The position numbers and the translations under genes were made by a program. From positions 42,313-106,312 of the forward strand of contig HF995314.1 of NCBI GenBank assembly GCA_000432275.1: DNA of 64,000 nucleotides, read 5' to 3'. The notes below the pieces were generated by a model. That model was not told the origin of the DNA and did no database searches. It was given only the letters and a program-made list of their open reading frames with translations. Within the stretch, counting starts at the first letter, position 1. The number at the start of each line of letters is the position of its first letter. The stretch comes from Proteobacteria bacterium CAG:495. Lineage in GTDB: Bacteria; Pseudomonadota; Alphaproteobacteria; RF32; CAG-239. Shown here in pieces: positions 1 through 64,000 of this stretch.

Positions 1-194
1 GGCAATATGCGCCGAGGCATGGTCGAGCAAAACTTTGGAACCGATGCGTACGGTTATGTCATTAATATCTATCATAACCGGTTTTATGGCATATGCGGTT
101 CAGACTGTCAAGAATTCTTGTCTGTCGGCAAAATGCAAAAACTTAGTTACTTTTTTAAAGTTTTGGGTTAAGTTGTCTGAATAAACTTTATATA

Positions 195-1631
195 TTGAGG
201 ATTTCGGTTATGAAACTAAATCAACTTGTTCCTTGCGACTATGATGTCGAAATCTGCGGATTGTCAGCTGATTCCCGAGAAATCAGGCCGGGGTTTCTGT
301 TCGGTTCGCTCAACGGAAGCCAATATCTCGAATCGGCAATAAACAACGGCGCGGCAGCGGTAATCGTGCCCAAGAACGACGATACGGCCGTTAAAGCAGG
401 CATTGCAGCTATTCCCGCAGCCAATCCGAACTTGCTTTTTGCCCGGGCGGCAGCCAAGTTTTACGGCGGGCAGCCGGAACACATCTGCGCCATTACCGGC
501 ACTAACGGCAAAACATCAATTGCCGATTTCATACGCCAGATTTTGACCATGATGGGGAAAAAAGCCGCCAGCATGGGAACCCTGGGCCTGATTAAAGGAA
601 CCGAAGCCCCTATTCCCTCGCCTAACACTACGCCCAACGCAGTTACCGTGCAAAGGGAACTAAGCGAGCTTAAAAACGAAGGTTATGAGTACGTCGCGAT
701 GGAAATGTCCAGCCACGGACTGGCGCAATACCGCGTCGGCGGCGTCAAAGTCAATGTTGCCGGTTTTACCAACCTGACCCGCGACCACCTTGACTATCAT
801 AAAACCTTTGAAAACTATCTGGCAGCCAAGATGATTTTGTTTACGGAACTTCTGGAAGAAGGAGGCGCTGCGGTTTTAAATGCAGACATTGAAGTTTACG
901 ACCGACTTAAGGAAAATTGCCTAAGATGCGGAAAAAGAGTCATTTCTTATGGATACAACGGCAAGGACATTAAGCTGTTGAAAGCAACGCCGCAAACTCA
1001 CGGACAGAAACTCAATATCATTTACTACGGCAAAGAACTGGAGCTTGACATTCCGCTGGCCGGCGAATTTCAGGCAATGAACATTTTATGCGCTCTGGGA
1101 ATGACTGCCGAAATAACCGGCAACAAAGACGAAGTCGTTAAATACGTCACAAAAATCAGAGGCGCCAAAGGCCGTCTTGAACTGGTCGGAACCATGCCAA
1201 ACGGCGCTGCCGTATATGTTGACTATGCGCATACGCCGGATGCCCTGGAGAATGTTATCAAAGCCCTGCGGCCGCACACCGCGGGCAAACTGCATGTGGT
1301 TTTCGGCTGCGGCGGCGACCGAGACGCCGGAAAACGTCCGATTATGGGCAAGCTGGCCAATGATTTGGCTGACGAGACCATTGTGACCGACGACAATCCG
1401 CGTACCGAAGATGCTGCCGGCATCCGGGCTCAGATTATGGCGGCCTGCCCCAAAGGCAAAGAAATCGGCGACCGGGCAGAAGCGATAAAACAGGCAATGC
1501 AAGCGTTAAACAAAGGAGACATCCTGATTGTTGCGGGAAAAGGCCACGAAACGGGACAATACATTAACGGAAAAATTTATCACTTCAGCGATCAGGAAGA
1601 AATCCTGAAAAACCTCAATGCAGGGTTTTGA
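195..1631 (+). CDS. murE: UDP-N-acetylmuramoyl-L-alanyl-D-glutamate--2,6-diaminopimelate ligase (MurE)
   Basis: Has the Mur-ligase P-loop GTNGKTS and a C-terminal DNPR (meso-DAP specificity) motif. The 478-aa length is typical. An alternative start at 210 (MKLNQL) is possible. Confidence 0.9.
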   Translation: MRISVMKLNQLVPCDYDVEICGLSADSREIRPGFLFGSLNGSQYLESAINNGAAAVIVPKNDDTAVKAGIAAIPAANPNLLFARAAAKFYGGQPEHICAITGTNGKTSIADFIRQILTMMGKKAASMGTLGLIKGTEAPIPSPNTTPNAVTVQRELSELKNEGYEYVAMEMSSHGLAQYRVGGVKVNVAGFTNLTRDHLDYHKTFENYLAAKMILFTELLEEGGAAVLNADIEVYDRLKENCLRCGKRVISYGYNGKDIKLLKATPQTHGQKLNIIYYGKELELDIPLAGEFQAMNILCALGMTAEITGNKDEVVKYVTKIRGAKGRLELVGTMPNGAAVYVDYAHTPDALENVIKALRPHTAGKLHVVFGCGGDRDAGKRPIMGKLANDLADETIVTDDNPRTEDAAGIRAQIMAACPKGKEIGDRAEAIKQAMQALNKGDILIVAGKGHETGQYINGKIYHFSDQEEILKNLNAGF

Positions 1632-1821
1632 TGTGATTAAACACTTCGCTGACAAAGGAACGATGGGCTCTGTTGACGGACTCTATTGAATGCGAAAAGC
1701 CCAAACGCTCAAGTTTTTTGACGATGCGTCCGTAATCATCATTCAGTTCGCTGATAAAACGTGTGAATTCCTGCTCGGACACGGGTTTATATTTAATATT
1801 TTGTTTCGTAGAGTTTGGCAT
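1615..1821 (-). CDS. hypothetical small protein (68 aa)
   Basis: Open ORF overlapping the 3' ends of murE (convergent) and of the GNAT gene on the same strand. No recognisable motif. Weak HicA-like resemblance (LERLGFSHS) was considered but is not convincing. Confidence 0.3.
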   Translation of the reverse strand: MPNSTKQNIKYKPVSEQEFTRFISELNDDYGRIVKKLERLGFSHSIESVNRAHRSFVSEVFNHIKTLH

Positions 1822-2440
1822 GTTTTATTTTCAGCAACATTGTTTGTTTAGCCTCTTCCGGCGTCAGGTTGGAAACGCCAGGCTTATTCTGCTTGTTGAC
1901 GGCAGAAGACTGTTGTTTCCGTTCATCATATTCCGCCCAATGACCAACCGGAGCATTGATGCGGTCAGGATGGTCTGTAATGCGCACGTGATTGTCGGGA
2001 ACATGAATCGGTAATGTGATTGCATAAAAGGTTTTGTTGGTCAGGTGCAAGGGAGGAGCATCAACGACGAGAGAAAATCCTTGTTCCTGCCAGTAAGGGA
2101 TAAGCTCTTTTTCACAAATGCCGTAGCCTTTGTCGTAACCCATCATTCCGGCAACGTCCAAGGCCTTTTTGAAAATGCGTGACGCTAAATCGGTTTTGCG
2201 GTATTTGGGAAGAACGCCCATTCTTTCCAATTTTGCAAAATCCTTAAACGGACGAAAGCGTATCAGGCCGACCGGCTCTCCTTCGTGTTGAGCCAAGATA
2301 AAAATGCTGCCTGCTTCGCTGGCATATTCATCTTTGAAACTAATTCCCTGTTCGCCGCCAAAGATGATGCCTCGCAAGTAGTTCAACTTGGCACTGTCTC
2401 TGTAGGGATCTGCTACATCTATTTCAATACCATCAAGCAT
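1793..2440 (-). CDS. GNAT-family N-acetyltransferase with about 70-aa C-terminal extension
   Basis: N-terminal 140 aa show a GNAT acetyl-CoA binding core (VGLIRFRP...LERMGVLPKYRKTDLASRIFKKALDVAGMMG). It is divergently transcribed from the LysR gene. Confidence 0.7.
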   Translation of the reverse strand: MLDGIEIDVADPYRDSAKLNYLRGIIFGGEQGISFKDEYASEAGSIFILAQHEGEPVGLIRFRPFKDFAKLERMGVLPKYRKTDLASRIFKKALDVAGMMGYDKGYGICEKELIPYWQEQGFSLVVDAPPLHLTNKTFYAITLPIHVPDNHVRITDHPDRINAPVGHWAEYDERKQQSSAVNKQNKPGVSNLTPEEAKQTMLLKIKHAKLYETKY

Positions 2441-2543
2441 CGGTTCGCCTTGACAAGTTTCAATAAATAGTTTAATTATTATTATAATAAAATTTATAGT
2501 TTAATGAGAAGACACTAATTTTATATAGCAGGTATATATTAAT

Positions 2544-3425
2544 ATGATTATAGCAAAAAAAATTACAACTATTAGGAGTTTATTTTACTTACTGGCGGCG
2601 GCTCAAGAGGGCAGCTACACTAGGGCTGCGGCAAAATTGTCAACACATCAGCCGGCTCTTTCCAAAGCGATAAAAGAACTTGAAATTTATACGGGATGCA
2701 AGCTGTTAAACCGGGTTGCACACGGCGTTGTTCTCACCGAATCCGGAAAACGACTCTGCGAAAGTGCCAACAAGATTAACGAAGTTTTGCATTACATTGA
2801 CAATTTTGCTTCCGACATCCAGCAGGTTTCGGGGAGCATCACGTTGTGGACGACGGACGGCTTCGGAGGTTTTTGCCTGCCGATAAACCTTAAGGAATTT
2901 TATAAAAACCATCCGAATATCTCCATTAACATCATCTGCTCCAACGAAGTTCCCAATATAGAGAAAGGCGAAGTCGACGTCGGCGTGGTTTACGAAGAGC
3001 CGGTTTCCAGCAACTCCTGCATCATTTCGCAGCACACAATGAAATTTGGCCTGTGCGCTTCCAAAGAATTTGTAAGCCTCAACGGCATGCCCGAAAACCT
3101 TGACGATTTGAGCAAAAACTTCAGTCTTTGCGACCGAGTCAATTATCAAACGGTCTGGCCGGAATGGAAAAACATTATAAAGAAAGCCAAGAACGTTAAG
3201 GTTCAGACCAATTCATCAGCCGTTTTCGTTCGTATGACCAAAGAAGGCGTCGGAATTTCACTTCAGCCTAAAATCGTCATTAAGGCAGAAAACGATTTGG
3301 TGCCGATTCTTCCGGAATTTGAACTTTGTCATGATTTTTGGATTATCAGCCATATCGGAAACAAAGACATTCCCAAGGTCCGTTCCCTGATTGACTACAT
3401 CAAACATATCAACGAACAAATTTAA
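2544..3425 (+). CDS. LysR-family transcriptional regulator
   Basis: N-terminal LysR HTH (LAAAQEGSYTRAAAKLSTHQPALSKAIKELE) and a 293-aa substrate-binding-domain architecture. Divergent from the GNAT gene in the classic LysR arrangement. Confidence 0.85.
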   Translation: MIIAKKITTIRSLFYLLAAAQEGSYTRAAAKLSTHQPALSKAIKELEIYTGCKLLNRVAHGVVLTESGKRLCESANKINEVLHYIDNFASDIQQVSGSITLWTTDGFGGFCLPINLKEFYKNHPNISINIICSNEVPNIEKGEVDVGVVYEEPVSSNSCIISQHTMKFGLCASKEFVSLNGMPENLDDLSKNFSLCDRVNYQTVWPEWKNIIKKAKNVKVQTNSSAVFVRMTKEGVGISLQPKIVIKAENDLVPILPEFELCHDFWIISHIGNKDIPKVRSLIDYIKHINEQI

Positions 3426-5380
3426 CGGTTGTTTTGAGCTTTGCCGTGCAGAGTGAAAACTTCCGCCTCAGGGTTATGTTTTGAGGTGAAATCGAGGCCT
3501 TTGCCTGCGGCCTGAGCGGCCAGCTTATAGAAATTGGCCCGCTCGGGATAAGTGCGGCGCTGCTCTTCCTGATGGCGCCGGCCGACAAGGCAGCTGGCGG
3601 TTTTATATTGACTCATATTCTGCAACTCTTTCAACAGGCTCCCCGAAAAAAGCCGGTTGATGCGCCGCTGCCGTTGTTCGCGAATAAGGCGGTAGGCTTT
3701 GTTTCGGCTTTCGCCCGGACCATAAATTGAAGACACCACCTTTCGATTATACGCGGCAATTCTGCCGTAATGCTTCATCAGCCCCATTATTATGCCGGTT
3801 TGGCGATTACAGACTTCGGCATAGGCAAATTCCATACAAGGCGCTTCTGCAACCTTTTGAGCAAAGGCCTCGAAACCGGCGGCATCATACCGGCGGTCCG
3901 GATTATGGGTAAGCTCGGCAAAACGGAGTATTTGTTTGAAATACGGCTTTTTATAAGCTTCAACCTGCCGTTCGTAATCCATATCGCTCAAAAAACGGGA
4001 CGTTATGCGCGAGGTCCATCCCAGATGGCTGAGCAACGAGGGCTCAATGCCTATGCGGCGGCTGCTCATAGCTTCTTCAACATAATCATTGACGGTTTTC
4101 AAATATTTTTCCAACCGGGAGCCGTTGACAAAAGGACTCTGCGCCACCTCCTCGGCCAGCACATTGACCGTTTCAATATTGGTCAACGGAGGCTTGTCGG
4201 TTTCTGGAACAGTATTAATCCGTAGCCGGCGCAAAACGGAAATTGCGCTTTCAGAATGCTTTTCGTCACCATGCCGGGGAAGCTGCCGGTCATAAAGCTC
4301 CAAATTCATCAGCAGACCGTCATCAAGGTTGTAGTCCAGCCCCCGAATCGCCTCCCGCAGTTTTTCCTTGGCCCGGCGGTGATGCTCGGGGATATCTTTC
4401 GCGGTGTCGTAATAGTCAACCATGGCGGCAATCAACTTATCGGTTCCGCAGCGCTGGTCATGGATACAGTCCCGCAGCGCCCCGAAAGTTCCGGAAAGGG
4501 TCAGACCGTCCCGGCGGTTGGTTTCGAAAACTTTAAAATCAGCGGTGGCAAACTCCTGTGAAACCAACAACATTTCATTAACCAGCGCCGGCGTGATTCT
4601 TGACGTTTTTGCACGATAATTGAAATCTCCGATGCCGTATTCAAACGGGTACATTCCCCACATATTTTCCTTTACAGAGAAAACCGGATTAATCTTGGCC
4701 TGAGGAATTACATTGCGAAGCAAGCCTTTCAGGAAGTCGTCGTTTAGGCGCCCGGGATCTCTGGTATAATTATCAAAACCGTCCAACAAGGCATAAAGCG
4801 TCTTACAATCGGTAATGTCATCGGCAACCGCCGCAGACATAAAACGAAGACAAAAAGCATCCCGCAGCGGCGTTGATTGGGAACGTCCGTAAATCCCGCG
4901 TATCACTTTGCTTTTTGACGAATAATCCCCCGCCGGCGCCTCTATTTTCTGAAACAGCATGGCATTCGTTTGAAAAAACTGCTCAGGAGTAATTTTCAAA
5001 CGCGCAGCTTTCATTTTCTTATAAAAATTGCTGATATTCAGAAAATCGTTGCCATAGAGATATTTATCCTCTTCGGAAATGGAAAATTGAGCATATATGC
5101 GGGAATACGCCGCCAACTCCGGCAAATCCGCCGGTGCCTGACGCAAAATGTCGCGATAAACGGAAAAACCGTCTATGCCGAAACGGGATTCCGGCATTTT
5201 GCTCATAAACAGCTTTTTGTAACCGAGGTTGTGCAGAATTTCCGCCACCTGGGCGGCCGCCGTCCCGGCATCAAACTCTTTTTCGGGAAAACGGAGCCGC
5301 AAAGCATTTGCGGTTTCTTCAAACAAACCGTTTTGCTGCCATTTTTTCAGATAAACAGGTATCCGCACCATCTTAACCAT
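3422..5380 (-). CDS. hypothetical protein, 652 aa, no recognisable domain
   Basis: Long uninterrupted ORF with no signal peptide. Convergent with the LysR gene (4-nt stop overlap) and divergent from the flagellar operon promoter region. Confidence 0.6.
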   Translation of the reverse strand: MVKMVRIPVYLKKWQQNGLFEETANALRLRFPEKEFDAGTAAAQVAEILHNLGYKKLFMSKMPESRFGIDGFSVYRDILRQAPADLPELAAYSRIYAQFSISEEDKYLYGNDFLNISNFYKKMKAARLKITPEQFFQTNAMLFQKIEAPAGDYSSKSKVIRGIYGRSQSTPLRDAFCLRFMSAAVADDITDCKTLYALLDGFDNYTRDPGRLNDDFLKGLLRNVIPQAKINPVFSVKENMWGMYPFEYGIGDFNYRAKTSRITPALVNEMLLVSQEFATADFKVFETNRRDGLTLSGTFGALRDCIHDQRCGTDKLIAAMVDYYDTAKDIPEHHRRAKEKLREAIRGLDYNLDDGLLMNLELYDRQLPRHGDEKHSESAISVLRRLRINTVPETDKPPLTNIETVNVLAEEVAQSPFVNGSRLEKYLKTVNDYVEEAMSSRRIGIEPSLLSHLGWTSRITSRFLSDMDYERQVEAYKKPYFKQILRFAELTHNPDRRYDAAGFEAFAQKVAEAPCMEFAYAEVCNRQTGIIMGLMKHYGRIAAYNRKVVSSIYGPGESRNKAYRLIREQRQRRINRLFSGSLLKELQNMSQYKTASCLVGRRHQEEQRRTYPERANFYKLAAQAAGKGLDFTSKHNPEAEVFTLHGKAQNNR

Positions 5381-5443
5381 TCCTGTTCAGGGTTTATACC
5401 CAATACTATACCCTCTTTTGCCAAACACGGCAACTGCAAAAAT

Positions 5444-5459
5444 TGGCACAAATATTGCA
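5444..5459 (+). promoter_or_regulatory. sigma-54 (RpoN) -24/-12 promoter, TGGCAC-N5-TTGCA, upstream of flgI
   Basis: Exact match to the TGGCAC-N5-TTGCW consensus at 5444-5459, about 44 nt upstream of the flgI start. Sigma-54 class III flagellar promoters are established in Alphaproteobacteria such as Caulobacter. Confidence 0.6.
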
Positions 5460-5502
5460 TATATTCCGTTTAGATTATTGACTTAATTTATGGGATCACA
5501 AG

Positions 5503-6630
5503 ATGATGATGCATCGAAATGCTATAAAATCTGCCGTTTTCTGCCTTATTGCGGCATTATCGATTTTTAACTGCGGGGAGGCTTTTGCCACTTCGCGGAT
5601 AAAAGATATTGCCGATTTTGAGGGCGTACGGGACAATCAGCTTATCGGTTACGGTCTGGTTGTTGGTTTGAACGGCACCGGTGACAACATCAAATCTGTC
5701 GACTTTACCAAAGAAAGTCTGATTTCAATGCTGGATAAAATCGGCATTAACGCCCGTGACGGACAGCTAAAGGCGAAAAACGTCGCCGCAGTTATGGTAA
5801 CGGCCAATCTGCCGGCGTTTGCGCGACAGGGCAGCCGCATTGATGTTATGGTCAGTGCGCTCGGCGATGCCAAAAACCTTCAGGGCGGTACTCTTCTGGC
5901 TACGCCGATGCAGGGTGCCGACGGTGAGATTTATGCCGTAGCCCAGGGACAAATTGCCGTCGGCGCGGTCAGTGCGCGCGGTACCAACGCCTCCGTCGTC
6001 AAAGGCGTTCCGACAGCCGGCAGAATAGCAAGCGGCGCCATTGTCGAGAACGAAATTCCGTTTGACCTCGACAGTCTGAAAACAATCCGCATTGCTTTGC
6101 GCAATCCCGACTTCACAACTTCCCGCCGGGTTGCCGACGCCATTAACGCCATGTTGGGAACGACAGCGGCTCAGGCTTTGGATCCGGCTACCATTTCGCT
6201 GGACATTCCCAAAAAATATCAGGGAAAAATCGTCGATTTAATGACCAGAGTGGAACAGCTGCAGGTTCAGCCTGACCAGCTGGCACGGGTCGTTATTGAC
6301 GAGAGCTCCGGCATTGTCGTTATCGGCAAGGACGTCAAAATCAACCGTCTGGCAATCGCTCAGGGAAATCTGACCATTAAGATTACGGACATTCCCTTTG
6401 TTTCCCAGCCTTTGCCTTTTTCTAACGGAACAACCGTCAGCGGCGTTACGACGGCCATAAACATCAACGAAGGCATTGACGCCAAACTGACGGTGGTCAA
6501 TACCGGCGTCAATCTACAAGAACTGGTTGACGGATTGAATGCTCTGGGCGTTACGCCGCGTGATTTAATCAGCATTTTGCAGGCGATTAAAGCCAGCGGA
6601 GCGCTGCAAGCCGAAATTGAGGTGATTTAA
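5503..6630 (+). CDS. flgI: flagellar P-ring protein FlgI
   Basis: Signal peptide followed by IADFEGVRDNQLIGYGLVVGLNGTGD. Full-length FlgI family, 375 aa. Confidence 0.93.
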   Translation: MMMHRNAIKSAVFCLIAALSIFNCGEAFATSRIKDIADFEGVRDNQLIGYGLVVGLNGTGDNIKSVDFTKESLISMLDKIGINARDGQLKAKNVAAVMVTANLPAFARQGSRIDVMVSALGDAKNLQGGTLLATPMQGADGEIYAVAQGQIAVGAVSARGTNASVVKGVPTAGRIASGAIVENEIPFDLDSLKTIRIALRNPDFTTSRRVADAINAMLGTTAAQALDPATISLDIPKKYQGKIVDLMTRVEQLQVQPDQLARVVIDESSGIVVIGKDVKINRLAIAQGNLTIKITDIPFVSQPLPFSNGTTVSGVTTAININEGIDAKLTVVNTGVNLQELVDGLNALGVTPRDLISILQAIKASGALQAEIEVI

Positions 6631-6631
6631 G

Positions 6632-6985
6632 ATGGAAGCATTAAACAGCGCAATGACCTTTGACAATGTCCTGTACGGGCTGAAAAAAGCCCCGCAGGCA
6701 AATGCGGCCGATCTGAAAAAAGAAAAGGATATGGCCAAAATAGAAAAGACGGCAGAAGACTTTGAAGCGTTTTTCATTACCAAAATGATGGAAAGCATGT
6801 TTGAAGGAATTTCCACCGACGGAATGTTCGGCGGTGGACATGCCGAAAAAATTTACCGCTCCATGCTTTTGGACGAATACGGCAAAGCAATGGCCAAAAC
6901 CGGAAGCATCGGTGTTAAAGACGAAGTTATGCGTTCTATTTTAGAAATGCAGGAAATGGAGACCAACGGATATATTCAAGGATAA
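6632..6985 (+). CDS. flgJ: flagellar rod-binding protein (FlgJ N-terminal domain type / CheL-like)
   Basis: 117-aa Rod_binding-type sequence (EAFFITKMMESMFEGI...GGHAEKIYRSMLLDEYGKAMAK) immediately after flgI, as in Alphaproteobacteria. Confidence 0.75.
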   Translation: MEALNSAMTFDNVLYGLKKAPQANAADLKKEKDMAKIEKTAEDFEAFFITKMMESMFEGISTDGMFGGGHAEKIYRSMLLDEYGKAMAKTGSIGVKDEVMRSILEMQEMETNGYIQG

Positions 6986-6996
6986 GGAGAAAAGCT

Positions 6997-7449
6997 ATGG
7001 AAGAATTACATACGACAGAAGTCAGCTCCAAAATTGCCGATTTTAAGGAAATCGTGACCAGTTTTTCCGAATTGCTGACATTGGAAAACAAGGCGCTTGA
7101 AGAGTTTGACGTGGAAACCGTAAGCAGCCTTTATGAACGCAAAGCCAAAACAATCAGCGCTTATCGTTCTCTGGTGGCCTATTTTATCAAAAACCAGCAG
7201 GAACTTGCAGCCCTGGCGGAACAAGAGCGGCAGGAAATGAAAGAAATTTCGACACGGCTGGACGAGCTTATCAAAACAAACGAACAGTTATTGAAGACCA
7301 GAATGGAAACCAGCAAAAACGTCATGGACACCATTGTCAATATTGCCAAGGTCAGCAATAACATCAACGCAACTTCTTACGGAGCGCAAGGACGATACAG
7401 TCCGCTGGACAACAGCAAGAATGCGCTGGCCGTCAACAGAACTTTGTAG
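6997..7449 (+). CDS. flagellar-operon protein, helical, FlgN-like (assignment uncertain)
   Basis: 150-aa helical, low-complexity protein between flgJ and flgK with 10-nt spacings and its own RBS (AAGGAGA). Confidence 0.5.
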   Translation: MEELHTTEVSSKIADFKEIVTSFSELLTLENKALEEFDVETVSSLYERKAKTISAYRSLVAYFIKNQQELAALAEQERQEMKEISTRLDELIKTNEQLLKTRMETSKNVMDTIVNIAKVSNNINATSYGAQGRYSPLDNSKNALAVNRTL

Positions 7450-7458
7450 GAGGGGACC

Positions 7459-9642
7459 ATGGCTTTAATACCTTCACTCGGAACGGCTCTCAGCGGAATG
7501 AAAACCGCCCAATCGCAGCTCAGCATCATCAGCAGCAACGTTGCCAATGTTGACACGGAAGGCTATACCCGCAAGATTGCCCAACAAAAAAACGTCATTC
7601 TGGCCGGATACAGCCAAGGCGTATCAATCGGGGAAGTTACCCGCAAAGTTAACGAAGGCCTGCTGAAAAGTTATCTGGCTGCCAATTCTCTGAACGGCAA
7701 CCTCGCTGCGCAAAACAGCTACCTGAGCAAAACCGAAATCCTGCTGGGAACGCCGGAAGGCGAAAACTCGGTTTCCGCCAATGTAGCAGCCTTGCAAACG
7801 GCGTTTGATTCCTTTGCTTCCGACGTTACCTCTTCCGCCGGCCGCTATAACCTTTTAAATCAGGCCGATACGCTGACCAGCCGGATGAACTACATTTCGG
7901 AAGAAATCCAAAAACTGCGCGGCGACGCAGATATGAACATTGCCGCCGACGTTGATGAAATCAACAAGCTTCTGGATACGCTTGACAACCTGAACGACCA
8001 GATTGTCAAATATACCCTTCTCGGCTACGACGGAACCGCCGATTTGCTCGACCAGCGCGATCAGGCGCTGCGTTCGCTCAGCGAAAAAATGGACATTACC
8101 TATTTTAAGAGGGACAACGGCGAAATCGTGGTTCAGACAACCAACGGCATTACCCTGCTTGACAATGATCCGCATTATCTGTCGCACAACGCCGTCGCAC
8201 AGGCCAGTCCTACGACAACATACGCTGCAGGCGGCATCGACGGTATTTATGTCAACGGGGAAGACATTACCGCTTCAATCAAAGACGGTTCAATCAAGGG
8301 GCTGATTGAAGTGCGCGACGTGATTTTGCCTTCGCTGCAGTCACAGTTGGACGAGTTGGCGGGAGCCTTAAAGGCGCAAATCAACTCCGTTCACAACCAA
8401 GGTACCGCATATCCCAATACGCCCAGCGAACTGACCGGTACCAGAACCTTCATTGACCCAGACAAGCAGCAAATCAAAATTGCCGAGGGCGACGTTCGTT
8501 TTGTGATTTTTGACACCAACGGCAAACAGGTTGCCACAACCTCGCTTAAAGGCGGCATCGGGTTTGACAGCGGTTCGATTTCCGAAATGGCGCAAGAAAT
8601 TCAGGACTGGCTGCGTTCAGCCGACGGTCCTAACCTGCCCCAAGCGGAAGTCGGCGTTGATAAAAACGGCAAGCTCTTTATTAATACGGGTGACAGCAAC
8701 TACACTTTCTCGATTATCGATGAAGCGGGTTCTGCCGCGGGAACAGCCCAACAACCGGCCAAAATAGAGTTTGATTCCAACGGTAACGGTTTATATGACC
8801 GCGAGTTTGAAGGATTTTCAAGCTTTTTCGGCTTAAATGACTTCTTTGTCGACAACAGCAGCGAATCCGTTTATGATTCCAAAGTTATGAGCCGTTCGGT
8901 CAATCTGGGGCTTAAAGATACGGTAACCTTAAGTTTTTCCAACAGTTCGAGCGGTCTCAACTTCGGAACGATTACGATCAGCCCGAACGACAGTCTGCAA
9001 GACATTGTAAACTCCATTAATGAAAATCCGGCCCTGAACGGACAAATCAGTGCCGCTTTGGTTCCCAACGGAGACGGCTATATGCTGCGGATTTCGAACG
9101 CTTCCGGCGAACAGCTTGAAATTGCCGAAAACGTAGCTCCGGGCGCACAGCCTTCCAACCTGCTGGAAAAAATCGGTTTACAGCCTTCTAACGTCAATGC
9201 GGCAATTTCGCTGGACATCCGCAGCGATTTGCAGACTTCGCCGGAAAAAATTGCGGGCGGTTCTCCGCAGTTTGACAGCGCAACCGGAGAATATGTCCAA
9301 AGCCCGGCAGCCAACAACATCGCCAATGCCTTGGGCGAAGTATTCTCGGCTTCGTTTGACTTCAAACAATCGGGAACGATTGCGCAGACCAAAACCAGCC
9401 TGTCCAATTACGCGGCAACGTTTGTCGGCAATATTGCCTCTCAGACCAGCAACTCGGAAGCCTCTTTGAGCTATCAGACCGAACTGACCAATTCCATTTC
9501 GTTAAAAGAAGCGCAAATCAGCGGCGTCGATATTGATGAAGAATTGGGACAAATGATTATATTTCAACAAACATATGCGGCTTGCGCCCAGGCATTCACC
9601 GCCTCCAAAGAAATTTTGGATATGTTGTTGAGCATCGTATAA
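7459..9642 (+). CDS. flgK: flagellar hook-associated protein 1 FlgK
   Basis: N-terminus MALIPSLGTALSGMKTAQSQLSIISSNVANVDTEGYTRK and C-terminal IIFQQTYAACAQAFTAS helices typical of FlgK. Confidence 0.9.
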   Translation: MALIPSLGTALSGMKTAQSQLSIISSNVANVDTEGYTRKIAQQKNVILAGYSQGVSIGEVTRKVNEGLLKSYLAANSLNGNLAAQNSYLSKTEILLGTPEGENSVSANVAALQTAFDSFASDVTSSAGRYNLLNQADTLTSRMNYISEEIQKLRGDADMNIAADVDEINKLLDTLDNLNDQIVKYTLLGYDGTADLLDQRDQALRSLSEKMDITYFKRDNGEIVVQTTNGITLLDNDPHYLSHNAVAQASPTTTYAAGGIDGIYVNGEDITASIKDGSIKGLIEVRDVILPSLQSQLDELAGALKAQINSVHNQGTAYPNTPSELTGTRTFIDPDKQQIKIAEGDVRFVIFDTNGKQVATTSLKGGIGFDSGSISEMAQEIQDWLRSADGPNLPQAEVGVDKNGKLFINTGDSNYTFSIIDEAGSAAGTAQQPAKIEFDSNGNGLYDREFEGFSSFFGLNDFFVDNSSESVYDSKVMSRSVNLGLKDTVTLSFSNSSSGLNFGTITISPNDSLQDIVNSINENPALNGQISAALVPNGDGYMLRISNASGEQLEIAENVAPGAQPSNLLEKIGLQPSNVNAAISLDIRSDLQTSPEKIAGGSPQFDSATGEYVQSPAANNIANALGEVFSASFDFKQSGTIAQTKTSLSNYAATFVGNIASQTSNSEASLSYQTELTNSISLKEAQISGVDIDEELGQMIIFQQTYAACAQAFTASKEILDMLLSIV

Positions 9643-9657
9643 TAAGGAGATTTTACC

Positions 9658-11565
9658 ATGGTTAGAGTTCCTACTTACGCAAGTTATATGTCGCTGCTGA
9701 ATCAGACGATGAACACCAAGTCCATGCTTGATTTATACAGCTATCAGTCTAATACCGGTATCAAGTCTCCCACTTATGCCGGTTTCGGGATGAGTGCGTA
9801 CAGCATTGTCAGTCTGGAAGCTTCATTGAAAGTCACCAGCAATTTTATGGAAAACAACAAAATTTTAAATACCGAGCTGGAAACGATGAATACGGCGATG
9901 GAATCCGTGTCAAAATCAGTCAGCGACTTTAAAAGTATGCTGAACTCTTTTTCCGGTATGGATTTGGAATCGCTGACTCCGGATTACACCGGCGGCGAAA
10001 TCAGCTTTACCAGCAACGATGACGTTTATCTGGGCAAGACCCTGACCCTTGACGGCATACAGTATACCTTTGCCGACAACGGAAACGGAAACAACATTGA
10101 CATTTCCGGTCTGACACCGGGAAGCGACACTTATGCCCAAGACGTTATGGACGCTCTGAAAGACAAAGTCGGAGCCACCAATCCTGACTTTAAATTTGAA
10201 GACAACAAGTTCAGTTTTCCGTTGTATACGGTGAACGGTTCATCTTCAGTTCTGAACAGCGAAGGCGTTAAAACCGGTGAACCGCATACGATGAGCCAGG
10301 ATCAGTATCAAAGCCTGCAGCAGCTGCAACGCCAAGCTTTTGCCACAATGTTGCAACTGGCTGACAGCCTTAACGTTTCGGCAAACGGAAAATATCTGTT
10401 CGGCGGCGGAGAAGCTTCTGAAGCTCCGGTCAGTTTTCCGTTCACCACACTGGAGGAATTTCAGCAATATTACGACGGGATGAACATCAAGTACCCGACC
10501 AACAGTGCCGCAAACCTGACCAGCCGGGAAACCACCGCCGAAAATACCGGCTCGCTGACCATTCAGAAAACCGAAGGCAATCAGGGAACAATCACCGCAG
10601 AAAAAACCGGCGGATTTCTGACCGAGGTTTTGACGTCCAATGCCGAAAATGCGGGAACCCTCACTTTCAATCAAGACGCCAACACCATTAATGCAACGCA
10701 ATACGGCGCTTTTAATACATTAAAGGCGGGTGACACGCTGGTTCTCGGAAATACCGGAGCCAACAACGGCGCTTATGTCATCAAATCAATTTCCGCCGAC
10801 GGCAAAACCATTACGCTGGAAGACAGCACCCCGCTGAAAGCCGACGAGACAGCCGGAGACGGCGTAAAATTCAGTACGTCGTACCCAATCGGTTCCGTGA
10901 TTGAAATGGACGGGTTTGACAAGAACATCGCTACTCAGGTTCAGGTTACCGGAATCAGTGATGACGGAACCACCCTTTACATTACGGCGGACCCCAACCG
11001 TCTGCCGGAAACGGCAACAACGGTTCAGGCATCCAGCAAGTGGAGCATGAGTTCGGAATCATATTATAAGGGCGGCAATCTGACATCAGAACGGCGAATT
11101 TCGAACAATCAATCGATTACAATGGACATTACCGCCAACAATCCGGCCTTTGAAAAGCTGTTTCGCGCGCTCGGACAGATTGCGCAGGGCAATGTTGTCG
11201 ATACCCGTAATCCGGCTGACGATTTTGACGGACTTATCAATGACCAGAACCCGGTTGACATTGTCGACGAAGCCGTCAAGCTCATTCAGGATGCTGTTTA
11301 CAGCGGCGGCAACACTACCGGCGAACTCAATCCAGATTTGTATACGGTAACGGCCAAAATAAGTTCTAACGCCGTTTTGCTGAAAACCAGCGACAGTAAT
11401 TTAAAGTTGGTTGAAAACAATCTGGAAAGCAGCGTAAGCGATTTGAAAAACGTAGACCAGACCGAAGCAGCCGTAAAAGCTTTGATGGCATTGAACAATT
11501 TGAACGCTTCTTATCAGATGCTCAACAGTATTTTGAATACTTCGCTCCTGAACTACTTGAAGTAA
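9658..11565 (+). CDS. flgL: flagellar hook-associated protein 3 FlgL (long form, 635 aa)
   Basis: Follows flgK. Flagellin-like N-terminal helix and C-terminal helix (ALMALNNLNASYQMLNSILNTS) with a long variable central insert. Confidence 0.75.
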   Translation: MVRVPTYASYMSLLNQTMNTKSMLDLYSYQSNTGIKSPTYAGFGMSAYSIVSLEASLKVTSNFMENNKILNTELETMNTAMESVSKSVSDFKSMLNSFSGMDLESLTPDYTGGEISFTSNDDVYLGKTLTLDGIQYTFADNGNGNNIDISGLTPGSDTYAQDVMDALKDKVGATNPDFKFEDNKFSFPLYTVNGSSSVLNSEGVKTGEPHTMSQDQYQSLQQLQRQAFATMLQLADSLNVSANGKYLFGGGEASEAPVSFPFTTLEEFQQYYDGMNIKYPTNSAANLTSRETTAENTGSLTIQKTEGNQGTITAEKTGGFLTEVLTSNAENAGTLTFNQDANTINATQYGAFNTLKAGDTLVLGNTGANNGAYVIKSISADGKTITLEDSTPLKADETAGDGVKFSTSYPIGSVIEMDGFDKNIATQVQVTGISDDGTTLYITADPNRLPETATTVQASSKWSMSSESYYKGGNLTSERRISNNQSITMDITANNPAFEKLFRALGQIAQGNVVDTRNPADDFDGLINDQNPVDIVDEAVKLIQDAVYSGGNTTGELNPDLYTVTAKISSNAVLLKTSDSNLKLVENNLESSVSDLKNVDQTEAAVKALMALNNLNASYQMLNSILNTSLLNYLK

Positions 11566-11588
11566 GACAAAGGGCTGACTACTTATAA

Positions 11589-11615
11589 AAGGAGGATTTT
11601 GTCCTCCTTTTTTTG
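11589..11615 (+). terminator. rho-independent terminator after flgL
   Basis: GGAGGA / TCCTCC stem followed by a T7 run. Confidence 0.6.
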
Positions 11616-11641
11616 TTACAGTGTTACACGAAAGCAAGCCT

Positions 11642-11676
11642 AAAAAAACACCTCCGTTACCGGAGGTGTTTTTTCT
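11642..11676. terminator. bidirectional rho-independent terminator (flgL operon and giant Cys-rich gene)
   Basis: 9-bp perfect stem ACACCTCCG / CGGAGGTGT with a TTAC loop, flanked by A7 on one side and T6 on the other. It lies directly 3' of the minus-strand stop at 11677. Confidence 0.7.
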
Positions 11677-14600
11677 TTACAGGCACTTGATATATTGCCA
11701 ATTGGTCGAGGTTGAGGTTTTGCAAACCAGAGCCGTCGTATTCGGACAAGAGGACGACGAGTAGCTCGGACCGTCACATTTACAATATTTTCCGTAAGTG
11801 ACGTTGGTCTCTTTATCTACGCAGACATCACTTTCATCCAGCCCCAGAATTGATCCGCAGGATGCCGGCGTAAATGTCGGATCGCTTCCGGATACCGGTT
11901 TGGAACGTTCAGAACAGACAATGTTCCCGGAGGCGCCTGCAACCTCAGAAGTATTGATATTTTTGCAGGTTGCGTCGGTTTTGTTATAAGCTGTGGGACA
12001 ACGGCAAACCTTATAACGGGTTTCAGTCGCGCCTCCGGCAAATTCAAAGGTTTTGCCATCGCTGAGTTCATTGGGTTCCGGACAATTTTCGCGGGTATAT
12101 TTCCAGGTACTTTCAATGTCAGCTTTGGGATACAGACAGGCATATTTTGTCGGCTGGTCGCATCCGGGACTGCAAGTGCTGTAGTTTTTGGGATGACCGC
12201 ATTGTCCGACAATAGCCGAAAGACTGGCAATGCTGTATGACGAACAGTCTGCCGGAACACACGGCTCCGGTTCCGGCTCGGGACAAGAGCCTGCAACATA
12301 TTTGGTCGACTTGGAGCCGTCGGCATTAATCGACGTGCAGGAATCCGCACCGGGCTGAATATTGGAGGTACAGGTTACCGTATATGAGCTGCCGCACAGA
12401 CAAGCCTTATAGCGTGTGACAGACTCTCCGTCGACCGTCGTCGTACAGCCGTTGGATAATGTATATTTGGCCGCATTGTTGGCGTCGTCTCCGTCATCGG
12501 TTCCGTCGCATTTGTACTTATAGGCTTCACCGCAACCGCAGCTTTTGTACTTTTGAGTCTGAACCTTCTGATTTCCGACATATTTTATCTCGGTGCAAAC
12601 CTCGCTCTTATCCGTGGGAATAGCTCCGGTTTCGGCACAGGTTTTAGAATACTCGTCTCCGCAGACGCAGGATTTGTAATAAGTTACGGTATCACCATCG
12701 GCATTGGTGGTTTGGCAGGCGTCATCTTCTGACCCCGGAGACTGGCCGTTGCCGTCACAAGTTTCGGAATACTGACTGCCGCATTCGCATTTGGAATAGA
12801 CGGTCTCCCCGCTTTCTCCCGTTGCCAGCAGCGGCGTACAGGGCGTACCCTTGACGTTTTTGGCGGGACATTGCAGATAATTTGCCGGGCATTTGCATTC
12901 CTTGAAAAGTTTGCTGCCGTTTTCGTCAATGCAGAAATCCTCACCCAGAGCGTCGGCCTGATAGCCGGAGCAGACATATTTATAGCCGTTGGCCTTGCAA
13001 TCTTTCGTATCCTGACATTCGGCGTATTTGGTGGTACCGTCCGAACTGGTACAGCTGCGCCCCATGCCCACCTGCTGTTTGGTACAGGTTTTGTAAATGC
13101 TTTCTTCGTCTTCGGTACAGGTATTTTCACCGGTACAGGCACTGTAAACCGTACCTCGTTCATTATCTACGCAGGTAGTGGCATTTTCGGCCGGAGAAGT
13201 TGAACTGCAACTGGTGTAGTTGGCCGGACAACGGCATTTATACATCATCTGATTGTCTTCTCCGAGGCACGGATCATATTTTTCCTGATTAGCGGCGCAA
13301 GCCTTTTGATGCTGATCGCTGCAGGCTGCCGCAGGTTTGGTACAGGACTGATAATAGGACACGCCGTCGACAACACAGGCCGAACCAACGCCGGTTTCAC
13401 CGTCTCCGCAGACTTTGTTATAGCCGGAGGCGCAGGTACAGCTTTCAAAATAAATCTTGTCGTTTTTGGTGCAGGGGTTAACGCCAACCTGCAAGGGATC
13501 GTTACAAGTCAGGTATTCGCCTTTGATGCACTCGCTTTGGGCTTTGCAGCTTTCATAGTAGTTTTCGCCGTTCAGAGAACAGGGCTTGCCCTCGCCAACC
13601 TGATTGGAAGAACATTTGCTCCAGCCGTCAGGACACTTACAGCTTTTATAGGCATAAATTTCACCCTGGTTATCCTGACAGGGGTCTACGCCTATCTGGA
13701 AATCGCCCTTGCATTGCTCGGTGTGCTGCCAGGTACACTGGCTGGCTTCACACTGGTAGTATTTTCCGCCGCAGCCGTTAGGTTTGGTGACGCCGGTCGG
13801 CTTGGCTCCGCCGGGACAGCCGTAATAATTGTCAACCCAGTTTTCCGGCAGTTCGTCTTTTTTGCATTCGCAGGCCTGATATTTGCCGTTGCAGGGTTCG
13901 CCAACGCCGACATACCGTTCTCCGTCGCAAACCTGATTGTAGTCTTCGGAACATTCACAGTAAGCGAAGAACTTCAGGCTGGTGACGCCGGCGGGAATGG
14001 TTCCGTCATTGTTTTCCGACGTAACCTCCTGCTCGCAGCCGCCGCCGTTTAACAGTCCGGCACAATTGTAGCGGTGATATTTATAGGCGGAATGACATTT
14101 GCACTCTTTATAGTAGCGTTTGCCGTTAATAACAATGCTGCCGCCGCCGAGAATGTGTCTGACCGGGCAGTTGTCGTCGGTCCACTTATATTCGCCGGGG
14201 TTAAAGTAGCAGTTAAAGCGGCGGATGTCGGGATCGTTGCGGTCTTCACACAAACGGGCTTCGGCACCGTCGCCGAGCTTCTGGCGGCATTCGCTTTCGC
14301 TCTTGGTTACAATAACCTGATAACCGTTGGTGTTGTCACCATCCTGATAACACTTTTCAAAGCTTCCGACTTTGCACATTCCCGTCTTATATTGCTTATC
14401 CGGGCTGGGATTGCTTGAAGCGTCGTATTTTCCGGCATAGCAGTATTTTTCGCCGCTCGGTTCTACCTGCGGATAGCGGCAAACTTCGCTGTAGACGGAA
14501 GTATCGCAGCTGCATTCATAATACGAAGTCGTTTCGTTGTCCTTGGTACAGGCTATTGCCGTTGCCGCGGTTCCCAACAATGTCTGGCAGGCGCCTTCAG

Positions 14601-16557
14601 AAGTTGCCAGAACGGCGCCCTCATTACATTTGCGCGCTTTACAAGACTGATAGTAGGTTATGCCGTCCACGGAACAAGCCGGGTGTTCGGCATCTACAAC
14701 CGGAGACAGATTATCTTCGCTGTCACAGGTCAGACGGCTGTCATAGGCGGAAGGACAATAACATTTATTGCGAATGACATGGTTGTCGCTGCATTGTTCA
14801 TAAACGGCACCCTGCCCCAGCTCCCACTGGCAGGCGCGATTATCGGAGATATCGTCTTCCATAATCGTGCCGTTGGACGACCCGCTGCTCGGCAACAGGC
14901 TGCACTTGGGATAACAATACTGATACTTGGTTTTGGCATAGGTTTCGCCCTCAAGCTGGCACATAAAACCGGTGCCTTCCTTATTGGCGGCGGCACACTG
15001 GGAATCAGTCAGATAGCTGGCCGGGCAATCGCAATAATAACGAACGTTCTCTTCCAAGGCCTGTCCGTTGGCATAACAGGTTTTGACATTAATTCCCTTA
15101 ACCCCGTCAAACGAGCAGGCATCTTCCGTGTAAAACAACGGGCGGTCCGCAGGACATCCCTCTTCATAGCTTTTAAACTTGGCATCGCCGTCATAAGTAC
15201 AAACTTCTCCGACACCGACTGCGGTATCAGAAGGAACTGCAGTGTAAGTGGAAGGACATCCGCATTCATAACGAACCTGCCCGTTGGTAACGCATACGGT
15301 TGTCGTTGCAGCATCTTCGCCTACTTTCGGACAACCGTCGGCAGTATCTACAACAGGACGGGCTGCCGTGTTAATACGACAATTTTTAGCGCAGGTTTCA
15401 TAATAGGTTTTACCCTGTTCCTGAACCTTACAACTGTCTCCGCCGCCGGCTTCGCCCTCGCCGCAGACTGAAAACGTATTGGGGCATTCGCACATATATT
15501 TGATTGTGGCAGGTTCGTCAGCCATATAGCACTGGGTTGCCGTAGTTGCGGTACCGCCCACCGTCTGACATTCAGCCATACTGTCCACCAATACCATATT
15601 TTCGTCACACTGAATAGCGCTGCGATTCAGCATACAGGCGGCATATTTTTCGCCACCGTCAAAAGTACAGGCCTGACCACCGCCCAAATTTCCGGGACAA
15701 ACGGTATAGTTTTCCGGACAGCTGCAACGATAACGCAGGCTTTGATCCGGCATAACGCACAAGACGGCATTCGGGGTATCAAAACTGTTTACCTTACATT
15801 CATCAATATTGGATTTAACGCTGCCGGCGGCAATATCCTCCTGAGAACAAGGTGCCGCGCAGATGTTTTTAACAATTCCGTCATAGTTGCAGGTGCTGAC
15901 GGCCGTCTGACCCGCGGGGCAGGCTCCTTCGGTATAATCCAAATCGGTAGGACAACTGCAGCTGTAAGAAGCCTTTTCGGCAAATTCTTCGGTAAAGCAC
16001 AAACCAGAATCAACGATGTTGTCTACAATTTTGCTGCAGGCTCCGGCTTCGTTCAACAACACAAAGTCCGAAGAGCATTCGGCATCTTCACTGGAAGTGT
16101 CGTTACCCTTGAAGCTACAGCACTGAGTTGCCGCGGCAGAGCAATCAGAGACTTTTTTCTTATTGTCATCGGCACAATAATCATAGGTATAAGAAAGCGG
16201 CGTTCCCTCGCTGCACAGCCCGGTCGCCTCATCGGTGATGAAAGTTCCCAGTCCCAGACAGCTGCTGTTAATTACAGCTCCCGAACTTTTGAACTGACAG
16301 CACATCTGAGTATCATTGCCGCATTTGTTTTTAAGCATAAAACTGTCGGCACAGTAATACGAAGCGTCTTCCTGACAGGTTCCGTCGGCGTTTACCTTGA
16401 ACGGTTCGTCAATACAGTCATATTTTGAACCATCCTTTTGGCGACAGCACTCTCGCCCGATAACATAACGGTTGTAATCATCACCGCTCTCGTTATCGGC
16501 AGCCAAAGGAGTTGCTTCGACCGCCCACGGAGAAATCGGGGGACTGATGCGCGACAA
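11677..16557 (-). CDS. giant Cys-rich repeat protein, C-terminal 1,626-aa fragment (frame open upstream to 16611; listed start is TTG inside a duplication)
   Basis: About 1 in 10 residues is Cys by eye. About 20 copies of the Y-x2-C-x-C-[PG]-x2-Y-x3-C module. No signal peptide of its own. Confidence 0.7.
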   Translation of the reverse strand: MSRISPPISPWAVEATPLAADNESGDDYNRYVIGRECCRQKDGSKYDCIDEPFKVNADGTCQEDASYYCADSFMLKNKCGNDTQMCCQFKSSGAVINSSCLGLGTFITDEATGLCSEGTPLSYTYDYCADDNKKKVSDCSAAATQCCSFKGNDTSSEDAECSSDFVLLNEAGACSKIVDNIVDSGLCFTEEFAEKASYSCSCPTDLDYTEGACPAGQTAVSTCNYDGIVKNICAAPCSQEDIAAGSVKSNIDECKVNSFDTPNAVLCVMPDQSLRYRCSCPENYTVCPGNLGGGQACTFDGGEKYAACMLNRSAIQCDENMVLVDSMAECQTVGGTATTATQCYMADEPATIKYMCECPNTFSVCGEGEAGGGDSCKVQEQGKTYYETCAKNCRINTAARPVVDTADGCPKVGEDAATTTVCVTNGQVRYECGCPSTYTAVPSDTAVGVGEVCTYDGDAKFKSYEEGCPADRPLFYTEDACSFDGVKGINVKTCYANGQALEENVRYYCDCPASYLTDSQCAAANKEGTGFMCQLEGETYAKTKYQYCYPKCSLLPSSGSSNGTIMEDDISDNRACQWELGQGAVYEQCSDNHVIRNKCYCPSAYDSRLTCDSEDNLSPVVDAEHPACSVDGITYYQSCKARKCNEGAVLATSEGACQTLLGTAATAIACTKDNETTSYYECSCDTSVYSEVCRYPQVEPSGEKYCYAGKYDASSNPSPDKQYKTGMCKVGSFEKCYQDGDNTNGYQVIVTKSESECRQKLGDGAEARLCEDRNDPDIRRFNCYFNPGEYKWTDDNCPVRHILGGGSIVINGKRYYKECKCHSAYKYHRYNCAGLLNGGGCEQEVTSENNDGTIPAGVTSLKFFAYCECSEDYNQVCDGERYVGVGEPCNGKYQACECKKDELPENWVDNYYGCPGGAKPTGVTKPNGCGGKYYQCEASQCTWQHTEQCKGDFQIGVDPCQDNQGEIYAYKSCKCPDGWSKCSSNQVGEGKPCSLNGENYYESCKAQSECIKGEYLTCNDPLQVGVNPCTKNDKIYFESCTCASGYNKVCGDGETGVGSACVVDGVSYYQSCTKPAAACSDQHQKACAANQEKYDPCLGEDNQMMYKCRCPANYTSCSSTSPAENATTCVDNERGTVYSACTGENTCTEDEESIYKTCTKQQVGMGRSCTSSDGTTKYAECQDTKDCKANGYKYVCSGYQADALGEDFCIDENGSKLFKECKCPANYLQCPAKNVKGTPCTPLLATGESGETVYSKCECGSQYSETCDGNGQSPGSEDDACQTTNADGDTVTYYKSCVCGDEYSKTCAETGAIPTDKSEVCTEIKYVGNQKVQTQKYKSCGCGEAYKYKCDGTDDGDDANNAAKYTLSNGCTTTVDGESVTRYKACLCGSSYTVTCTSNIQPGADSCTSINADGSKSTKYVAGSCPEPEPEPCVPADCSSYSIASLSAIVGQCGHPKNYSTCSPGCDQPTKYACLYPKADIESTWKYTRENCPEPNELSDGKTFEFAGGATETRYKVCRCPTAYNKTDATCKNINTSEVAGASGNIVCSERSKPVSGSDPTFTPASCGSILGLDESDVCVDKETNVTYGKYCKCDGPSYSSSSCPNTTALVCKTSTSTNWQYIKCL

Positions 16558-17848
16558 CGCCCATCGGGGTACTGATGCGCGACAACGCCTGGTTCGTTTC
16601 CTCCAACTCGGTCAAACATAAATGATAACTGCCGCGGACCGTCTTATCTCCGGCACATTCAGGCAGGCAAAGCTGATATTTGACATCAAGAGTGCGGGCC
16701 GAATTGCAGGTCCGTCCTCCGGCAACATATCCGACCGGGCAATCGCTCCGGCTTACGTAAGCGTCTTCTCCGTCCGCCGTTTGCGGGCAGCCGCAGTACT
16801 GAACCAACCGGTTATCGGAAATTACGCTTCCCTCAAGGACGCAGGTGTTCAGAACATCTCCGGCCATTTCACAGCTGTCGGTGCCTTCGGTTACCCGCGA
16901 CGGGCATTTGAGCTGGCAATATTCATAACGCCCCTGAGCTTCATCAATCAATGTCGCCTGTCCGTTTCGGTATGCGCCGTTCCAAATGCAGGCGCCGTTG
17001 AGCGCCGCTACGGCATAATCCGTTCCCTTAGCCGTTTTGCAGGAGGCTTCCGTATAGGGATAAACCTCTTCGTCGCATGCATATATCGTGCGCAGCTTAC
17101 GAGTGCCGTTGTTCATATTCTCGTAGCAGGAGCCGGCAACTTTGGTTCCCGCGAGCAATGCGGAAGTAGCCGGCGTGTCGTCGCCGAGGGTTTTGTTCAG
17201 TTGCTCCGAAGTACAGGCCGCATAATCACATTTCCAGAGCAAGGCTCCGTTCAGGGAACAACTCAATGCCGTTTTGCCGTCAGCGCAGGCCGGGCGTGAC
17301 GTTTCAGTATAAGAACTGTCGCACTGAAAATACAAATAGGGCGTATCATTACTGCTGCATCGACCGGCCTCGACACCCAAATTGTTGTCTACGTTGGTAT
17401 ACTTCTGAGCAATTGCCGATATTGAGCGGGAAATGGACACGCTGTCAGAGCCGGACACGGCCTCCCCCGTTCCGATGCCGCCGGTACAGGTTTCAAGATA
17501 GGTACAGGTTCCCTTGCTGCCGTCATCACAAAGCGTGTAGCTGACCTTATCGGTATCGACGCCCAAAGCCGTGGCGCAAAGGTTTTTGGCCGCAGCCTCG
17601 CCTCCTTCGGCAGAGATGGTTACCGGGCCGCAGGCAGGGAGATTGGCCCCTTCGTATGTTGACGTATGAGAAGTGTCTTCGTCGTCGGACGTACCGGCAC
17701 TGCCTGCAGAACCGGAGCTTCCGGCATTTTTGACGCTGAAGTTGCTGTTAAACGGAGTGTCCGCAATCGGCGTTACCGCCGCCAAAGCCAGTTCCGCCGC
17801 AGCAAAAAGTGACACTAAAACGAGGAGAATCTTCTTCATTTTCAACAT
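16493..17848 (-). CDS. giant Cys-rich repeat protein, N-terminal 451-aa fragment with signal peptide
   Basis: N-terminus MLKMKKILLVLVSLFAAAELALA (Sec signal), a GSSGSAGSAG linker, and a Cys-rich body containing YCGCPQT. The C-terminus runs into the 28-bp duplication. Confidence 0.7.
   Translation of the reverse strand: MLKMKKILLVLVSLFAAAELALAAVTPIADTPFNSNFSVKNAGSSGSAGSAGTSDDEDTSHTSTYEGANLPACGPVTISAEGGEAAAKNLCATALGVDTDKVSYTLCDDGSKGTCTYLETCTGGIGTGEAVSGSDSVSISRSISAIAQKYTNVDNNLGVEAGRCSSNDTPYLYFQCDSSYTETSRPACADGKTALSCSLNGALLWKCDYAACTSEQLNKTLGDDTPATSALLAGTKVAGSCYENMNNGTRKLRTIYACDEEVYPYTEASCKTAKGTDYAVAALNGACIWNGAYRNGQATLIDEAQGRYEYCQLKCPSRVTEGTDSCEMAGDVLNTCVLEGSVISDNRLVQYCGCPQTADGEDAYVSRSDCPVGYVAGGRTCNSARTLDVKYQLCLPECAGDKTVRGSYHLCLTELEETNQALSRISTPMGVVAHQSPDFSVGGRSNSFGCR
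16534..16589. repeat. 28-bp tandem direct duplication (2 mismatches) at the junction of the two Cys-rich ORFs
   Basis: Copy at 16534-16561 is aatcgggggactgatgcgcgacaacgcc. Copy at 16562-16589 is catcggggtactgatgcgcgacaacgcc. Period 28 = 3n+1. Confidence 0.85.
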
Positions 17849-18007
17849 TAAGGTACCCGTAGTTTGATATTAAAATGCATTTGGTTTTTATCTTAACATT
17901 TTATGAGGTTATTGCAATTGTAAAATAAGTTTTATGATAATTTTCCACAATTTTGGATAAATGGCTGATAAAGCTTATTTTACAATATAAATAATAATAT
18001 TTCGGAT

Positions 18008-18046
18008 AATAAAAAGCCCCTCGAAACGAGAGGCTTTTTTTATTTG
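18008..18046. terminator. weak bidirectional terminator-like hairpin 3' of the RND permease gene
   Basis: GCCCCTCG / CGAGAGGC imperfect stem flanked by A-run and T-run. Confidence 0.35.
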
Positions 18047-18048
18047 GC

Positions 18049-21000
18049 TTATTTGCCTTCCGGGTAGTTTCCGTAGGCTTTTTCCCGCCAGGTCTGGAAC
18101 AGGATATAAAGCAGAGGAATCACTATCAGTCCGGCAATGGTACCCAGCATCATTCCGTAGAATACGGGCACGCCGATGGCAATACGGCTGGATGCGCCGG
18201 CACCGGTAGCCACAATCATGGGCAAAACACCCAGGATGAACGTGAATGCAGTCATCAAAACGGCACGAAAACGTTCTTTGGTACCGATTACCGCAGCTTT
18301 AATAATGCTGCTGCCGCGTTCGTGTTCCTCCTTGGAGAACTCAACCACCAAAATAGCGTTCTTGGCAGCCAAGCCAACCAGCAGGATAAGACCCAGCTGA
18401 GCATAAATGCTCAACGGCAGACCGGTTATGAACAAACCGAGCAGTGCACCGAGCATCGCCACGGAAACCGAAGTCAAAACCGGAAGCGGCGTAGACCAGC
18501 TTTCATACTGGGCAACCAGGAACAGATAAGCAAACGTCATTGCCAAGGCAATCAAATAACCGATTTGACCGCCGCTGGATTTTTCCTGATAGCTCATACC
18601 GGACCAATCGTAGCTGAAGCCTTCGGGCAGCTTCTGAGACAACGTCTCCAATGCCCCCATGGCCTGACCGGTACTGGAAGCCGGGTTTTGTACTGCCGTC
18701 ACGGTAGCGCTGGGATACTGGTTGTAGCGGGTAACAACACGCGGAGCCAAAACCTTGCGGAGGCTGACCAGGGCATCAAGCGGCACCATTTCGCCGTTCT
18801 GGTTTTGAACATGGAGCTTTTTGAGACTTTCGATATCCTTACGATATTTCCAGTCAGCCTGAATCATTACCTTGTTAACCTGGGTACCGAAGTTAACGTC
18901 GTTGACATAGCTGGAACCCAGATAATTTTGCAGCACGCTGTAAATACTGCCGATGGAAACTTTCATCGCTTCGGCTTTTTCACGGTCGATGTCGATGTAA
19001 AAGTTCGGCGTTTGTGCCGTATACGTGGTATAGGCATACATAATATTAGGATCCTGATTAATCAGCATCAAAATATTGTTTAAGGCAGCTTCAATTTTTT
19101 GCGGGTTGTCCGTATTCAGAGACTGCAGACGATAATCCATACCGCCGCTCATACCAAGACCCATAATTGCCGGCGGTTCAAACAACTGAATATCGGCTTC
19201 CGGCATACCGATAAGTTTGGCACGAATCCGGTTTAAGATATTGGTTGAATACAGTTCGTCACCGGGACGCTGGTTCCAAGGCTTTAGGGTAATAATACCC
19301 ATTGCAACGTTCTCGCCGCTGCCGCCAATCATACTGTGGCCGATAATTCCCATAACGTTATCAACGCCGGCCTCCTCCTTAAGCAGCGGATAAATCTTGT
19401 CCATAAACTGCTGCGTACGCATACGGCTGGCACCTTCGGGAAGCTGGACGTTCATAAAGATAACGCCCTGATCCTCGGAAGGAATGAATGACGTCTGACT
19501 GATGTGCAGCAAACCGCCCACACCGGCAAACAGCAATACCATTAACAGGAAAATGACACTTACCTTGCGGCCCACAAAACCGACGACGGAAGCATATTTA
19601 TCGCGACTTTTGTTGACAATACGGTTAAACCAGAACAACGGTCCCGACTGGGCCGGTTTCAGCGGACGCAGCAATGTTGCGCACAATGCCGGCGACAACG
19701 TCAACGCGTTCAGGGCGGAAAATGCCACCGACGTAGAAATCGCAATTGCAAACTGCTGATAAATCTTACCGGTAATACCGCCGAGAAAGCCGACCGGCAC
19801 AAAGATGGCCAACAGAACCAACGTGGTTGCGACAATAGCGCTGGAAACCTGTTCCATAGCCTTAATCGTCGCCTCTTTCGGCGAAAGCTTTTCATACTCC
19901 ATCAAATACAAAACGCGTTCGACCACCACAATCGCGTCGTCCACCACCAGACCGATGGCCAACACCAAACCGAACAGCGTCAGCATATTCAGGCTGAAGC
20001 CCAGAGCCAGCATTACGGCAAACGTCGCAAACAACGACACCGGAATGGTCAGGGTCGGAATAAGGGTTGAGCGCCAGTCCTGCAAAAAGACATAACAAAC
20101 CAAAATAACCAAAGCAAACGTCAAAACCAACGTGAAAATAACTTCTTCGATGGAAGCTTTAATATATTCGGTAGAGTCATAGCCGACGGTATAAATCATA
20201 TCTTCGGGGAAGCGCTGAGACAGACGTTCAATCTCGGCTTTAACGCCGTTCATGGCGTCCAGTGCGTTTGCACCGGCCAACTGGTTGATTGCAATCGCAA
20301 CGTTGGGAGCGCCGTTGAATTTGGAAGTCGCATCATAACTTTCTTCACCAATTTCCACCCGGGCGATATCTTTCAGGTAAACAAGACCGCCCTGCTCGGC
20401 AGTGCGAACGATAATATTCTGAAAGTCCTCGACTTCATTAATACGACCCTGCGTCTGCAACGTGTAGACCATTTGCTGGGTTCCGTCGCCGGGCATAGCG
20501 CCGACGCTGCCCAGAGAAGGCTGATAGTTCTGCCCTTCAATGGCGGACTTAATCGTATCGACAGGTATATTCAGAGCGGTAATTTTGTCAGCGTCAAGCC
20601 AAACGCGCATACTTAACCGGGAAGAATAAACGTTGACTTCGCCAACGCCGGCCACACGGCTCAAACTGTCCTTGACGTTGTTTTGAACGTAGTCGGCCAG
20701 CTGTAACTGAGAATATGTGCCTTTGGGCGAAATAATGCTGATAAAGCCCAACATATTTGAAGAACGGCTTTTAACCGTCAATCCCTGGCGGGTAACCTCC
20801 GTCGGAAGTTTGGACTGAGCCTGCTGGATACGGTTTTGAACCTTAACCTGAGCCATATCGCGGTCCACACCGACTTTAAAGGTAACGGTCAGAGAATAAC
20901 TGGAGTTCTCCGAAGAAGAACTCATGTAAAGCATATCTTCAACACCGTTGATTTCCTCTTCCAGAGGGATACCGATTGTCTTTGCCACAACCTCAGCGCT

Positions 21001-21159
21001 GGCGCCGGGATAAGATGCGGAAACCACAACTTCCGGCGGCGTGATTTCGGGATAAAGAGAAATCGGCAGCGAGAAAACAGAGATAATACCGGCCAGCGTC
21101 AACACGATGGAAATAACCATCGCAAAACGCGGGCGCTCAATAAAAATGCGTGAAAACAT
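18049..21159 (-). CDS. RND multidrug efflux permease (AcrB/HAE1 family)
   Basis: 1,036 aa with 12-TM and two large periplasmic loops, typical of AcrB. Conserved N-terminus [24 protein letters not shown]. Confidence 0.92.
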
Positions 21160-21162
21160 GGA

Positions 21163-22413
21163 TTATTCTACCTCCGCGGTTTCAGTATCTGCATCATCAG
21201 CCGGAGACTGGACGTCCTCTTTCAGCGAATCAGCAACAATAACACGATTTTCGGCTTTTTCGTTTTTAATCTCGCCGACTTTTACCTTCTGGCCGTTGGT
21301 GACTTTTTGCAGACCTTGGATAATTACACGGTCATCAGCCGTCAGACCATCGGTAACGACCTGCTTGTCCTCGATAATATCACCAAGCAGAACGCGTCTT
21401 TCCTCGGCAATGTCTTCGTCGTTGACAACCATAACGTAGTTGCCGTGCTCGTCCTGGGCAATAGCTCCCTGCGGAACCAATACCGCCAGCTGCGGATCTT
21501 TCTTGCCGACGCGGATGTCAACATAGTTTCCGGGGATGAGCAGATTGCGTTCATTGCTGTACTCGGCATAGATTGCAATAGTTGCAGTATCCGAATTGAT
21601 TTCGTTGTCCGTAAAGCGGGACTTCAAATGATTGACCAAAATTTTGCCGTTGGGAAGCACCAGTTCCGTGCGGATGGGAGAAGAATCCGCACCGTTTTTG
21701 TACATCTCGCGCATATTCAACATATCTTTATCAGAAACGGAAAACGACACGCGAATCGGGTCGGTCTGAACGATGCGCGCAAGATTTTGCGTTGTTGAAT
21801 TGACGTAGTTTCCTTCGGTAACCAGAGCCTTACCGATGTAACCGGTAATCGGCGCCTTGATTTCGGTATAGTCCAAATCTATTTTTGCCAAATCGAGATT
21901 AGCCTCGGCCTGGGCAACCGCGGCCTTGGCCTGGAGATAGTTGCTTTCCGAAGTATCGAGCGTTGCCTTGGAAGCATAATTCTGACTGCTCAGGGACTTC
22001 TGGCGCTTATAATCACGCTCGGCACGAACCAGATTAGCCTTGGCGCTGGCCAGTTCCGCCTGGCGCAGCTCTACATTTGCGATATAGCGTTTTTGTTCTA
22101 TGATAAAGAGGATATCTCCTTCGTTTACCAGAGAACCTTCCTGAAACAGAACCTTTTCGACATAACCGGTAACCTGCGGTTTGAGGTTAACACTCTTGAT
22201 GGCTTCAACATGGCCGATATAAGAGGTGGCCGGAGAAATATTGCGGGTTTCAAGCTTCTGAACCAAAACATAAGGTTCGCCGGCTCCCATACCGCCCATC
22301 GGTGCCGATGACGGCGTTAACTTGCTTTTCAGAAACCATCCGAAAGCAACACATAAAACCAAAATAACAATCTGTCGAATAATGACGCGATTTTTAATTT
22401 TTCCTATAATCAT
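21163..22413 (-). CDS. RND efflux membrane fusion protein (AcrA-like periplasmic adaptor)
   Basis: 416 aa with lipoyl/hairpin/beta-barrel MFP organisation, directly upstream of the RND permease. Confidence 0.9.
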   Translation of the reverse strand: MIIGKIKNRVIIRQIVILVLCVAFGWFLKSKLTPSSAPMGGMGAGEPYVLVQKLETRNISPATSYIGHVEAIKSVNLKPQVTGYVEKVLFQEGSLVNEGDILFIIEQKRYIANVELRQAELASAKANLVRAERDYKRQKSLSSQNYASKATLDTSESNYLQAKAAVAQAEANLDLAKIDLDYTEIKAPITGYIGKALVTEGNYVNSTTQNLARIVQTDPIRVSFSVSDKDMLNMREMYKNGADSSPIRTELVLPNGKILVNHLKSRFTDNEINSDTATIAIYAEYSNERNLLIPGNYVDIRVGKKDPQLAVLVPQGAIAQDEHGNYVMVVNDEDIAEERRVLLGDIIEDKQVVTDGLTADDRVIIQGLQKVTNGQKVKVGEIKNEKAENRVIVADSLKEDVQSPADDADTETAEVE

Positions 22414-22415
22414 CT

Positions 22416-22868
22416 TTATTTCTTCTCCACTATAATACCATCCATAATCAGATCAAAAGCCTTAAGTACCATGACCGAAAAACATATTGGATACTGCTTT
22501 CCGATGTAAAGACCGAGGGTTCCCCGCCACGCACTTAAAAGGATTGACGCTAATTCATCGACATTAATATTGCTTGTTATTTGCTCACTTTTTTGCAACA
22601 AAGTCAATGTTTCTTTTGTTCTTTGCATAGGAAAATCACGAATCTCGCGAACCTGCTCGCCAATCTTCTGGGCAATGGCTTCAGACCATTCCATCTGATA
22701 AATCAAGAAAAATAAAAACTTGCAAAAATCAGGATCCTGTTCAATCGCCTGAGCGTGCAGCCTTATTTGTTCACGCAGGGCGTCAACCGTTAAAATCGTA
22801 TCCCGGGGCTCATTTTCGCGATGTTTGATGTCTATCCCGGGGCTCAATTTCGCGATGTTTGATGTCAA
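22416..22868 (-). CDS. TetR/AcrR-family regulator, C-terminal ligand-binding fragment
   Basis: Helical AcrR-like C-terminal domain. The N-terminus (MTSNIAKLSPGIDIKHRENEPRD) repeats the sequence at the end of the upstream fragment. Confidence 0.6.
   Translation of the reverse strand: MTSNIAKLSPGIDIKHRENEPRDTILTVDALREQIRLHAQAIEQDPDFCKFLFFLIYQMEWSEAIAQKIGEQVREIRDFPMQRTKETLTLLQKSEQITSNINVDELASILLSAWRGTLGLYIGKQYPICFSVMVLKAFDLIMDGIIVEKK
22800..22867. repeat. 34-bp tandem direct duplication (2 mismatches) inside the tetR/acrR gene
   Basis: Copy at 22800-22833 is atcccggggctcattttcgcgatgtttgatgtct. Copy at 22834-22867 is atcccggggctcaatttcgcgatgtttgatgtca. Period 34 = 3n+1. Confidence 0.85.
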
Positions 22869-23067
22869 ATTTTTGTTTAATCAGCGCCGCCAGCAAATCG
22901 GCCTTGTTGCGAAAATGCCAATAGACGGCTCCTTTAGTGAGGTTGATACGCTTGGCGACTTCGTCAAACGTCGTACGGGAAAAGCCTTTTTCATAAAATA
23001 TATCCAATGCGGATTTCAAAACCGCTTCACGGGTTTGCTCCGCCTCTTCTTTAGTCCTTCTAGCCAT
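22810..23067 (-). CDS. TetR/AcrR-family regulator, N-terminal HTH fragment
   Basis: TetR_N HTH (TREAVLKSALDIFYEKGFSRTTFDEVAKRINLTKGAVYWHFRNKADLL). Ends in ...DIKHREIEPRDRHQTSRK after the duplication. Confidence 0.65.
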   Translation of the reverse strand: MARRTKEEAEQTREAVLKSALDIFYEKGFSRTTFDEVAKRINLTKGAVYWHFRNKADLLAALIKQKFDIKHREIEPRDRHQTSRK

Positions 23068-23085
23068 TATTTATTCACTCGCAAT

Positions 23086-23115
23086 TATACATACTAAACT
23101 CGTGGTATGTATAAA
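23086..23115. promoter_or_regulatory. candidate TetR operator: perfect 10-bp inverted repeat TTATACATAC-N10-GTATGTATAA, with a third GTATGTATAA half-site at 23167-23176
   Basis: The palindrome lies 19-48 bp upstream of the tetR start codon, which is typical of autoregulated TetR operators overlapping their promoter. Confidence 0.45.
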
Positions 23116-23201
23116 CGAGCTATAAAAATTTGCAACAAAAAAATGAAAAGAAAATTTAAAAAATCGGTATGTATAATTAAAAAAACAGATATATACAGGC
23201 A

Positions 23202-23233
23202 AAGAAGCCGTTGATTTTCAACAACGGCTTCTT
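23202..23233. terminator. strong hairpin 3' of malQ (12-bp perfect stem AAGAAGCCGTTG / CAACGGCTTCTT); no U-run
   Basis: Perfect inverted repeat with an 8-nt loop immediately downstream of the malQ stop. The lack of a T-tract makes intrinsic termination uncertain. Confidence 0.4.
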
Positions 23234-23289
23234 ATAAACGAACAGTCAATCCCTAACCGCTACAAAGGCACAGCCGGCGGGCTGTCTGC

Positions 23290-25437
23290 CTATCGTTCCC
23301 TTTTTATTGCGGCAATGTTGCGGACATAGGCTATATCTGTCTCCAATCGCTCCAGCGACACCGGAAGCTTCCGCCGCCAGTTGGGATGTTTGTCACGATC
23401 GGTGCCCGGCAGGTTCTGCATTTTTTCAACATGAAGGATATCTTCCGGCTGAGCCAGGAACACCTGAGAGGCGCAGCGAGACATAAAGCGGTTTACCGCT
23501 TCTTCAATTCCTTCAGGATACCCTTCTCCGTAAATGTAATTGCTTTTACGCTGATTATCCTCCGGCCAAACGCCGTTGCCGTCCAGCGCCGACAAAAGCT
23601 TCCACCGGTCAAGCTCGCGTTTGTGATAAGCATTGCTGCGACCCTGCTCATCAGGAATCAGCCCCAGCAGATAACTGAGTTCAATGTCGTAACCAAACCA
23701 CCACATGCGCAACGGCGCCATATCATGCGTTCCGACAGAAGCAAAGGCAGCTTTAGGATAAGCCGACGGCGGTGCAAAATCGCCCCAGCCGGCGTCATAA
23801 CGCTCAGACCACAAAACGCTCAGCGGATGAATATTGCGCTCGGCCAAAATTTCCAAGAATCCTTCGGGAACGTTTCCGATACTTTCGCCGACAACGGCAC
23901 ACCGGTTAAGATGACTTTCCAGTGCAACCAGATTGAGCATATCTGCAAAATTATAAAAAACATAAGTGCCCTGTTCGCCCTCGTCGGGAATCAGATAAAG
24001 GCGCATCAGGCTCATTACATGGTCGATACGCAGCGCCCCGGCGTTTTTCATATTGGCCCGCAAAATTTTGATAAATGCCTCGTAGCGGTTCTCTTTTAAC
24101 TTAAACGGATTAAACGCTCCGAGACACCATTTTTGCCCCGCAGGAAAAAAGGCATCGGGCGGTGCACCGGCACCGGCATCGGCAAAGAACAATTCGGGCT
24201 GGCTCCACAATTCGGCGCTGTCTTTGCCTACGCCGACCGCAAGGTCCCGATAGAAACCGACGCCCAATCCGAGTTCCTTTACCAACCCCTGCGCTTTGTT
24301 AAACTGACGGTCAGCCTCAAATTGTAAAAATTTGAAAAAATCAACTCTCAGCTTATGCTCTTTCACATAAGCCTTTACCGCGGGAGAGTCCGGATGGCGG
24401 TATTCTTCGGGCCAGGCTCGCCAGCCGCCCCAGGACTGTATGTTCTCATCTTCATACAACGTCTGAAATGCGGCCAATTTTTCAAGATCTTTGCCCTGCT
24501 CTTTGCAAAACTGCTTGTAAGCGGCCAAACGTTCTTTGTTTCCGCCGTTTAAGAAACGGTTATAACAACGCTCAAGCATTTTAATTTTTAAAGGATAGAC
24601 TTCAGAATACTGAATCAGCTCGGAACTGCGCAGCTCTTCCAGCCGTCCTTCGACCTCATATTTGTCTTCCAGCGTAAACTCGGGAACCTCCTCCACATCA
24701 ATATAAATCGGATTGAGGAACAAACGGCTGATAGACGAGTATGGACTGGCATTTTCGGGGAAATTATGCATCAACACATTCAACGGATTGAGACCGATGA
24801 CCTGCGCTCCCGAACGGACACATATCTTAACCAGGCTGCATAAATCAGTAAAATCGCCGACGCCCCAGTTGCGGTCACTTTTAACGGAATAAAGCTGAAT
24901 TGAAAATCCCCAAAGCTTATGCGCCATCGCCGGCGCTTCATAACAGCGTTTGGGCGCCACGGCCAACAGCGTTTTGTAATGTTTGTTCTTTACATTCAGC
25001 CTGACGTCATAATAACCGATGTTCAGGGTTGTTTTAATGTTTATCTGCAAACGTAGCAGCTCTTGCCCGTCGACAAAAGCGGACTGTTCTTCATTTACAA
25101 CCTCATAGGACACGTCGACACGTTCGGCATCGTTTTGGCGAAAGATCTCCAAATCAAAATATTCGCCGGCCCAGGACGCAGGAACAATCACGTCAAAACT
25201 GACGTTTCCGGCTTCTACGACATAGATGTTTTCCAAGGCCTGATGCCAGCGCGCATTTTCCAATCTGTGCAGTGAATTGGCGATAGCTTCGTCGTTTGAG
25301 GCGTCATAGCCGAAACTATTGATGAAGAAACGCAGGGTTTCGTCAGAAACTTCATATTCCCGCCGTATCATTCCGGCATCAACAAACTTGGTTGCTATTC
25401 CCAGCCGTTTGGCAATTCCCTGCAAATCGTGCACCAT
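23290..25437 (-). CDS. malQ: 4-alpha-glucanotransferase (amylomaltase, GH77) MalQ
   Basis: GH77 motifs WGVGDFTDL, LNPL and SPYSSISRLFLNPIYID. 715 aa. Confidence 0.9.
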   Translation of the reverse strand: MVHDLQGIAKRLGIATKFVDAGMIRREYEVSDETLRFFINSFGYDASNDEAIANSLHRLENARWHQALENIYVVEAGNVSFDVIVPASWAGEYFDLEIFRQNDAERVDVSYEVVNEEQSAFVDGQELLRLQINIKTTLNIGYYDVRLNVKNKHYKTLLAVAPKRCYEAPAMAHKLWGFSIQLYSVKSDRNWGVGDFTDLCSLVKICVRSGAQVIGLNPLNVLMHNFPENASPYSSISRLFLNPIYIDVEEVPEFTLEDKYEVEGRLEELRSSELIQYSEVYPLKIKMLERCYNRFLNGGNKERLAAYKQFCKEQGKDLEKLAAFQTLYEDENIQSWGGWRAWPEEYRHPDSPAVKAYVKEHKLRVDFFKFLQFEADRQFNKAQGLVKELGLGVGFYRDLAVGVGKDSAELWSQPELFFADAGAGAPPDAFFPAGQKWCLGAFNPFKLKENRYEAFIKILRANMKNAGALRIDHVMSLMRLYLIPDEGEQGTYVFYNFADMLNLVALESHLNRCAVVGESIGNVPEGFLEILAERNIHPLSVLWSERYDAGWGDFAPPSAYPKAAFASVGTHDMAPLRMWWFGYDIELSYLLGLIPDEQGRSNAYHKRELDRWKLLSALDGNGVWPEDNQRKSNYIYGEGYPEGIEEAVNRFMSRCASQVFLAQPEDILHVEKMQNLPGTDRDKHPNWRRKLPVSLERLETDIAYVRNIAAIKRER

Positions 25438-25455
25438 AAAAAGTCTCCTTGATTA

Positions 25456-27534
25456 TCATTTTTTGATTTCGAAAACGAGAACGCTCCAAGCCGGCACTTT
25501 TATCTCAGCACCATTTGCGGCTTGCGCGTCATCAGCATATTTATCGGAACTGTCAAGCAGGAGGTTCCATTGGGCATCGGAACTCAGGGCCGGAAGTTTC
25601 CACATCACATCATTAAAATTGGCATTGAACAGGCACATAACAAATTTGCTGCCGGTGTAAACGCAGTAGGAAAGGCATTTGCGGCTGCCGTCGTGCCAGT
25701 CGTCAGGCGCAAATTCGGTTCCGCGTTCGGTAAACCAAGTTAAGTCCTTAAAACCGCTGCGGTCTATCGGGCGGCCGGTAAAAAACTTGCTCCGTTCAAA
25801 AATCTTGAGTTTTTTACGCAGCTTTATGACCTTTTTGGCATACCGGGTCAGGCTTTGATGCAAATCGTCTATTCCTTCCCACGTCAGCCACGTTAAAGCA
25901 TTATCCTGACAATAAGGATTGTTGTTGCCCATCTGAGTATGGGCAAATTCGTCTCCGGCAACCATCATCGGGGTTCCGAAGGAAAGCATCAGCGTCGTCA
26001 GCATGGCCTTGGCCCGCATAAAACGGTTTTCCAAAATAACCGAATTGTCCGTGTCGCCTTCGGTTCCGGAATTCCAGCTCCAGTTGGAATCATTTCCGTC
26101 GCGATTGTTTTCGCCATTGCTGGTATTGTGTTTATGATTATGGCTGACGAGGTCCCGCAGATTAAAACCGTCATGAGCGGTGATAAAGTTTACGCTGGCC
26201 CAGATATCGCGGTTGTTATAATCAAAAATATCGCTGGAGCCGGTCAAACGGCTGGCCATTTCGGCAGTCTGAAACTGGTCGCCTTTCCAGAAACGTCTGA
26301 TGTTATCACGGTATTTGTCATTCCATTCGGCCCAGCCGGGGAGAAAGGCACCGACCTGATATCCGCCAAAGCCGACATCCCACGGTTCGGCTATCATTTT
26401 GCTTTGGCGCAACAAGGGATCCTGAGCTACCGCGTACATAAAACCGCTTTCACGGGAAAACGACGTTCCCTGACGAGCCAGTGTGGGTGCAAGATCGAAA
26501 CGGAAACCATCAACATGCATTTGCTCAACCCAGTAGCGCAGGGAATCCATTACCAGACGCAACACATACGGATTTGACACATTAAACGATGCCCCACAAC
26601 CGGTGGAATCATAATAATAGCGTTTATTATCGGGATTGAGCGTGTAGTATGAACTGTTGTCTATGCCGCGATAACACAGGGTCGGCCCGAGCTGATTGCC
26701 CTCGCCGGTATGATTATAGACCACATCCATTATGACTTCAAGGCCGTGGGCGTGCATATTTTTGACAAGGTCTTTTATTTCATTCACGTTATTCGTGGCC
26801 AGATACGATTGTTCCGGCGCAAAAAAGCTAAAACTTTCATACCCCCAATAATTGTCGGTAATATAGCCTTTTTTGTGACGGTTTCCGAAAAAGGCGTGCA
26901 CCGGCAGAAATTCGACGGCGGTAACCCCCAGCCATTTGACGTAATTGATTACGCTTTTGTTGTTAAAGCCGGCAAAGGTTCCGCGTTTGGCCTCGGGAAC
27001 ATAAGGATGAAGTTTGGTATAACCGCGCAGATGGGTTTCATAAATAACGCTTTCTTCAAACTTGTGGCGGGGATGACGGTCATCGCCCCAATCATAAGCG
27101 TCGTCAACCACGACCGACTTCGGCACATAAGGCGCCGAATCAAGCGCACTGAACGACAAATCCTTGTCGGGACTGTCGATGTCATAACCGAAAATGGCCT
27201 TATTCCAAATCAGTTTGCCGATGAGCTTTTTGCCATACGGGTCAATCAGCAGCTTATGGTGGTTAAACCGCAGACCGGCCTCCGGCTTATACGGGCCGTA
27301 GACACGATAGCCATAAACCTGTTCAGGCTTAACCCCGGCCAGATAAATATGCCAAATGTTGTTGTCGTTTTCCGTGATGACGTAGCGTTCCAACTCTTCC
27401 GACCCGGAACGGTCAAACAGGCACAGTTCGACCTTTTCGGCATGAGCGGAGAACAAGGCAAAGTTTACTCCCTTCCCGTCATAACTCGAACCCAGTGGAT
27501 AAGCCGCGCCGCCTGAAGGTTTGAAACTCTGCAT
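25456..27534 (-). CDS. glgX: glycogen debranching enzyme GlgX (GH13)
   Basis: N-terminus PLGSSYDGKGVNFALFSAH and GH13 catalytic regions. 692 aa. Confidence 0.9.
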   Translation of the reverse strand: MQSFKPSGGAAYPLGSSYDGKGVNFALFSAHAEKVELCLFDRSGSEELERYVITENDNNIWHIYLAGVKPEQVYGYRVYGPYKPEAGLRFNHHKLLIDPYGKKLIGKLIWNKAIFGYDIDSPDKDLSFSALDSAPYVPKSVVVDDAYDWGDDRHPRHKFEESVIYETHLRGYTKLHPYVPEAKRGTFAGFNNKSVINYVKWLGVTAVEFLPVHAFFGNRHKKGYITDNYWGYESFSFFAPEQSYLATNNVNEIKDLVKNMHAHGLEVIMDVVYNHTGEGNQLGPTLCYRGIDNSSYYTLNPDNKRYYYDSTGCGASFNVSNPYVLRLVMDSLRYWVEQMHVDGFRFDLAPTLARQGTSFSRESGFMYAVAQDPLLRQSKMIAEPWDVGFGGYQVGAFLPGWAEWNDKYRDNIRRFWKGDQFQTAEMASRLTGSSDIFDYNNRDIWASVNFITAHDGFNLRDLVSHNHKHNTSNGENNRDGNDSNWSWNSGTEGDTDNSVILENRFMRAKAMLTTLMLSFGTPMMVAGDEFAHTQMGNNNPYCQDNALTWLTWEGIDDLHQSLTRYAKKVIKLRKKLKIFERSKFFTGRPIDRSGFKDLTWFTERGTEFAPDDWHDGSRKCLSYCVYTGSKFVMCLFNANFNDVMWKLPALSSDAQWNLLLDSSDKYADDAQAANGAEIKVPAWSVLVFEIKK

Positions 27535-27552
27535 ATAAACTCCTTTTTTTCA

Positions 27553-29799
27553 CTATCTCATCGGTTTTAGAACTATCGTTGCCAGCGGCGGAAGTTTCAC
27601 CCGGATAGAATAAGGTTTGCAATTCCATTCCTGATTTTCGGCATACATCATTCCGTCATTTTTGACGCCGCTTCCCCAGTAGTTTACATCATCACTGTTA
27701 AAGATTTCTTGATAACCGCAATTTTCGTTGACGCCGATGCGATAGTCTTCCCGGACGACGGGGGTAAAGTTTGAAATGACAATGAGGTAATCGCCCGGAT
27801 TAACGCCTTTGCGCATATAGGCAATTACGCTGTCGTCGGAATTGGAATGATCAATCCACTCAAAACCGCGATAGTCGAAATCCTGCTGATACAGCGGAGG
27901 ATTGCCCTTGTACATCAGGTTCAAATCACGCACACAATTCTGCATTCCCTTGTACATGGGATAATCCAGCAAGAACCAACGCAAGCCTTCTTCGGCATTC
28001 CATTCCCAATCCTGACCGAATTCACATCCCATAAACAAAAGCTTTTTGCCGGGGTGGGTAAACATAAAGCCGTAATAAGCGCGCAGGTTGGCAAACTTCT
28101 GCCACTCGTCGCCCGGCATTTTGGCCAGCATAGAACCTTTGCCGTGAACCACCTCGTCATGCGAAATCGGAAGAATAAAGTTTTCGTTAAAGGCATATAA
28201 CAATCCGAAAGTGAGCATTCCGTGATGATATTTGCGATGAACCGGATCATGCGAAATATATTTCAGAGTGTCGTTCATCCACCCCATATTCCACTTGTAG
28301 CCAAAACCAAGCCCGCCCATTGAAGTCGGACGGGAAACCATCGGCCAGGCAGTTGACTCTTCCGCTACGGTGAATGCGCCCTTGACTTCGGAATAAGCAA
28401 GCTCGTTCATCCGCCGCAAGAATGCAATCGCCTCTATGTTTTCATTGCCGCCGTAAATGTTGGGAATCCACTCGCCGTTTTTGCGGGAGTAGTCAAGATA
28501 GAGCATAGAGGCAACCGCGTCGACGCGAAGGCCGTCAATGTGAAACTCCTTGAGCCAGTAGACGGCGCTGGCACACAAGAAATTAGCGACTTCGGTACGG
28601 CCGTAGTTGTAAATCTTCGTTCCCCAGTCGGTGTGTTCTCCCTTACGGGGATCGGCATGCTCATACAGATGGGTGCCGTCAAATTCGTTAAGTCCGTGAC
28701 CGTCTTTGGGAAAATGGGCGGGAACCCAATCCATAATAACAGAAATGCCGGCCTGATGGAACTTGTCAATAAGATAACGAAAATCATCCGGATTACCGAA
28801 ACGGCTGGTGGGAGCAAACATACCGATAACCTGGTACCCCCAGGAACCGTCAAACGGATGCTCGGACACCGGCAAAAATTCAACATGGGTAAAGCCCATA
28901 TTTACAACGTAAGGCACCAAATGATCAGCCAGCTCACGATAGGTCAGATATTCGTTGTTTTCTTTGCGGCGCCATGATCCCAAATGAACCTCATAAACAG
29001 ACATCGGCTTGTCGAACGAATTATGCTCCTCACGGTAATTCATCCAATTGCCGTCATTCCAGTCATAGTGATTGATGTCATAGACCACAGATGCGGTATT
29101 GGGTCTTTTTTCGGCATAAAAAGCAACCGGGTCGGATTTTACCAGGATATAATCCTCCTGCGTTTTGACTTCAAATTTATAAAGCTCGCCCTCGCCGATA
29201 CCGGGAATAAAAATATCCCACACGCCGCAGGTCGGATGCTTGCGCATTACATTGATGCGGCCGTCCCAGTTGTTGAAATTTCCGACCACGCTGACACGTT
29301 TGGCATTGGGAGCCCAGACGGCAAAACTGACGCCTTTGACCCCGTTCATTTCGGCGGGATGGGCACCAAGTTTTTTATACATCTGAAGATGATTTCCCTC
29401 CGCGAGAAGATAGATATCCATATCGCCGAGGAAAGACGGAAAACGATATGGGTCTTCCGCTTCATAAACGCTTCCCATATCATTTTCAATTCGGAATTTG
29501 TAAGCGAAATTTTCTCTTGCGCCGAGGTTAATCTGGTAGAATCCACGATCATCCAAACGGGTCATAAACCCTAAGGAATTATTGTTGTTATCAAGTAGTT
29601 CAATGGCTTTAGAATGAGGCTGATAAGCTCGAATAAAAACTTCTTTGCTGCCCTTGTCTTTATGTATTCCGAGTACTGCAAAAACGTTGCCGTGATCACC
29701 GTTTATTACGGCTTCCATCTCTTCTTTTGATAATAAGTTTTCCATATAGATTTCCTTAAAATTAACAACATAATTCAGACCTAAATTCTTTAGGGACAC
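27553..29799 (-). CDS. glgB: 1,4-alpha-glucan branching enzyme GlgB
   Basis: GH13 branching-enzyme architecture (CBM48 + catalytic). The biological start is possibly the internal [10 protein letters not shown] at 29745. Confidence 0.9.
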
Positions 29800-29902
29800 G
29801 GTCTTTTTAAATATCTATAATTTCTTATAATTTTAAATGCAAGCTTTTTAAGCCCCCTGAAAAAAATATTTTAGAAAATCAAGAAATTCAGAGGATTAAT
29901 AG

Positions 29903-29931
29903 TTGACGTATTAAAATTTAATTGTATATTA
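29903..29931 (+). promoter_or_regulatory. putative sigma-70 promoter TTGACG-N16-TATATT for the DUF2934-like gene
   Basis: Hexamers at 29903-29908 and 29925-29930 in an AT-rich intergenic region, about 40 nt upstream of the ATG at 29971. Confidence 0.4.
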
Positions 29932-29970
29932 ATTATTGTTTACCAAAAATTTTATTTGGAGTTAGTGATT

Positions 29971-30222
29971 ATGATGAAAAATATCGAACAAGCTATCAGA
30001 GAAGCTGCTTATTACAACTGGCAAAACGCCGGCTGCCCGCAAGGTCAGGATGAGTACTTCTGGGCTATGGCTGTTGAGCAGTTTTCCAACAAAAGCAGCT
30101 GCAGCAAATCTTCTTGCAAATCATCATCTGCAAAGAAATGCTCTACTTCTTCTGCCAAGAAAACTTCTTCTTGCAAGTCCAGCTCGAGCAAAAGTTCAAG
30201 CGCTAAAAAATCTTCTAAATAG
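29971..30222 (+). CDS. DUF2934-like small protein with Ser/Lys/Cys-rich C-terminal tail
   Basis: IREAAYYNWQNAGCPQGQDEYFWAMA matches the DUF2934 signature (R-x-R-A-Y-x-x-W-x-x-G-x-P-x-G). The tail is KSSCSKSSCKSSSAKK... RBS GGAG precedes ATGATG. Confidence 0.6.
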   Translation: MMKNIEQAIREAAYYNWQNAGCPQGQDEYFWAMAVEQFSNKSSCSKSSCKSSSAKKCSTSSAKKTSSCKSSSSKSSSAKKSSK

Positions 30223-30289
30223 ATTTGTTTTAGCATCAAAAACAATAAAGAAAGTTCCTGTGTTTAAGGAACTTTTTTTATGTCCGGAA

Positions 30290-31609
30290 TCAGGGTTTCC
30301 GCAACGTAAAAATCCACCCCATAACTTCGGCCTCACCTTCGTTGCGAAGCTTTGCCTCACTTTGGTTTGCCAAGACAAAACCACTTTTTTCCGCACAGCT
30401 TTTGACATAGTTTTCGGCATGAGCAAAACGTCCGGAAAGATGCAGATAATAATCCTGCGAATCAAACACGTTACGGGTTACGGAAAAAATAAAATTTCCA
30501 CCCGGAGCGAGAATACGAAAAAACGAATCAAAAACGTTTTGCAGTTCACCAAAATAAGTAAGAACATCCGCGGCGACAATCATATCGTACGGCGTTTCGG
30601 CAACTGCGGAAAAATGCTCCAAATCATCAACAAACAATTGTTTATAAATGTTTTTTTTGCGAGCTTCCATAATCATTCGAACAGATAAATCAACCCCGAA
30701 AAAAGCAGCGTGCGGCAAAATTTCCGACAGCAGTTTGGCACACAGACCGGTGCCGCAACCGGCGTCCAAAACATTGAGAGCAGCCTCAGAATCCGTACCG
30801 TAAATTTTAGCTGCCGCAGAGCGAATCAGCTGAGGTACGCTATAGTTTAACGCCGCCAAAGAATCCTCAAACGTGTCGGCAAAAACATCAAAAATATTTT
30901 GCACATATGCGGAATCCGCCTTAGTGACTTTCGGACTGTGGCGGAGGGAATCCGCGACATATTTTACCACGGCATTTTCCGAATAAGCGTCGAGCCATTT
31001 TTGCAAAGCGTCATCAATGTATTTTTCGCCTTTTTCGATTGCTGCTTCGTAAAGCGTATAGGCAAAATTTATATGCTGGGAATCCGCGCCGCCGCTTAAG
31101 GTTACGGCCTGCCAGGCATGCTCTATTCCGCGCAAGTGGTCGCCGCTTTTCTGGTAGGCCTGCCCCAGATAATTGTGAAGCCAAAAATCAGAAGAATCGA
31201 GTTGCAGCGCCTGCTGAAAAACGGGAATGGAATCCGCATAATCGTCTTCTTCAAAAAAAGCATATGCAAGTGCGGTCAGAGCCGAGACGTTTTGGGAATC
31301 GGTTTTTAAAACTTCCTGCGCATAACGGCGCGCTTCCGCATAATTGCGCATAGCATGAAAAGTGTTGGCAATGTTGATTTTCAAACTAACATCCCCGGGC
31401 GCCACTTTCTGCATTTTGCGATACCATTCCAGCGCCTTTTCATAATTGCGGCGGAGATAAAAAATATTGCCCAGAATAAGCAGGGAATCCGCATTTTTTT
31501 TATCAACCCGCAAAGCCTGCAACGCCAATTGCTCTGCAGCGGCATAATCTCCGCGGCGATAGGCTGCATTGCTGTCATAACTTAATTGTACTGCTGTGGA
31601 CTGCGACAT
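30290..31609 (-). CDS. TPR-repeat protein fused to class I SAM-dependent methyltransferase
   Basis: N-terminal tandem TPRs. C-terminal methyltransferase motif I VLDAGCGTGLCAKLL and post-I acidic residue (FFGVDLS). Confidence 0.8.
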   Translation of the reverse strand: MSQSTAVQLSYDSNAAYRRGDYAAAEQLALQALRVDKKNADSLLILGNIFYLRRNYEKALEWYRKMQKVAPGDVSLKINIANTFHAMRNYAEARRYAQEVLKTDSQNVSALTALAYAFFEEDDYADSIPVFQQALQLDSSDFWLHNYLGQAYQKSGDHLRGIEHAWQAVTLSGGADSQHINFAYTLYEAAIEKGEKYIDDALQKWLDAYSENAVVKYVADSLRHSPKVTKADSAYVQNIFDVFADTFEDSLAALNYSVPQLIRSAAAKIYGTDSEAALNVLDAGCGTGLCAKLLSEILPHAAFFGVDLSVRMIMEARKKNIYKQLFVDDLEHFSAVAETPYDMIVAADVLTYFGELQNVFDSFFRILAPGGNFIFSVTRNVFDSQDYYLHLSGRFAHAENYVKSCAEKSGFVLANQSEAKLRNEGEAEVMGWIFTLRKP

Positions 31610-31855
31610 TGTTTCTGATATCCGATTGTTTGAAATTTTGATACGGGGTATAGCATAAAGAATCTAAATTAATATTAATAAAATTCCAAAGCGTCTTTTT
31701 TTTACCGACAAACGAAGAGACTTTTTCAGGGGCCATATTCGATTTGCCCCCCAAAAAAATTCATTGAACATTTTTCATTCTGACTCGGTATGCCAAGTAT
31801 TTGATATTTATATGAGGGAATTTGCGCTTTAAAGTCAGAATGGAATAGAGAAAAA

Positions 31856-31893
31856 AAATAAAAAGCCTTGATAAAAAACCAAGGCTTTTCAAT
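31856..31893 (-). terminator. rho-independent terminator 3' of tRNA-Leu
   Basis: AAAGCCTTG / CAAGGCTTT stem followed on the minus strand by a U-rich tract. Confidence 0.55.
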
Positions 31894-31894
31894 T

Positions 31895-31980
31895 TGGTAG
31901 GGGTAGTCAGACTCGAACTGACACGGCCTGAGGCCACAAGATTTTGAGTCTAGCGCGTCTACCAGTTCCGCCATACCCCC
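31895..31980 (-). tRNA. tRNA-Leu (anticodon CAA), class II with long variable arm
   Basis: Manual fold: acceptor GGGGGTA/TACCCCT, anticodon loop CUCAAAA, variable arm GGCC/GGCC hairpin, T-arm GTCAG-TTCGAGT-CTGAC. The 3' end is CCA. D-arm nearly identical to E. coli tRNA-Leu. Confidence 0.9.
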
Positions 31981-32070
31981 ACAAAGTATTTGCATAAATA
32001 ATATATTTAATTGGACTCGTCAACAGTTTTTTTATAATATCTGAGAAGTTTTTAAGATAAGGAGAAAATT

Positions 32071-33036
32071 ATGCATATTCTGGTCATCGGCGGCGCCGGG
32101 TATATCGGCAGCCATGTGGTTAAGGCTCTGCTGGACAAAGGGATGCGGGTCACCGTTTTTGACAACCTCTCCACCGGACTGAAAATCAATTTTTTTGAAA
32201 AAGCCGAATATGTTGTCGGCGATATTCTGAACTATGACGAAATCGCCTCTGCCATGCAGAAGAATGTCGACGGGGTTGTTTTGCTGGCTGCAAAAAAAGC
32301 CGTCGGAGAATCGATGTCGTTTCCGGAAAAATATGCTCTCAACAACATCAGCGGGACAATCAACGTCTTAAACGCGATGAGTGCGCATAATGTCAAAAAT
32401 CTGGTATTTTCTTCTTCTGCGGCGGTTTACGGAATGCCCGAATATTTGCCGATTGACGAGCAGCATCCGCTCAATCCCATCAATTTTTACGGTTTTACCA
32501 AATACGACATGGAAAAATACTTTGAATGGTACGACCGTCTGAAAGGTATAAAATATGTTTCGCTGCGCTATTTTAACGCCGTCGGCTACGACGAGGACGG
32601 AGATGTCAGAGGCTTGGAAAAGAATCCGCAAAACCTGCTGCCCATCGTGATGGAAACGGCTGTCGGCATACGCGAGAAAATGCAAATTTTCGGCAACGAC
32701 TACGACACCCGCGACGGCACATGCATTCGGGATTACATACACGTTACGGACCTTGCCGCGGCGCACATTGCCGCCTTGGATTTTTTGAGCCGAAAACAGC
32801 AAAGCGAAATTTTTAACCTGGGAACCGAAACGGGTATCAGCGTGTTGGAAATGGTGAATAAAACCGAAGAACTTTTAGGATTGAAAATTAACTATGAATT
32901 TGCGCCGAGACGCCCGGGAGACCCCGCCGTTCTGACCGCTTCCGTCGGCAAAGCCCGTAAAGTTTTAGGCTGGACAGCCACGCACAGCAGCCTTGAAAAC
33001 ATTATACTTTCAACTTGGCAAGCATATAAACATTAG
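32071..33036 (+). CDS. galE: UDP-glucose 4-epimerase GalE
   Basis: Rossmann GGAGYIGSH, YxxxK catalytic region. 321 aa. Confidence 0.9.
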   Translation: MHILVIGGAGYIGSHVVKALLDKGMRVTVFDNLSTGLKINFFEKAEYVVGDILNYDEIASAMQKNVDGVVLLAAKKAVGESMSFPEKYALNNISGTINVLNAMSAHNVKNLVFSSSAAVYGMPEYLPIDEQHPLNPINFYGFTKYDMEKYFEWYDRLKGIKYVSLRYFNAVGYDEDGDVRGLEKNPQNLLPIVMETAVGIREKMQIFGNDYDTRDGTCIRDYIHVTDLAAAHIAALDFLSRKQQSEIFNLGTETGISVLEMVNKTEELLGLKINYEFAPRRPGDPAVLTASVGKARKVLGWTATHSSLENIILSTWQAYKH

Positions 33037-33109
33037 TTATACACAACTTTTTAAGAAAAAATTAAGAATTATATTTAGCACATTCAAAGCCACGATGAGG
33101 AGGACGAGA

Positions 33110-33322
33110 ATGGCCAAAATGAATGTTGCGACTTTTTTGATGGGAAACATCAGCAGCCGGCTTCCCAATGAGCTGGGCGAACACGAACGCGGAATAATCA
33201 TTAATCAGATGATAGAAAGCTGGGAAGACCGCAAATACCTGCATCCGCTGCCGCGGCATGAGACCAAACGTTCGGCCAACCATTTTTCAGCCGAATACAA
33301 TTGGGGCTTCCGAAAGAATTAG
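33110..33322 (+). CDS. hypothetical small protein (70 aa)
   Basis: Strong RBS GAGGAGGA 5-12 nt upstream of the ATG at 33110. No recognisable domain. Convergent with flaF. Confidence 0.35.
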   Translation: MAKMNVATFLMGNISSRLPNELGEHERGIIINQMIESWEDRKYLHPLPRHETKRSANHFSAEYNWGFRKN

Positions 33323-33344
33323 ACGGGACCGCCGGCGGAATTTT

Positions 33345-33710
33345 CTATCCGCCGTTGCCAGCCAGTCCTTTAGCAATATTCATATTGATGTTTATCAATA
33401 CGTTAAGTTTTTCGGGAGTTGGGTTAATCAAAATCTCCACAGTTCTTTGGAAAATAAACATTGCCAAGTTCAGAATGCTTCTTCTGACCTCTTCTGGCTG
33501 AGGACAATCCGCTTCGCCCATGGCAGAAGCCAAAATCGTCCACAATTTGCGATTTTTTTCTAACGCTTCATCCAACTCACTTTTACGCTCATCCCAGTTT
33601 TCCATAATTGCATTCAGAGCCGAAGCGGTCCGAATAAGGGCGCGGCTTTCCAATTCTGTCTGCTCAAGCCCTAAAACCTGGTTTTGCGTATAGTTTTGAG
33701 ATGCGTCCAT
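33345..33710 (-). CDS. flaF: flagellar biosynthesis regulator FlaF
   Basis: 121 aa. The pattern RKLWTILASAMGEADCPQPEEVRRSILNLAMFIFQRT...INMNIAKGLAG parallels Caulobacter/Sinorhizobium FlaF (RLWxxLaxD...LPxELRaqI.sL..). No flbT partner downstream. Confidence 0.7.
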   Translation of the reverse strand: MDASQNYTQNQVLGLEQTELESRALIRTASALNAIMENWDERKSELDEALEKNRKLWTILASAMGEADCPQPEEVRRSILNLAMFIFQRTVEILINPTPEKLNVLININMNIAKGLAGNGG

Positions 33711-33826
33711 TTATATAATTTTCATCCTTATAAAATGTTTCTTAACCTAATTACAGTATGATGATAACATCGTTTAAGTTACGGAATGGTAAACATCCGC
33801 AGAAAAAAATATTAGGGACGAAACTA

Positions 33827-34717
33827 ATGAAAAAGATTATGTCATTTGGTTTGGCTGCCGCATTTATCGCCGTCAGCATTATGAGCGCACAGGCTATGGT
33901 CCGCTACGAAGACAAGTACCCGAAAAAAATCCGGGAAGTGCGAATCACCGGGTTTATCGACTATGCCCCGTTTGGTTACACCCAGCATCCGGACAGCAAA
34001 ATGCGCGGCAAATTTTTCTCGGTTTATCAGCCGATGATTGATACGTTTCAGAAAGAAAACAATCTGAAAATCATATACAACCTCAAGAAAAACGATTATG
34101 AAGACCTGGTTGCTGCCGTTCGCAGCGGCGACATCGACATGATTTTGGGAATGTATCACGAAACGGAATTATACAAAGGTCTGGAGGCGGTTTATCCGTC
34201 AATCATGAGCAATCCGATTACGGTTTTTATGCTGCCGAATCGCATTAACGAGGTTCAAAAAATAGAAGACTTGAAAAAGCTGAAAGGCGTCGGCATCACA
34301 AAAGAGCACTACAGCGACTATGTTGCGGAGCAGATTAAACAATATAATCTGGAAATGGTTGACACGCCTTATGAATTGTTTGAACGTTTATTTACCAAAA
34401 AAGCCGATTATATTATGGTCAGCCAGTACTATGGCCTGGTTGAGGCAATCAAACTGGGACTGAGGGAACAAATCAGCATCGCCAAGCAAACCCTTTGGAA
34501 GATGCCCCTGTTTATCGGCGTCTCAAAGATTTCGCCGCAGCGCAAGCTTATCACCCAGAAACTTACCCGTTTTTCCGAAGATCCGAAAAACCAACAGCTG
34601 ATTGAAGACTATCTCAAACAGATGATTGCCGATTTTGAAAAAGAATACAACGGCGTCGTACCGCCGACTTTCGGCCTGGAAAAAGACGCTCCGCAAAAAA
34701 ACGACGAACAGAAGTGA
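33827..34717 (+). CDS. periplasmic solute-binding protein (SBP family 3-like)
   Basis: Signal peptide MKKIMSFGLAAAFIAVSIMSAQA followed by a two-lobe SBP-like sequence. Confidence 0.7.
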   Translation: MKKIMSFGLAAAFIAVSIMSAQAMVRYEDKYPKKIREVRITGFIDYAPFGYTQHPDSKMRGKFFSVYQPMIDTFQKENNLKIIYNLKKNDYEDLVAAVRSGDIDMILGMYHETELYKGLEAVYPSIMSNPITVFMLPNRINEVQKIEDLKKLKGVGITKEHYSDYVAEQIKQYNLEMVDTPYELFERLFTKKADYIMVSQYYGLVEAIKLGLREQISIAKQTLWKMPLFIGVSKISPQRKLITQKLTRFSEDPKNQQLIEDYLKQMIADFEKEYNGVVPPTFGLEKDAPQKNDEQK

Positions 34718-34783
34718 TGTCTGCTTGACCTTTAAAATCTTGCAGGTAGAATAAATTAAACCAGTTTAGAAAAGGCGAATAAC

Positions 34784-35449
34784 ATGGTATTGCTGATACA
34801 TCATCCGGTTTCCCCGCACGCCAGAAAAATCAGAGCATTGATGAGCGAAAAAAAGATGCTGTTCATCCTAAAGGAAGAAGAGCCCTGGAAGCTTTCCGAC
34901 GATGTATACAAACTTAATCCGGCAGGAGAACTTCCGATATTTCTGAGCGACGGCAACGTGGTGGTGGGCAATTACGCAATCACCGAATATCTGGAAGAAA
35001 CCGGTTCCGAAGCGCCGATGATAAGCGGCGATGCCAAGCAACGAGCCGAAATCCGCCGTATTACGGAATGGTTTGACAACAAGTTTTACAAAGAGGTCTA
35101 CCGCAACATCGTTTACGAAAAGGTGCACAAGCGCTTTGCCCAGGGGAGCGCGCCGGATTCAAAAATTCTGAAAGTAGGCTTAAACAACCTTAACTTTCAT
35201 CTTGAATATCTTGACTGGCTGCTGGAACGCCGCACTTATCTGGCAACGGACGAATTTACGCTGGCCGACATTGCCGCCGCAGCGCATTTGTCTATCATCG
35301 ATTATCTCGGCGACGTTCCCTGGGACTTGTACCGCAATGTCAAACTTTGGTATTCCAAGGTCAAATCCCGCCCTTGCTTTAAAGACATCCTCAAGGATAA
35401 CATTCGCGGTATTCTGCCGGCAAAACATTATGCAAATTTAGATTTTTAA
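34784..35449 (+). CDS. glutathione S-transferase
   Basis: N-terminal thioredoxin-like GST fold (HHPVSPHARKIRAL...ELPIF...GNYAITEYLEE) and GST_C helices (LADIAAAAHLSIIDYL). Confidence 0.8.
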   Translation: MVLLIHHPVSPHARKIRALMSEKKMLFILKEEEPWKLSDDVYKLNPAGELPIFLSDGNVVVGNYAITEYLEETGSEAPMISGDAKQRAEIRRITEWFDNKFYKEVYRNIVYEKVHKRFAQGSAPDSKILKVGLNNLNFHLEYLDWLLERRTYLATDEFTLADIAAAAHLSIIDYLGDVPWDLYRNVKLWYSKVKSRPCFKDILKDNIRGILPAKHYANLDF

Positions 35450-35458
35450 GAGGAAGCA

Positions 35459-35923
35459 ATGAATAAAAAACTGCTGCTGACATTTATGGCCTGCGCCCTG
35501 AGTTCCTGCACTTACTTTCAAAAAGGCGCCGGGCAGGTCGTATATCACTGGGAAAAACCGCATACCGGCGTAGAAAAGTTTTCGCGGGATCATGCCGAGT
35601 GCCTGATGGCGGCAAAGGAATTCAAATTAATGCCGGACTTCCGCTCCTGGTTTTACACCGAAGAGACTAAACTCGACACCCGTGCCGACTGGAAGTCATC
35701 TAAGGGTATCTGGGCTTCTTACGTGCCCTACCCCGGCGCACAGCCGCTCATCGTAAACTCCCGTTATGACGACGACGACATCAGTCCCAAAAATTATCGT
35801 AAATGTATGCAAAGCAAAGGATACTGGGCAAGGGAGCACGACATCCCGGAAATTACCAACATCAACCTTTACAAAGCTCGTACGCCCTACTTGCGGCAGC
35901 CGTTCAGCTCACCCAATATCTGA
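35459..35923 (+). CDS. hypothetical lipoprotein
   Basis: Lipobox LSSC after an N-terminal signal. 154 aa, no known domain. Confidence 0.6.
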   Translation: MNKKLLLTFMACALSSCTYFQKGAGQVVYHWEKPHTGVEKFSRDHAECLMAAKEFKLMPDFRSWFYTEETKLDTRADWKSSKGIWASYVPYPGAQPLIVNSRYDDDDISPKNYRKCMQSKGYWAREHDIPEITNINLYKARTPYLRQPFSSPNI

Positions 35924-37329
35924 GGCAGAGTTTGGGGACAATAACCGCCGCCCACCGCTTTGTAAAAAGTGACGATGTTTTGATAAATTGCAGCATTGCT
36001 GGCTATCAGGGTGTTTTCGGATTCAAGGAGGTTTTGCTGCGAAGTCAGGACATCGCTGAAGTCTATCAACCCCTGTTTGTATTTTTCCAGCGTTAGCGAC
36101 GCGACTTCTTTCTGAGCCGTCACCGCTTCGTTTGAAGAACTGTTGCGTTCATATTCCTGCTCCAGCGCAACCACGGCATTGCGAATTTCCGCCGCAGCGT
36201 TCAGCAGCGCAGACTGGTACTGATACATTTTTTCACGCGTTGCAGATTTTTGCAATTCGACGTTTTCGCTTAGCTGTCCCCAATGGAACAAAGGAAGTCC
36301 GATTGCGGGCGAAATGCTGTACATATCATGCGAACTGCTTATCAGACTTGACAAGTTTCGAGACTGATAACCGAGAAAACCGCTGATGCTGACCGAGGGA
36401 AAAAGCTCTGCAATCGCCTGGCCGATTTTGGCATTCTGGGCAACAAGCTGCTGTTCGGTTATACGCACGTCGGGACGGTTACGGATGACCGATACGGGAA
36501 GGTTGTACAGCTGTTGAATATCATAATCAAAACGGCGGCGGACAAGATTGCGGGAAGCATCTTCGACATCGGCATTCAACTCTCCGGGCAATTTTCCGAC
36601 CAAAATGGCCAAAGCATTGCGGTAGGCCTCGAGTTGCGCCTTTAGCTGCGGAATGAGAGCCTGCGTCGTTTCAACAATGTAGCGCGATTGGTTCAAGGCG
36701 ACGTCATCAGCCAATCCGGCTTCGTTTTTGGCTTTTACCAGCTCATATATGTCTTGTTGCAGCTTGAGATTGCGTTCGGAAATACGCAGCTGTTCCTGAG
36801 CACGGCGCAGGTTAAAATAGTTATTGGCTATTTCCGCCGTCAGTGTCAGTTTGACGTTATCGAGGTTTGAGGCTGCCGCTCGCACCAAAGCCTGAGAACT
36901 TTCGGTCAACCTGCGGCCGCCGCCCCAAATGTCGAGTTCCCAGCTGGCATCCAATCCGGTCTGATAATAGTCAGTAGTAATCGGAACGCCGTAACTGACC
37001 GAATCTTTCACCTTATGATAACTGCCGTCAATATCGAGCATCGGAAAATTATTTACGGCATTAATACGCAAACTGTTGCGCGACTGGCGCAAATTTTCAA
37101 CCGCGGCAGAAACGTCAGGATTATGCTGTAACCCCTGAAGCACCATACGGTTCAGCAAAGTATCGTTAAACCGGCGATACCATTCGCGTTCTACCGGCTG
37201 CGCAACTTCATTCAACCGCAGGGACGCGCTAATCGCCTTGTCGGTATAGATTTCCGGTCGGCGGTAATCCGGGCCAAGGGTGCAAGACGACAGCAATGCC
37301 AAAGAAAACAGCGAAAAATATCTACGCAT
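35887..37329 (-). CDS. outer-membrane efflux lipoprotein (NodT/OprM OMF family)
   Basis: Start chosen at [16 protein letters not shown] (lipobox) with RBS AAAGGAGG. It overlaps the upstream RND stop by 8 nt (ATGCGTAG). Two OEP repeats are present. Confidence 0.85.
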
Positions 37330-40300
37330 TTTTGCCTCCTTTACCATTTTTTGCGGCCGTTGACGGGGTATAGCTGATGCCGAGGCGATTACCCTTCTTT
37401 TTGACCTCAGCCTGGATCTCGGCTTCTTCCCGGCCATGACCCGACCATTCCTTAATGCTCTCAAACAGTGCAAACAACGCGGGAATGAAAATAATTCCAA
37501 TGAACGTGGCCGCAATCATTCCGAAAAAGACCGAGGTTCCGATGGCAATTTGGCTGGACGCACCGGCGCCGGTGGCAATAATCATCGGGAACACGCCGAG
37601 AATAAAAGTCAACGCCGTCATCAAAACCGCCCGGAACCTTTCTCCGGCGCCTTTCTTCGACGCTTCAAGGATAGATGCTCCGTCATCCCGGTAAGCCTTG
37701 GTAAATTCAACAATTAAGATGGCGTTTTTGGCGGCAAGGCCGATAAGCATAATCAATCCCAGCTGAGCATAGATGCTGAGAGACTGTCCCATCAGATGAA
37801 GCCCGGCTATGGCTCCGAAGATAGCAAACACGGTTGAGAACATTACGGCAAAGGCCAGCATCCAGCTTTCGTACAAAGCAACCAGAAACAAATAGCAAAA
37901 GACAAGAGCCAGTGCAATCAAGAAAGTCGCCAGGCCGGCGGCCTCAACCTCCTGCAAGCTCAATCCGGTCCAGGCAATGGTGTAGCTCTTGGGCAGAATT
38001 TTCGCGGCAATATCCCTGATGCCGTCAATGGCGGTACCGGTACTTACACCGGTTTTTGAACTGGCAACAATAGAGGCATTGCTGTACTGGTTATAACGAT
38101 AAATGATTTTCGGAGAAACCGTGGTTTTAACCGTTGCAAAACTGTCTACCCGCACCAAGGTCCCGTCAGAAGAAGGCACATACAGTTTGCGTACATCCTC
38201 GATATTGCGGCGAAACGGGAAATCAGCCTGGATAATCACTTTGTTTACCTGCCCGCTCAAGGTAATGTTATTGACATAACGAGAGCCCAGATTATTTTGC
38301 AGAGCCTCAAACAAATTAGACACCGGCACCTTAAAAGATTCCAACTTGGTGCGGTCTATGTCCAAATACACGTGGGGCGTATCAGATGTGTAGGTCGAAA
38401 AGGCATAAGCCAAATCAGGAGAGCGGTTTAACTCCATCAAAAACCGTTCCAGGTTTGCAAAAAGTTCCGATGGCGGCGTATTGCCGTCGGTAGCCAGCAA
38501 TTCCAGAGACAAGCCGCTGCTTTGTCCGACACCGGGAATCGAAGGCGGTGCAAAAAAATTGACTTCAGCTCCGGGCGTTTTTCCGAAACGTTCCGACAAT
38601 TGTTCGGTCAGCGCTTCGATTGACAACGATTTTGACTTGCGTTTTGCCCAATCGTCCAAACCGACGACGCCCAGAGCGACGTTTTCACCACCGCCGCCGA
38701 GCAGCGAATAACCGGCAACTGAAATAAAATATTTAATTCCCTTCATTTTCAACGCCTGTTCGGAAATCTCCGCCAACGTCCGGTTGGTTTGGTTAATTCC
38801 GGCCGTATCTCCCAGCTGAATGTTGGCAAAAATGATTCCCTGGTCTTCTTCCGGCAGAAACGACGTAGCCGTCAGTTTAAAACCCAGCCCGACGACGGCA
38901 ATGGTTATCAGAACCACAACCGCAGTCAGTTTCACATATGCGGAAAAATAACCGACGACATCCAGATATTTTTGTTTGAAAAAGTCTATCGTATCATCAA
39001 ACCATTTAAAAAAACCGTGCGGATTTTCCTGTTTGTCGCCGCGCAGGAAAATGGCGCAAAGCGAAGGGCTAAGCGTCAGGGCATTAAAGGCGGAAAAAAC
39101 GACCGCGGTAGCAATGGTTACGGCAAACTGCTGATAAATCTTTCCGGTTATGCCGGCCATCAGTCCAACGGGAATAAATATCGACAGCAGAACAAACGTG
39201 GTGGCGATAATAGCGCTGGCAATCTGCTGCATCGCCTTGATTGAGGCCGTTTTGGAATCCATTTTTTCATAAACCATAAGATACTGGACGCGTTCCACCA
39301 CGATGATGGCGTCATCCACAACCAGCCCGATTGCCAAAATCATTGCAAACAGGGTCAGAATATTAATATCGAACCCGAGGATGTAGATAACCGCAAAAGT
39401 CGCAATCAAGGAAACCGGAATGGTAATTAACGGTATCAGCGTCGTTTTGAACTTTTGGAGAAAAACGTAAGTAACCAAAACGACAAGACTGAAAGTGATG
39501 ACCAGCGTTTCGACAATGCTCTGGATGGAAGCCCGGACATAATCGGTAGAATCGTATGCAACGCGAAACTCCATATCTTCAGGAAAGGTTTTGGCCAGCA
39601 CTTCAATTTCTTTTTTTACATCGTTCATTATGTTGAGGGAATTGGAATTCGGCGTCTGGCTCAAACCGATAATGACGGCGGGCGCATTATCAAAATGGGC
39701 CACCATATTATAACTGTCCGCTCCCAATTCAATCCGGGCGACATCTTTGAGGCGGACTATTCCCCCGTTAGAATCGGTGGTAACCACAATATTTTTGAAA
39801 TCTTCAACATTATTCAGCAATCCCTTGGCGGTCAAAGACAAAACCACTCCTGCACTTTGGGGACTGGGCGCAGCACCGATTTCGCCGATGGAGGCCTGAA
39901 TGTTTTGGGAGGAAATCGCGTTTACGATATCCGTACTGTTTAAACCGAGCGCGGCAAGCTTGTCAGGATTAAGCCACACGCGCATGGAATACTGCGGCCC
40001 GTAGATGGAAACATCGCCGATGCCGGGAACACGCGCCAGCGGATTTTGAATATTGGTATAGGCGAAATTGCTCAGGTACAAATCGTCATAAGTTTTGTTC
40101 GGAGAGCGTAAAACAAGCATACCCAATATGTTCGACATCTGCGTCTTTACGGTAACGCCTTCCTTTTGCACCAGTTCCGGGAGCTGCGACATCACCTGGG
40201 AAAGGCGGTTTTCAACTTTGACCTGAGCGATATCGGCATCGGTTCCGACATCAAAGGTGATTGTCAGCGTATAAGTTCCGTCGTCGTCTGAAGTTGAAGA

Positions 40301-40537
40301 CATATAAAGCATTCCCTCTACGCCGTTAATCTGGTTCTCAATCGGAACGGCGACGGTATCGACCAACACCTGAGCGTTTGAACCGGGATACGAGGTTTGC
40401 ACCACAATCTGCGGCGGCGTAATCTGCGGATACTGGGAGACCGGCAAAACGGCAATGGCAAGCAGTCCCAGCAAAATCATAACAATGGATATGACGCCGG
40501 CAAATCGCGGCTTATCGATAAAAAATTCCGAGAACAT
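37322..40537 (-). CDS. RND multidrug efflux permease (AcrB/HAE1 family), second copy
   Basis: 1,071 aa. N-terminus [24 protein letters not shown]. Paralogous to the 18049..21159 gene. Confidence 0.92.
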
Positions 40538-41727
40538 TATTTATTCTCCTTTGCCTTTGCAGACGGCGACACTACATTCAATTTGATTTTAACATTTTCC
40601 GGCAAGCGTCCGACTTTGTCCAAGACCAGATATTCGTCCTTGGCAAAACGATTGCCGAGAACATATCCGTCGTCAAGAGAGGCAACTATTTTGACCGGCG
40701 TTTTATATAGCTTGCTGCCGCGCACGGTATAGATGTAATTGCCCGAAGCATCCATCGTTACCAAATTTTGCTTTACCACATAGGCGTCCGGCATCGTACG
40801 TTCGACCAAAACGTCTACATATGCGTTGGCGACCAATATTTTGTCGGGATTGGGAAAATCGGCGTAAATAGCAATAGAATTTGTTGCCCGGTCAATTTCA
40901 TTGGCGGTAAAACGAAACTCTCCGTTATACGGATACTGCAAACCGCCGGCCAGCTTAAGACGAATGTTCTCTCCGGCAAAAAGCCGCTCGCGGTTACGGG
41001 CGGTTTCATCCAGATATTCTTTGTCGGTGATAGAAAAGACAACCCGTATGGGATCATACTGTATTATTTTCAGCAACGGCTGCGAAGCCGGCGACACATA
41101 ATTTCCGCGCGTCAGATCGACATTGCCTACAATACCGTCAATCGGGGCCTGCAACAGCGTATAATCGTAATTGACACGGGCCTGTTCCCGGTCAGCCTTG
41201 GCCTGAGACAAAGCCCCCTGAGCTGCCAGATATTTCGCTTTGGCATTATCGATTTCCGTTTTGGAAATAGCTTTGGCTCCGGCTTTTTTTATTCGCTGAT
41301 AATAAACGCTTGCATTGTTAAAATCCGCCTGAGCCTGGGTGACCGAAGCATTGGCGGCGTCAAGACGGGCTTTGTATTCATCCGGCTGAATGAGAATCAG
41401 GTTATCGCCGGCTGATACCTCCTGCCCTCCCTCTACCCAGACTGTTTCCAGATAACCGCTAATCTGGGGAACGACTTCAACGGATTTGACCGGGGTAACA
41501 TAACCGATGTATTGGTTTGAAAAAGTTACCTCACGAGGCTGCAGAGGCATTACGTTCAAAACCATTTCATTGGAAGGCGCCGGCGAAGTTTTGCTGTGTC
41601 CGGACCGCGGCCACAGCATATAGACGGCAGTTGCCGCTGCAATTATAATCAGCACCAGCAGCAAGCGGCTGTAAAACTTTTTCTCAATATCTCCGGTAAT
41701 CGGCTGACTTTTTTGCTTTTTCGGCAT
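40537..41727 (-). CDS. RND efflux membrane fusion protein (AcrA-like), second copy
   Basis: 396-aa MFP. Its stop overlaps the RND start. Confidence 0.9.
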
Positions 41728-41813
41728 GACATCCCCTGCATAAAGTTTGTTTCTTTGACGATTAAACTTTAAATAAGCGGGATTTGCCTGTATTCAAGAT
41801 AAGAAATTTAAGA

Positions 41814-42587
41814 TTACACCGACCTAATCATTTCCAAAAGGGCACCGAGGGAATGGTTGACCTCTGCCAAATCAGACTGGCTTTGCAGCCGGTGGTTGCC
41901 ATGTTTCAGCAACTTGACCGTCACTTTTTCAGAGGTCAGCCTGTCGGCGATTTCCAAAGCCCGCTTCCAGGGAACGCAGGCATCTTCCTGTCCGTGCAGC
42001 AGCTGAACGGGGCAATTGATTTCCAAAGGCTTGTCCAACAACGAGTTTTGGCGGCAGGAATCAATCAGTTTTTTGGTAAAGACATATGAGAAGTCTTTGG
42101 TACCGAACTCCAGACTTTCACCGCTTTCCAGCTTTGCAATCTGCTCCTCATTAAACGCATATGCATACAAATCTTTCTGATACTCGGGAGCCGCCGCAAG
42201 ACCTATCAGCCCTTTGACCCGTTCCGGACGTTCACGGGCGGCAATCAACGACAACCAACCGCCGATGGAAGAACCCACCATCAGCACGTCTCCCTCAACC
42301 AGCGTGTCTATCACTTCAAGCGTCTGCCGTTTCCAGACGTTAAAATCAGCTTTGGCATAGTTTGCAATGTCCGAACCGTGTCCGGCAAGCTCGAATCGCA
42401 AAAAGTCCAAACCGGCCGACAAAACCATTGCCTTAATTGCCTCGGGCTTTTCGCCCCAGGGGGAGGAACAAAGCCCGTGAAGATAGACAACCGTTAATTT
42501 CGGCGTATTTTTGTTAATGTTTGCGGTTTTTGCTTGGCTGTACTCAAATTCCGTTGTAAATTGGGTTTCATACGTGTAAAGTGGCAT
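41814..42587 (-). CDS. alpha/beta-fold hydrolase (esterase/peptidase-like)
   Basis: Nucleophile elbow G-S-S-I-G, HG oxyanion region (VYLHGLCSS) and a C-terminal His. Start trimmed to MPLYTYE at 42587 because the longer ORF overlaps the divergent GT4 gene. Confidence 0.75.
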   Translation of the reverse strand: MPLYTYETQFTTEFEYSQAKTANINKNTPKLTVVYLHGLCSSPWGEKPEAIKAMVLSAGLDFLRFELAGHGSDIANYAKADFNVWKRQTLEVIDTLVEGDVLMVGSSIGGWLSLIAARERPERVKGLIGLAAAPEYQKDLYAYAFNEEQIAKLESGESLEFGTKDFSYVFTKKLIDSCRQNSLLDKPLEINCPVQLLHGQEDACVPWKRALEIADRLTSEKVTVKLLKHGNHRLQSQSDLAEVNHSLGALLEMIRSV

Positions 42588-42639
42588 AAAACAGAATCCC
42601 CTGCGATTAGTTAAATTTGATAAGGATAGTAAAGTTAAT

Positions 42640-43791
42640 ATGGCTAAGAGTAAAGAGAAATCACCAGTCGTTTTGCAGGTGCTGCCGGAATTGGAAACCG
42701 GGGGCGTTGAAGTCGGCACCGTGGAAATCGCGACCGAACTGCAAAAACGCGGCATAAAAAACTTCGTTGCCTCCAAAGGCGGACGAATGGTTTACGATTT
42801 GGATAAAGTAAAAGTCAAACATCTGACTTTGCCGTTGAAAAGCAAAAATCCCTTTGTGATTCTGAGCAACGCCAAAAAACTTGAACAATTTATCAAAGAG
42901 AACGGCATCAACATTGTTCACGCCCGTTCCCGCGCCCCGGCCTGGAGCGCTTATCTGGCAGCCAAACGCGCCGGTGTGCATTTTATGACAACATTCCACG
43001 GCACATACGGTCTTGGCCCCTGGGGCATTAAAAAAGCCTATAACAAGGTGATGACTTTCGGCGAACGGATGATTGCCATCTCAAACCACATTAAACAGCA
43101 TGTGTTGAAAAATTACAAAATTTCCGAAGACAAAATCACGTTGATTCACCGCTGTGCAGACATTGAAAGATTTTCGCCCGAAGCGGTAACTCAAGAACGA
43201 ATGATTAACAAAATCAAGGAATACAACATTGCGGAAGACAAACCGGTGCTGTTGCTGCCGGGACGGGTTACCCGCTGGAAAGGCCAGCATTTGCTGATTG
43301 AGGCTCTGCATTTGATGAAGCATAAAAACTATTACTGCATTATCACCGGAGACGCCCAGGGACGGCAAAAATATCTGGATTATCTGGAAAAGCTGACCGT
43401 TAAATACAAACTGAAAAACAGAGTGGGCTTTTTTGGCCGTTACAGCGACGTTCCCGCGCTGATGATGGTATCCAACGTCATTTTGTCAACGGCAATCGAG
43501 CCGGAGGCTTTCGGCCGGATTTCGGTAGAGGGACAGGCTATGGGCAAAATCGTGGTCGCCTCAAACATCGGCGGTTCGCTTGACACCATCAAAGACGGCG
43601 TTACCGGAAAACTTTACCAATATGACAACCCGCAGGCCCTGGCGGACGCCCTCGACTGGGCATTAAGCCTTTCCGATGCGGAAAAGGCCGCTATCGGCAA
43701 AGCCGGCATTAAAAATGTAAAAGAAAACTTCACAAAAGAAATTATGTGTGATAAGACTATTAAGGTTTACAAGGAGTTAGTCAACTCCTGA
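42640..43791 (+). CDS. glycosyltransferase family 4 (GT-B, RfaG/WaaG-like)
   Basis: N-terminus VLPELETGGVEVGTVEIATEL and a C-terminal EPEAFGRISVEGQAMG (E-x7-E) GT4 motif. Confidence 0.85.
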   Translation: MAKSKEKSPVVLQVLPELETGGVEVGTVEIATELQKRGIKNFVASKGGRMVYDLDKVKVKHLTLPLKSKNPFVILSNAKKLEQFIKENGINIVHARSRAPAWSAYLAAKRAGVHFMTTFHGTYGLGPWGIKKAYNKVMTFGERMIAISNHIKQHVLKNYKISEDKITLIHRCADIERFSPEAVTQERMINKIKEYNIAEDKPVLLLPGRVTRWKGQHLLIEALHLMKHKNYYCIITGDAQGRQKYLDYLEKLTVKYKLKNRVGFFGRYSDVPALMMVSNVILSTAIEPEAFGRISVEGQAMGKIVVASNIGGSLDTIKDGVTGKLYQYDNPQALADALDWALSLSDAEKAAIGKAGIKNVKENFTKEIMCDKTIKVYKELVNS

Positions 43792-43812
43792 CAAGCGTTT
43801 TGCCTTACCGGA

Positions 43813-43843
43813 AGATTTGTCGGAACCGGTAAGGAGCGGCATA
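43813..43843 (+). promoter_or_regulatory. 9-bp perfect hairpin (CCTTACCGG-N13-CCGGTAAGG) in the thrS leader / 3' of the GT4 gene
   Basis: Seen directly in the sequence. Could be a terminator for the GT4 gene or a thrS translational operator. No T-tract immediately follows. Confidence 0.3.
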
Positions 43844-43919
43844 AAAAAGCCGTTGGGAGTCCCTTTTTTTCCGGCAGAATGTTTTAATAAAAAACAATAA
43901 GTTAATAAGGAAATTTAAA

Positions 43920-45851
43920 ATGGTTGCGATTAAATTACCCGATGGGTCAAGTATGAATATGGAGAGCGGTGTCAACGGCTTTGACATTGCCAATAAAATC
44001 AGTCCGAATCTCGCTAAAGCTGCTTTAGCTATCACCGTAAACGGCAAGACACAAGATTTGAGCACTCCTATCACTACCGACGCAACCGTAACAATCATTA
44101 CCGGTAAAGATAAAGAGGGCCTGCACATCATCCGTCACTCTTGCTCACACGTGATGGCCGAAGCCGTCAAAGAACTGTGGAAAGACGTTCAGGTTACCAT
44201 AGGCCCTGCTATTGAAAACGGCTTTTATTACGATTTTGCCCGCAAAGAACCGTTTACGACGGAGGATTTTGCCAAAATCGAAGAGAAAATGCACGAAATC
44301 GTTAAACGTGACGAAAAGGTCGAAAGAATTGTTATGCCGCGTAACGAAGCCATCAAGTTCTTCAAAGATATGGGAGAACATTATAAGGCCGAAATTATTG
44401 AGGATTTGCCGGAAGATGAAGTTATTTCCCTTTACAGACAGGGTGACTTTACCGATCTTTGCCGCGGTCCCCATGTTCCTTCGACCGGAAAAATCGGCGA
44501 TGCATTCAAACTGATGAAAGTTGCCGGCGCTTATTGGCGCGGCGATGCCAGCAAAGAGATGCTGCAACGCATTTATGCAACGGCCTGGGCCGACAAAAAA
44601 GATTTGAAAGCTTATCTGGAAATGTTGGAAGAAGCCGAAAAACGCGATCACCGCAAGCTCGGCAAAGAAATGGATTTGTTCCATTTTGAACCGGAATATG
44701 CCCCGGGTGCGGTTTTCTGGCATGACAAAGGCTACAAAATCTACCGCAAGCTGATTGAATATATGCGCAAACGCCAGGAAAACAACGGCTATATCGAAAT
44801 TGCAACGCCGCGCATTATGGACCGCTGCCTGTGGGAGACTTCCGGCCACTGGGATAAATACGGCGCTCACAACTATTCGGGCAAAACCGAAGACAACAAA
44901 CAATTTTGCGTTAAGCCGATGAACTGCCCGGGCGGTCTGCTGGTTTACAAGCAGGGAATTAAATCTTACCGCGACCTGCCGCTGCGTGTGGCCGAATTCG
45001 GTATGGTAAACCGTTATGAAGCTTCCGGCTCGCTCATGGGGTTGATGCGGGTGCGCGAATTTACCCAAGACGATGCTCACATCTTCTGCACCTTGGAACA
45101 AATGGAAGAAGAATGCGTCAAAACCATTAAACTGATTTTGGACATTTATAAAGATTTCGGCTTTAATGACGTTAAGATTTATCTGTCAACCCGTCCGGAG
45201 AGTGTTTACCGCATCGGCTCCGACGAGGTCTGGGACATTTCGGAAAAGGCTCTTGCCAACGCATTGGAACATAACGGTTACGAATATGAAATCAATCCGG
45301 GCGAAGGCGCATTTTACGGCCCCAAACTGGAATTTATCCTCAAAGACGCCATCGGCCGCGAATGGCAGTGCGGTACGGTTCAAATGGATATGAACCTGCC
45401 TCAGCGCTTTGACATCTCCTACATCGGCGAAGACGGCGAAAAACATCAGCCGGTTATGCTGCACCGTGCACTGTTTGGCTCTATTGAGCGCTTTCTCGGC
45501 ATTCTGATTGAAAATCATGCCGGCAAACTGCCGTTGTGGCTCTCTCCGGAACAGGTTGTGGTCGCACCGATTGTCAGCGACTTTGACGATTATGCCGAAG
45601 AAGTTGTAAGAAAACTCAAAGCTGCCGGAATTTATGCAAGAACTGATTTGCGCAATGAAAAAATCAACTACAAAATCAGAGAACATTCTGTAGCGAAAAT
45701 TCCGGTTATTGCCGTTGTCGGTGCAAAAGAAAAAGAAAACGGCACGGTTACCGTTCGCCGAATTGGCTCTGACAAACAGGAAGTTATGAAGTTGGACGAC
45801 TTTATTTCGGCATTGACAGAAGAGGCAAAAATGCCGTCACAAGACCGCTAA
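43920..45851 (+). CDS. thrS: threonine--tRNA ligase ThrS
   Basis: TGS domain N-terminus, class II aaRS motifs and a C-terminal anticodon-binding domain. 643 aa. Confidence 0.95.
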   Translation: MVAIKLPDGSSMNMESGVNGFDIANKISPNLAKAALAITVNGKTQDLSTPITTDATVTIITGKDKEGLHIIRHSCSHVMAEAVKELWKDVQVTIGPAIENGFYYDFARKEPFTTEDFAKIEEKMHEIVKRDEKVERIVMPRNEAIKFFKDMGEHYKAEIIEDLPEDEVISLYRQGDFTDLCRGPHVPSTGKIGDAFKLMKVAGAYWRGDASKEMLQRIYATAWADKKDLKAYLEMLEEAEKRDHRKLGKEMDLFHFEPEYAPGAVFWHDKGYKIYRKLIEYMRKRQENNGYIEIATPRIMDRCLWETSGHWDKYGAHNYSGKTEDNKQFCVKPMNCPGGLLVYKQGIKSYRDLPLRVAEFGMVNRYEASGSLMGLMRVREFTQDDAHIFCTLEQMEEECVKTIKLILDIYKDFGFNDVKIYLSTRPESVYRIGSDEVWDISEKALANALEHNGYEYEINPGEGAFYGPKLEFILKDAIGREWQCGTVQMDMNLPQRFDISYIGEDGEKHQPVMLHRALFGSIERFLGILIENHAGKLPLWLSPEQVVVAPIVSDFDDYAEEVVRKLKAAGIYARTDLRNEKINYKIREHSVAKIPVIAVVGAKEKENGTVTVRRIGSDKQEVMKLDDFISALTEEAKMPSQDR

Positions 45852-45872
45852 TCTGTAGCTTTTGTTTTAGAA

Positions 45873-45908
45873 AATCCCTTTCTTTTCCGAAAAGAGAGGG
45901 ATTTTTTT
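45873..45908 (+). terminator. rho-independent terminator after thrS
   Basis: 14-bp stem (one G-U) AATCCCTTTCTTTT / AAAAGAGAGGGATT followed by a T7 run. Confidence 0.75.
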
Positions 45909-46011
45909 GTCCTTAGGGGTTAAGTTATGATTGACTCGTTTTGGTCGTTTTGATATACTGAAAGAGGAACAGCGGGTTCCGGTTTTCTTTTATTATCTGA
46001 GGACGACGGCC

Positions 46012-47463
46012 ATGAGAAACAGCAAGCTTTTTACTTTTATGCTATGTATAGGCACTATTCATTCCGGAACGGTAAAAGGCTTTGTGCCTCCAGCTTCCAC
46101 CGATGATATAATTACACACACCGACCTTACGCCGGAACCCCTGGCCGCCGTCGACAACGCTTATCGCCTGGCCGCAACCTGGTGGCTTCCCGACTGGCAG
46201 GATTCTCAAAAGTCGCGCGGCAACCAATGTGAGGGCGGCGTATGCGAAGGCGGAGACCTTAAAGGCGACTGCGGTAACTATGGGTTATACCAAACCTGCC
46301 CTTCTCCAAAGCTTTCAACCGGCATTACTCATCCGACGTCAGATTTGACTTGTCAGAAGTCTTGCTACTGTCCGGCCAATTATCAGTACACTTCTTCCAA
46401 CTGTTCGGGCAACCGGGAGCCTTCCGGTGGTTCCTGTGACGGAAAATACAATGCCTGCAGTTGTAAAAAGGAATTTAAATATAACAGTTCAAACTGCAAC
46501 GGCGAAAACGAACTCGGCGGAACCTCTTGTGACGGAAATTACAATTCCTGTACGGTTCGTCCCGAATGTACGGTTTCTTCAAAATCATGCACTTACGGAT
46601 GCAAGACTTACAATTCATGCGACCGATGCACCGAATGCAAAACCAATCCCGACTGCGACGTGTCGTCAAAGTCCTGTACCTACGGCTGCGCTTCATACAA
46701 CAGTTGTTCCAAGTGTACTTCCTGCAAAGAGAATCCCGATTGCAGCGCGACGCCGGTTTCTTGTACTTACGGCTGCGCCTCAACCAACTCCTGCGGCATC
46801 TGTATCTCATGCGCGGGCAATCCGGACTGCAACGTCAGTTCCAAATCCTGCGATTACGGCTGTTCTTCTTACAACTCCTGCGACAAGTGCATTTCCTGTA
46901 AATCCTGTACGCCATACTCAGATGAGACAGGATGTTCTTACGGAAGTTACTCTTGTTCTGACGGATGCGGCGGTACCAGAACCTGTTGTTCGCCGAAACC
47001 GTCTGATCCTTGCGCATCCGTTTCCTGCGGGTCTAACGCATATTGTTCCGGCGGTTCCTGCTATTGTGATTCCGGTTATGAAGGCAATGCTTACAGCGGC
47101 TGCACCAAGACGGATCCCTGTGCCGGCATCAGCTGCCCCTCGAACAAGAGCTGCACTTACGGATGTGCTTCTTACTCCAGTGCTACATCCTGTTGTTCGT
47201 CTGTTTGTACCGCTTGTAAATCGGCACCGCAACCGGAGCCCAGTCCCTCCCCCAGCCCGAGTTCTTCTCCAGAACCGAGTTCATCGCCTGAACCTGTCGA
47301 GCCGTCCAAACCTTCTGAAGCTCAATGCCGAAAAATGTATCCGGACTATAATGAGTGTGTCTGGGGTGGCAGCGGTTGTAAGATATGTGACGACAGGTCT
47401 TTCCGTATGCCGGCTCCCTGTGATGACTATTTTTATCAAGAAGCCCGCTGTGCATCATGGTAA
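46012..47463 (+). CDS. secreted Cys-rich repeat protein (paralogous module to the giant protein) with 4 x 29-aa tandem repeats and a P/S/E-rich linker
   Basis: Start at MRNSKLFTFMLCIGTIHSG (signal-like) after GAGGA. Contains C-x-C-P-x-N-Y modules (SCYCPANYQY, ACSCKKEFKY), four NPDC-x5-SC-[TD]-YGC-x-S-[YT]-NSC-x2-C-x-SC repeats and a PQPEPSPSPSPSSSPEPSSSPEP linker. Confidence 0.7.
   Translation: MRNSKLFTFMLCIGTIHSGTVKGFVPPASTDDIITHTDLTPEPLAAVDNAYRLAATWWLPDWQDSQKSRGNQCEGGVCEGGDLKGDCGNYGLYQTCPSPKLSTGITHPTSDLTCQKSCYCPANYQYTSSNCSGNREPSGGSCDGKYNACSCKKEFKYNSSNCNGENELGGTSCDGNYNSCTVRPECTVSSKSCTYGCKTYNSCDRCTECKTNPDCDVSSKSCTYGCASYNSCSKCTSCKENPDCSATPVSCTYGCASTNSCGICISCAGNPDCNVSSKSCDYGCSSYNSCDKCISCKSCTPYSDETGCSYGSYSCSDGCGGTRTCCSPKPSDPCASVSCGSNAYCSGGSCYCDSGYEGNAYSGCTKTDPCAGISCPSNKSCTYGCASYSSATSCCSSVCTACKSAPQPEPSPSPSPSSSPEPSSSPEPVEPSKPSEAQCRKMYPDYNECVWGGSGCKICDDRSFRMPAPCDDYFYQEARCASW
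46558..46905 (+). repeat. four diverged in-frame tandem repeats of 87 bp (29-aa Cys-rich units)
   Basis: Peptide units RPECTVSSKSCTYGCKTYNSCDRCTECKT, NPDCDVSSKSCTYGCASYNSCSKCTSCKE, NPDCSATPVSCTYGCASTNSCGICISCAG and NPDCNVSSKSCDYGCSSYNSCDKCISCKS. Confidence 0.8.
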
Positions 47464-48236
47464 CGGAAAACGAGCTTATAGATAAGATTGCGGCATATAT
47501 GCAAAACAATGCAACGCTGTGCCCGCTTGTTTTTGACGAACATAATCTCGTCTATGATTATGTTCGTCAGGGACTGCTCAACATTGCCGATTTCTTTATT
47601 GAACAAACGCAAAAAGCTTTTGCTTCGCTTAAGGTTGAAGACATTGTTCTGGCCGGAGGCATTGTTTCTTATATTTACAACGACCAAACCGACATCGACC
47701 TCGGGATTGTTGTCTGCCCCGAAACCGACGGTTACAATCCAGATATGGTGCAGCAAATGTTTCGTTATGTTAACCGCGCCTTTCCCCAAAAGGGATACAG
47801 ATTTAACCTGTTTGCCAGAAACATTGATTACGGGCTGGTAGAACCATCCCACTTTTTTCATGGAAGCGGAACATACTCACTCTCCGAAAACCGCTGGCGG
47901 CAAATGCCGGTACACCGCGAGTTTACTTATTCTCCGCAAGAGTTATTCGAATACTACAAAGATTACTGTGACAAAGTACATCACTTTGTAAACACTTTAC
48001 CGAAAGTGGAAGACAAATGGCTGACTTTTGAGAGCTGCCGGAGGCTGGAGGCTCATTTGGACGCCCTTAAGAAAGACGCCCTGCTGCTCAAAGAAAACGG
48101 ACCGGAACAAGAATACGGCATGGAATACAACTGTCACAGAATCTTCAACAAATTAGGCGTTTACGGACATTTCAAATCAATTATAACCGAAGCGCATTAC
48201 CAACTCGTCAATGTTTTGGAGCTCCGCGATGAATGA
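47457..48236 (+). CDS. nucleotidyltransferase-fold protein 1 (Pol-beta superfamily; ANT(4')/Lnu-like size and motif)
   Basis: The motif G-G-I-V-S-Y-I-Y-N-D-Q-T-D-I-D fits hG[GS]-x9-13-D-h-[DE]. 259 aa. Its start overlaps the stop of the upstream Cys-rich gene (ATGGTAA). Confidence 0.65.
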   Translation: MVTENELIDKIAAYMQNNATLCPLVFDEHNLVYDYVRQGLLNIADFFIEQTQKAFASLKVEDIVLAGGIVSYIYNDQTDIDLGIVVCPETDGYNPDMVQQMFRYVNRAFPQKGYRFNLFARNIDYGLVEPSHFFHGSGTYSLSENRWRQMPVHREFTYSPQELFEYYKDYCDKVHHFVNTLPKVEDKWLTFESCRRLEAHLDALKKDALLLKENGPEQEYGMEYNCHRIFNKLGVYGHFKSIITEAHYQLVNVLELRDE

Positions 48237-48975
48237 CGACAATGACGACTTAATCCGCTTTGCCTCGGAGATTTTAACCGTACGCGACGAACTTGACCCC
48301 AGGGTGTTCAACCGGAATGGGGCCGTTCACGAACACTTGCGGCTGCGGATGCTGGACCGGGCAGACTATCTGGTTAAGGAGACGGTCGGGATGATTGACG
48401 GTCTGCTGACCGGCGACGTTGTGCTGTTAGGGTCTTCCGCCTCTTATTTTTACCGCCCGGGCTCTGACTTTGACGTCAAGGTGGAAATCATCAATCAAAA
48501 CTGCCCTTACCTGCCCAAAGACACCAACGGGATGGACAAGTTTCTGGCTTTGGCGGGAGGAGAATTCTATACCCGGAACAAATATTTTTACATCGGCAAC
48601 CGTTTTTTGGATATGAAGCTGGCGGCCTATATTATGGACGTGGCGTGGACCGGGGTTTATTCCCTGAATGAAAACAAGTGGCGGATTGAACCGAAAAACA
48701 ATCTGACGAAAGGTTTTACGGTCGACTCGCTGATAGATTACTACCACCAGCGTTGTGCGGAGATTGACGCCTTTATGGGGTCGCTGCCGCAAAAGGACGG
48801 AAAGTACGGCAAGGAAGAATGCCAGAAGATGTTTGACTATTACCGCACCCAGGTGCTGGGAAGAAACCAGACGATTGAGGACTATCTCGCCTTTAAGCTG
48901 ATTAAGGCCACCAGAAAACTTAAAAACCTCGGCGGCTTCATCTTCGCTCAACAGATGAAGATTTTTGATTTCTAG
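48229..48975 (+). CDS. nucleotidyltransferase-fold protein 2, paralog of protein 1
   Basis: LLGSSASYFYRPGSDFDVKV NTase motif. Conserved blocks shared with protein 1 (YSL-S/N-ENRWR, DYY..C..IDAFMGSLP). Start ATG at 48229 overlaps the upstream stop (ATGAATGA). Confidence 0.65.
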   Translation: MNDDNDDLIRFASEILTVRDELDPRVFNRNGAVHEHLRLRMLDRADYLVKETVGMIDGLLTGDVVLLGSSASYFYRPGSDFDVKVEIINQNCPYLPKDTNGMDKFLALAGGEFYTRNKYFYIGNRFLDMKLAAYIMDVAWTGVYSLNENKWRIEPKNNLTKGFTVDSLIDYYHQRCAEIDAFMGSLPQKDGKYGKEECQKMFDYYRTQVLGRNQTIEDYLAFKLIKATRKLKNLGGFIFAQQMKIFDF

Positions 48976-49067
48976 GCCTGTTTTTATTGCACTTTGTCAA
49001 AAACTATGATAGTGGCTTGATATCAAAATTATAGATATCTGAATTATTAATTTAAACTTCAAAAAAA

Positions 49068-49835
49068 ATGAAAACTTTTAGATTTAGAAAAACAACAACG
49101 TCTGAGATTGCTTCAAAGATTATGTCTGTCAAACGGCGCAAGGGCCGTTATGAACTGAAACTGGAAAACGGCAAAACCTATTTTCTGCCTCAGGAAACAT
49201 TGCCCAAAGACGTTGCTCCCGCATACGGAGACATTTTTGCTCTGGGGTTCTGTATGGATATGATTACGATAATCCGTCTTAACGACCGTATCGTTTTTGA
49301 ACTCACTCCGGAACAGCTTGTCGAAAAACTCGAGAACAACTGTAAATTACTGGCAAACATTATCCGCAAGCAGGAAGAAAAGGCAATTTCGCTGCAAAAT
49401 CAAATTGAAATCAGAAAACTGCCGGCCTTGTTGCAATTGTGGCTCGCGGAAGCGCGTCTGGCATACCTCGGCGCGTATGCGGAAAAAGAACTTCGCCTGG
49501 TTGAAACCTGCAAAAAAGCGTTTGTCTTGTACAGGTATTTTCAAAATCTAAATAAAACATCGTTTTCGCGCGAAGATGACGACTTTATCAATCTAATCAA
49601 AACGCCCAACAACGAAATTTGGCCGAATCCGGGCAATGAGAGTTATCCTCTGGTCTGCGAAGCCGCAGACTTGGCAAACAGACTGCTGGCTGACGCTTTT
49701 GACAACGGAATCGATATTTTCGACCGGAACGATTGTCTGCGACGGAAACAACATTCTGCCACTCTCGGTTACCGGACCGAAGAGATGAAAAAACATCTTG
49801 CGACGAAGGAAATTCAGACAGCCGAACGACTTTAA
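49068..49835 (+). CDS. hypothetical protein (255 aa), possible distant member of a local paralog family
   Basis: Uninterrupted ORF after an AT-rich intergenic region. The helical KLPALLQLWLAEARLAYLG segment resembles the LPAIF(Q/R)HR block of the two downstream genes. Confidence 0.55.
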   Translation: MKTFRFRKTTTSEIASKIMSVKRRKGRYELKLENGKTYFLPQETLPKDVAPAYGDIFALGFCMDMITIIRLNDRIVFELTPEQLVEKLENNCKLLANIIRKQEEKAISLQNQIEIRKLPALLQLWLAEARLAYLGAYAEKELRLVETCKKAFVLYRYFQNLNKTSFSREDDDFINLIKTPNNEIWPNPGNESYPLVCEAADLANRLLADAFDNGIDIFDRNDCLRRKQHSATLGYRTEEMKKHLATKEIQTAERL

Positions 49836-49974
49836 TCCGACGTTTGAAATCCAATTATCAAAAAATGTGAAAGAGCCGTTTCAAAACGGCTCTTTTTTTA
49901 TTGCTTTTAGCCGAGGATATGATGTAATTGTAATAAATTCACATATTATAAATTCACTATTATATTAAAATCTT

Positions 49975-50715
49975 ATGATAACATCCAAAATTACATCCGT
50001 TATTAAAAAGGCGGAACGACTTAACACCTCGTTTAACCTTTTGCTGACTTGCGGTATCAGCCTCGAGTTAAGCTTTTTAGATGCAAAAGACTTTCAACCG
50101 AAAGCGGGAATGCGTGCAGAAGCGACATTTTTAAATTACATTCCGATGATGCTGACGATAAACGGAAACGTTATGTTCTCGCGCAGCAAAACCGACGTTT
50201 TTTATGAGATGAGGCATTTGCTTTCTGCTCTGGAAACAGAAATTCAAGCCGAAAAAATAGAACAAGGGCGACTGGAATTTCAGGAGAGGAAGTCTCATCT
50301 GCCGGCCATTTTTCAGCACCGGATACTGCTGTTGCAATCTGCAATCGGCAGCCGGTATACCCAAGAGGAATGGAAAGACGAGCTTTGCGGAATGGAGCTG
50401 GCACAGAAAATTCATACCGACACCGTGTTTCAATCTAAACGGGCACCTTTGAGCTTTTATGCAAAAAGCGCCATAATCCGCAGATATCCGGAAGCGGCGG
50501 CCTATCACAGCGGCGTGGTGGAATATGCCATCCAGTTGTCCAACACGCTTTCCGAAGACGAAGCATCGGGAATTAAAACAGATGATTTTGAGCAGATAAA
50601 AGAGAAGACTTCTTTCAGCAGAACCTTGCGACAGGAAACGCTGAAGGGAGACGTTCCTTCAATCTCAGACATTATCCGTTATCACCAATCTCTGATTTAT
50701 CAGAACAAATCGTAA
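49975..50715 (+). CDS. hypothetical protein (246 aa), paralog of 50724..51197
   Basis: Shares HLPAIFQHR...YPEAAAY blocks with the next gene. Confidence 0.55.
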   Translation: MITSKITSVIKKAERLNTSFNLLLTCGISLELSFLDAKDFQPKAGMRAEATFLNYIPMMLTINGNVMFSRSKTDVFYEMRHLLSALETEIQAEKIEQGRLEFQERKSHLPAIFQHRILLLQSAIGSRYTQEEWKDELCGMELAQKIHTDTVFQSKRAPLSFYAKSAIIRRYPEAAAYHSGVVEYAIQLSNTLSEDEASGIKTDDFEQIKEKTSFSRTLRQETLKGDVPSISDIIRYHQSLIYQNKS

Positions 50716-50723
50716 TCTGCCGT

Positions 50724-51197
50724 ATGGAAACAAGTATCTCCTGCGGATTCAACAAGATTATCCGCGAAAAGATAGCGGCCTACCGGCGGGAAGAACACCA
50801 ACTGAAACAGCGTTTGTCCGCCCTTCCCGCCATTTTCAGGCACAGATTTAAATCTTGCGAAATGCACATCAAGGGATTTAACTATTTTTTTGCAGCGACG
50901 GAAATCGCCTGTTGCGAGTTGGCTCTGGCATTGTACAAAACGGTGCCGGCAGAAGCATATTCCCGGATAGGGGACAAAGAGCTGCAAAAATTCGGCGGTT
51001 GTCTGAATACGGAACAGCGTTGGTATGCCCTGAGCCTGGCCAATGCCCTGTCTGCCGACGGAATTACCAAACCGGCGCTGCCGCATTTGGAGAAGTTTCA
51101 TGTTATGAGGCTTCACCCTTTGGGAACGTACGAGAGTTATGCTGACATGATTGTGCGTATTTTCCGTTATCGGAAAAGTTCTGCCTTTGCGGCGTAA
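50724..51197 (+). CDS. hypothetical protein (157 aa), short paralog of 49975..50715
   Basis: ALPAIFRHR...VPAEAY blocks. Starts 9 nt after the preceding stop. Confidence 0.55.
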   Translation: METSISCGFNKIIREKIAAYRREEHQLKQRLSALPAIFRHRFKSCEMHIKGFNYFFAATEIACCELALALYKTVPAEAYSRIGDKELQKFGGCLNTEQRWYALSLANALSADGITKPALPHLEKFHVMRLHPLGTYESYADMIVRIFRYRKSSAFAA

Positions 51198-51344
51198 AAA
51201 CAATCTTATTAATCAACAGTCCGGAACCTTTTATTCCGGGCTGTTTTTTTACGGACAATATTTCACGCTTGATATTTAGATAAGGAAAGCCTAAATTTAT
51301 AGGAAGATATTATGAATCAAAGTAAAGCAAAGGCATGACAGGTT

Positions 51345-51797
51345 ATGAATGAAAACTTACCGGAATTGCGGGATATTCATCTGCCGGACGGCGTTTCGGC
51401 CTGGCCGCCGGCTTATGGCTGGTGGGTCATTCTGCTGGGTATTGTCGCCGTTGTCATCCTTGTGGAGCTGGTGACGGTTATCCGCCGAAAGTCTAAGAAG
51501 CTCTATGCTCTGCATCTGCTCAAAGGCATTCACTGCAACAACTCTATCCGCTCTGCCGCTGACATGTCCGCCATTTTGCGCAGGATATGCGTGTATAAAT
51601 ACAAAGAAGCTTCCGTCCTGATGGGAAAAGAATGGCTGAGCTTTCTTAACGAACACAGCAAACACAAGCTGGAGGGCAAAGCGGCACAGCTGCTTTTGGA
51701 TGCGCCGTACATCCAGCCGGGCGCAAAAGGGTATCGAACCGAAGACGTTGCCGCTTTGAGGCTGTTCTGCCAACAGTGGATTGGAGAAAACCTATGA
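51345..51797 (+). CDS. membrane-anchored protein of Bat-operon type (DUF4381-like)
   Basis: Single TM (WWVILLGIVAVVILVELVTVI), about 150 aa. Its stop overlaps the batA start (ATGA). This position is characteristic of BatA-operon leaders. Confidence 0.5.
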   Translation: MNENLPELRDIHLPDGVSAWPPAYGWWVILLGIVAVVILVELVTVIRRKSKKLYALHLLKGIHCNNSIRSAADMSAILRRICVYKYKEASVLMGKEWLSFLNEHSKHKLEGKAAQLLLDAPYIQPGAKGYRTEDVAALRLFCQQWIGENL

Positions 51798-52807
51798 ATC
51801 AGTTTGCTTATCCGTGGGCTTTCGTATTGTTGCTGCTGCCTTTTGCCGTCCGCTTTGCATTGCCGGTGGTCAAGGGGCTTCACGGCGATGCGCTGAAAAT
51901 CCCCTTTTTGAAAGATTTGGAAAAAATATCCATTAAATCCGGCAGCTTATGGCAGATGGGAAGCGCCTCCGACGAGAAACATTTTTCCAAATTCTTCTGG
52001 ATGCTCATGATTGTCTGGGCCTTGCTGGTGACGGCCGCAGCCCGGCCGCAATGGGTCGGCGAGCCAATCAGAATCAAAAACGAGAGCAGAGACATTTTAA
52101 TGGTTTTGGACATTTCAACCTCGATGTTGGAAAGGGATTTTGCATTTCAGGGGCAGGCCATTGACCGTTTGACGGCGGTAAAACTGGTGGCCGGCGATTT
52201 TATCAAAAAACGAGCCAATGACAGAATCGGGCTGATATTGTTCGGAACCCGGGCTTATTTGCAGGCTCCGCTGACTTTTGACCATCAATCGGTTAACAAA
52301 ATCTTGTGGGAAATGGATGCCGGAATGGCGGGAAACTCTACTGCAATCGGCGACGCTTTGGGACTGGCCCTGAAAAACCTGAAAGACGTGCCGAATCCGG
52401 ACAATAAAGTTATTATCCTGCTCACCGACGGAGAAAACAACGACGGAAGCATGTCGCTGGCGCAGGCCGTCAAACTGGCCCGTGACGCAGGGATTAAGGC
52501 TTATACCATCGGGGTTGGCAGTCCGAACAACTTTTTTGCCTCTTTTATGGGGATGAAAATGTCCGGTTTTCAGCAGGGGTTGGATGAAAAAGGCCTTAAA
52601 GAACTTGCCGACGCCACCAAAGGGGCGTACTTTAAAGCGGAAGATACCGCCGGTTTGCTTAAAATTTACCAGACGATTGACAGTTTGGAACCCAGTCAAA
52701 ACGACGCCAAATTCGTGAGAGAAACCAAAGAACTTTACTACATTCCCCTGTTGGCGGCGATTTTGACGGGTTTTGCCCTGGTTGTCGCTTTGCGGAGGAT
52801 CAGCTGA
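51794..52807 (+). CDS. batA: vWA-domain aerotolerance-type protein BatA
   Basis: N-terminal TM pair and a vWA domain with MIDAS residues (DISTSM...LTDGENNDG). Confidence 0.8.
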   Translation: MNQFAYPWAFVLLLLPFAVRFALPVVKGLHGDALKIPFLKDLEKISIKSGSLWQMGSASDEKHFSKFFWMLMIVWALLVTAAARPQWVGEPIRIKNESRDILMVLDISTSMLERDFAFQGQAIDRLTAVKLVAGDFIKKRANDRIGLILFGTRAYLQAPLTFDHQSVNKILWEMDAGMAGNSTAIGDALGLALKNLKDVPNPDNKVIILLTDGENNDGSMSLAQAVKLARDAGIKAYTIGVGSPNNFFASFMGMKMSGFQQGLDEKGLKELADATKGAYFKAEDTAGLLKIYQTIDSLEPSQNDAKFVRETKELYYIPLLAAILTGFALVVALRRIS

Positions 52808-54570
52808 TGCAAGAGTTTATCAACGCTTTTCATTTTTTGCGTCCGTGGTGGCTGTTGCTTTTGGTCATTCCGCTGTTTTTTTACGGAAGGTACCTGCGCG
52901 GTGCCAGCAACCAATCCTCTTGGGAAAAAGTTTGCGACAAAAGGCTGCTGGATTATCTTTTAATCAGGGGTTCTTCGACACAGCGCAAAGTTATGGCCTG
53001 GACGGCCTTAATCGGCCTGGTAACCGGCATTGTCGCCGCCGCGGGACCGAGTTGGAAAAAGATTGAAATTCCCTCTCTGGCTCCGGAAAATCCTCTGATG
53101 ATTGTTCTTAACCTTTCGACGGACATGAAGGGAAAAGACCTGACGCCCAGTCGTCTGGAACGAGCCAAATTTAAAATCCAGGATTTGTTAAAGCTTATTC
53201 CCGACAGTCAGAGCGGTTTGATTGTTTACACCAATGAACCATTTTTAATTTCTCCGCTGACCAGCGACGGCGAAATTCTGACCAACCTGCTGCCGGCCGT
53301 CAGTTATGACATTATGCCGGCTAACGGCGATCGGCCGGACCGGGCTATCGCCCTTGCCGTAGAGAAAATGAAAGCGGCCGGTTTTAACCACGGCGAAATT
53401 TTACTGTTGGCTCCCGAAGCCGGGCAGAAATTCAACCTGACGCTGGATGAAGCCAGAAAAGCCCTGAGCGCCGGTTTTAACGTTAACGTTTTAGCGGTTC
53501 GCGCCGCAAAAGACGAACGGCTGCAAATGATTGCCGAAGCGGGCGGCGGCAGCTATTGGAATCTGGCTCCCGGAGACGAAAAATTAAAAACGTTTGCCGA
53601 AAAGATAAGCTCAAATCAGGATGAACTGACGGAAAGCAAAAACTGGCAATCCGTATGGTTGGATTACGGATATTATCTGTTAATCATCCCCTTGGCGTGT
53701 TGTTTATATTTCTTTCGGCGGGGAATTTTGGCGGTTGCGTTTCTCTGGGCGGCACAACCGGCGGAAGCGGCTTTTTTCTTAAACAGCAATCAAGAGGCGC
53801 TGCGTGATTTTAATCAGGAAGACTATCAACGCGCCGGAGAAAAGTTTACTGACAGCAATTGGAAAGCAGCGGCCTATTATCGTATGGGCGATTATGACAA
53901 AGCCTTGGAAGAATATAGCAAAGGGCAAGGAGAAACAGCGCTTTACAATCAGGGAAACGCTTTGGCCAAAAGCGGAAAAATTGAGGAAGCCATTGCGAAA
54001 TACGAAGAAGTTTTAGAACAAAACCCCAATCACGAAGATGCCAAATTTAACCTGGAATACCTTAAACAACAGCAGCAACAAAGCCAACAGCAAAATCAGC
54101 AGCAACAACAAAATCAAAATCAGGACGAGCAGCAAAAGGAATCTCAACAGGACCAAAGCAACGGCGGTGACAACGAACAAAAAGAGCAGCCGCAGGACAA
54201 CTCCGAATCCAACCAACCTCAGAACCAAAATCAAAATGAGGACGGAGCCGAACAGAATAATCCTGACCAAAACGACAATTCAAAAGCTGATGCAAACAGT
54301 CAGCAGGAACAGGAACGACAGCAAAACCCTCAGGACAACGACCAAAATTCAGCCTCTGATTCCGAACTGAAGCAAGGAGAACAGAACAAGGAACGGCCGC
54401 AACAGCAGGGAGAAAGCGGAGCCTTGCAAAAAGAAGGGAAAGCTCCTAAATATGATGAAGAAGTGCAGGCCCGCGCCCAGCAGTACCGGGAAATTCCCGA
54501 AGACCCGGGAGGGCTGCTGAAAGCCTTTATCCGCAAAGAATATAACCGCAACCGTTATAACGAAAAATAA
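52807..54570 (+). CDS. batB: BatB/BatC-like fusion: TM + vWA + TPR + long Q/N/D/E-rich acidic tail
   Basis: vWA domain, TPR-like segment (AAYYRMGDYDKALEEYSKGQ...GKIEEAIAKYEEVLEQNPNH), then about 120 aa of QQQNQ.../DNEQ low complexity. Its start overlaps the batA stop (TGATG). Confidence 0.8.
   Translation: MQEFINAFHFLRPWWLLLLVIPLFFYGRYLRGASNQSSWEKVCDKRLLDYLLIRGSSTQRKVMAWTALIGLVTGIVAAAGPSWKKIEIPSLAPENPLMIVLNLSTDMKGKDLTPSRLERAKFKIQDLLKLIPDSQSGLIVYTNEPFLISPLTSDGEILTNLLPAVSYDIMPANGDRPDRAIALAVEKMKAAGFNHGEILLLAPEAGQKFNLTLDEARKALSAGFNVNVLAVRAAKDERLQMIAEAGGGSYWNLAPGDEKLKTFAEKISSNQDELTESKNWQSVWLDYGYYLLIIPLACCLYFFRRGILAVAFLWAAQPAEAAFFLNSNQEALRDFNQEDYQRAGEKFTDSNWKAAAYYRMGDYDKALEEYSKGQGETALYNQGNALAKSGKIEEAIAKYEEVLEQNPNHEDAKFNLEYLKQQQQQSQQQNQQQQQNQNQDEQQKESQQDQSNGGDNEQKEQPQDNSESNQPQNQNQNEDGAEQNNPDQNDNSKADANSQQEQERQQNPQDNDQNSASDSELKQGEQNKERPQQQGESGALQKEGKAPKYDEEVQARAQQYREIPEDPGGLLKAFIRKEYNRNRYNEK
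54064..54420 (+). repeat. in-frame low-complexity CAG/CAA-rich coding tract (poly-Q/N/E/D)
   Basis: Seen directly in the sequence as cagcagcaacaa... runs inside batB. Confidence 0.7.
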
Positions 54571-54582
54571 GGCAGAGAAGAA

Positions 54583-56322
54583 ATGTTGAAAAAACTGACA
54601 ATATTTTTGATATGTGCACTGACAATCGCGTTTAACGTTCAGGCTCAGACTTTTGAGGCCAAGGTCAACCGAACGGAAATTCCCGAGGGCGAAACATTTT
54701 TGCTGACCTTGGATTTGAGCGGCGCGCAAACGAATAAAACTCCGGACTTGGGCGTTTTAGACAAGGATTTTATCATTTACTCCGTATCAAATGCATATAC
54801 GACAAAGGTCATAAACAACGACATTTCACAGACCCGCCAGTGGAATTTGGTTTTGATGCCGAAAAACACCGGCGCTTTACAGATTCCGTCGATTAAGCTG
54901 GACCAATATCAAACCGAACCGATTACGGTTACGGTTCGCAAAGCAGGAGAGACGCTTAGTCCGCAACAACAAGGACAACAGGGACAGCCCCGTTTCAAAA
55001 TCGACGGTAAAATAGACAATGACAATCCGTATGTCCAACAGCAAATAAACTATACGCTGACCATTTACGACACCGGCGGCCTGCAAGGAGAAGAACCGGT
55101 ATTTTTAGCCGGCGGCAACGACGAGTGGATTATAAAGAATCTGGGCGAACCACAAGTTAAAACCAAAGTCATTAACGGCAGAAACATCCGCGAGATTAAA
55201 TTTTTCTATGCCCTTTTCCCGCAGAAAAGCGGCGAGCTGACGGTTCCCGAAGTACGCTTTAACGGTTTTTATCTGACCAGGGACAGCCGTAGGGATCCTT
55301 TCGGCGGATTGTTCGGCGACGATATGTTCATTGCCGGTTTTGGAATGACGGACATGTTTGCAACCCGCAATCCGGTCGTTCTAAACACCAAGCCGATAAA
55401 AGTGACCGTTCTTCCGGCACCGGCGCAAAACGGCGGGAAGTGGTGGCTGCCGGCTACGGATGTCGAATTGTATGCCCAATTTGAACCGGCCAATCCGCAG
55501 TTTAAGACCGGCGAAGCGGTCAGCAGAACCATTTATCTGAAAGCGGTCGGCGTTATCGACACGCAGCTGCCGGAAATCAACTTCGGAGAAGTTTCCGGGT
55601 TAAAACAATATCCGGAAAAACCGGAAACACAAATGAAAGTAGAAAACGGACAAGTCGTTTCTTTGGAGAAAATATCCAACGTTTACATTCCCAGCAGCGA
55701 AGGCGACATGACCCTGCCGGAAATCAGCGTCGACTGGTTTAACGTTAAAACCAACAAAATGGAGACGGCCGTTCTTCCGCCGTTAAACATCAAAGTCCGG
55801 GCCGGACAGAGCCTGCCGGAAGAAAAACGCCAGACGCAGCAGACGGCAGCTCCGGACAGCAGCACGCTGCCGATTGCGGCTGACGTTCAGACAGAAGAGA
55901 CAAACAGCCTGCCGCAGCAGAACATCTATCTGCTGCTGGGCGGTGCATTTATTTTAGGCATTGCGGTCAGTTATGCTCTGATGCGGTTGTTTTCCAACAA
56001 AAAAGACGGGAAAATAAGAAATTACAAAAAATATATTATAGAAAAGGCCAGAGAAAAGGATTTGAGAGCGTTGCGCGATGCCATTTTGGCCTGGGCCGCA
56101 GAAAAATATCAGCGCCCGGACATCAACAGCCTGAAAGAAGTAGAAGAGCTTACCAATGTTCCCGAGTTTGAATGTGAACTCGAAAAATTGACGGAAGCCT
56201 TATATGCACGCGACAACAAAGATTGGAAATCAGGCAGTTTTATCAAAGTTTTTGAGAAAGTATACGCGAAAAAATACAAAAGAAAGGACGACAATGAACC
56301 ATTGCCCAAACTCTACAAATAA
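54583..56322 (+). CDS. batD: BatD-like oxygen-tolerance protein
   Basis: Signal peptide, about 400-aa periplasmic BatD-type domain, C-terminal TM (IYLLLGGAFILGIAVSYALM) and a cytoplasmic tail. It follows batA/batB. Confidence 0.75.
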   Translation: MLKKLTIFLICALTIAFNVQAQTFEAKVNRTEIPEGETFLLTLDLSGAQTNKTPDLGVLDKDFIIYSVSNAYTTKVINNDISQTRQWNLVLMPKNTGALQIPSIKLDQYQTEPITVTVRKAGETLSPQQQGQQGQPRFKIDGKIDNDNPYVQQQINYTLTIYDTGGLQGEEPVFLAGGNDEWIIKNLGEPQVKTKVINGRNIREIKFFYALFPQKSGELTVPEVRFNGFYLTRDSRRDPFGGLFGDDMFIAGFGMTDMFATRNPVVLNTKPIKVTVLPAPAQNGGKWWLPATDVELYAQFEPANPQFKTGEAVSRTIYLKAVGVIDTQLPEINFGEVSGLKQYPEKPETQMKVENGQVVSLEKISNVYIPSSEGDMTLPEISVDWFNVKTNKMETAVLPPLNIKVRAGQSLPEEKRQTQQTAAPDSSTLPIAADVQTEETNSLPQQNIYLLLGGAFILGIAVSYALMRLFSNKKDGKIRNYKKYIIEKAREKDLRALRDAILAWAAEKYQRPDINSLKEVEELTNVPEFECELEKLTEALYARDNKDWKSGSFIKVFEKVYAKKYKRKDDNEPLPKLYK

Positions 56323-57184
56323 CACCAGCCACCTCATTTTGGGAAAAAACACCTATCCCGGAGACGATGTTGAAAGTTATTATGTTGCCGCCGACGATGT
56401 TAACAAAGTTTTCCAAAGCGGCAAAATTCCGCTGATTACGACAGAAAAGCCTGCAAATGACGGAAAACCGGTAATTGCCATTGTTCTGGCTCAAGACAAA
56501 GCCCCCGAACGGGAGGAAAAAGATTACAGCATTCACCCCGACTATATCCGCGCAATCAAAGACGCCGGAGGATATCCGGCATTGATCGCCTACGATGAAG
56601 TGACGGCTCAGCTGAACGCCTGGGAACCGGACGGCATGATGCTTATCGGCGGCTTTTTCCATTCGCCGAAAGAATGGTATGAAACAATGCCGGAAACGGA
56701 CGTCGACAAAAGAGGCCTGGCTTATCTGACAATGCTTCAATATGCCAAAGCGCACAAACTTCCGCTGTTGGGGATTTGCGGCGGAGAACAAATGCTGGCG
56801 GGCAGCGAAGGCGCCATGATGAAGATGGGCATCAAAGGGCATAAAATCGGCGGAGAAGTGATTGCCCACAAAGTTCAAATAGAACCGGGAAGCCTGTTGG
56901 CTTCGGTAATCGGCGCACCGGAAATTATGACCAATTCCGCCCACAGCGAAGCCGTAATCAACGAAAAATGCGGCAATTGCATAATAACGGCAGTGGCGGA
57001 AGACGGCACCGCAGAAGCGGTGGAATTAAAACAGCCGTGGAATGACTTTGTTCTCGGTGTTCAGTGGCATCCGGAACGTTTTGTAAAAAAAGGAGACCAG
57101 CCTTCCATAAAAATATTTTCCAGCTTCATCGAAAGTGCAAAAGGCTATCAAAGCCAGAAAAAGCATCCGGACCAAAGCAATTGA
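56294..57184 (+). CDS. class I glutamine amidotransferase / peptidase C26 (PuuD-like gamma-glutamyl hydrolase)
   Basis: Catalytic Cys in LLGICGGEQML and a His in the C-terminal GVQWHPE motif. Start chosen at MNHCPNS (56294). Overlaps the batD 3' end by 29 nt. Confidence 0.75.
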   Translation: MNHCPNSTNNTSHLILGKNTYPGDDVESYYVAADDVNKVFQSGKIPLITTEKPANDGKPVIAIVLAQDKAPEREEKDYSIHPDYIRAIKDAGGYPALIAYDEVTAQLNAWEPDGMMLIGGFFHSPKEWYETMPETDVDKRGLAYLTMLQYAKAHKLPLLGICGGEQMLAGSEGAMMKMGIKGHKIGGEVIAHKVQIEPGSLLASVIGAPEIMTNSAHSEAVINEKCGNCIITAVAEDGTAEAVELKQPWNDFVLGVQWHPERFVKKGDQPSIKIFSSFIESAKGYQSQKKHPDQSN

Positions 57185-57265
57185 TATTTAAAATTTACAG
57201 GTTATGCTGAGGTCATTGAGAAGTGACAATTGTGTATGTATTTTAATAAAAAAATTTGAAAAGCT

Positions 57266-57883
57266 ATGAAAATGACGAATCCTAATCTGATTGAAATCAA
57301 CGACCCGCATTTTATTGTAGAGTTAATGTATGCGGGGACTAACCACAATATGACCGGACAGCCCGTTTATCAGCAAATCGGCTTCGGCAACAAGGCGTTT
57401 GTGCATAAAGACCTTTGGGACAAACTGAAAAATCTGATTCCGTTTCTGGAGCAAAAAGGCTGGAAGCTTAAAATTTATGACGCATACCGACCGCCGCTGG
57501 CGCATCAGAAATTGCGCGAGGTCATTCCCCAACCGGGATTTTTTGCACTTGATCCCGCTATTTCGCCTCATTGCAGAGCTACGGCCATAGATGTGGCCCT
57601 GATTGACGAAAACGGCCGTGAATTTGTTTATCCGACCGCCGTCGACGCTTATGACGCCTATTACGCCAAAGAAGTTCAGGCCGGACGCAGCGACGAATTT
57701 TTTAATTATTTGAAAAAGGCGCGGCATGATTACGAAGACGCCGACAATTCAACAGCAATCGCAAACCGCAGGCTGCTGAAAGAGACAATGGAAAGCATCG
57801 GTTTGAAAGCCCTGCCCCACGAATGGTGGCACTATGAGCTTCCGGACGGTCGTACGGAAAAGTATCCGATGATTCAGAATTAA
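57266..57883 (+). CDS. D-Ala-D-Ala dipeptidase-like zinc peptidase (M15D, VanX/DdpX family)
   Basis: ELMYAGTNHNMTG (VanX-like) and the Zn ligand block SPHCRATAIDVAL (S-x-H-x2-G-x-A-x-D). Confidence 0.8.
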   Translation: MKMTNPNLIEINDPHFIVELMYAGTNHNMTGQPVYQQIGFGNKAFVHKDLWDKLKNLIPFLEQKGWKLKIYDAYRPPLAHQKLREVIPQPGFFALDPAISPHCRATAIDVALIDENGREFVYPTAVDAYDAYYAKEVQAGRSDEFFNYLKKARHDYEDADNSTAIANRRLLKETMESIGLKALPHEWWHYELPDGRTEKYPMIQN

Positions 57884-57918
57884 AAAAAATCCCCCCGTTT
57901 TTACGAGGGGATTTTTTT
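57882..57918. terminator. bidirectional rho-independent terminator between the M15 peptidase gene and secB
   Basis: AAATCCCC / GGGGATTT stem flanked by A8 upstream and T-runs downstream. Confidence 0.7.
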
Positions 57919-57924
57919 GTTTTT

Positions 57925-58413
57925 TTAATTCTTGGCTGCTGCAGAAGGTTCCGCTTTGGCGTTACGGGCACGATTTTGATACATTGCCATAAAGTCAATC
58001 GGCGTCAGCATCAGGGGCGGCAGGCCGCCGTTGAACAAAATGGTGCTGATTGCCTGGCGGGCATAAGGGAACAGCATATGCGGAATTTCTATCATCAAGA
58101 CCGGTTCAACGTGTTCCTGAGGAACATTAAGCGAAACAACGCAGGAATAAACCATTTCCAAAATAAAGAATTTTTTAGAAGGAACATCGCCGTCAATACG
58201 GAAGCTCAAGTCGACGCTGAACTGATTGTCCTGAATATGGTCGGCGTTTATATTAACGTCGATGTTAATTTGCGGCTGGCTCTTAACCTCGCTGAAGATT
58301 CCGGGAGCGTGGGGGATTTCCAAAGACAAGTCTTTGATAAATTGTGAATGAATCATAATCGGGGGCTGCGGCTGCTGATTGTTTTCAGGGGTTTGAGCTT
58401 CTTTTTTAGCCAT
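57925..58413 (-). CDS. secB: protein-export chaperone SecB
   Basis: MLFPYARQAISTILFNGGLPPLMLTPIDFMAMY aligns with E. coli SecB [33 protein letters not shown]. 162 aa. Confidence 0.9.
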   Translation of the reverse strand: MAKKEAQTPENNQQPQPPIMIHSQFIKDLSLEIPHAPGIFSEVKSQPQINIDVNINADHIQDNQFSVDLSFRIDGDVPSKKFFILEMVYSCVVSLNVPQEHVEPVLMIEIPHMLFPYARQAISTILFNGGLPPLMLTPIDFMAMYQNRARNAKAEPSAAAKN

Positions 58414-58546
58414 AATAAAATTCTCCTATGTATTAGATATCAGTTAAGTTTTACACTCAAAATTTGTTAAGGTCAAATAATAATAACAGTTGATAATAGT
58501 TATAAATAAGCTATATTTATGATAACGAAAAGAGGGATAAAAAATA

Positions 58547-59227
58547 ATGATGTCACATTTGGATATTATCATTCTGCTGGTTGTTGTTTTTGTCGTTTTT
58601 CAAAAGCTGAAGAGCTTGTTGGGAACCAGGCCGGAAGAAGAAAAAAGAGTTCACCTGAGCAAAGAAAGCGCCGAAAAGCTTTATGACCTGCTTATCAAGG
58701 AAGCCGAGGAAAAGGGCCTGCGCTCACATCAGGCAGCCGAGGTTGCAGAGCCGGAAGAGCTTACGCCGGTCGACACCGAAGAAATGAGCGAGCTGGATAA
58801 AACCCTGGCAGAAATTCCAAATTTCAGCAAAGTCCGCTTTGTAGATTCCGCGCAACAGGCGTTTCAAGTTATTACCGAGGCCTTTAACAATGCCGACGTT
58901 GAAACTTTGGAAATGCTGGTAAGCAAAAATATTCTGAAAAAATTTCAGGAAGTTATTGAAAAGCGCAAGGGCGAAAACATTTCCGCCGAAACCGACTTCA
59001 TTTGTTTTGACAAAGTGGAAATCACCAAAGCGGAAATCACCGCCAAAGGAATTGCGCGCATCAGCGTAGAGTTTGTCTCCGAACAGGTTAACGTTCTGCG
59101 CGACGCCGAAGGCAACGTTATCGAGGGCGACGAAAATTATATTCAGAACATTACCGACGTATGGACTTTTGAACGGGCATTGACCTCCACAACCCCTAAC
59201 TGGATTTTGGTATCGACTAAAAAATAA
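58547..59227 (+). CDS. Tim44-like domain protein
   Basis: N-terminal TM, charged linker and C-terminal NTF2-like Tim44 domain (VDSAQQAFQVITEAF...ITDVWTFER). The conserved alphaproteobacterial position is next to secB and mltA. Confidence 0.8.
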   Translation: MMSHLDIIILLVVVFVVFQKLKSLLGTRPEEEKRVHLSKESAEKLYDLLIKEAEEKGLRSHQAAEVAEPEELTPVDTEEMSELDKTLAEIPNFSKVRFVDSAQQAFQVITEAFNNADVETLEMLVSKNILKKFQEVIEKRKGENISAETDFICFDKVEITKAEITAKGIARISVEFVSEQVNVLRDAEGNVIEGDENYIQNITDVWTFERALTSTTPNWILVSTKK

Positions 59228-60411
59228 TGTTAAAAAAACTTTTGCAATTGACCCTGGTAAGCCTGCTGTTCAGCGCCTGCGGCGAAGAACAGAAAAGCGT
59301 TTCTCCGCAAACGCAGGAAAAACCGGAGCTGCAGTTGCAGCAAGCCAGTTTCAGAGAACTTAACGGTTTTTCACAAGACAATCTGACCGAGGCTTTTCAC
59401 GCATTTGAGCTCAGCTGCAACGCTATAGACAAGATAAAAACCCCTTATCTGGGAACGTCGGAAATCAAAGTTCCGACCAAAGAATATCAAAAAGTATGCG
59501 CCCGTTTTCGGAAAACGCCGCCCAAGAATTTTCGCACCTTTCTGGAACAAACGTTTCAACCGTATCTTGTCGTTTTTCAGGGCAGCAGCGAAGGAAAATT
59601 TACATCATATTATGAGGCGGCACTGTATGCTTCCCGTACTCCCAGCGAGCGCTATAAGTATCCCATTTACGGTAAGCCGGATGACCTCATTGAGTTTAAT
59701 CCCCGGGATTTTGACCCGGAAATGCCCTCCCGCAGACTGGTGGGCAGAGTGGAAGGCCAAAAGCTGGTTCCTTATTATACCCGGAGGGAAATTGTAAGCG
59801 GAACGTTTGACGCCCCGGTTATTTTATGGGCAGACAGCTATGTCGACATTTACGTGATGCAGATTCAAGGCTCTGCCGTTGCAAGGCTTGACGACGGCAG
59901 TGACGTTCGCATCGGCTTTGCCGACACTAACGGCCGCGAGTTTAAGGGAATCGGCAGCATCCTTTTGGAGAACAAATTAATTCCGCCGGGACAGGCTTCC
60001 ATGGGCAACATTAAACGCTGGCTGAAAGAAAACGCCGCGGCGGCACTCGACCATATGAACGACAACAAACGCTACGTATTTCATCGGCTGGTTGAAGCGG
60101 AAGGACCTATCGGCGCCTTGGGCGTTCCGCTGACGGCAGGGCGTTCGCTGGCCGTTGACAAAAGATACATTCCGCTGGGTGTTCCGTTATGGCTGGAAAC
60201 AACCGGGCCTCATCACGAAAAGATTGAAAGACTGGTTATGGCCCAAGACATTGGCGGGGCAATCAAAGGTGGTGTCCGAGGCGATTATTTTTGGGGCAGC
60301 GGCGACGACAGCGTTTTGGAACTGGCGGGAAAAATGAATTCTAAAGGACGTTACTTTATCCTGTTGCCCAAAAACGTTCAACTTCAAGGATTAATGACAA
60401 ATGAGCGCTAA
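59227..60411 (+). CDS. mltA: membrane-bound lytic murein transglycosylase A (MltA) lipoprotein
   Basis: Lipobox LLFSAC. The size of about 390 aa, conserved Asp-containing blocks and the synteny tim44-mltA-smr support the call. Confidence 0.75.
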   Translation: MLKKLLQLTLVSLLFSACGEEQKSVSPQTQEKPELQLQQASFRELNGFSQDNLTEAFHAFELSCNAIDKIKTPYLGTSEIKVPTKEYQKVCARFRKTPPKNFRTFLEQTFQPYLVVFQGSSEGKFTSYYEAALYASRTPSERYKYPIYGKPDDLIEFNPRDFDPEMPSRRLVGRVEGQKLVPYYTRREIVSGTFDAPVILWADSYVDIYVMQIQGSAVARLDDGSDVRIGFADTNGREFKGIGSILLENKLIPPGQASMGNIKRWLKENAAAALDHMNDNKRYVFHRLVEAEGPIGALGVPLTAGRSLAVDKRYIPLGVPLWLETTGPHHEKIERLVMAQDIGGAIKGGVRGDYFWGSGDDSVLELAGKMNSKGRYFILLPKNVQLQGLMTNER

Positions 60412-60910
60412 AAAGATTTTTAACCGTGCCGACCAATTGGCGTATCACGCCTTGCAAAAGGCCATAGAGCAAGACAAGCTTCGCATTTATCTGGATTACG
60501 GAAAAGTCAACCGTCCGCTTTCGCCGGTTTATGACCCTTGGGAAACACTGCTGCCGATACTGATTCCGATTTTGATTGGTTTGATTTTCATTGTCGCGGT
60601 CGGCGTTATCTTCGGGCTGCTTTTCATTGTGGGAATGATTTTCGTTTATTCCGGAGTTGTCAAAAAACGTCTGCATCAGAGAATTATTCAGCGAACCAAA
60701 GACTGCATCATCTCTGGATATGACAATTTTATCAACCTTTGGACATTCGGCGGAATCGTGCTGGTAAACGCAGCCAATAAAAAAATAGGCTGCGTGGCTC
60801 CCGAGGGTGACTGGAAAGAATTTGTGGTTATTAACTATGCCGATTTGATGATTGACCATAAAGAAGAAAAAAACGATGAAAAATCTGACAAGCAACCTAA
60901 AGCCGATTGA
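60401..60910 (+). CDS. hypothetical membrane protein (2 TM)
   Basis: Hydrophobic core LLPILIPILIGLIFIVAVGVIFGLLFIVGMIFVY. Overlaps the mltA stop by 11 nt. Confidence 0.5.
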   Translation: MSAKKIFNRADQLAYHALQKAIEQDKLRIYLDYGKVNRPLSPVYDPWETLLPILIPILIGLIFIVAVGVIFGLLFIVGMIFVYSGVVKKRLHQRIIQRTKDCIISGYDNFINLWTFGGIVLVNAANKKIGCVAPEGDWKEFVVINYADLMIDHKEEKNDEKSDKQPKAD

Positions 60911-61421
60911 TGACGGCGCATGGGAAGAGGCATTGAAAGGCGTAAAAAAGCTCCCGCAGAAAGAAGTCCCTCCCGAAGCACCGCTGATAATCGACGACAT
61001 TGAACCGACAGTCAATTACGCCAAGGCTTACAGCGGCGCGTCGTTAAAACCCCTAGGCGTAGGAGAAACTGACAATATTGACCGCAGGACCGCCGAAAAA
61101 TTCAAGCGCGGCGAATTTCCCATCCAACGGACGCTCGACTTACACGGCTTGACGGAAAAAGATGCCTTTGACGCAGTTGAAGCGTTTATAAAAAACGTTT
61201 ACTTGGACGGTTTGCGGTGTGTTTTAATCATTACCGGAAAAGGTACCCGGCGGGAAGACGACGACTGGTTTGAGAGCAAAGGCATATTGAAAGACAGGGT
61301 ACCGCAATGGCTTAACACTCCCGAACTTCGCCCGCTGATTTTGAGCTTTTCCCACGCCATGCCGGCTGACGGCGGCGAAGGCGCATTATACGTTTTGCTG
61401 CGCCGTCACCGCAACGGTTAA
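60852..61421 (+). CDS. Smr-domain protein (possible later start at 60876)
   Basis: C-terminal Smr core LDLHGLTEKDAFDAVEAFIKNVYLDGLRCVLIITGKG. Confidence 0.75.
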   Translation: MTIKKKKTMKNLTSNLKPIDDGAWEEALKGVKKLPQKEVPPEAPLIIDDIEPTVNYAKAYSGASLKPLGVGETDNIDRRTAEKFKRGEFPIQRTLDLHGLTEKDAFDAVEAFIKNVYLDGLRCVLIITGKGTRREDDDWFESKGILKDRVPQWLNTPELRPLILSFSHAMPADGGEGALYVLLRRHRNG

Positions 61422-63203
61422 CTAATCCCGTTTGTTTTTAAACTGCGCGTTATAAAGTGCACGATAGGCGCCGTCTTCCAGTTCCAGAAGCTGCTCATGC
61501 GTTCCCTGCTCCACGATTTCGCCATCATTGACGACGATAATTTCATCGGCATTGCGGATGGTTGACAAGCGGTGCGCAATGACAAACACGGTGCGATCCT
61601 GCATCAGGTTTTCAATTGCCTTTTGAACCACGGCCTCAGCCTTGTTGTCGAGTGCAGAGGTTGCCTCATCAAGAATTACTATCGGCGCGTTTTTAATGAA
61701 TGCCCGCGCTATTGCCAAACGCTGCCGCTGGCCGCCGGAAAGCAGCGCGCCGCGCTCGCCGATGTCCGTATCCAGGCCGCTTTCCTGTTCGCTGACAAAT
61801 TCATCAAGATACGCCATTTGCAACGCATGATGTATTTCGGCATCCGTCGCGTCCGGTTTGCCCAGCAAAATATTGTCGCGAATGGTTCCCGAAAACAGGA
61901 AATTGTCTTGAAAAACCACGGCAATCTTATTACGCAAGCTTTCCAGGGTCAAATCCCGGATGTCGTGCCCGTCAATTTTAACAGAGCCGGATGCTACGTC
62001 ATAAAAACGGGGAATCAAATTGACGAAAGTGGATTTGCCGCCGCCGGAGTTTCCGACCAGGGCCAACGTCGTTCCCGCTTTTACCGTCAGATTAATGTTT
62101 TTGAGTACCGGCGTACCGGGATTGTATTCAAAAGAAACATCTTTGAAAACAATGTTTTTGGAAACCTTTTTCAGTTCGAGGGCTTCCGGCTTGTTTTTAA
62201 TATCAGGTTCAAGAGCCAGAATATCCGCGACGCGCTCGATTGCAAGAAAAGATACCTGAACCGCGCTAAAGTTTTTGCCGATATTCTTAATCGGGTTGTA
62301 GAGCATAATCAATGCGGTTATGAACGAAACGAAGTTACCGCTGGTGATGCTGCCGTTAACAATCAAATAGCTGCCATAGCCAATAACGGCACCGACACCG
62401 ATAGAAACGACGACGTGAAGCATGGGCGTCATCCAGGCAGTCTTCTGAACCATTTTAATGCCCAGCTTAAAAAGTTTGCGCAGGGTTTCATCATATTTGG
62501 CAAAAATCCGCTGCTGGAGGTTATAGGAGGCAATGGTCTTGTTGCCGGCATAAGTTTCGTTGTAGTTGGTGAAAATGGTCGAGTTTTCCTGCACGGTTTT
62601 GTAAATAACGTCCTTAATCATCCGACGCACCTGAGCCAGCGGCAGCAGTGCAAAACAAAGCACGACGATGGCGATGATGGAAAGCTGCCAGGAATTGTAA
62701 ATCAAGACGCCTATAAGCGACAAAGAAGAAAAGATGCGGGAACTGAACAAGCGGACATTTTCTATCAACCCGGTACAAGAGGCGTCGGCGTCGGCAGAAA
62801 AGCGCTGAATGATATAACCGGAATCATTTTTGTCATAAAACGAAGGCGACAAAAACAACAGTTTTTTAAATAAGGCCCGTTTAACGTCCATATTGATTTT
62901 GGCGCCGACCCAGGAGTTCATATAAGTCGCAATGTAGTTCAACGCTCCCTGGACCACGGTAAAGGCGACAATCAACAACGGAATATAAGCAGGAGACTGC
63001 GCAGTCTTATCGACCAGCACAATATCCATATACGGTTTTAACGCCAAAGCAACGACGGCATCCAGCGCACCGATGGGAATGCTCAGAAAGACTGCAAAAA
63101 TAGCACGAAACAGATAAGGACGCACAAACGGCCACATGGTTCGATAATGGTCCATAAATTTTAATTTCGGCGCCTGTACCTGCTTTGATAATTTTTCCAT
63201 CAT
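61422..63203 (-). CDS. ABC exporter, fused permease-ATPase (MsbA/lipid A export-like)
   Basis: Six-TM N-terminal domain. Walker A GNSGGGKST, signature LSGGQRQRLAIARA and Walker B IVILDEATSALD. Confidence 0.9.
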   Translation of the reverse strand: MMEKLSKQVQAPKLKFMDHYRTMWPFVRPYLFRAIFAVFLSIPIGALDAVVALALKPYMDIVLVDKTAQSPAYIPLLIVAFTVVQGALNYIATYMNSWVGAKINMDVKRALFKKLLFLSPSFYDKNDSGYIIQRFSADADASCTGLIENVRLFSSRIFSSLSLIGVLIYNSWQLSIIAIVVLCFALLPLAQVRRMIKDVIYKTVQENSTIFTNYNETYAGNKTIASYNLQQRIFAKYDETLRKLFKLGIKMVQKTAWMTPMLHVVVSIGVGAVIGYGSYLIVNGSITSGNFVSFITALIMLYNPIKNIGKNFSAVQVSFLAIERVADILALEPDIKNKPEALELKKVSKNIVFKDVSFEYNPGTPVLKNINLTVKAGTTLALVGNSGGGKSTFVNLIPRFYDVASGSVKIDGHDIRDLTLESLRNKIAVVFQDNFLFSGTIRDNILLGKPDATDAEIHHALQMAYLDEFVSEQESGLDTDIGERGALLSGGQRQRLAIARAFIKNAPIVILDEATSALDNKAEAVVQKAIENLMQDRTVFVIAHRLSTIRNADEIIVVNDGEIVEQGTHEQLLELEDGAYRALYNAQFKNKRD

Positions 63204-63264
63204 AAGTCCTTAAGTGTTTTAACAATGTTCATAATAAAGAAAGTTTGAAAAGTTGCAAGCCCGA

Positions 63265-63702
63265 TTAAAGCAAGTGCAAAAACTTCAAAATGACCCATAC
63301 GGCAACAAATTCCATTACAATCATCAGCAGATACATTGCCTGATAGCTTTTCTTGGAAATTTTGTGGCGAAAAAACCTTTGCGCCAGATATGCTCCCAGC
63401 CAGCCGCCGAGAAACTCCAGCGTATGGAGCTGGATTTCGGGAACACGCCAGTTTCCCCTGACGGCAGCACGCTTGTCGACGCCATAGGCTATGAAAGTAA
63501 CGACATTAATCGAAATCAGCTGAAACACCAGAAAAAGCATTATGGTTTTATAGCTAAAAACGCTGGCGGTAAAATAATGCGTCTCGATAAAATAAGCCGC
63601 CCCAATAATCAACGCGCTGTTCAAGATAAAAAAACGATTGCGCTGCAACGGGCGAATCAAAGCTATCAGCCCCAAAAGAATCGTCGAAAACGTGATAACC
63701 AT
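63265..63702 (-). CDS. DUF1294-family membrane protein
   Basis: YGVDKRAAVRGNWRVPEIQLHTLEFLGGWLGAYLAQRFFRHK matches the DUF1294 signature. Confidence 0.7.
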   Translation of the reverse strand: MVITFSTILLGLIALIRPLQRNRFFILNSALIIGAAYFIETHYFTASVFSYKTIMLFLVFQLISINVVTFIAYGVDKRAAVRGNWRVPEIQLHTLEFLGGWLGAYLAQRFFRHKISKKSYQAMYLLMIVMEFVAVWVILKFLHLL

Positions 63703-63853
63703 AAAATTTCCTCATGTTTTAATAACCGGAGGGAGTTTAGTATAATTTAATTTAAAATGCAAATAGTGAATAAGTAAAAAATTATAATGTGAATTTGTAA
63801 AATAGCCGATATAATCCGGATTAAGAAATGATGAAACGCAAAGGATGATTTTG

Positions 63854-64000
63854 ATGAAAAAACAAAGCTTATGGCTTCTGCTGTTGGTTGCCGCCTGCAC
63901 TGCGGGAAATGTCCGTTATGAAGAACGCATTATCATAGAAGAGCCTTATCTTCCGGAATCCGAAAAGCGCTATATCGGCGCACCGGAGCGCGATTTGGGC
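63854..64000 (+). CDS. lipoprotein, N-terminal fragment (runs off window)
   Basis: MKKQSLWLLLLVAACTAG contains a lipobox. The ORF is open to the window end. Confidence 0.4.
   Translation, partial: MKKQSLWLLLLVAACTAGNVRYEERIIIEEPYLPESEKRYIGAPERDLG

Follow-up and report, generated by a model that had tools for sequence, protein, structure and literature searches.

The tandem nucleotidyltransferase genes NT-A and NT-B of Proteobacteria bacterium CAG:495, a human-gut alphaproteobacterium, very probably do not encode antibiotic-resistance enzymes; their products are members of a large, mostly phage-borne and unstudied family. Both genes lie adjacent on the forward strand of the 64,000-nt stretch of DNA that was analysed (hereafter, the window), at the distal end of a conserved cassette, where a gene for a secreted repeat protein is followed by NT-A and by one to three copies of NT-B. 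Within gut Alphaproteobacteria, this cassette has moved as a whole from one chromosomal site to another. As read from their sequences and a predicted structure, the two proteins are catalytically intact, cytoplasmic nucleotidyltransferases of the Pol-beta fold, with a full triad, from a family uncurated before. Tentatively, and with clearly less than even confidence, we propose that they constitute an A/B hetero-oligomeric nucleotidyltransferase that is tied to the co-transcribed exported protein and most plausibly nucleotidylylates a protein as its putative substrate. The pair is an entry point to a very large Pol-beta family for which there is no Pfam or NCBIfam model, solved structure or known substrate. 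Within this family, an unusually clear hint at function comes from the bacterial branch, namely an obligate A/B composition, at times fused or with one dead subunit.

The initial annotation had described two tandem ORFs of ~255 aa as diverged Pol-beta paralogs, about one quarter identical, with G[SG] and D-x-[DE] motifs and two common downstream blocks, and the translations agree with all of this (Table 1). NT-A and NT-B share 27% identity over 181 aa (BLASTP, E 7e-20), a similarity far above chance that identifies them, on sequence comparison, as true paralogs. The motif strings quoted at the time, AGGIVSYIYNDQTDIDLGIVV in NT-A and LLGSSASYFYRPGSDFDVKVEI in NT-B, are present and contain G67-G68, D79 and D81 or G74-S75, D86 and D88, respectively, with a different middle residue in the DxD (D79-I-D81 versus D86-F-D88). 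The blocks GxYSLxENxWR and DYYxxxCxxIDxFxxSLP read GTYSLSENRWR and EYYKDYCDKVHHFVNTLP in NT-A, and GVYSLNENKWR and DYYHQRCAEIDAFMGSLP in NT-B. A candidate for the third catalytic Asp/Glu, which had been named as a residue to be confirmed, was found at D124 of NT-A and D134 of NT-B, a position that is invariant in A1 (a 14-sequence alignment with orthologs of both paralogs) and acidic (Asp or Glu) in 43/62 family members. The hairpin signature is conserved even more widely, with S141 and W147 in 62/62 members and P151 in 59/62, and is retained even by subunits lacking the catalytic triad. In human-gut metagenomes, comparison of 13-18 strain alleles gave a dN/dS of 0.25 for NT-A and 0.12 for NT-B, indicating from the sequences that both are under purifying selection. 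NT-B is 98-100% identical among strains, and NT-A is dimorphic within the species, with two alleles of a variable patch.

Table 1. Features of the cassette and its surroundings, in window coordinates.
Feature	Position	Strand	Basis or remark
Intrinsic terminator (hairpin and U-run) 3' of thrS	45869..45907	+	RNA fold -20 kcal/mol, z -4.4
Sigma-70-like promoter candidate of the cassette	45931..45959	+	TTGACT-17-TATACT, extended TG; consensus match alone
Cys-rich secreted repeat protein, 483 aa	46012..47463	+	ATG at 46012; ORF listing begins at TTG 45931
NT-A (NTase-1 of the initial annotation), 259 aa, CCZ31165.1	47457..48236	+	A-type subunit, divergent Pol-beta nucleotidyltransferase family
NT-A catalytic motif G67-G68-x10-D79-x-D81	47655..47699	+	G67, D79 and D81 invariant in A1
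NT-A third catalytic carboxylate candidate, D124	47826..47828	+	Invariant in A1; predicted strand 121-128
NT-A signature Y140-S-L-x-x-N-x-W147-x-x-x-P151, beta-hairpin	47874..47909	+	Family conservation
NT-B (NTase-2 of the initial annotation), 254 aa	48211..48975	+	B-type subunit, same family as NT-A
NT-B catalytic motif G74-S75-x10-D86-x-D88	48430..48474	+	Translation; aligned to NT-A motif
NT-B third carboxylate candidate, D134	48610..48612	+	Aligned with NT-A D124
ORF downstream of NT-B, 255 aa	49068..49835	+	ORF listing
First terminator-like hairpin 3' of the cassette	49869..49896	+	12-bp stem, then T-run

Membership of both proteins in the Pol-beta nucleotidyltransferase superfamily, as initially annotated, is consistently indicated by motifs, the predicted model, fold matches and the Pfam matches of relatives. 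Both sequences have hG[GS] followed at the expected spacing (~9-13 residues) by [DE]x[DE], and the third carboxylate falls on a later core strand. The AF2 model of NT-A (pLDDT 91.8) has a Pol-beta nucleotidyltransferase core and a C-terminal helical domain; in it, the Gly pair follows beta1 (58-66), and D81 is on beta2 (80-88) with D79 just ahead. When this model was searched against the PDB with Foldseek, the top matches were exclusively Pol-beta-type NTases and the alpha-beta-alpha-beta-alpha-beta core was recovered; the best local core match was 2rff (probability 0.99, 95 columns, rmsd 5.0). Global TM values to solved NTases are low (0.2-0.3), and thus the NTase core is all that is common to the solved structures. 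The window pair itself has no match in Pfam, NCBIfam, PADLOC or PDB sequences: with respect to the curated superfamily models PF01909, PF18765 and PF22600, NT-B reaches PF22600 at E 0.052, below threshold, and NT-A has no NTase-family match in Pfam. Their relatives are matched well (best E 3.8e-10 for PF01909 and 1.8e-11 for PF22600), and of 62 family members, 24 match MTPAP-like_central, 23 NTP_transf_2 and 17 Polbeta.

Among the known systems compared with the pair, the minimal NTases and MNT antitoxins (2rff, 1ylq, 8xeo and 5yep MntA) have the same G-S...DxD chemistry, give the best local structural core match and are among the best profile-sequence matches (2rff, E 0.002). However, they align over ~95 core residues only, are ~100-140 aa long without the C-terminal helical domain or the YS..W..P hairpin, and pair with a HEPN toxin, which the NT pair does not have. 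A best match to HEPN-MNT, raised at the outset as a competing assignment, did not materialize, and HEPN-MNT was rejected given the length of the NTs (254-259 aa), their neighbours (NT paralogs or the secreted protein) and the lack of a PADLOC match. The string RRLEAH in the NT-A helix 191-214, checked against the HEPN Rx4-6H motif, is not conserved in orthologs. CD-NTases (CdnC 6u7b, CdnG 8yjy, DwCdnB) and OAS1 share the core and helical layout and have the lowest Foldseek E values (~2e-3, CdnG and CdnC, followed by aminoglycoside NTases), whereas CD-NTases exceed 300 aa and superpose with a TM of 0.24-0.30. A CD-NTase/CBASS assignment was rejected, as PADLOC gave no match for the pair and four neighbouring genes and no CBASS effector was found. 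More broadly, the pair could modify a metabolite or cell-envelope precursor, or synthesize a second messenger in the manner of CD-NTases. The intact triad and acidic surface would fit small substrates, and one relative, fused to glucosaminidase and peptidoglycan-binding domains, hints at an envelope context; yet no CBASS or other defence model is matched in PADLOC, no effector or Cap gene is nearby, no biosynthetic genes are conserved beside the pair, and the proteins are short (~255 aa). We therefore consider a small-molecule substrate quite unlikely.

The initial annotation had likened the pair to ANT(4')-Ia and Lnu(B). What holds of this is the architecture: ANT(4')-Ia kanamycin nucleotidyltransferase (1kny, 6un8), ANT(6), AAD(9), AadA and, by analogy, Lnu(B) are also ~250-aa proteins with an NTase core and a helical C-terminal domain, the triad is complete in the pair, and ANT(6), AAD(9) and ANT(4') are among the weak Foldseek matches. 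A dimeric mode of action, known for KNTase, would be another feature in common. The specific likeness did not hold up. Neither NT nor the 62-member family profile retrieved an ANT/Lnu chain from PDB sequences at E up to 10, Pfam has no such match, and no ANT/Lnu model of NCBIfam, which includes NCBI's resistance-gene models, matches NT-A or NT-B. Foldseek E values to the ANT(4') entries 6un8, 1kny and 4ebk are 5e-3 to 5e-2, no better than to CD-NTases, OAS1 and TUTases, so ANT and the pair share a common core only; the TM to 6un8, 1kny, 6p06 and 4ebk is 0.19-0.23 (rmsd 10.8-18.5 A), that to the ANT-type enzymes overall 0.19-0.24, and there is no global superposition that would take in the C-terminal substrate-binding domain. 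The genomic context differs as well, since the genes are chromosomal, in a conserved operon with the secreted repeat protein and no resistance or mobile-element context, always occur as an A/B hetero-pair, and have no homologs on 72,556 plasmids, while the family is found chiefly in environmental phages. Aminoglycoside or lincosamide modification is thus highly improbable, a result that averts mis-annotation of the pair as a resistance gene in gut resistome surveys.

The family, uncurated and commonest in environmental phages, was defined here by profile A2 as phrog_36119-type NTases and comprises 3,463 clusters at 50% identity (A2 search, E<=1e-3), with at least 600 loci in IMG/VR. NT-A and NT-B match phrog_36119 with E 3.6e-8 and 1.4e-4, respectively, and have the features of this type, i.e., ~250 aa, the G[SG]/DxD/acid triad, the Y-S-[LIV]-x-x-[ND]-x-W-x-x-x-P hairpin and a C-terminal helical domain. 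The seven best BFVD matches in Foldseek have E 5e-17 to 1e-13 and TMq 0.64-0.76, and tblastn identity to phage relatives is 23-27%. Such relatives include proteins of uncultured Caudovirales in BFVD (A0A6J5P8X5, A0A6J5LH47, A0A8S5T042), g125 of cyanophage S-CRM01, a 'nucleotidyl transferase domain containing protein' of DSL-LC03 and ORFs of Lak megaphages. They share with the pair the G-S/DxD/acid triad and the YS..N.W...P signature, but are single-copy in 78/78 loci, without A/B pairing, and have no secreted Cys-rich partner. Their median pI is 5.0 (5.2 for NT-A and 6.0 for NT-B). Among their neighbours, KTSC-domain genes are the commonest, within four genes upstream in 27/78 loci and directly adjacent in 24, and genes for Hsp20, ClpB-like and UVR-motif proteins also occur. 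The KTSC domain is described as RNA-binding (PMC7824862).

These phage data bear on the possibility that the enzymes act in tailing or repair in the manner of non-canonical poly(A)/TUT enzymes, adding untemplated nucleotides to the 3' ends of RNA or tRNA; their place beside a secreted-protein gene would then be a matter of regulation or chance. In Pfam, relatives score best against the MTPAP-like central palm domain and NTP_transf_2; TUT7, CutA, PAPD1 and Gld-2-type enzymes are among the Foldseek matches, and one of the relatives carries a fused Rv2179c-like 3'-5' exoribonuclease domain. Considering this fusion, the phage single copies and the KTSC neighbours, an RNA substrate is favoured for the family at large. 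If the enzymes act on RNA, they would represent a new tailing enzyme class common to bacteria and phages. However, the proteins are acidic, which is unusual for RNA-end-binding polymerases, the TM to PAP/TUT structures is 0.2-0.28, neither an RNA ligase or kinase/phosphatase nor any other repair partner was found, Pfam gives no RlaP match, and it would be left unexplained why the pair is so strictly coupled to an exported protein in the 12 bacterial loci. Taken together, we regard this explanation as unlikely, if well worth keeping in mind.

In the window, the cassette is bounded upstream by the terminator of the threonyl-tRNA synthetase gene thrS (product CCZ31163.1), whose hairpin was equalled by 0/200 shuffles, and the promoter candidate that follows, with 10/12 matches, has the top score of the region. 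The stop codon of the Cys-rich gene and the start codon of NT-A overlap (ATGGTAA), and the ORFs of NT-A and NT-B have 26 nt in common, a figure that falls to 8 nt with an NT-B start at the ATG at 48229. This start is suggested by the members of the NT-B cluster, which are 248 aa long, as NT-B would then be. Between the Cys-rich gene and the end of the downstream ORF at 49835, no terminator was seen. The Cys-rich protein begins with a signal-peptide-like segment, contains 65 Cys and four 29-aa six-Cys repeats, and continues with a Pro/Ser-rich linker into a six-Cys C-terminal domain ending in CASW; its precursor is rich in Ser, Thr and Tyr, and no family was found for it in Pfam, PHROG, NCBIfam or PADLOC. 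Within the species it is hypervariable (53-100% identity, with length changes), and the C-terminal domain, ~45 aa, is allelic.

The comparison of 12 divergent bacterial loci, mostly from Alphaproteobacteria MAGs and with NT identities down to 25%, gave the same arrangement. In 12/12 loci, the NT array is directly preceded, on its own strand, by the gene for a repeat protein with a signal peptide, Cys-rich (5.6-12.7% Cys) in 11 and an LRR_5 leucine-rich-repeat protein in one, while the remaining flanking genes vary from locus to locus. Where measured, the gap between partner and NT-A is -7 to +14 nt, with 204 nt in L015. Whenever a bacterial contig includes the 5' end of the array, one A-type gene is followed by one to three of the B-type. 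A and B form distinct clades, A-B and B-B fusion proteins occur, and in extra copies and fusions one unit is without the triad, the YS..W...P signature being kept and at least one B remaining intact. Translation of the bacterial pair is coupled to that of a fast-evolving exported repeat protein; the lineage concerned (CAG:495 and relatives) is uncultured but prevalent in the human gut.

The layout, in which the secreted repeat protein has an allelic C-terminal domain and the very next gene, NT-A, is dimorphic, could also suggest a polymorphic-toxin-like locus, with this domain as toxin or bacteriocin and NT-A (and NT-B) as cognate immunity protein, or else an MNT-type antitoxin pair. Within the species, both NT-A patch alleles are found with both C-terminal alleles, so there is no toxin-immunity covariation; moreover, the domain is very short for this role, a conserved catalytic triad is not expected in a binding-only immunity protein, and a HEPN partner, a PADLOC match and the length of MNTs are all missing. 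Such a function is very unlikely indeed.

In the mechanism that we tentatively prefer, subunits A and B would act as a hetero-oligomer to which B would always contribute an active site, A probably being active too in the window pair. The D-x-D and third D would hold the NTP and two metal ions, and a nucleotidyl group (e.g., AMP or UMP) would be transferred to a hydroxyl on a protein target, most likely the co-translated, Ser/Thr/Tyr-rich and Cys-rich precursor before Sec export, or alternatively a factor required for the export or folding of the Cys-rich protein; of all these steps, what the substrate is remains the least secure. The distinct clades, fixed A-then-B order, natural fusions and retained intact B argue for a heteromer, and the upstream exported-protein gene in the 12 loci and, in the window, the overlapping codons and the terminator and promoter bounds argue for the link to the partner. 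A single-sequence AF2 model of a natural A-B fusion has a pLDDT of 37.

Hints for a protein rather than a nucleic acid target are the acidic pI, the ClpB-like, Hsp20 and UVR neighbours, the name amidoligase fusion borne by one BFVD relative, and a marginal family-profile match to the DrrA AMPylation domain (E 0.0024). GlnE, like DrrA/SidM, is a protein-nucleotidylylating enzyme of the Pol-beta fold, and with its two homologous, tandemly arranged NTase domains it resembles both the A/B pair and the A-B fusions. Yet both matches are marginal and confined to the core (the GlnE N-terminal domain, 1v4a, has Foldseek rank 45), GlnE domains are ~440 aa each, and the NT locus has no glutamine synthetase or Rab-type target context. 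Other observations also speak against the proposal. NT-A and NT-B have no signal peptide while the partner is exported, so that modification would have to take place before Sec export, unless the connection is an indirect one. The occurrence of the NT-A and partner alleles in all combinations gives no signal of co-evolution between the NT-A patch and the C-terminal domain, the most distant loci (L013-L016) lack the partner's conserved C-terminal motif, and one partner is an LRR protein. The single-copy phage relatives without a partner, their KTSC neighbours and the exoribonuclease fusion point away from it as well.

If the pair modifies its partner protein, it would represent a new bacterial surface-protein modification pathway in human-gut Alphaproteobacteria. 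In a bolder version, quite unlikely as a whole, the hetero-oligomer would be a dedicated writer that nucleotidylylates (e.g., AMPylates or UMPylates Ser, Thr or Tyr of) the hypervariable Cys-rich surface protein in the cytoplasm before export, with the phage relatives applying the same chemistry to host or phage proteins linked to a ClpB/Hsp20 proteostasis module.

The ORF downstream of NT-B has no family match in Pfam, PHROG, NCBIfam or PADLOC and is found in same-species loci only, outside the conserved cassette of other genera. As the first terminator-like hairpin lies only beyond it, at 49869, this ORF is possibly co-transcribed with the cassette.

The two same-strand ORFs described in the initial annotation, together with the peptide strings quoted for them, were found in the window as two adjacent and intact genes encoding Pol-beta nucleotidyltransferase (NTase) paralogs, here called NT-A and NT-B. 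The records of NT-A and of the ThrRS encoded upstream (CCZ31163.1, exact-sequence match) derive from CAG:495, an uncultured human-gut alphaproteobacterium. The proposed paralogy is real, since BLASTP aligns the two proteins with 27% identity over 181 residues (E 7e-20). The nucleotidyltransferase motif reads G67-G68-x10-D79-x-D81 in NT-A and G74-S75-x10-D86-x-D88 in NT-B. In an alignment of 14 orthologs of both paralogs, G67, D79 and D81 are invariant, and so are the third acidic residue that had been set as a check (D124; D134 in NT-B) and S141, L142, W147 and P151 of the common YSLxxNxW...P block. An AlphaFold2 model of NT-A built from this alignment is confident (mean pLDDT 91.8, pTM 0.83) and predicts a canonical Pol-beta core plus a helical domain, in agreement with the layout first suggested. 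A HEPN-like motif in the C-terminal domain of NT-A (RRLEAH) was discarded, as it is unconserved among the aligned orthologs. The proteins are acidic (pI 5.2 for NT-A, 6.0 for NT-B, and a median of 5.0 for the related phage clade).

Coordinates of the features of the NT locus, of degenerate NT units in related loci (L-numbers) and of the structural elements in the NT-A model
Feature	Position	Strand	Remarks
thrS terminator	45869-45907		-20 kcal/mol, z -4.4
Best promoter-like site	45931-45959		
Most likely start (ATG) of the Cys-rich gene	46012		GAGGA ahead of start
NT-A	47457..48236	+	259-aa ORF; CCZ31165.1 (exact-sequence match)
NT-B	48211..48975	+	254-aa ORF
Downstream ORF	49068..49835	+	255 aa
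Downstream ORF	49975..50715	+	246 aa
Downstream ORF	50724..51197	+	157 aa
Degenerate A protein	L013 1423-2172		G-D, E.S, H
Degenerate first B	L044 454-1215		D.N, R
Degenerate A half of fusion	L125 6001-6729		K at third acid
NT-A model, helix	residues 34-54		
NT-A model, strand	residues 58-66		stops just ahead of Gly-Gly 67-68
NT-A model, strand	residues 80-88		bears D81; D79 immediately before
NT-A model, helix	residues 95-111		
NT-A model, strands	residues 116-118 and 121-128		D124 on 121-128
NT-A model, hairpin	residues 139-149		bears YS..W signature
NT-A model, four C-terminal helices	residues 160 to 258		

Motif and fold place the pair in the Pol-beta NTase superfamily; it lies outside the ANT/Lnu, MNT-HEPN, CD-NTase and RlaP families. 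Searched against the PDB with Foldseek, the NT-A model matched nothing at E<=1e-3; the top matches were all Pol-beta-type NTases (CdnG, CdnC, ANT(6), AAD(9), ANT(4'), OAS1, PAPD1, TUT7 and MNT) with global TM-scores of just 0.19-0.30, and good structural agreement was confined to the core (2rff, probability 0.99, 95 columns). The likeness to ANT(4')-Ia and Lnu(B) initially put forward, which would make the pair antibiotic NTases, holds for length and general layout and for nothing further. No ANT/Lnu sequence signal was obtained even with a 62-member family profile, the TM-scores to ANT(4') structures were 0.19-0.23, no relatives were found on 72,556 plasmids, and the genomic context, a cassette with an exported repeat protein, is of another kind. 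The third acid, whose absence had been set to refute this assignment, is present, but it defines the superfamily and not the resistance enzymes. We thus regard an antibiotic NTase as very unlikely.

Neither protein reached a Pfam, NCBIfam or PADLOC model or matched a PDB sequence, the RecA and L18 matches in the family and PDB sequence searches being rejected as noise; the sole library match was phrog_36119, of unknown function (E 3.6e-8 and 1.4e-4 for the two proteins). A word-indexed search of 5.8 billion proteins returned just 12 and 7 relatives, and the 62-member profile added only three, the reach of this search being limited by its word index. When 1.84 billion cluster representatives were searched exhaustively with a profile, 3,463 clusters were recovered at E<=1e-3 (2,141 at E<=1e-10), mostly of 245-260 aa; some are two-domain fusions (450-530 aa) and a few lie embedded in long proteins. 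Among the 62 members, Pfam matches were to MTPAP-like_central (24), NTP_transf_2 (23) and Polbeta (17), with a best E of 4e-6, and longer family members reached 3.8e-10 and 1.8e-11; against PDB sequences the profile gave marginal core matches only (2rff, DrrA, 1ylq, MNT and Gld-2). Among predicted viral structures (BFVD), 11 uncharacterised uncultured-phage proteins matched at E<1e-8, the best seven with E 5e-17 to 6e-14 and TMq 0.64-0.76. A scan of IMG/VR with an alignment of the phage clade gave at least 600 matches, and tblastn detected weak relatives in Lak megaphages and in the cyanophages S-CRM01 and DSL-LC03. Therefore, the family is a large branch of the Pol-beta superfamily that is uncurated and has no solved structure, and its members are most abundant in phages. 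The clade of the window pair was not found in viral contigs in the locus search with the 14-sequence alignment, and a literature search on CAG-495, Cys-rich proteins with NTases, and S-CRM01 returned nothing on the NT locus or family.

Loci were gathered from contigs encoding relatives and from genome and metagenome scans, which led to 12 distinct lineages (the window, L005/L010, L006-9, L011, L003/L012, L001, L013, L014, L015, L016, L127 and L125) with NT-A identity from 62% down to 25%. All source records with an organism name refer to alphaproteobacterial MAGs (one "Azospirillaceae", one fecal MAG). Using clade-specific HMMs to tell A-type from B-type proteins, all 12 loci were found to carry one A gene with one to three B genes after it, an order conserved through expansions and fusions: L013 is A-B-B, L127 has A and a fused B-B, and L044, a further array cut by the contig end, is A-B-B-B, while fused proteins are of the A-B (P0026, P0034) or B-B kind (P0021, P0028, P0032, P0036 and P0079). 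Directly upstream, on the same strand, a repeat protein is encoded in 12/12 lineages; wherever the contig includes the 5' end of its gene, this protein has a signal-peptide-like N-terminus as judged by eye. It contains 5.6-12.7% Cys in 11 lineages and is an LRR_5 protein in L125. The gap to the A gene is -7 to +14 nt where measured, with the exception of L015 (204 nt); the NT genes are tightly operon-coupled to an exported repeat protein. All remaining neighbours vary (thrS in the window, der and pssA in L005-L009, addAB in L001, ymdB and zapA in L003), and the three parts of the cassette have therefore moved together. As a variant of the Pol-beta NTases, the family is uncurated and stands out by its A/B arrangement and by a genomic partner that is new. 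In L125 (contig GC 37%), the fused A-B protein P0034 (6001-7479) starts 6 nt downstream of a signal-peptide LRR_5 (BspA-like) gene at 4990-5994, which suggests that what defines the partner is being an exported repeat protein and not Cys-richness as such.

In most loci, including the window, both A and B keep the G[SG]/DxD/D residues. Arrays with extra copies or fusions, on the other hand, have one degenerate unit (see table), with at least one B intact per array and the YS..W...P signature kept in every unit. The triad-less units look like pseudo-enzyme subunits, and, together with the fusions, they are what an obligate hetero-oligomer would be expected to show if one of its subunits can turn structural.

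Within the species, the window was compared with 24 human-gut metagenome loci (L019-L042), most or all of them conspecific. NT-B is 98-100% identical and NT-A 86-100%, whereas the Cys-rich partner differs in length and is 53-100% identical; thrS and the downstream genes are at 96-100%. Both NTs are under purifying selection (dN/dS 0.25 for NT-A and 0.12 for NT-B). NT-A is dimorphic at residues 85-104 (window 47709..47768; 'VVCPETDGYNPDMVQQMF' vs 'VAVPDVANADADLIQRLF'), varies further at residues 172-181 (47970..47999), and its synonymous divergence is about 2.5-fold above that of NT-B, a pattern that could be due to recombination or balancing selection. Both patch alleles were seen with both alleles of the partner C-terminal domain. 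This free recombination, with no covariation, argues against a toxin-immunity relationship, which was discarded (that or an MNT role is hardly credible), and it leaves tight co-evolution of a binding interface without support.

The window partner, from its most likely ATG, is a protein of 483 aa, 65 of them Cys, with Ser at 16.8%, Thr at 7.2% and Tyr at 6.0%. It includes four 29-aa six-Cys repeats, further Cys repeats, a linker rich in Pro, Ser and Glu, and a C-terminal domain that has six Cys and ends in CASW. The C-terminal motif E-A-Q-C..Y...C...C.C....P..C......C.SW is also found in the partners of L001, L003, L005, L006, L011 and L127 and is absent from those of L013-L016; none of these Cys-rich proteins matches a Pfam family. 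Our tentative reading is that A and B would assemble into a hetero-oligomer which, using an NTP and two metal ions, would move an NMP onto a hydroxyl. The acceptor would most plausibly be a protein, either the Ser/Thr/Tyr-rich partner precursor ahead of Sec export or, alternatively, a factor needed for the export or folding of the partner. A precedent is HMW1C/HMW1, where an adhesin is modified in the cytoplasm prior to export. In mode of action, the closest parallels are GlnE, with two homologous NTase domains in tandem and a protein substrate, and KNTase, which works as a dimer, although both give marginal structure or sequence matches only. That the pair instead modifies a small molecule or makes a nucleotide signal seems unlikely to us.

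Phage relatives bear on a further alternative, in which the enzymes tail or repair RNA 3' ends. In 78 IMG/VR loci the NT gene is single-copy, with a KTSC-domain protein gene nearby in 27 (directly upstream in 24), a ClpB/ClpC-like AAA+ gene in 22 and an Hsp20 gene in 11; other recurrent neighbours are a UVR-motif protein and three unannotated families, one very acidic. In DSL-LC03, a "heat shock protein" gene lies immediately upstream of the NT relative. KTSC is an RNA-binding domain according to a jumbo-phage survey (PMC7824862). As the IMG/VR loci are not phylogenetically independent, all these neighbour associations are hints only. A fusion to an Rv2179c-like exoribonuclease occurs in one relative and a fusion to glucosaminidase and PG_binding_1 in another, and one BFVD relative carries an amidoligase-fusion annotation. 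The KTSC neighbour, the exoribonuclease fusion and the MTPAP-like matches among relatives favour RNA tailing or repair, which we nevertheless consider rather improbable for the pair. A conserved block in the phage loci (L045-L124, e.g., L105 and L098) runs from ClpB-like AAA+ (opposite strand) through Hsp20, KTSC and NT to a very acidic protein (~344 aa) and then two more proteins, of 133 aa and ~433 aa; these last three lack a Pfam or PHROG family.

Elsewhere in the window, a 1,626-aa ORF with 9.6% Cys (11677..16557, -) adjoins a 451-aa ORF with 6% Cys (16493..17848, -) and no NT gene. It has no Pfam family and weakly shares the repeat type C.C..Y.Y..NC.G...GG.C.GKY..C.C with the 483-aa partner (E 4e-4). 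Lineage-specific proteins with Cys-rich repeats therefore make up a family in this genome, of which one member alone is coupled to the NT pair.

In the window operon, the stop codon of the Cys-rich gene overlaps the NT-A start (ATGGTAA), the NT-A and NT-B frames overlap, and the first terminator-like hairpin lies after the pair, at 49869-49896. An Rfam scan of 45700-51400 gave a single sub-threshold sRNA match (Bacillus ncr1015, 49865..49978, -; 35 bits vs a gathering score of 60, E 0.024), which overlaps this bidirectional terminator and is most likely just that hairpin. The first downstream ORF may be co-transcribed with the pair. The three downstream ORFs (49068-51197) have no Pfam, PHROGs, NCBIfam or PADLOC match and were discarded as cassette members, being conserved within the species only (96-100%) and missing from the cassette surroundings in other genera. 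Weak paralogy links the second to the third (E 4e-4), which have an LPAIF(Q/R)HR block in common. They are followed, at 51345..52807 (+), by a DUF4381 protein gene (E 1.6e-31) and then by a 343-aa ORF, which we read, by sequence alone, as a putative von Willebrand-A/BatA-like membrane protein; together they resemble the opening of a Bat-type aerotolerance-like operon.
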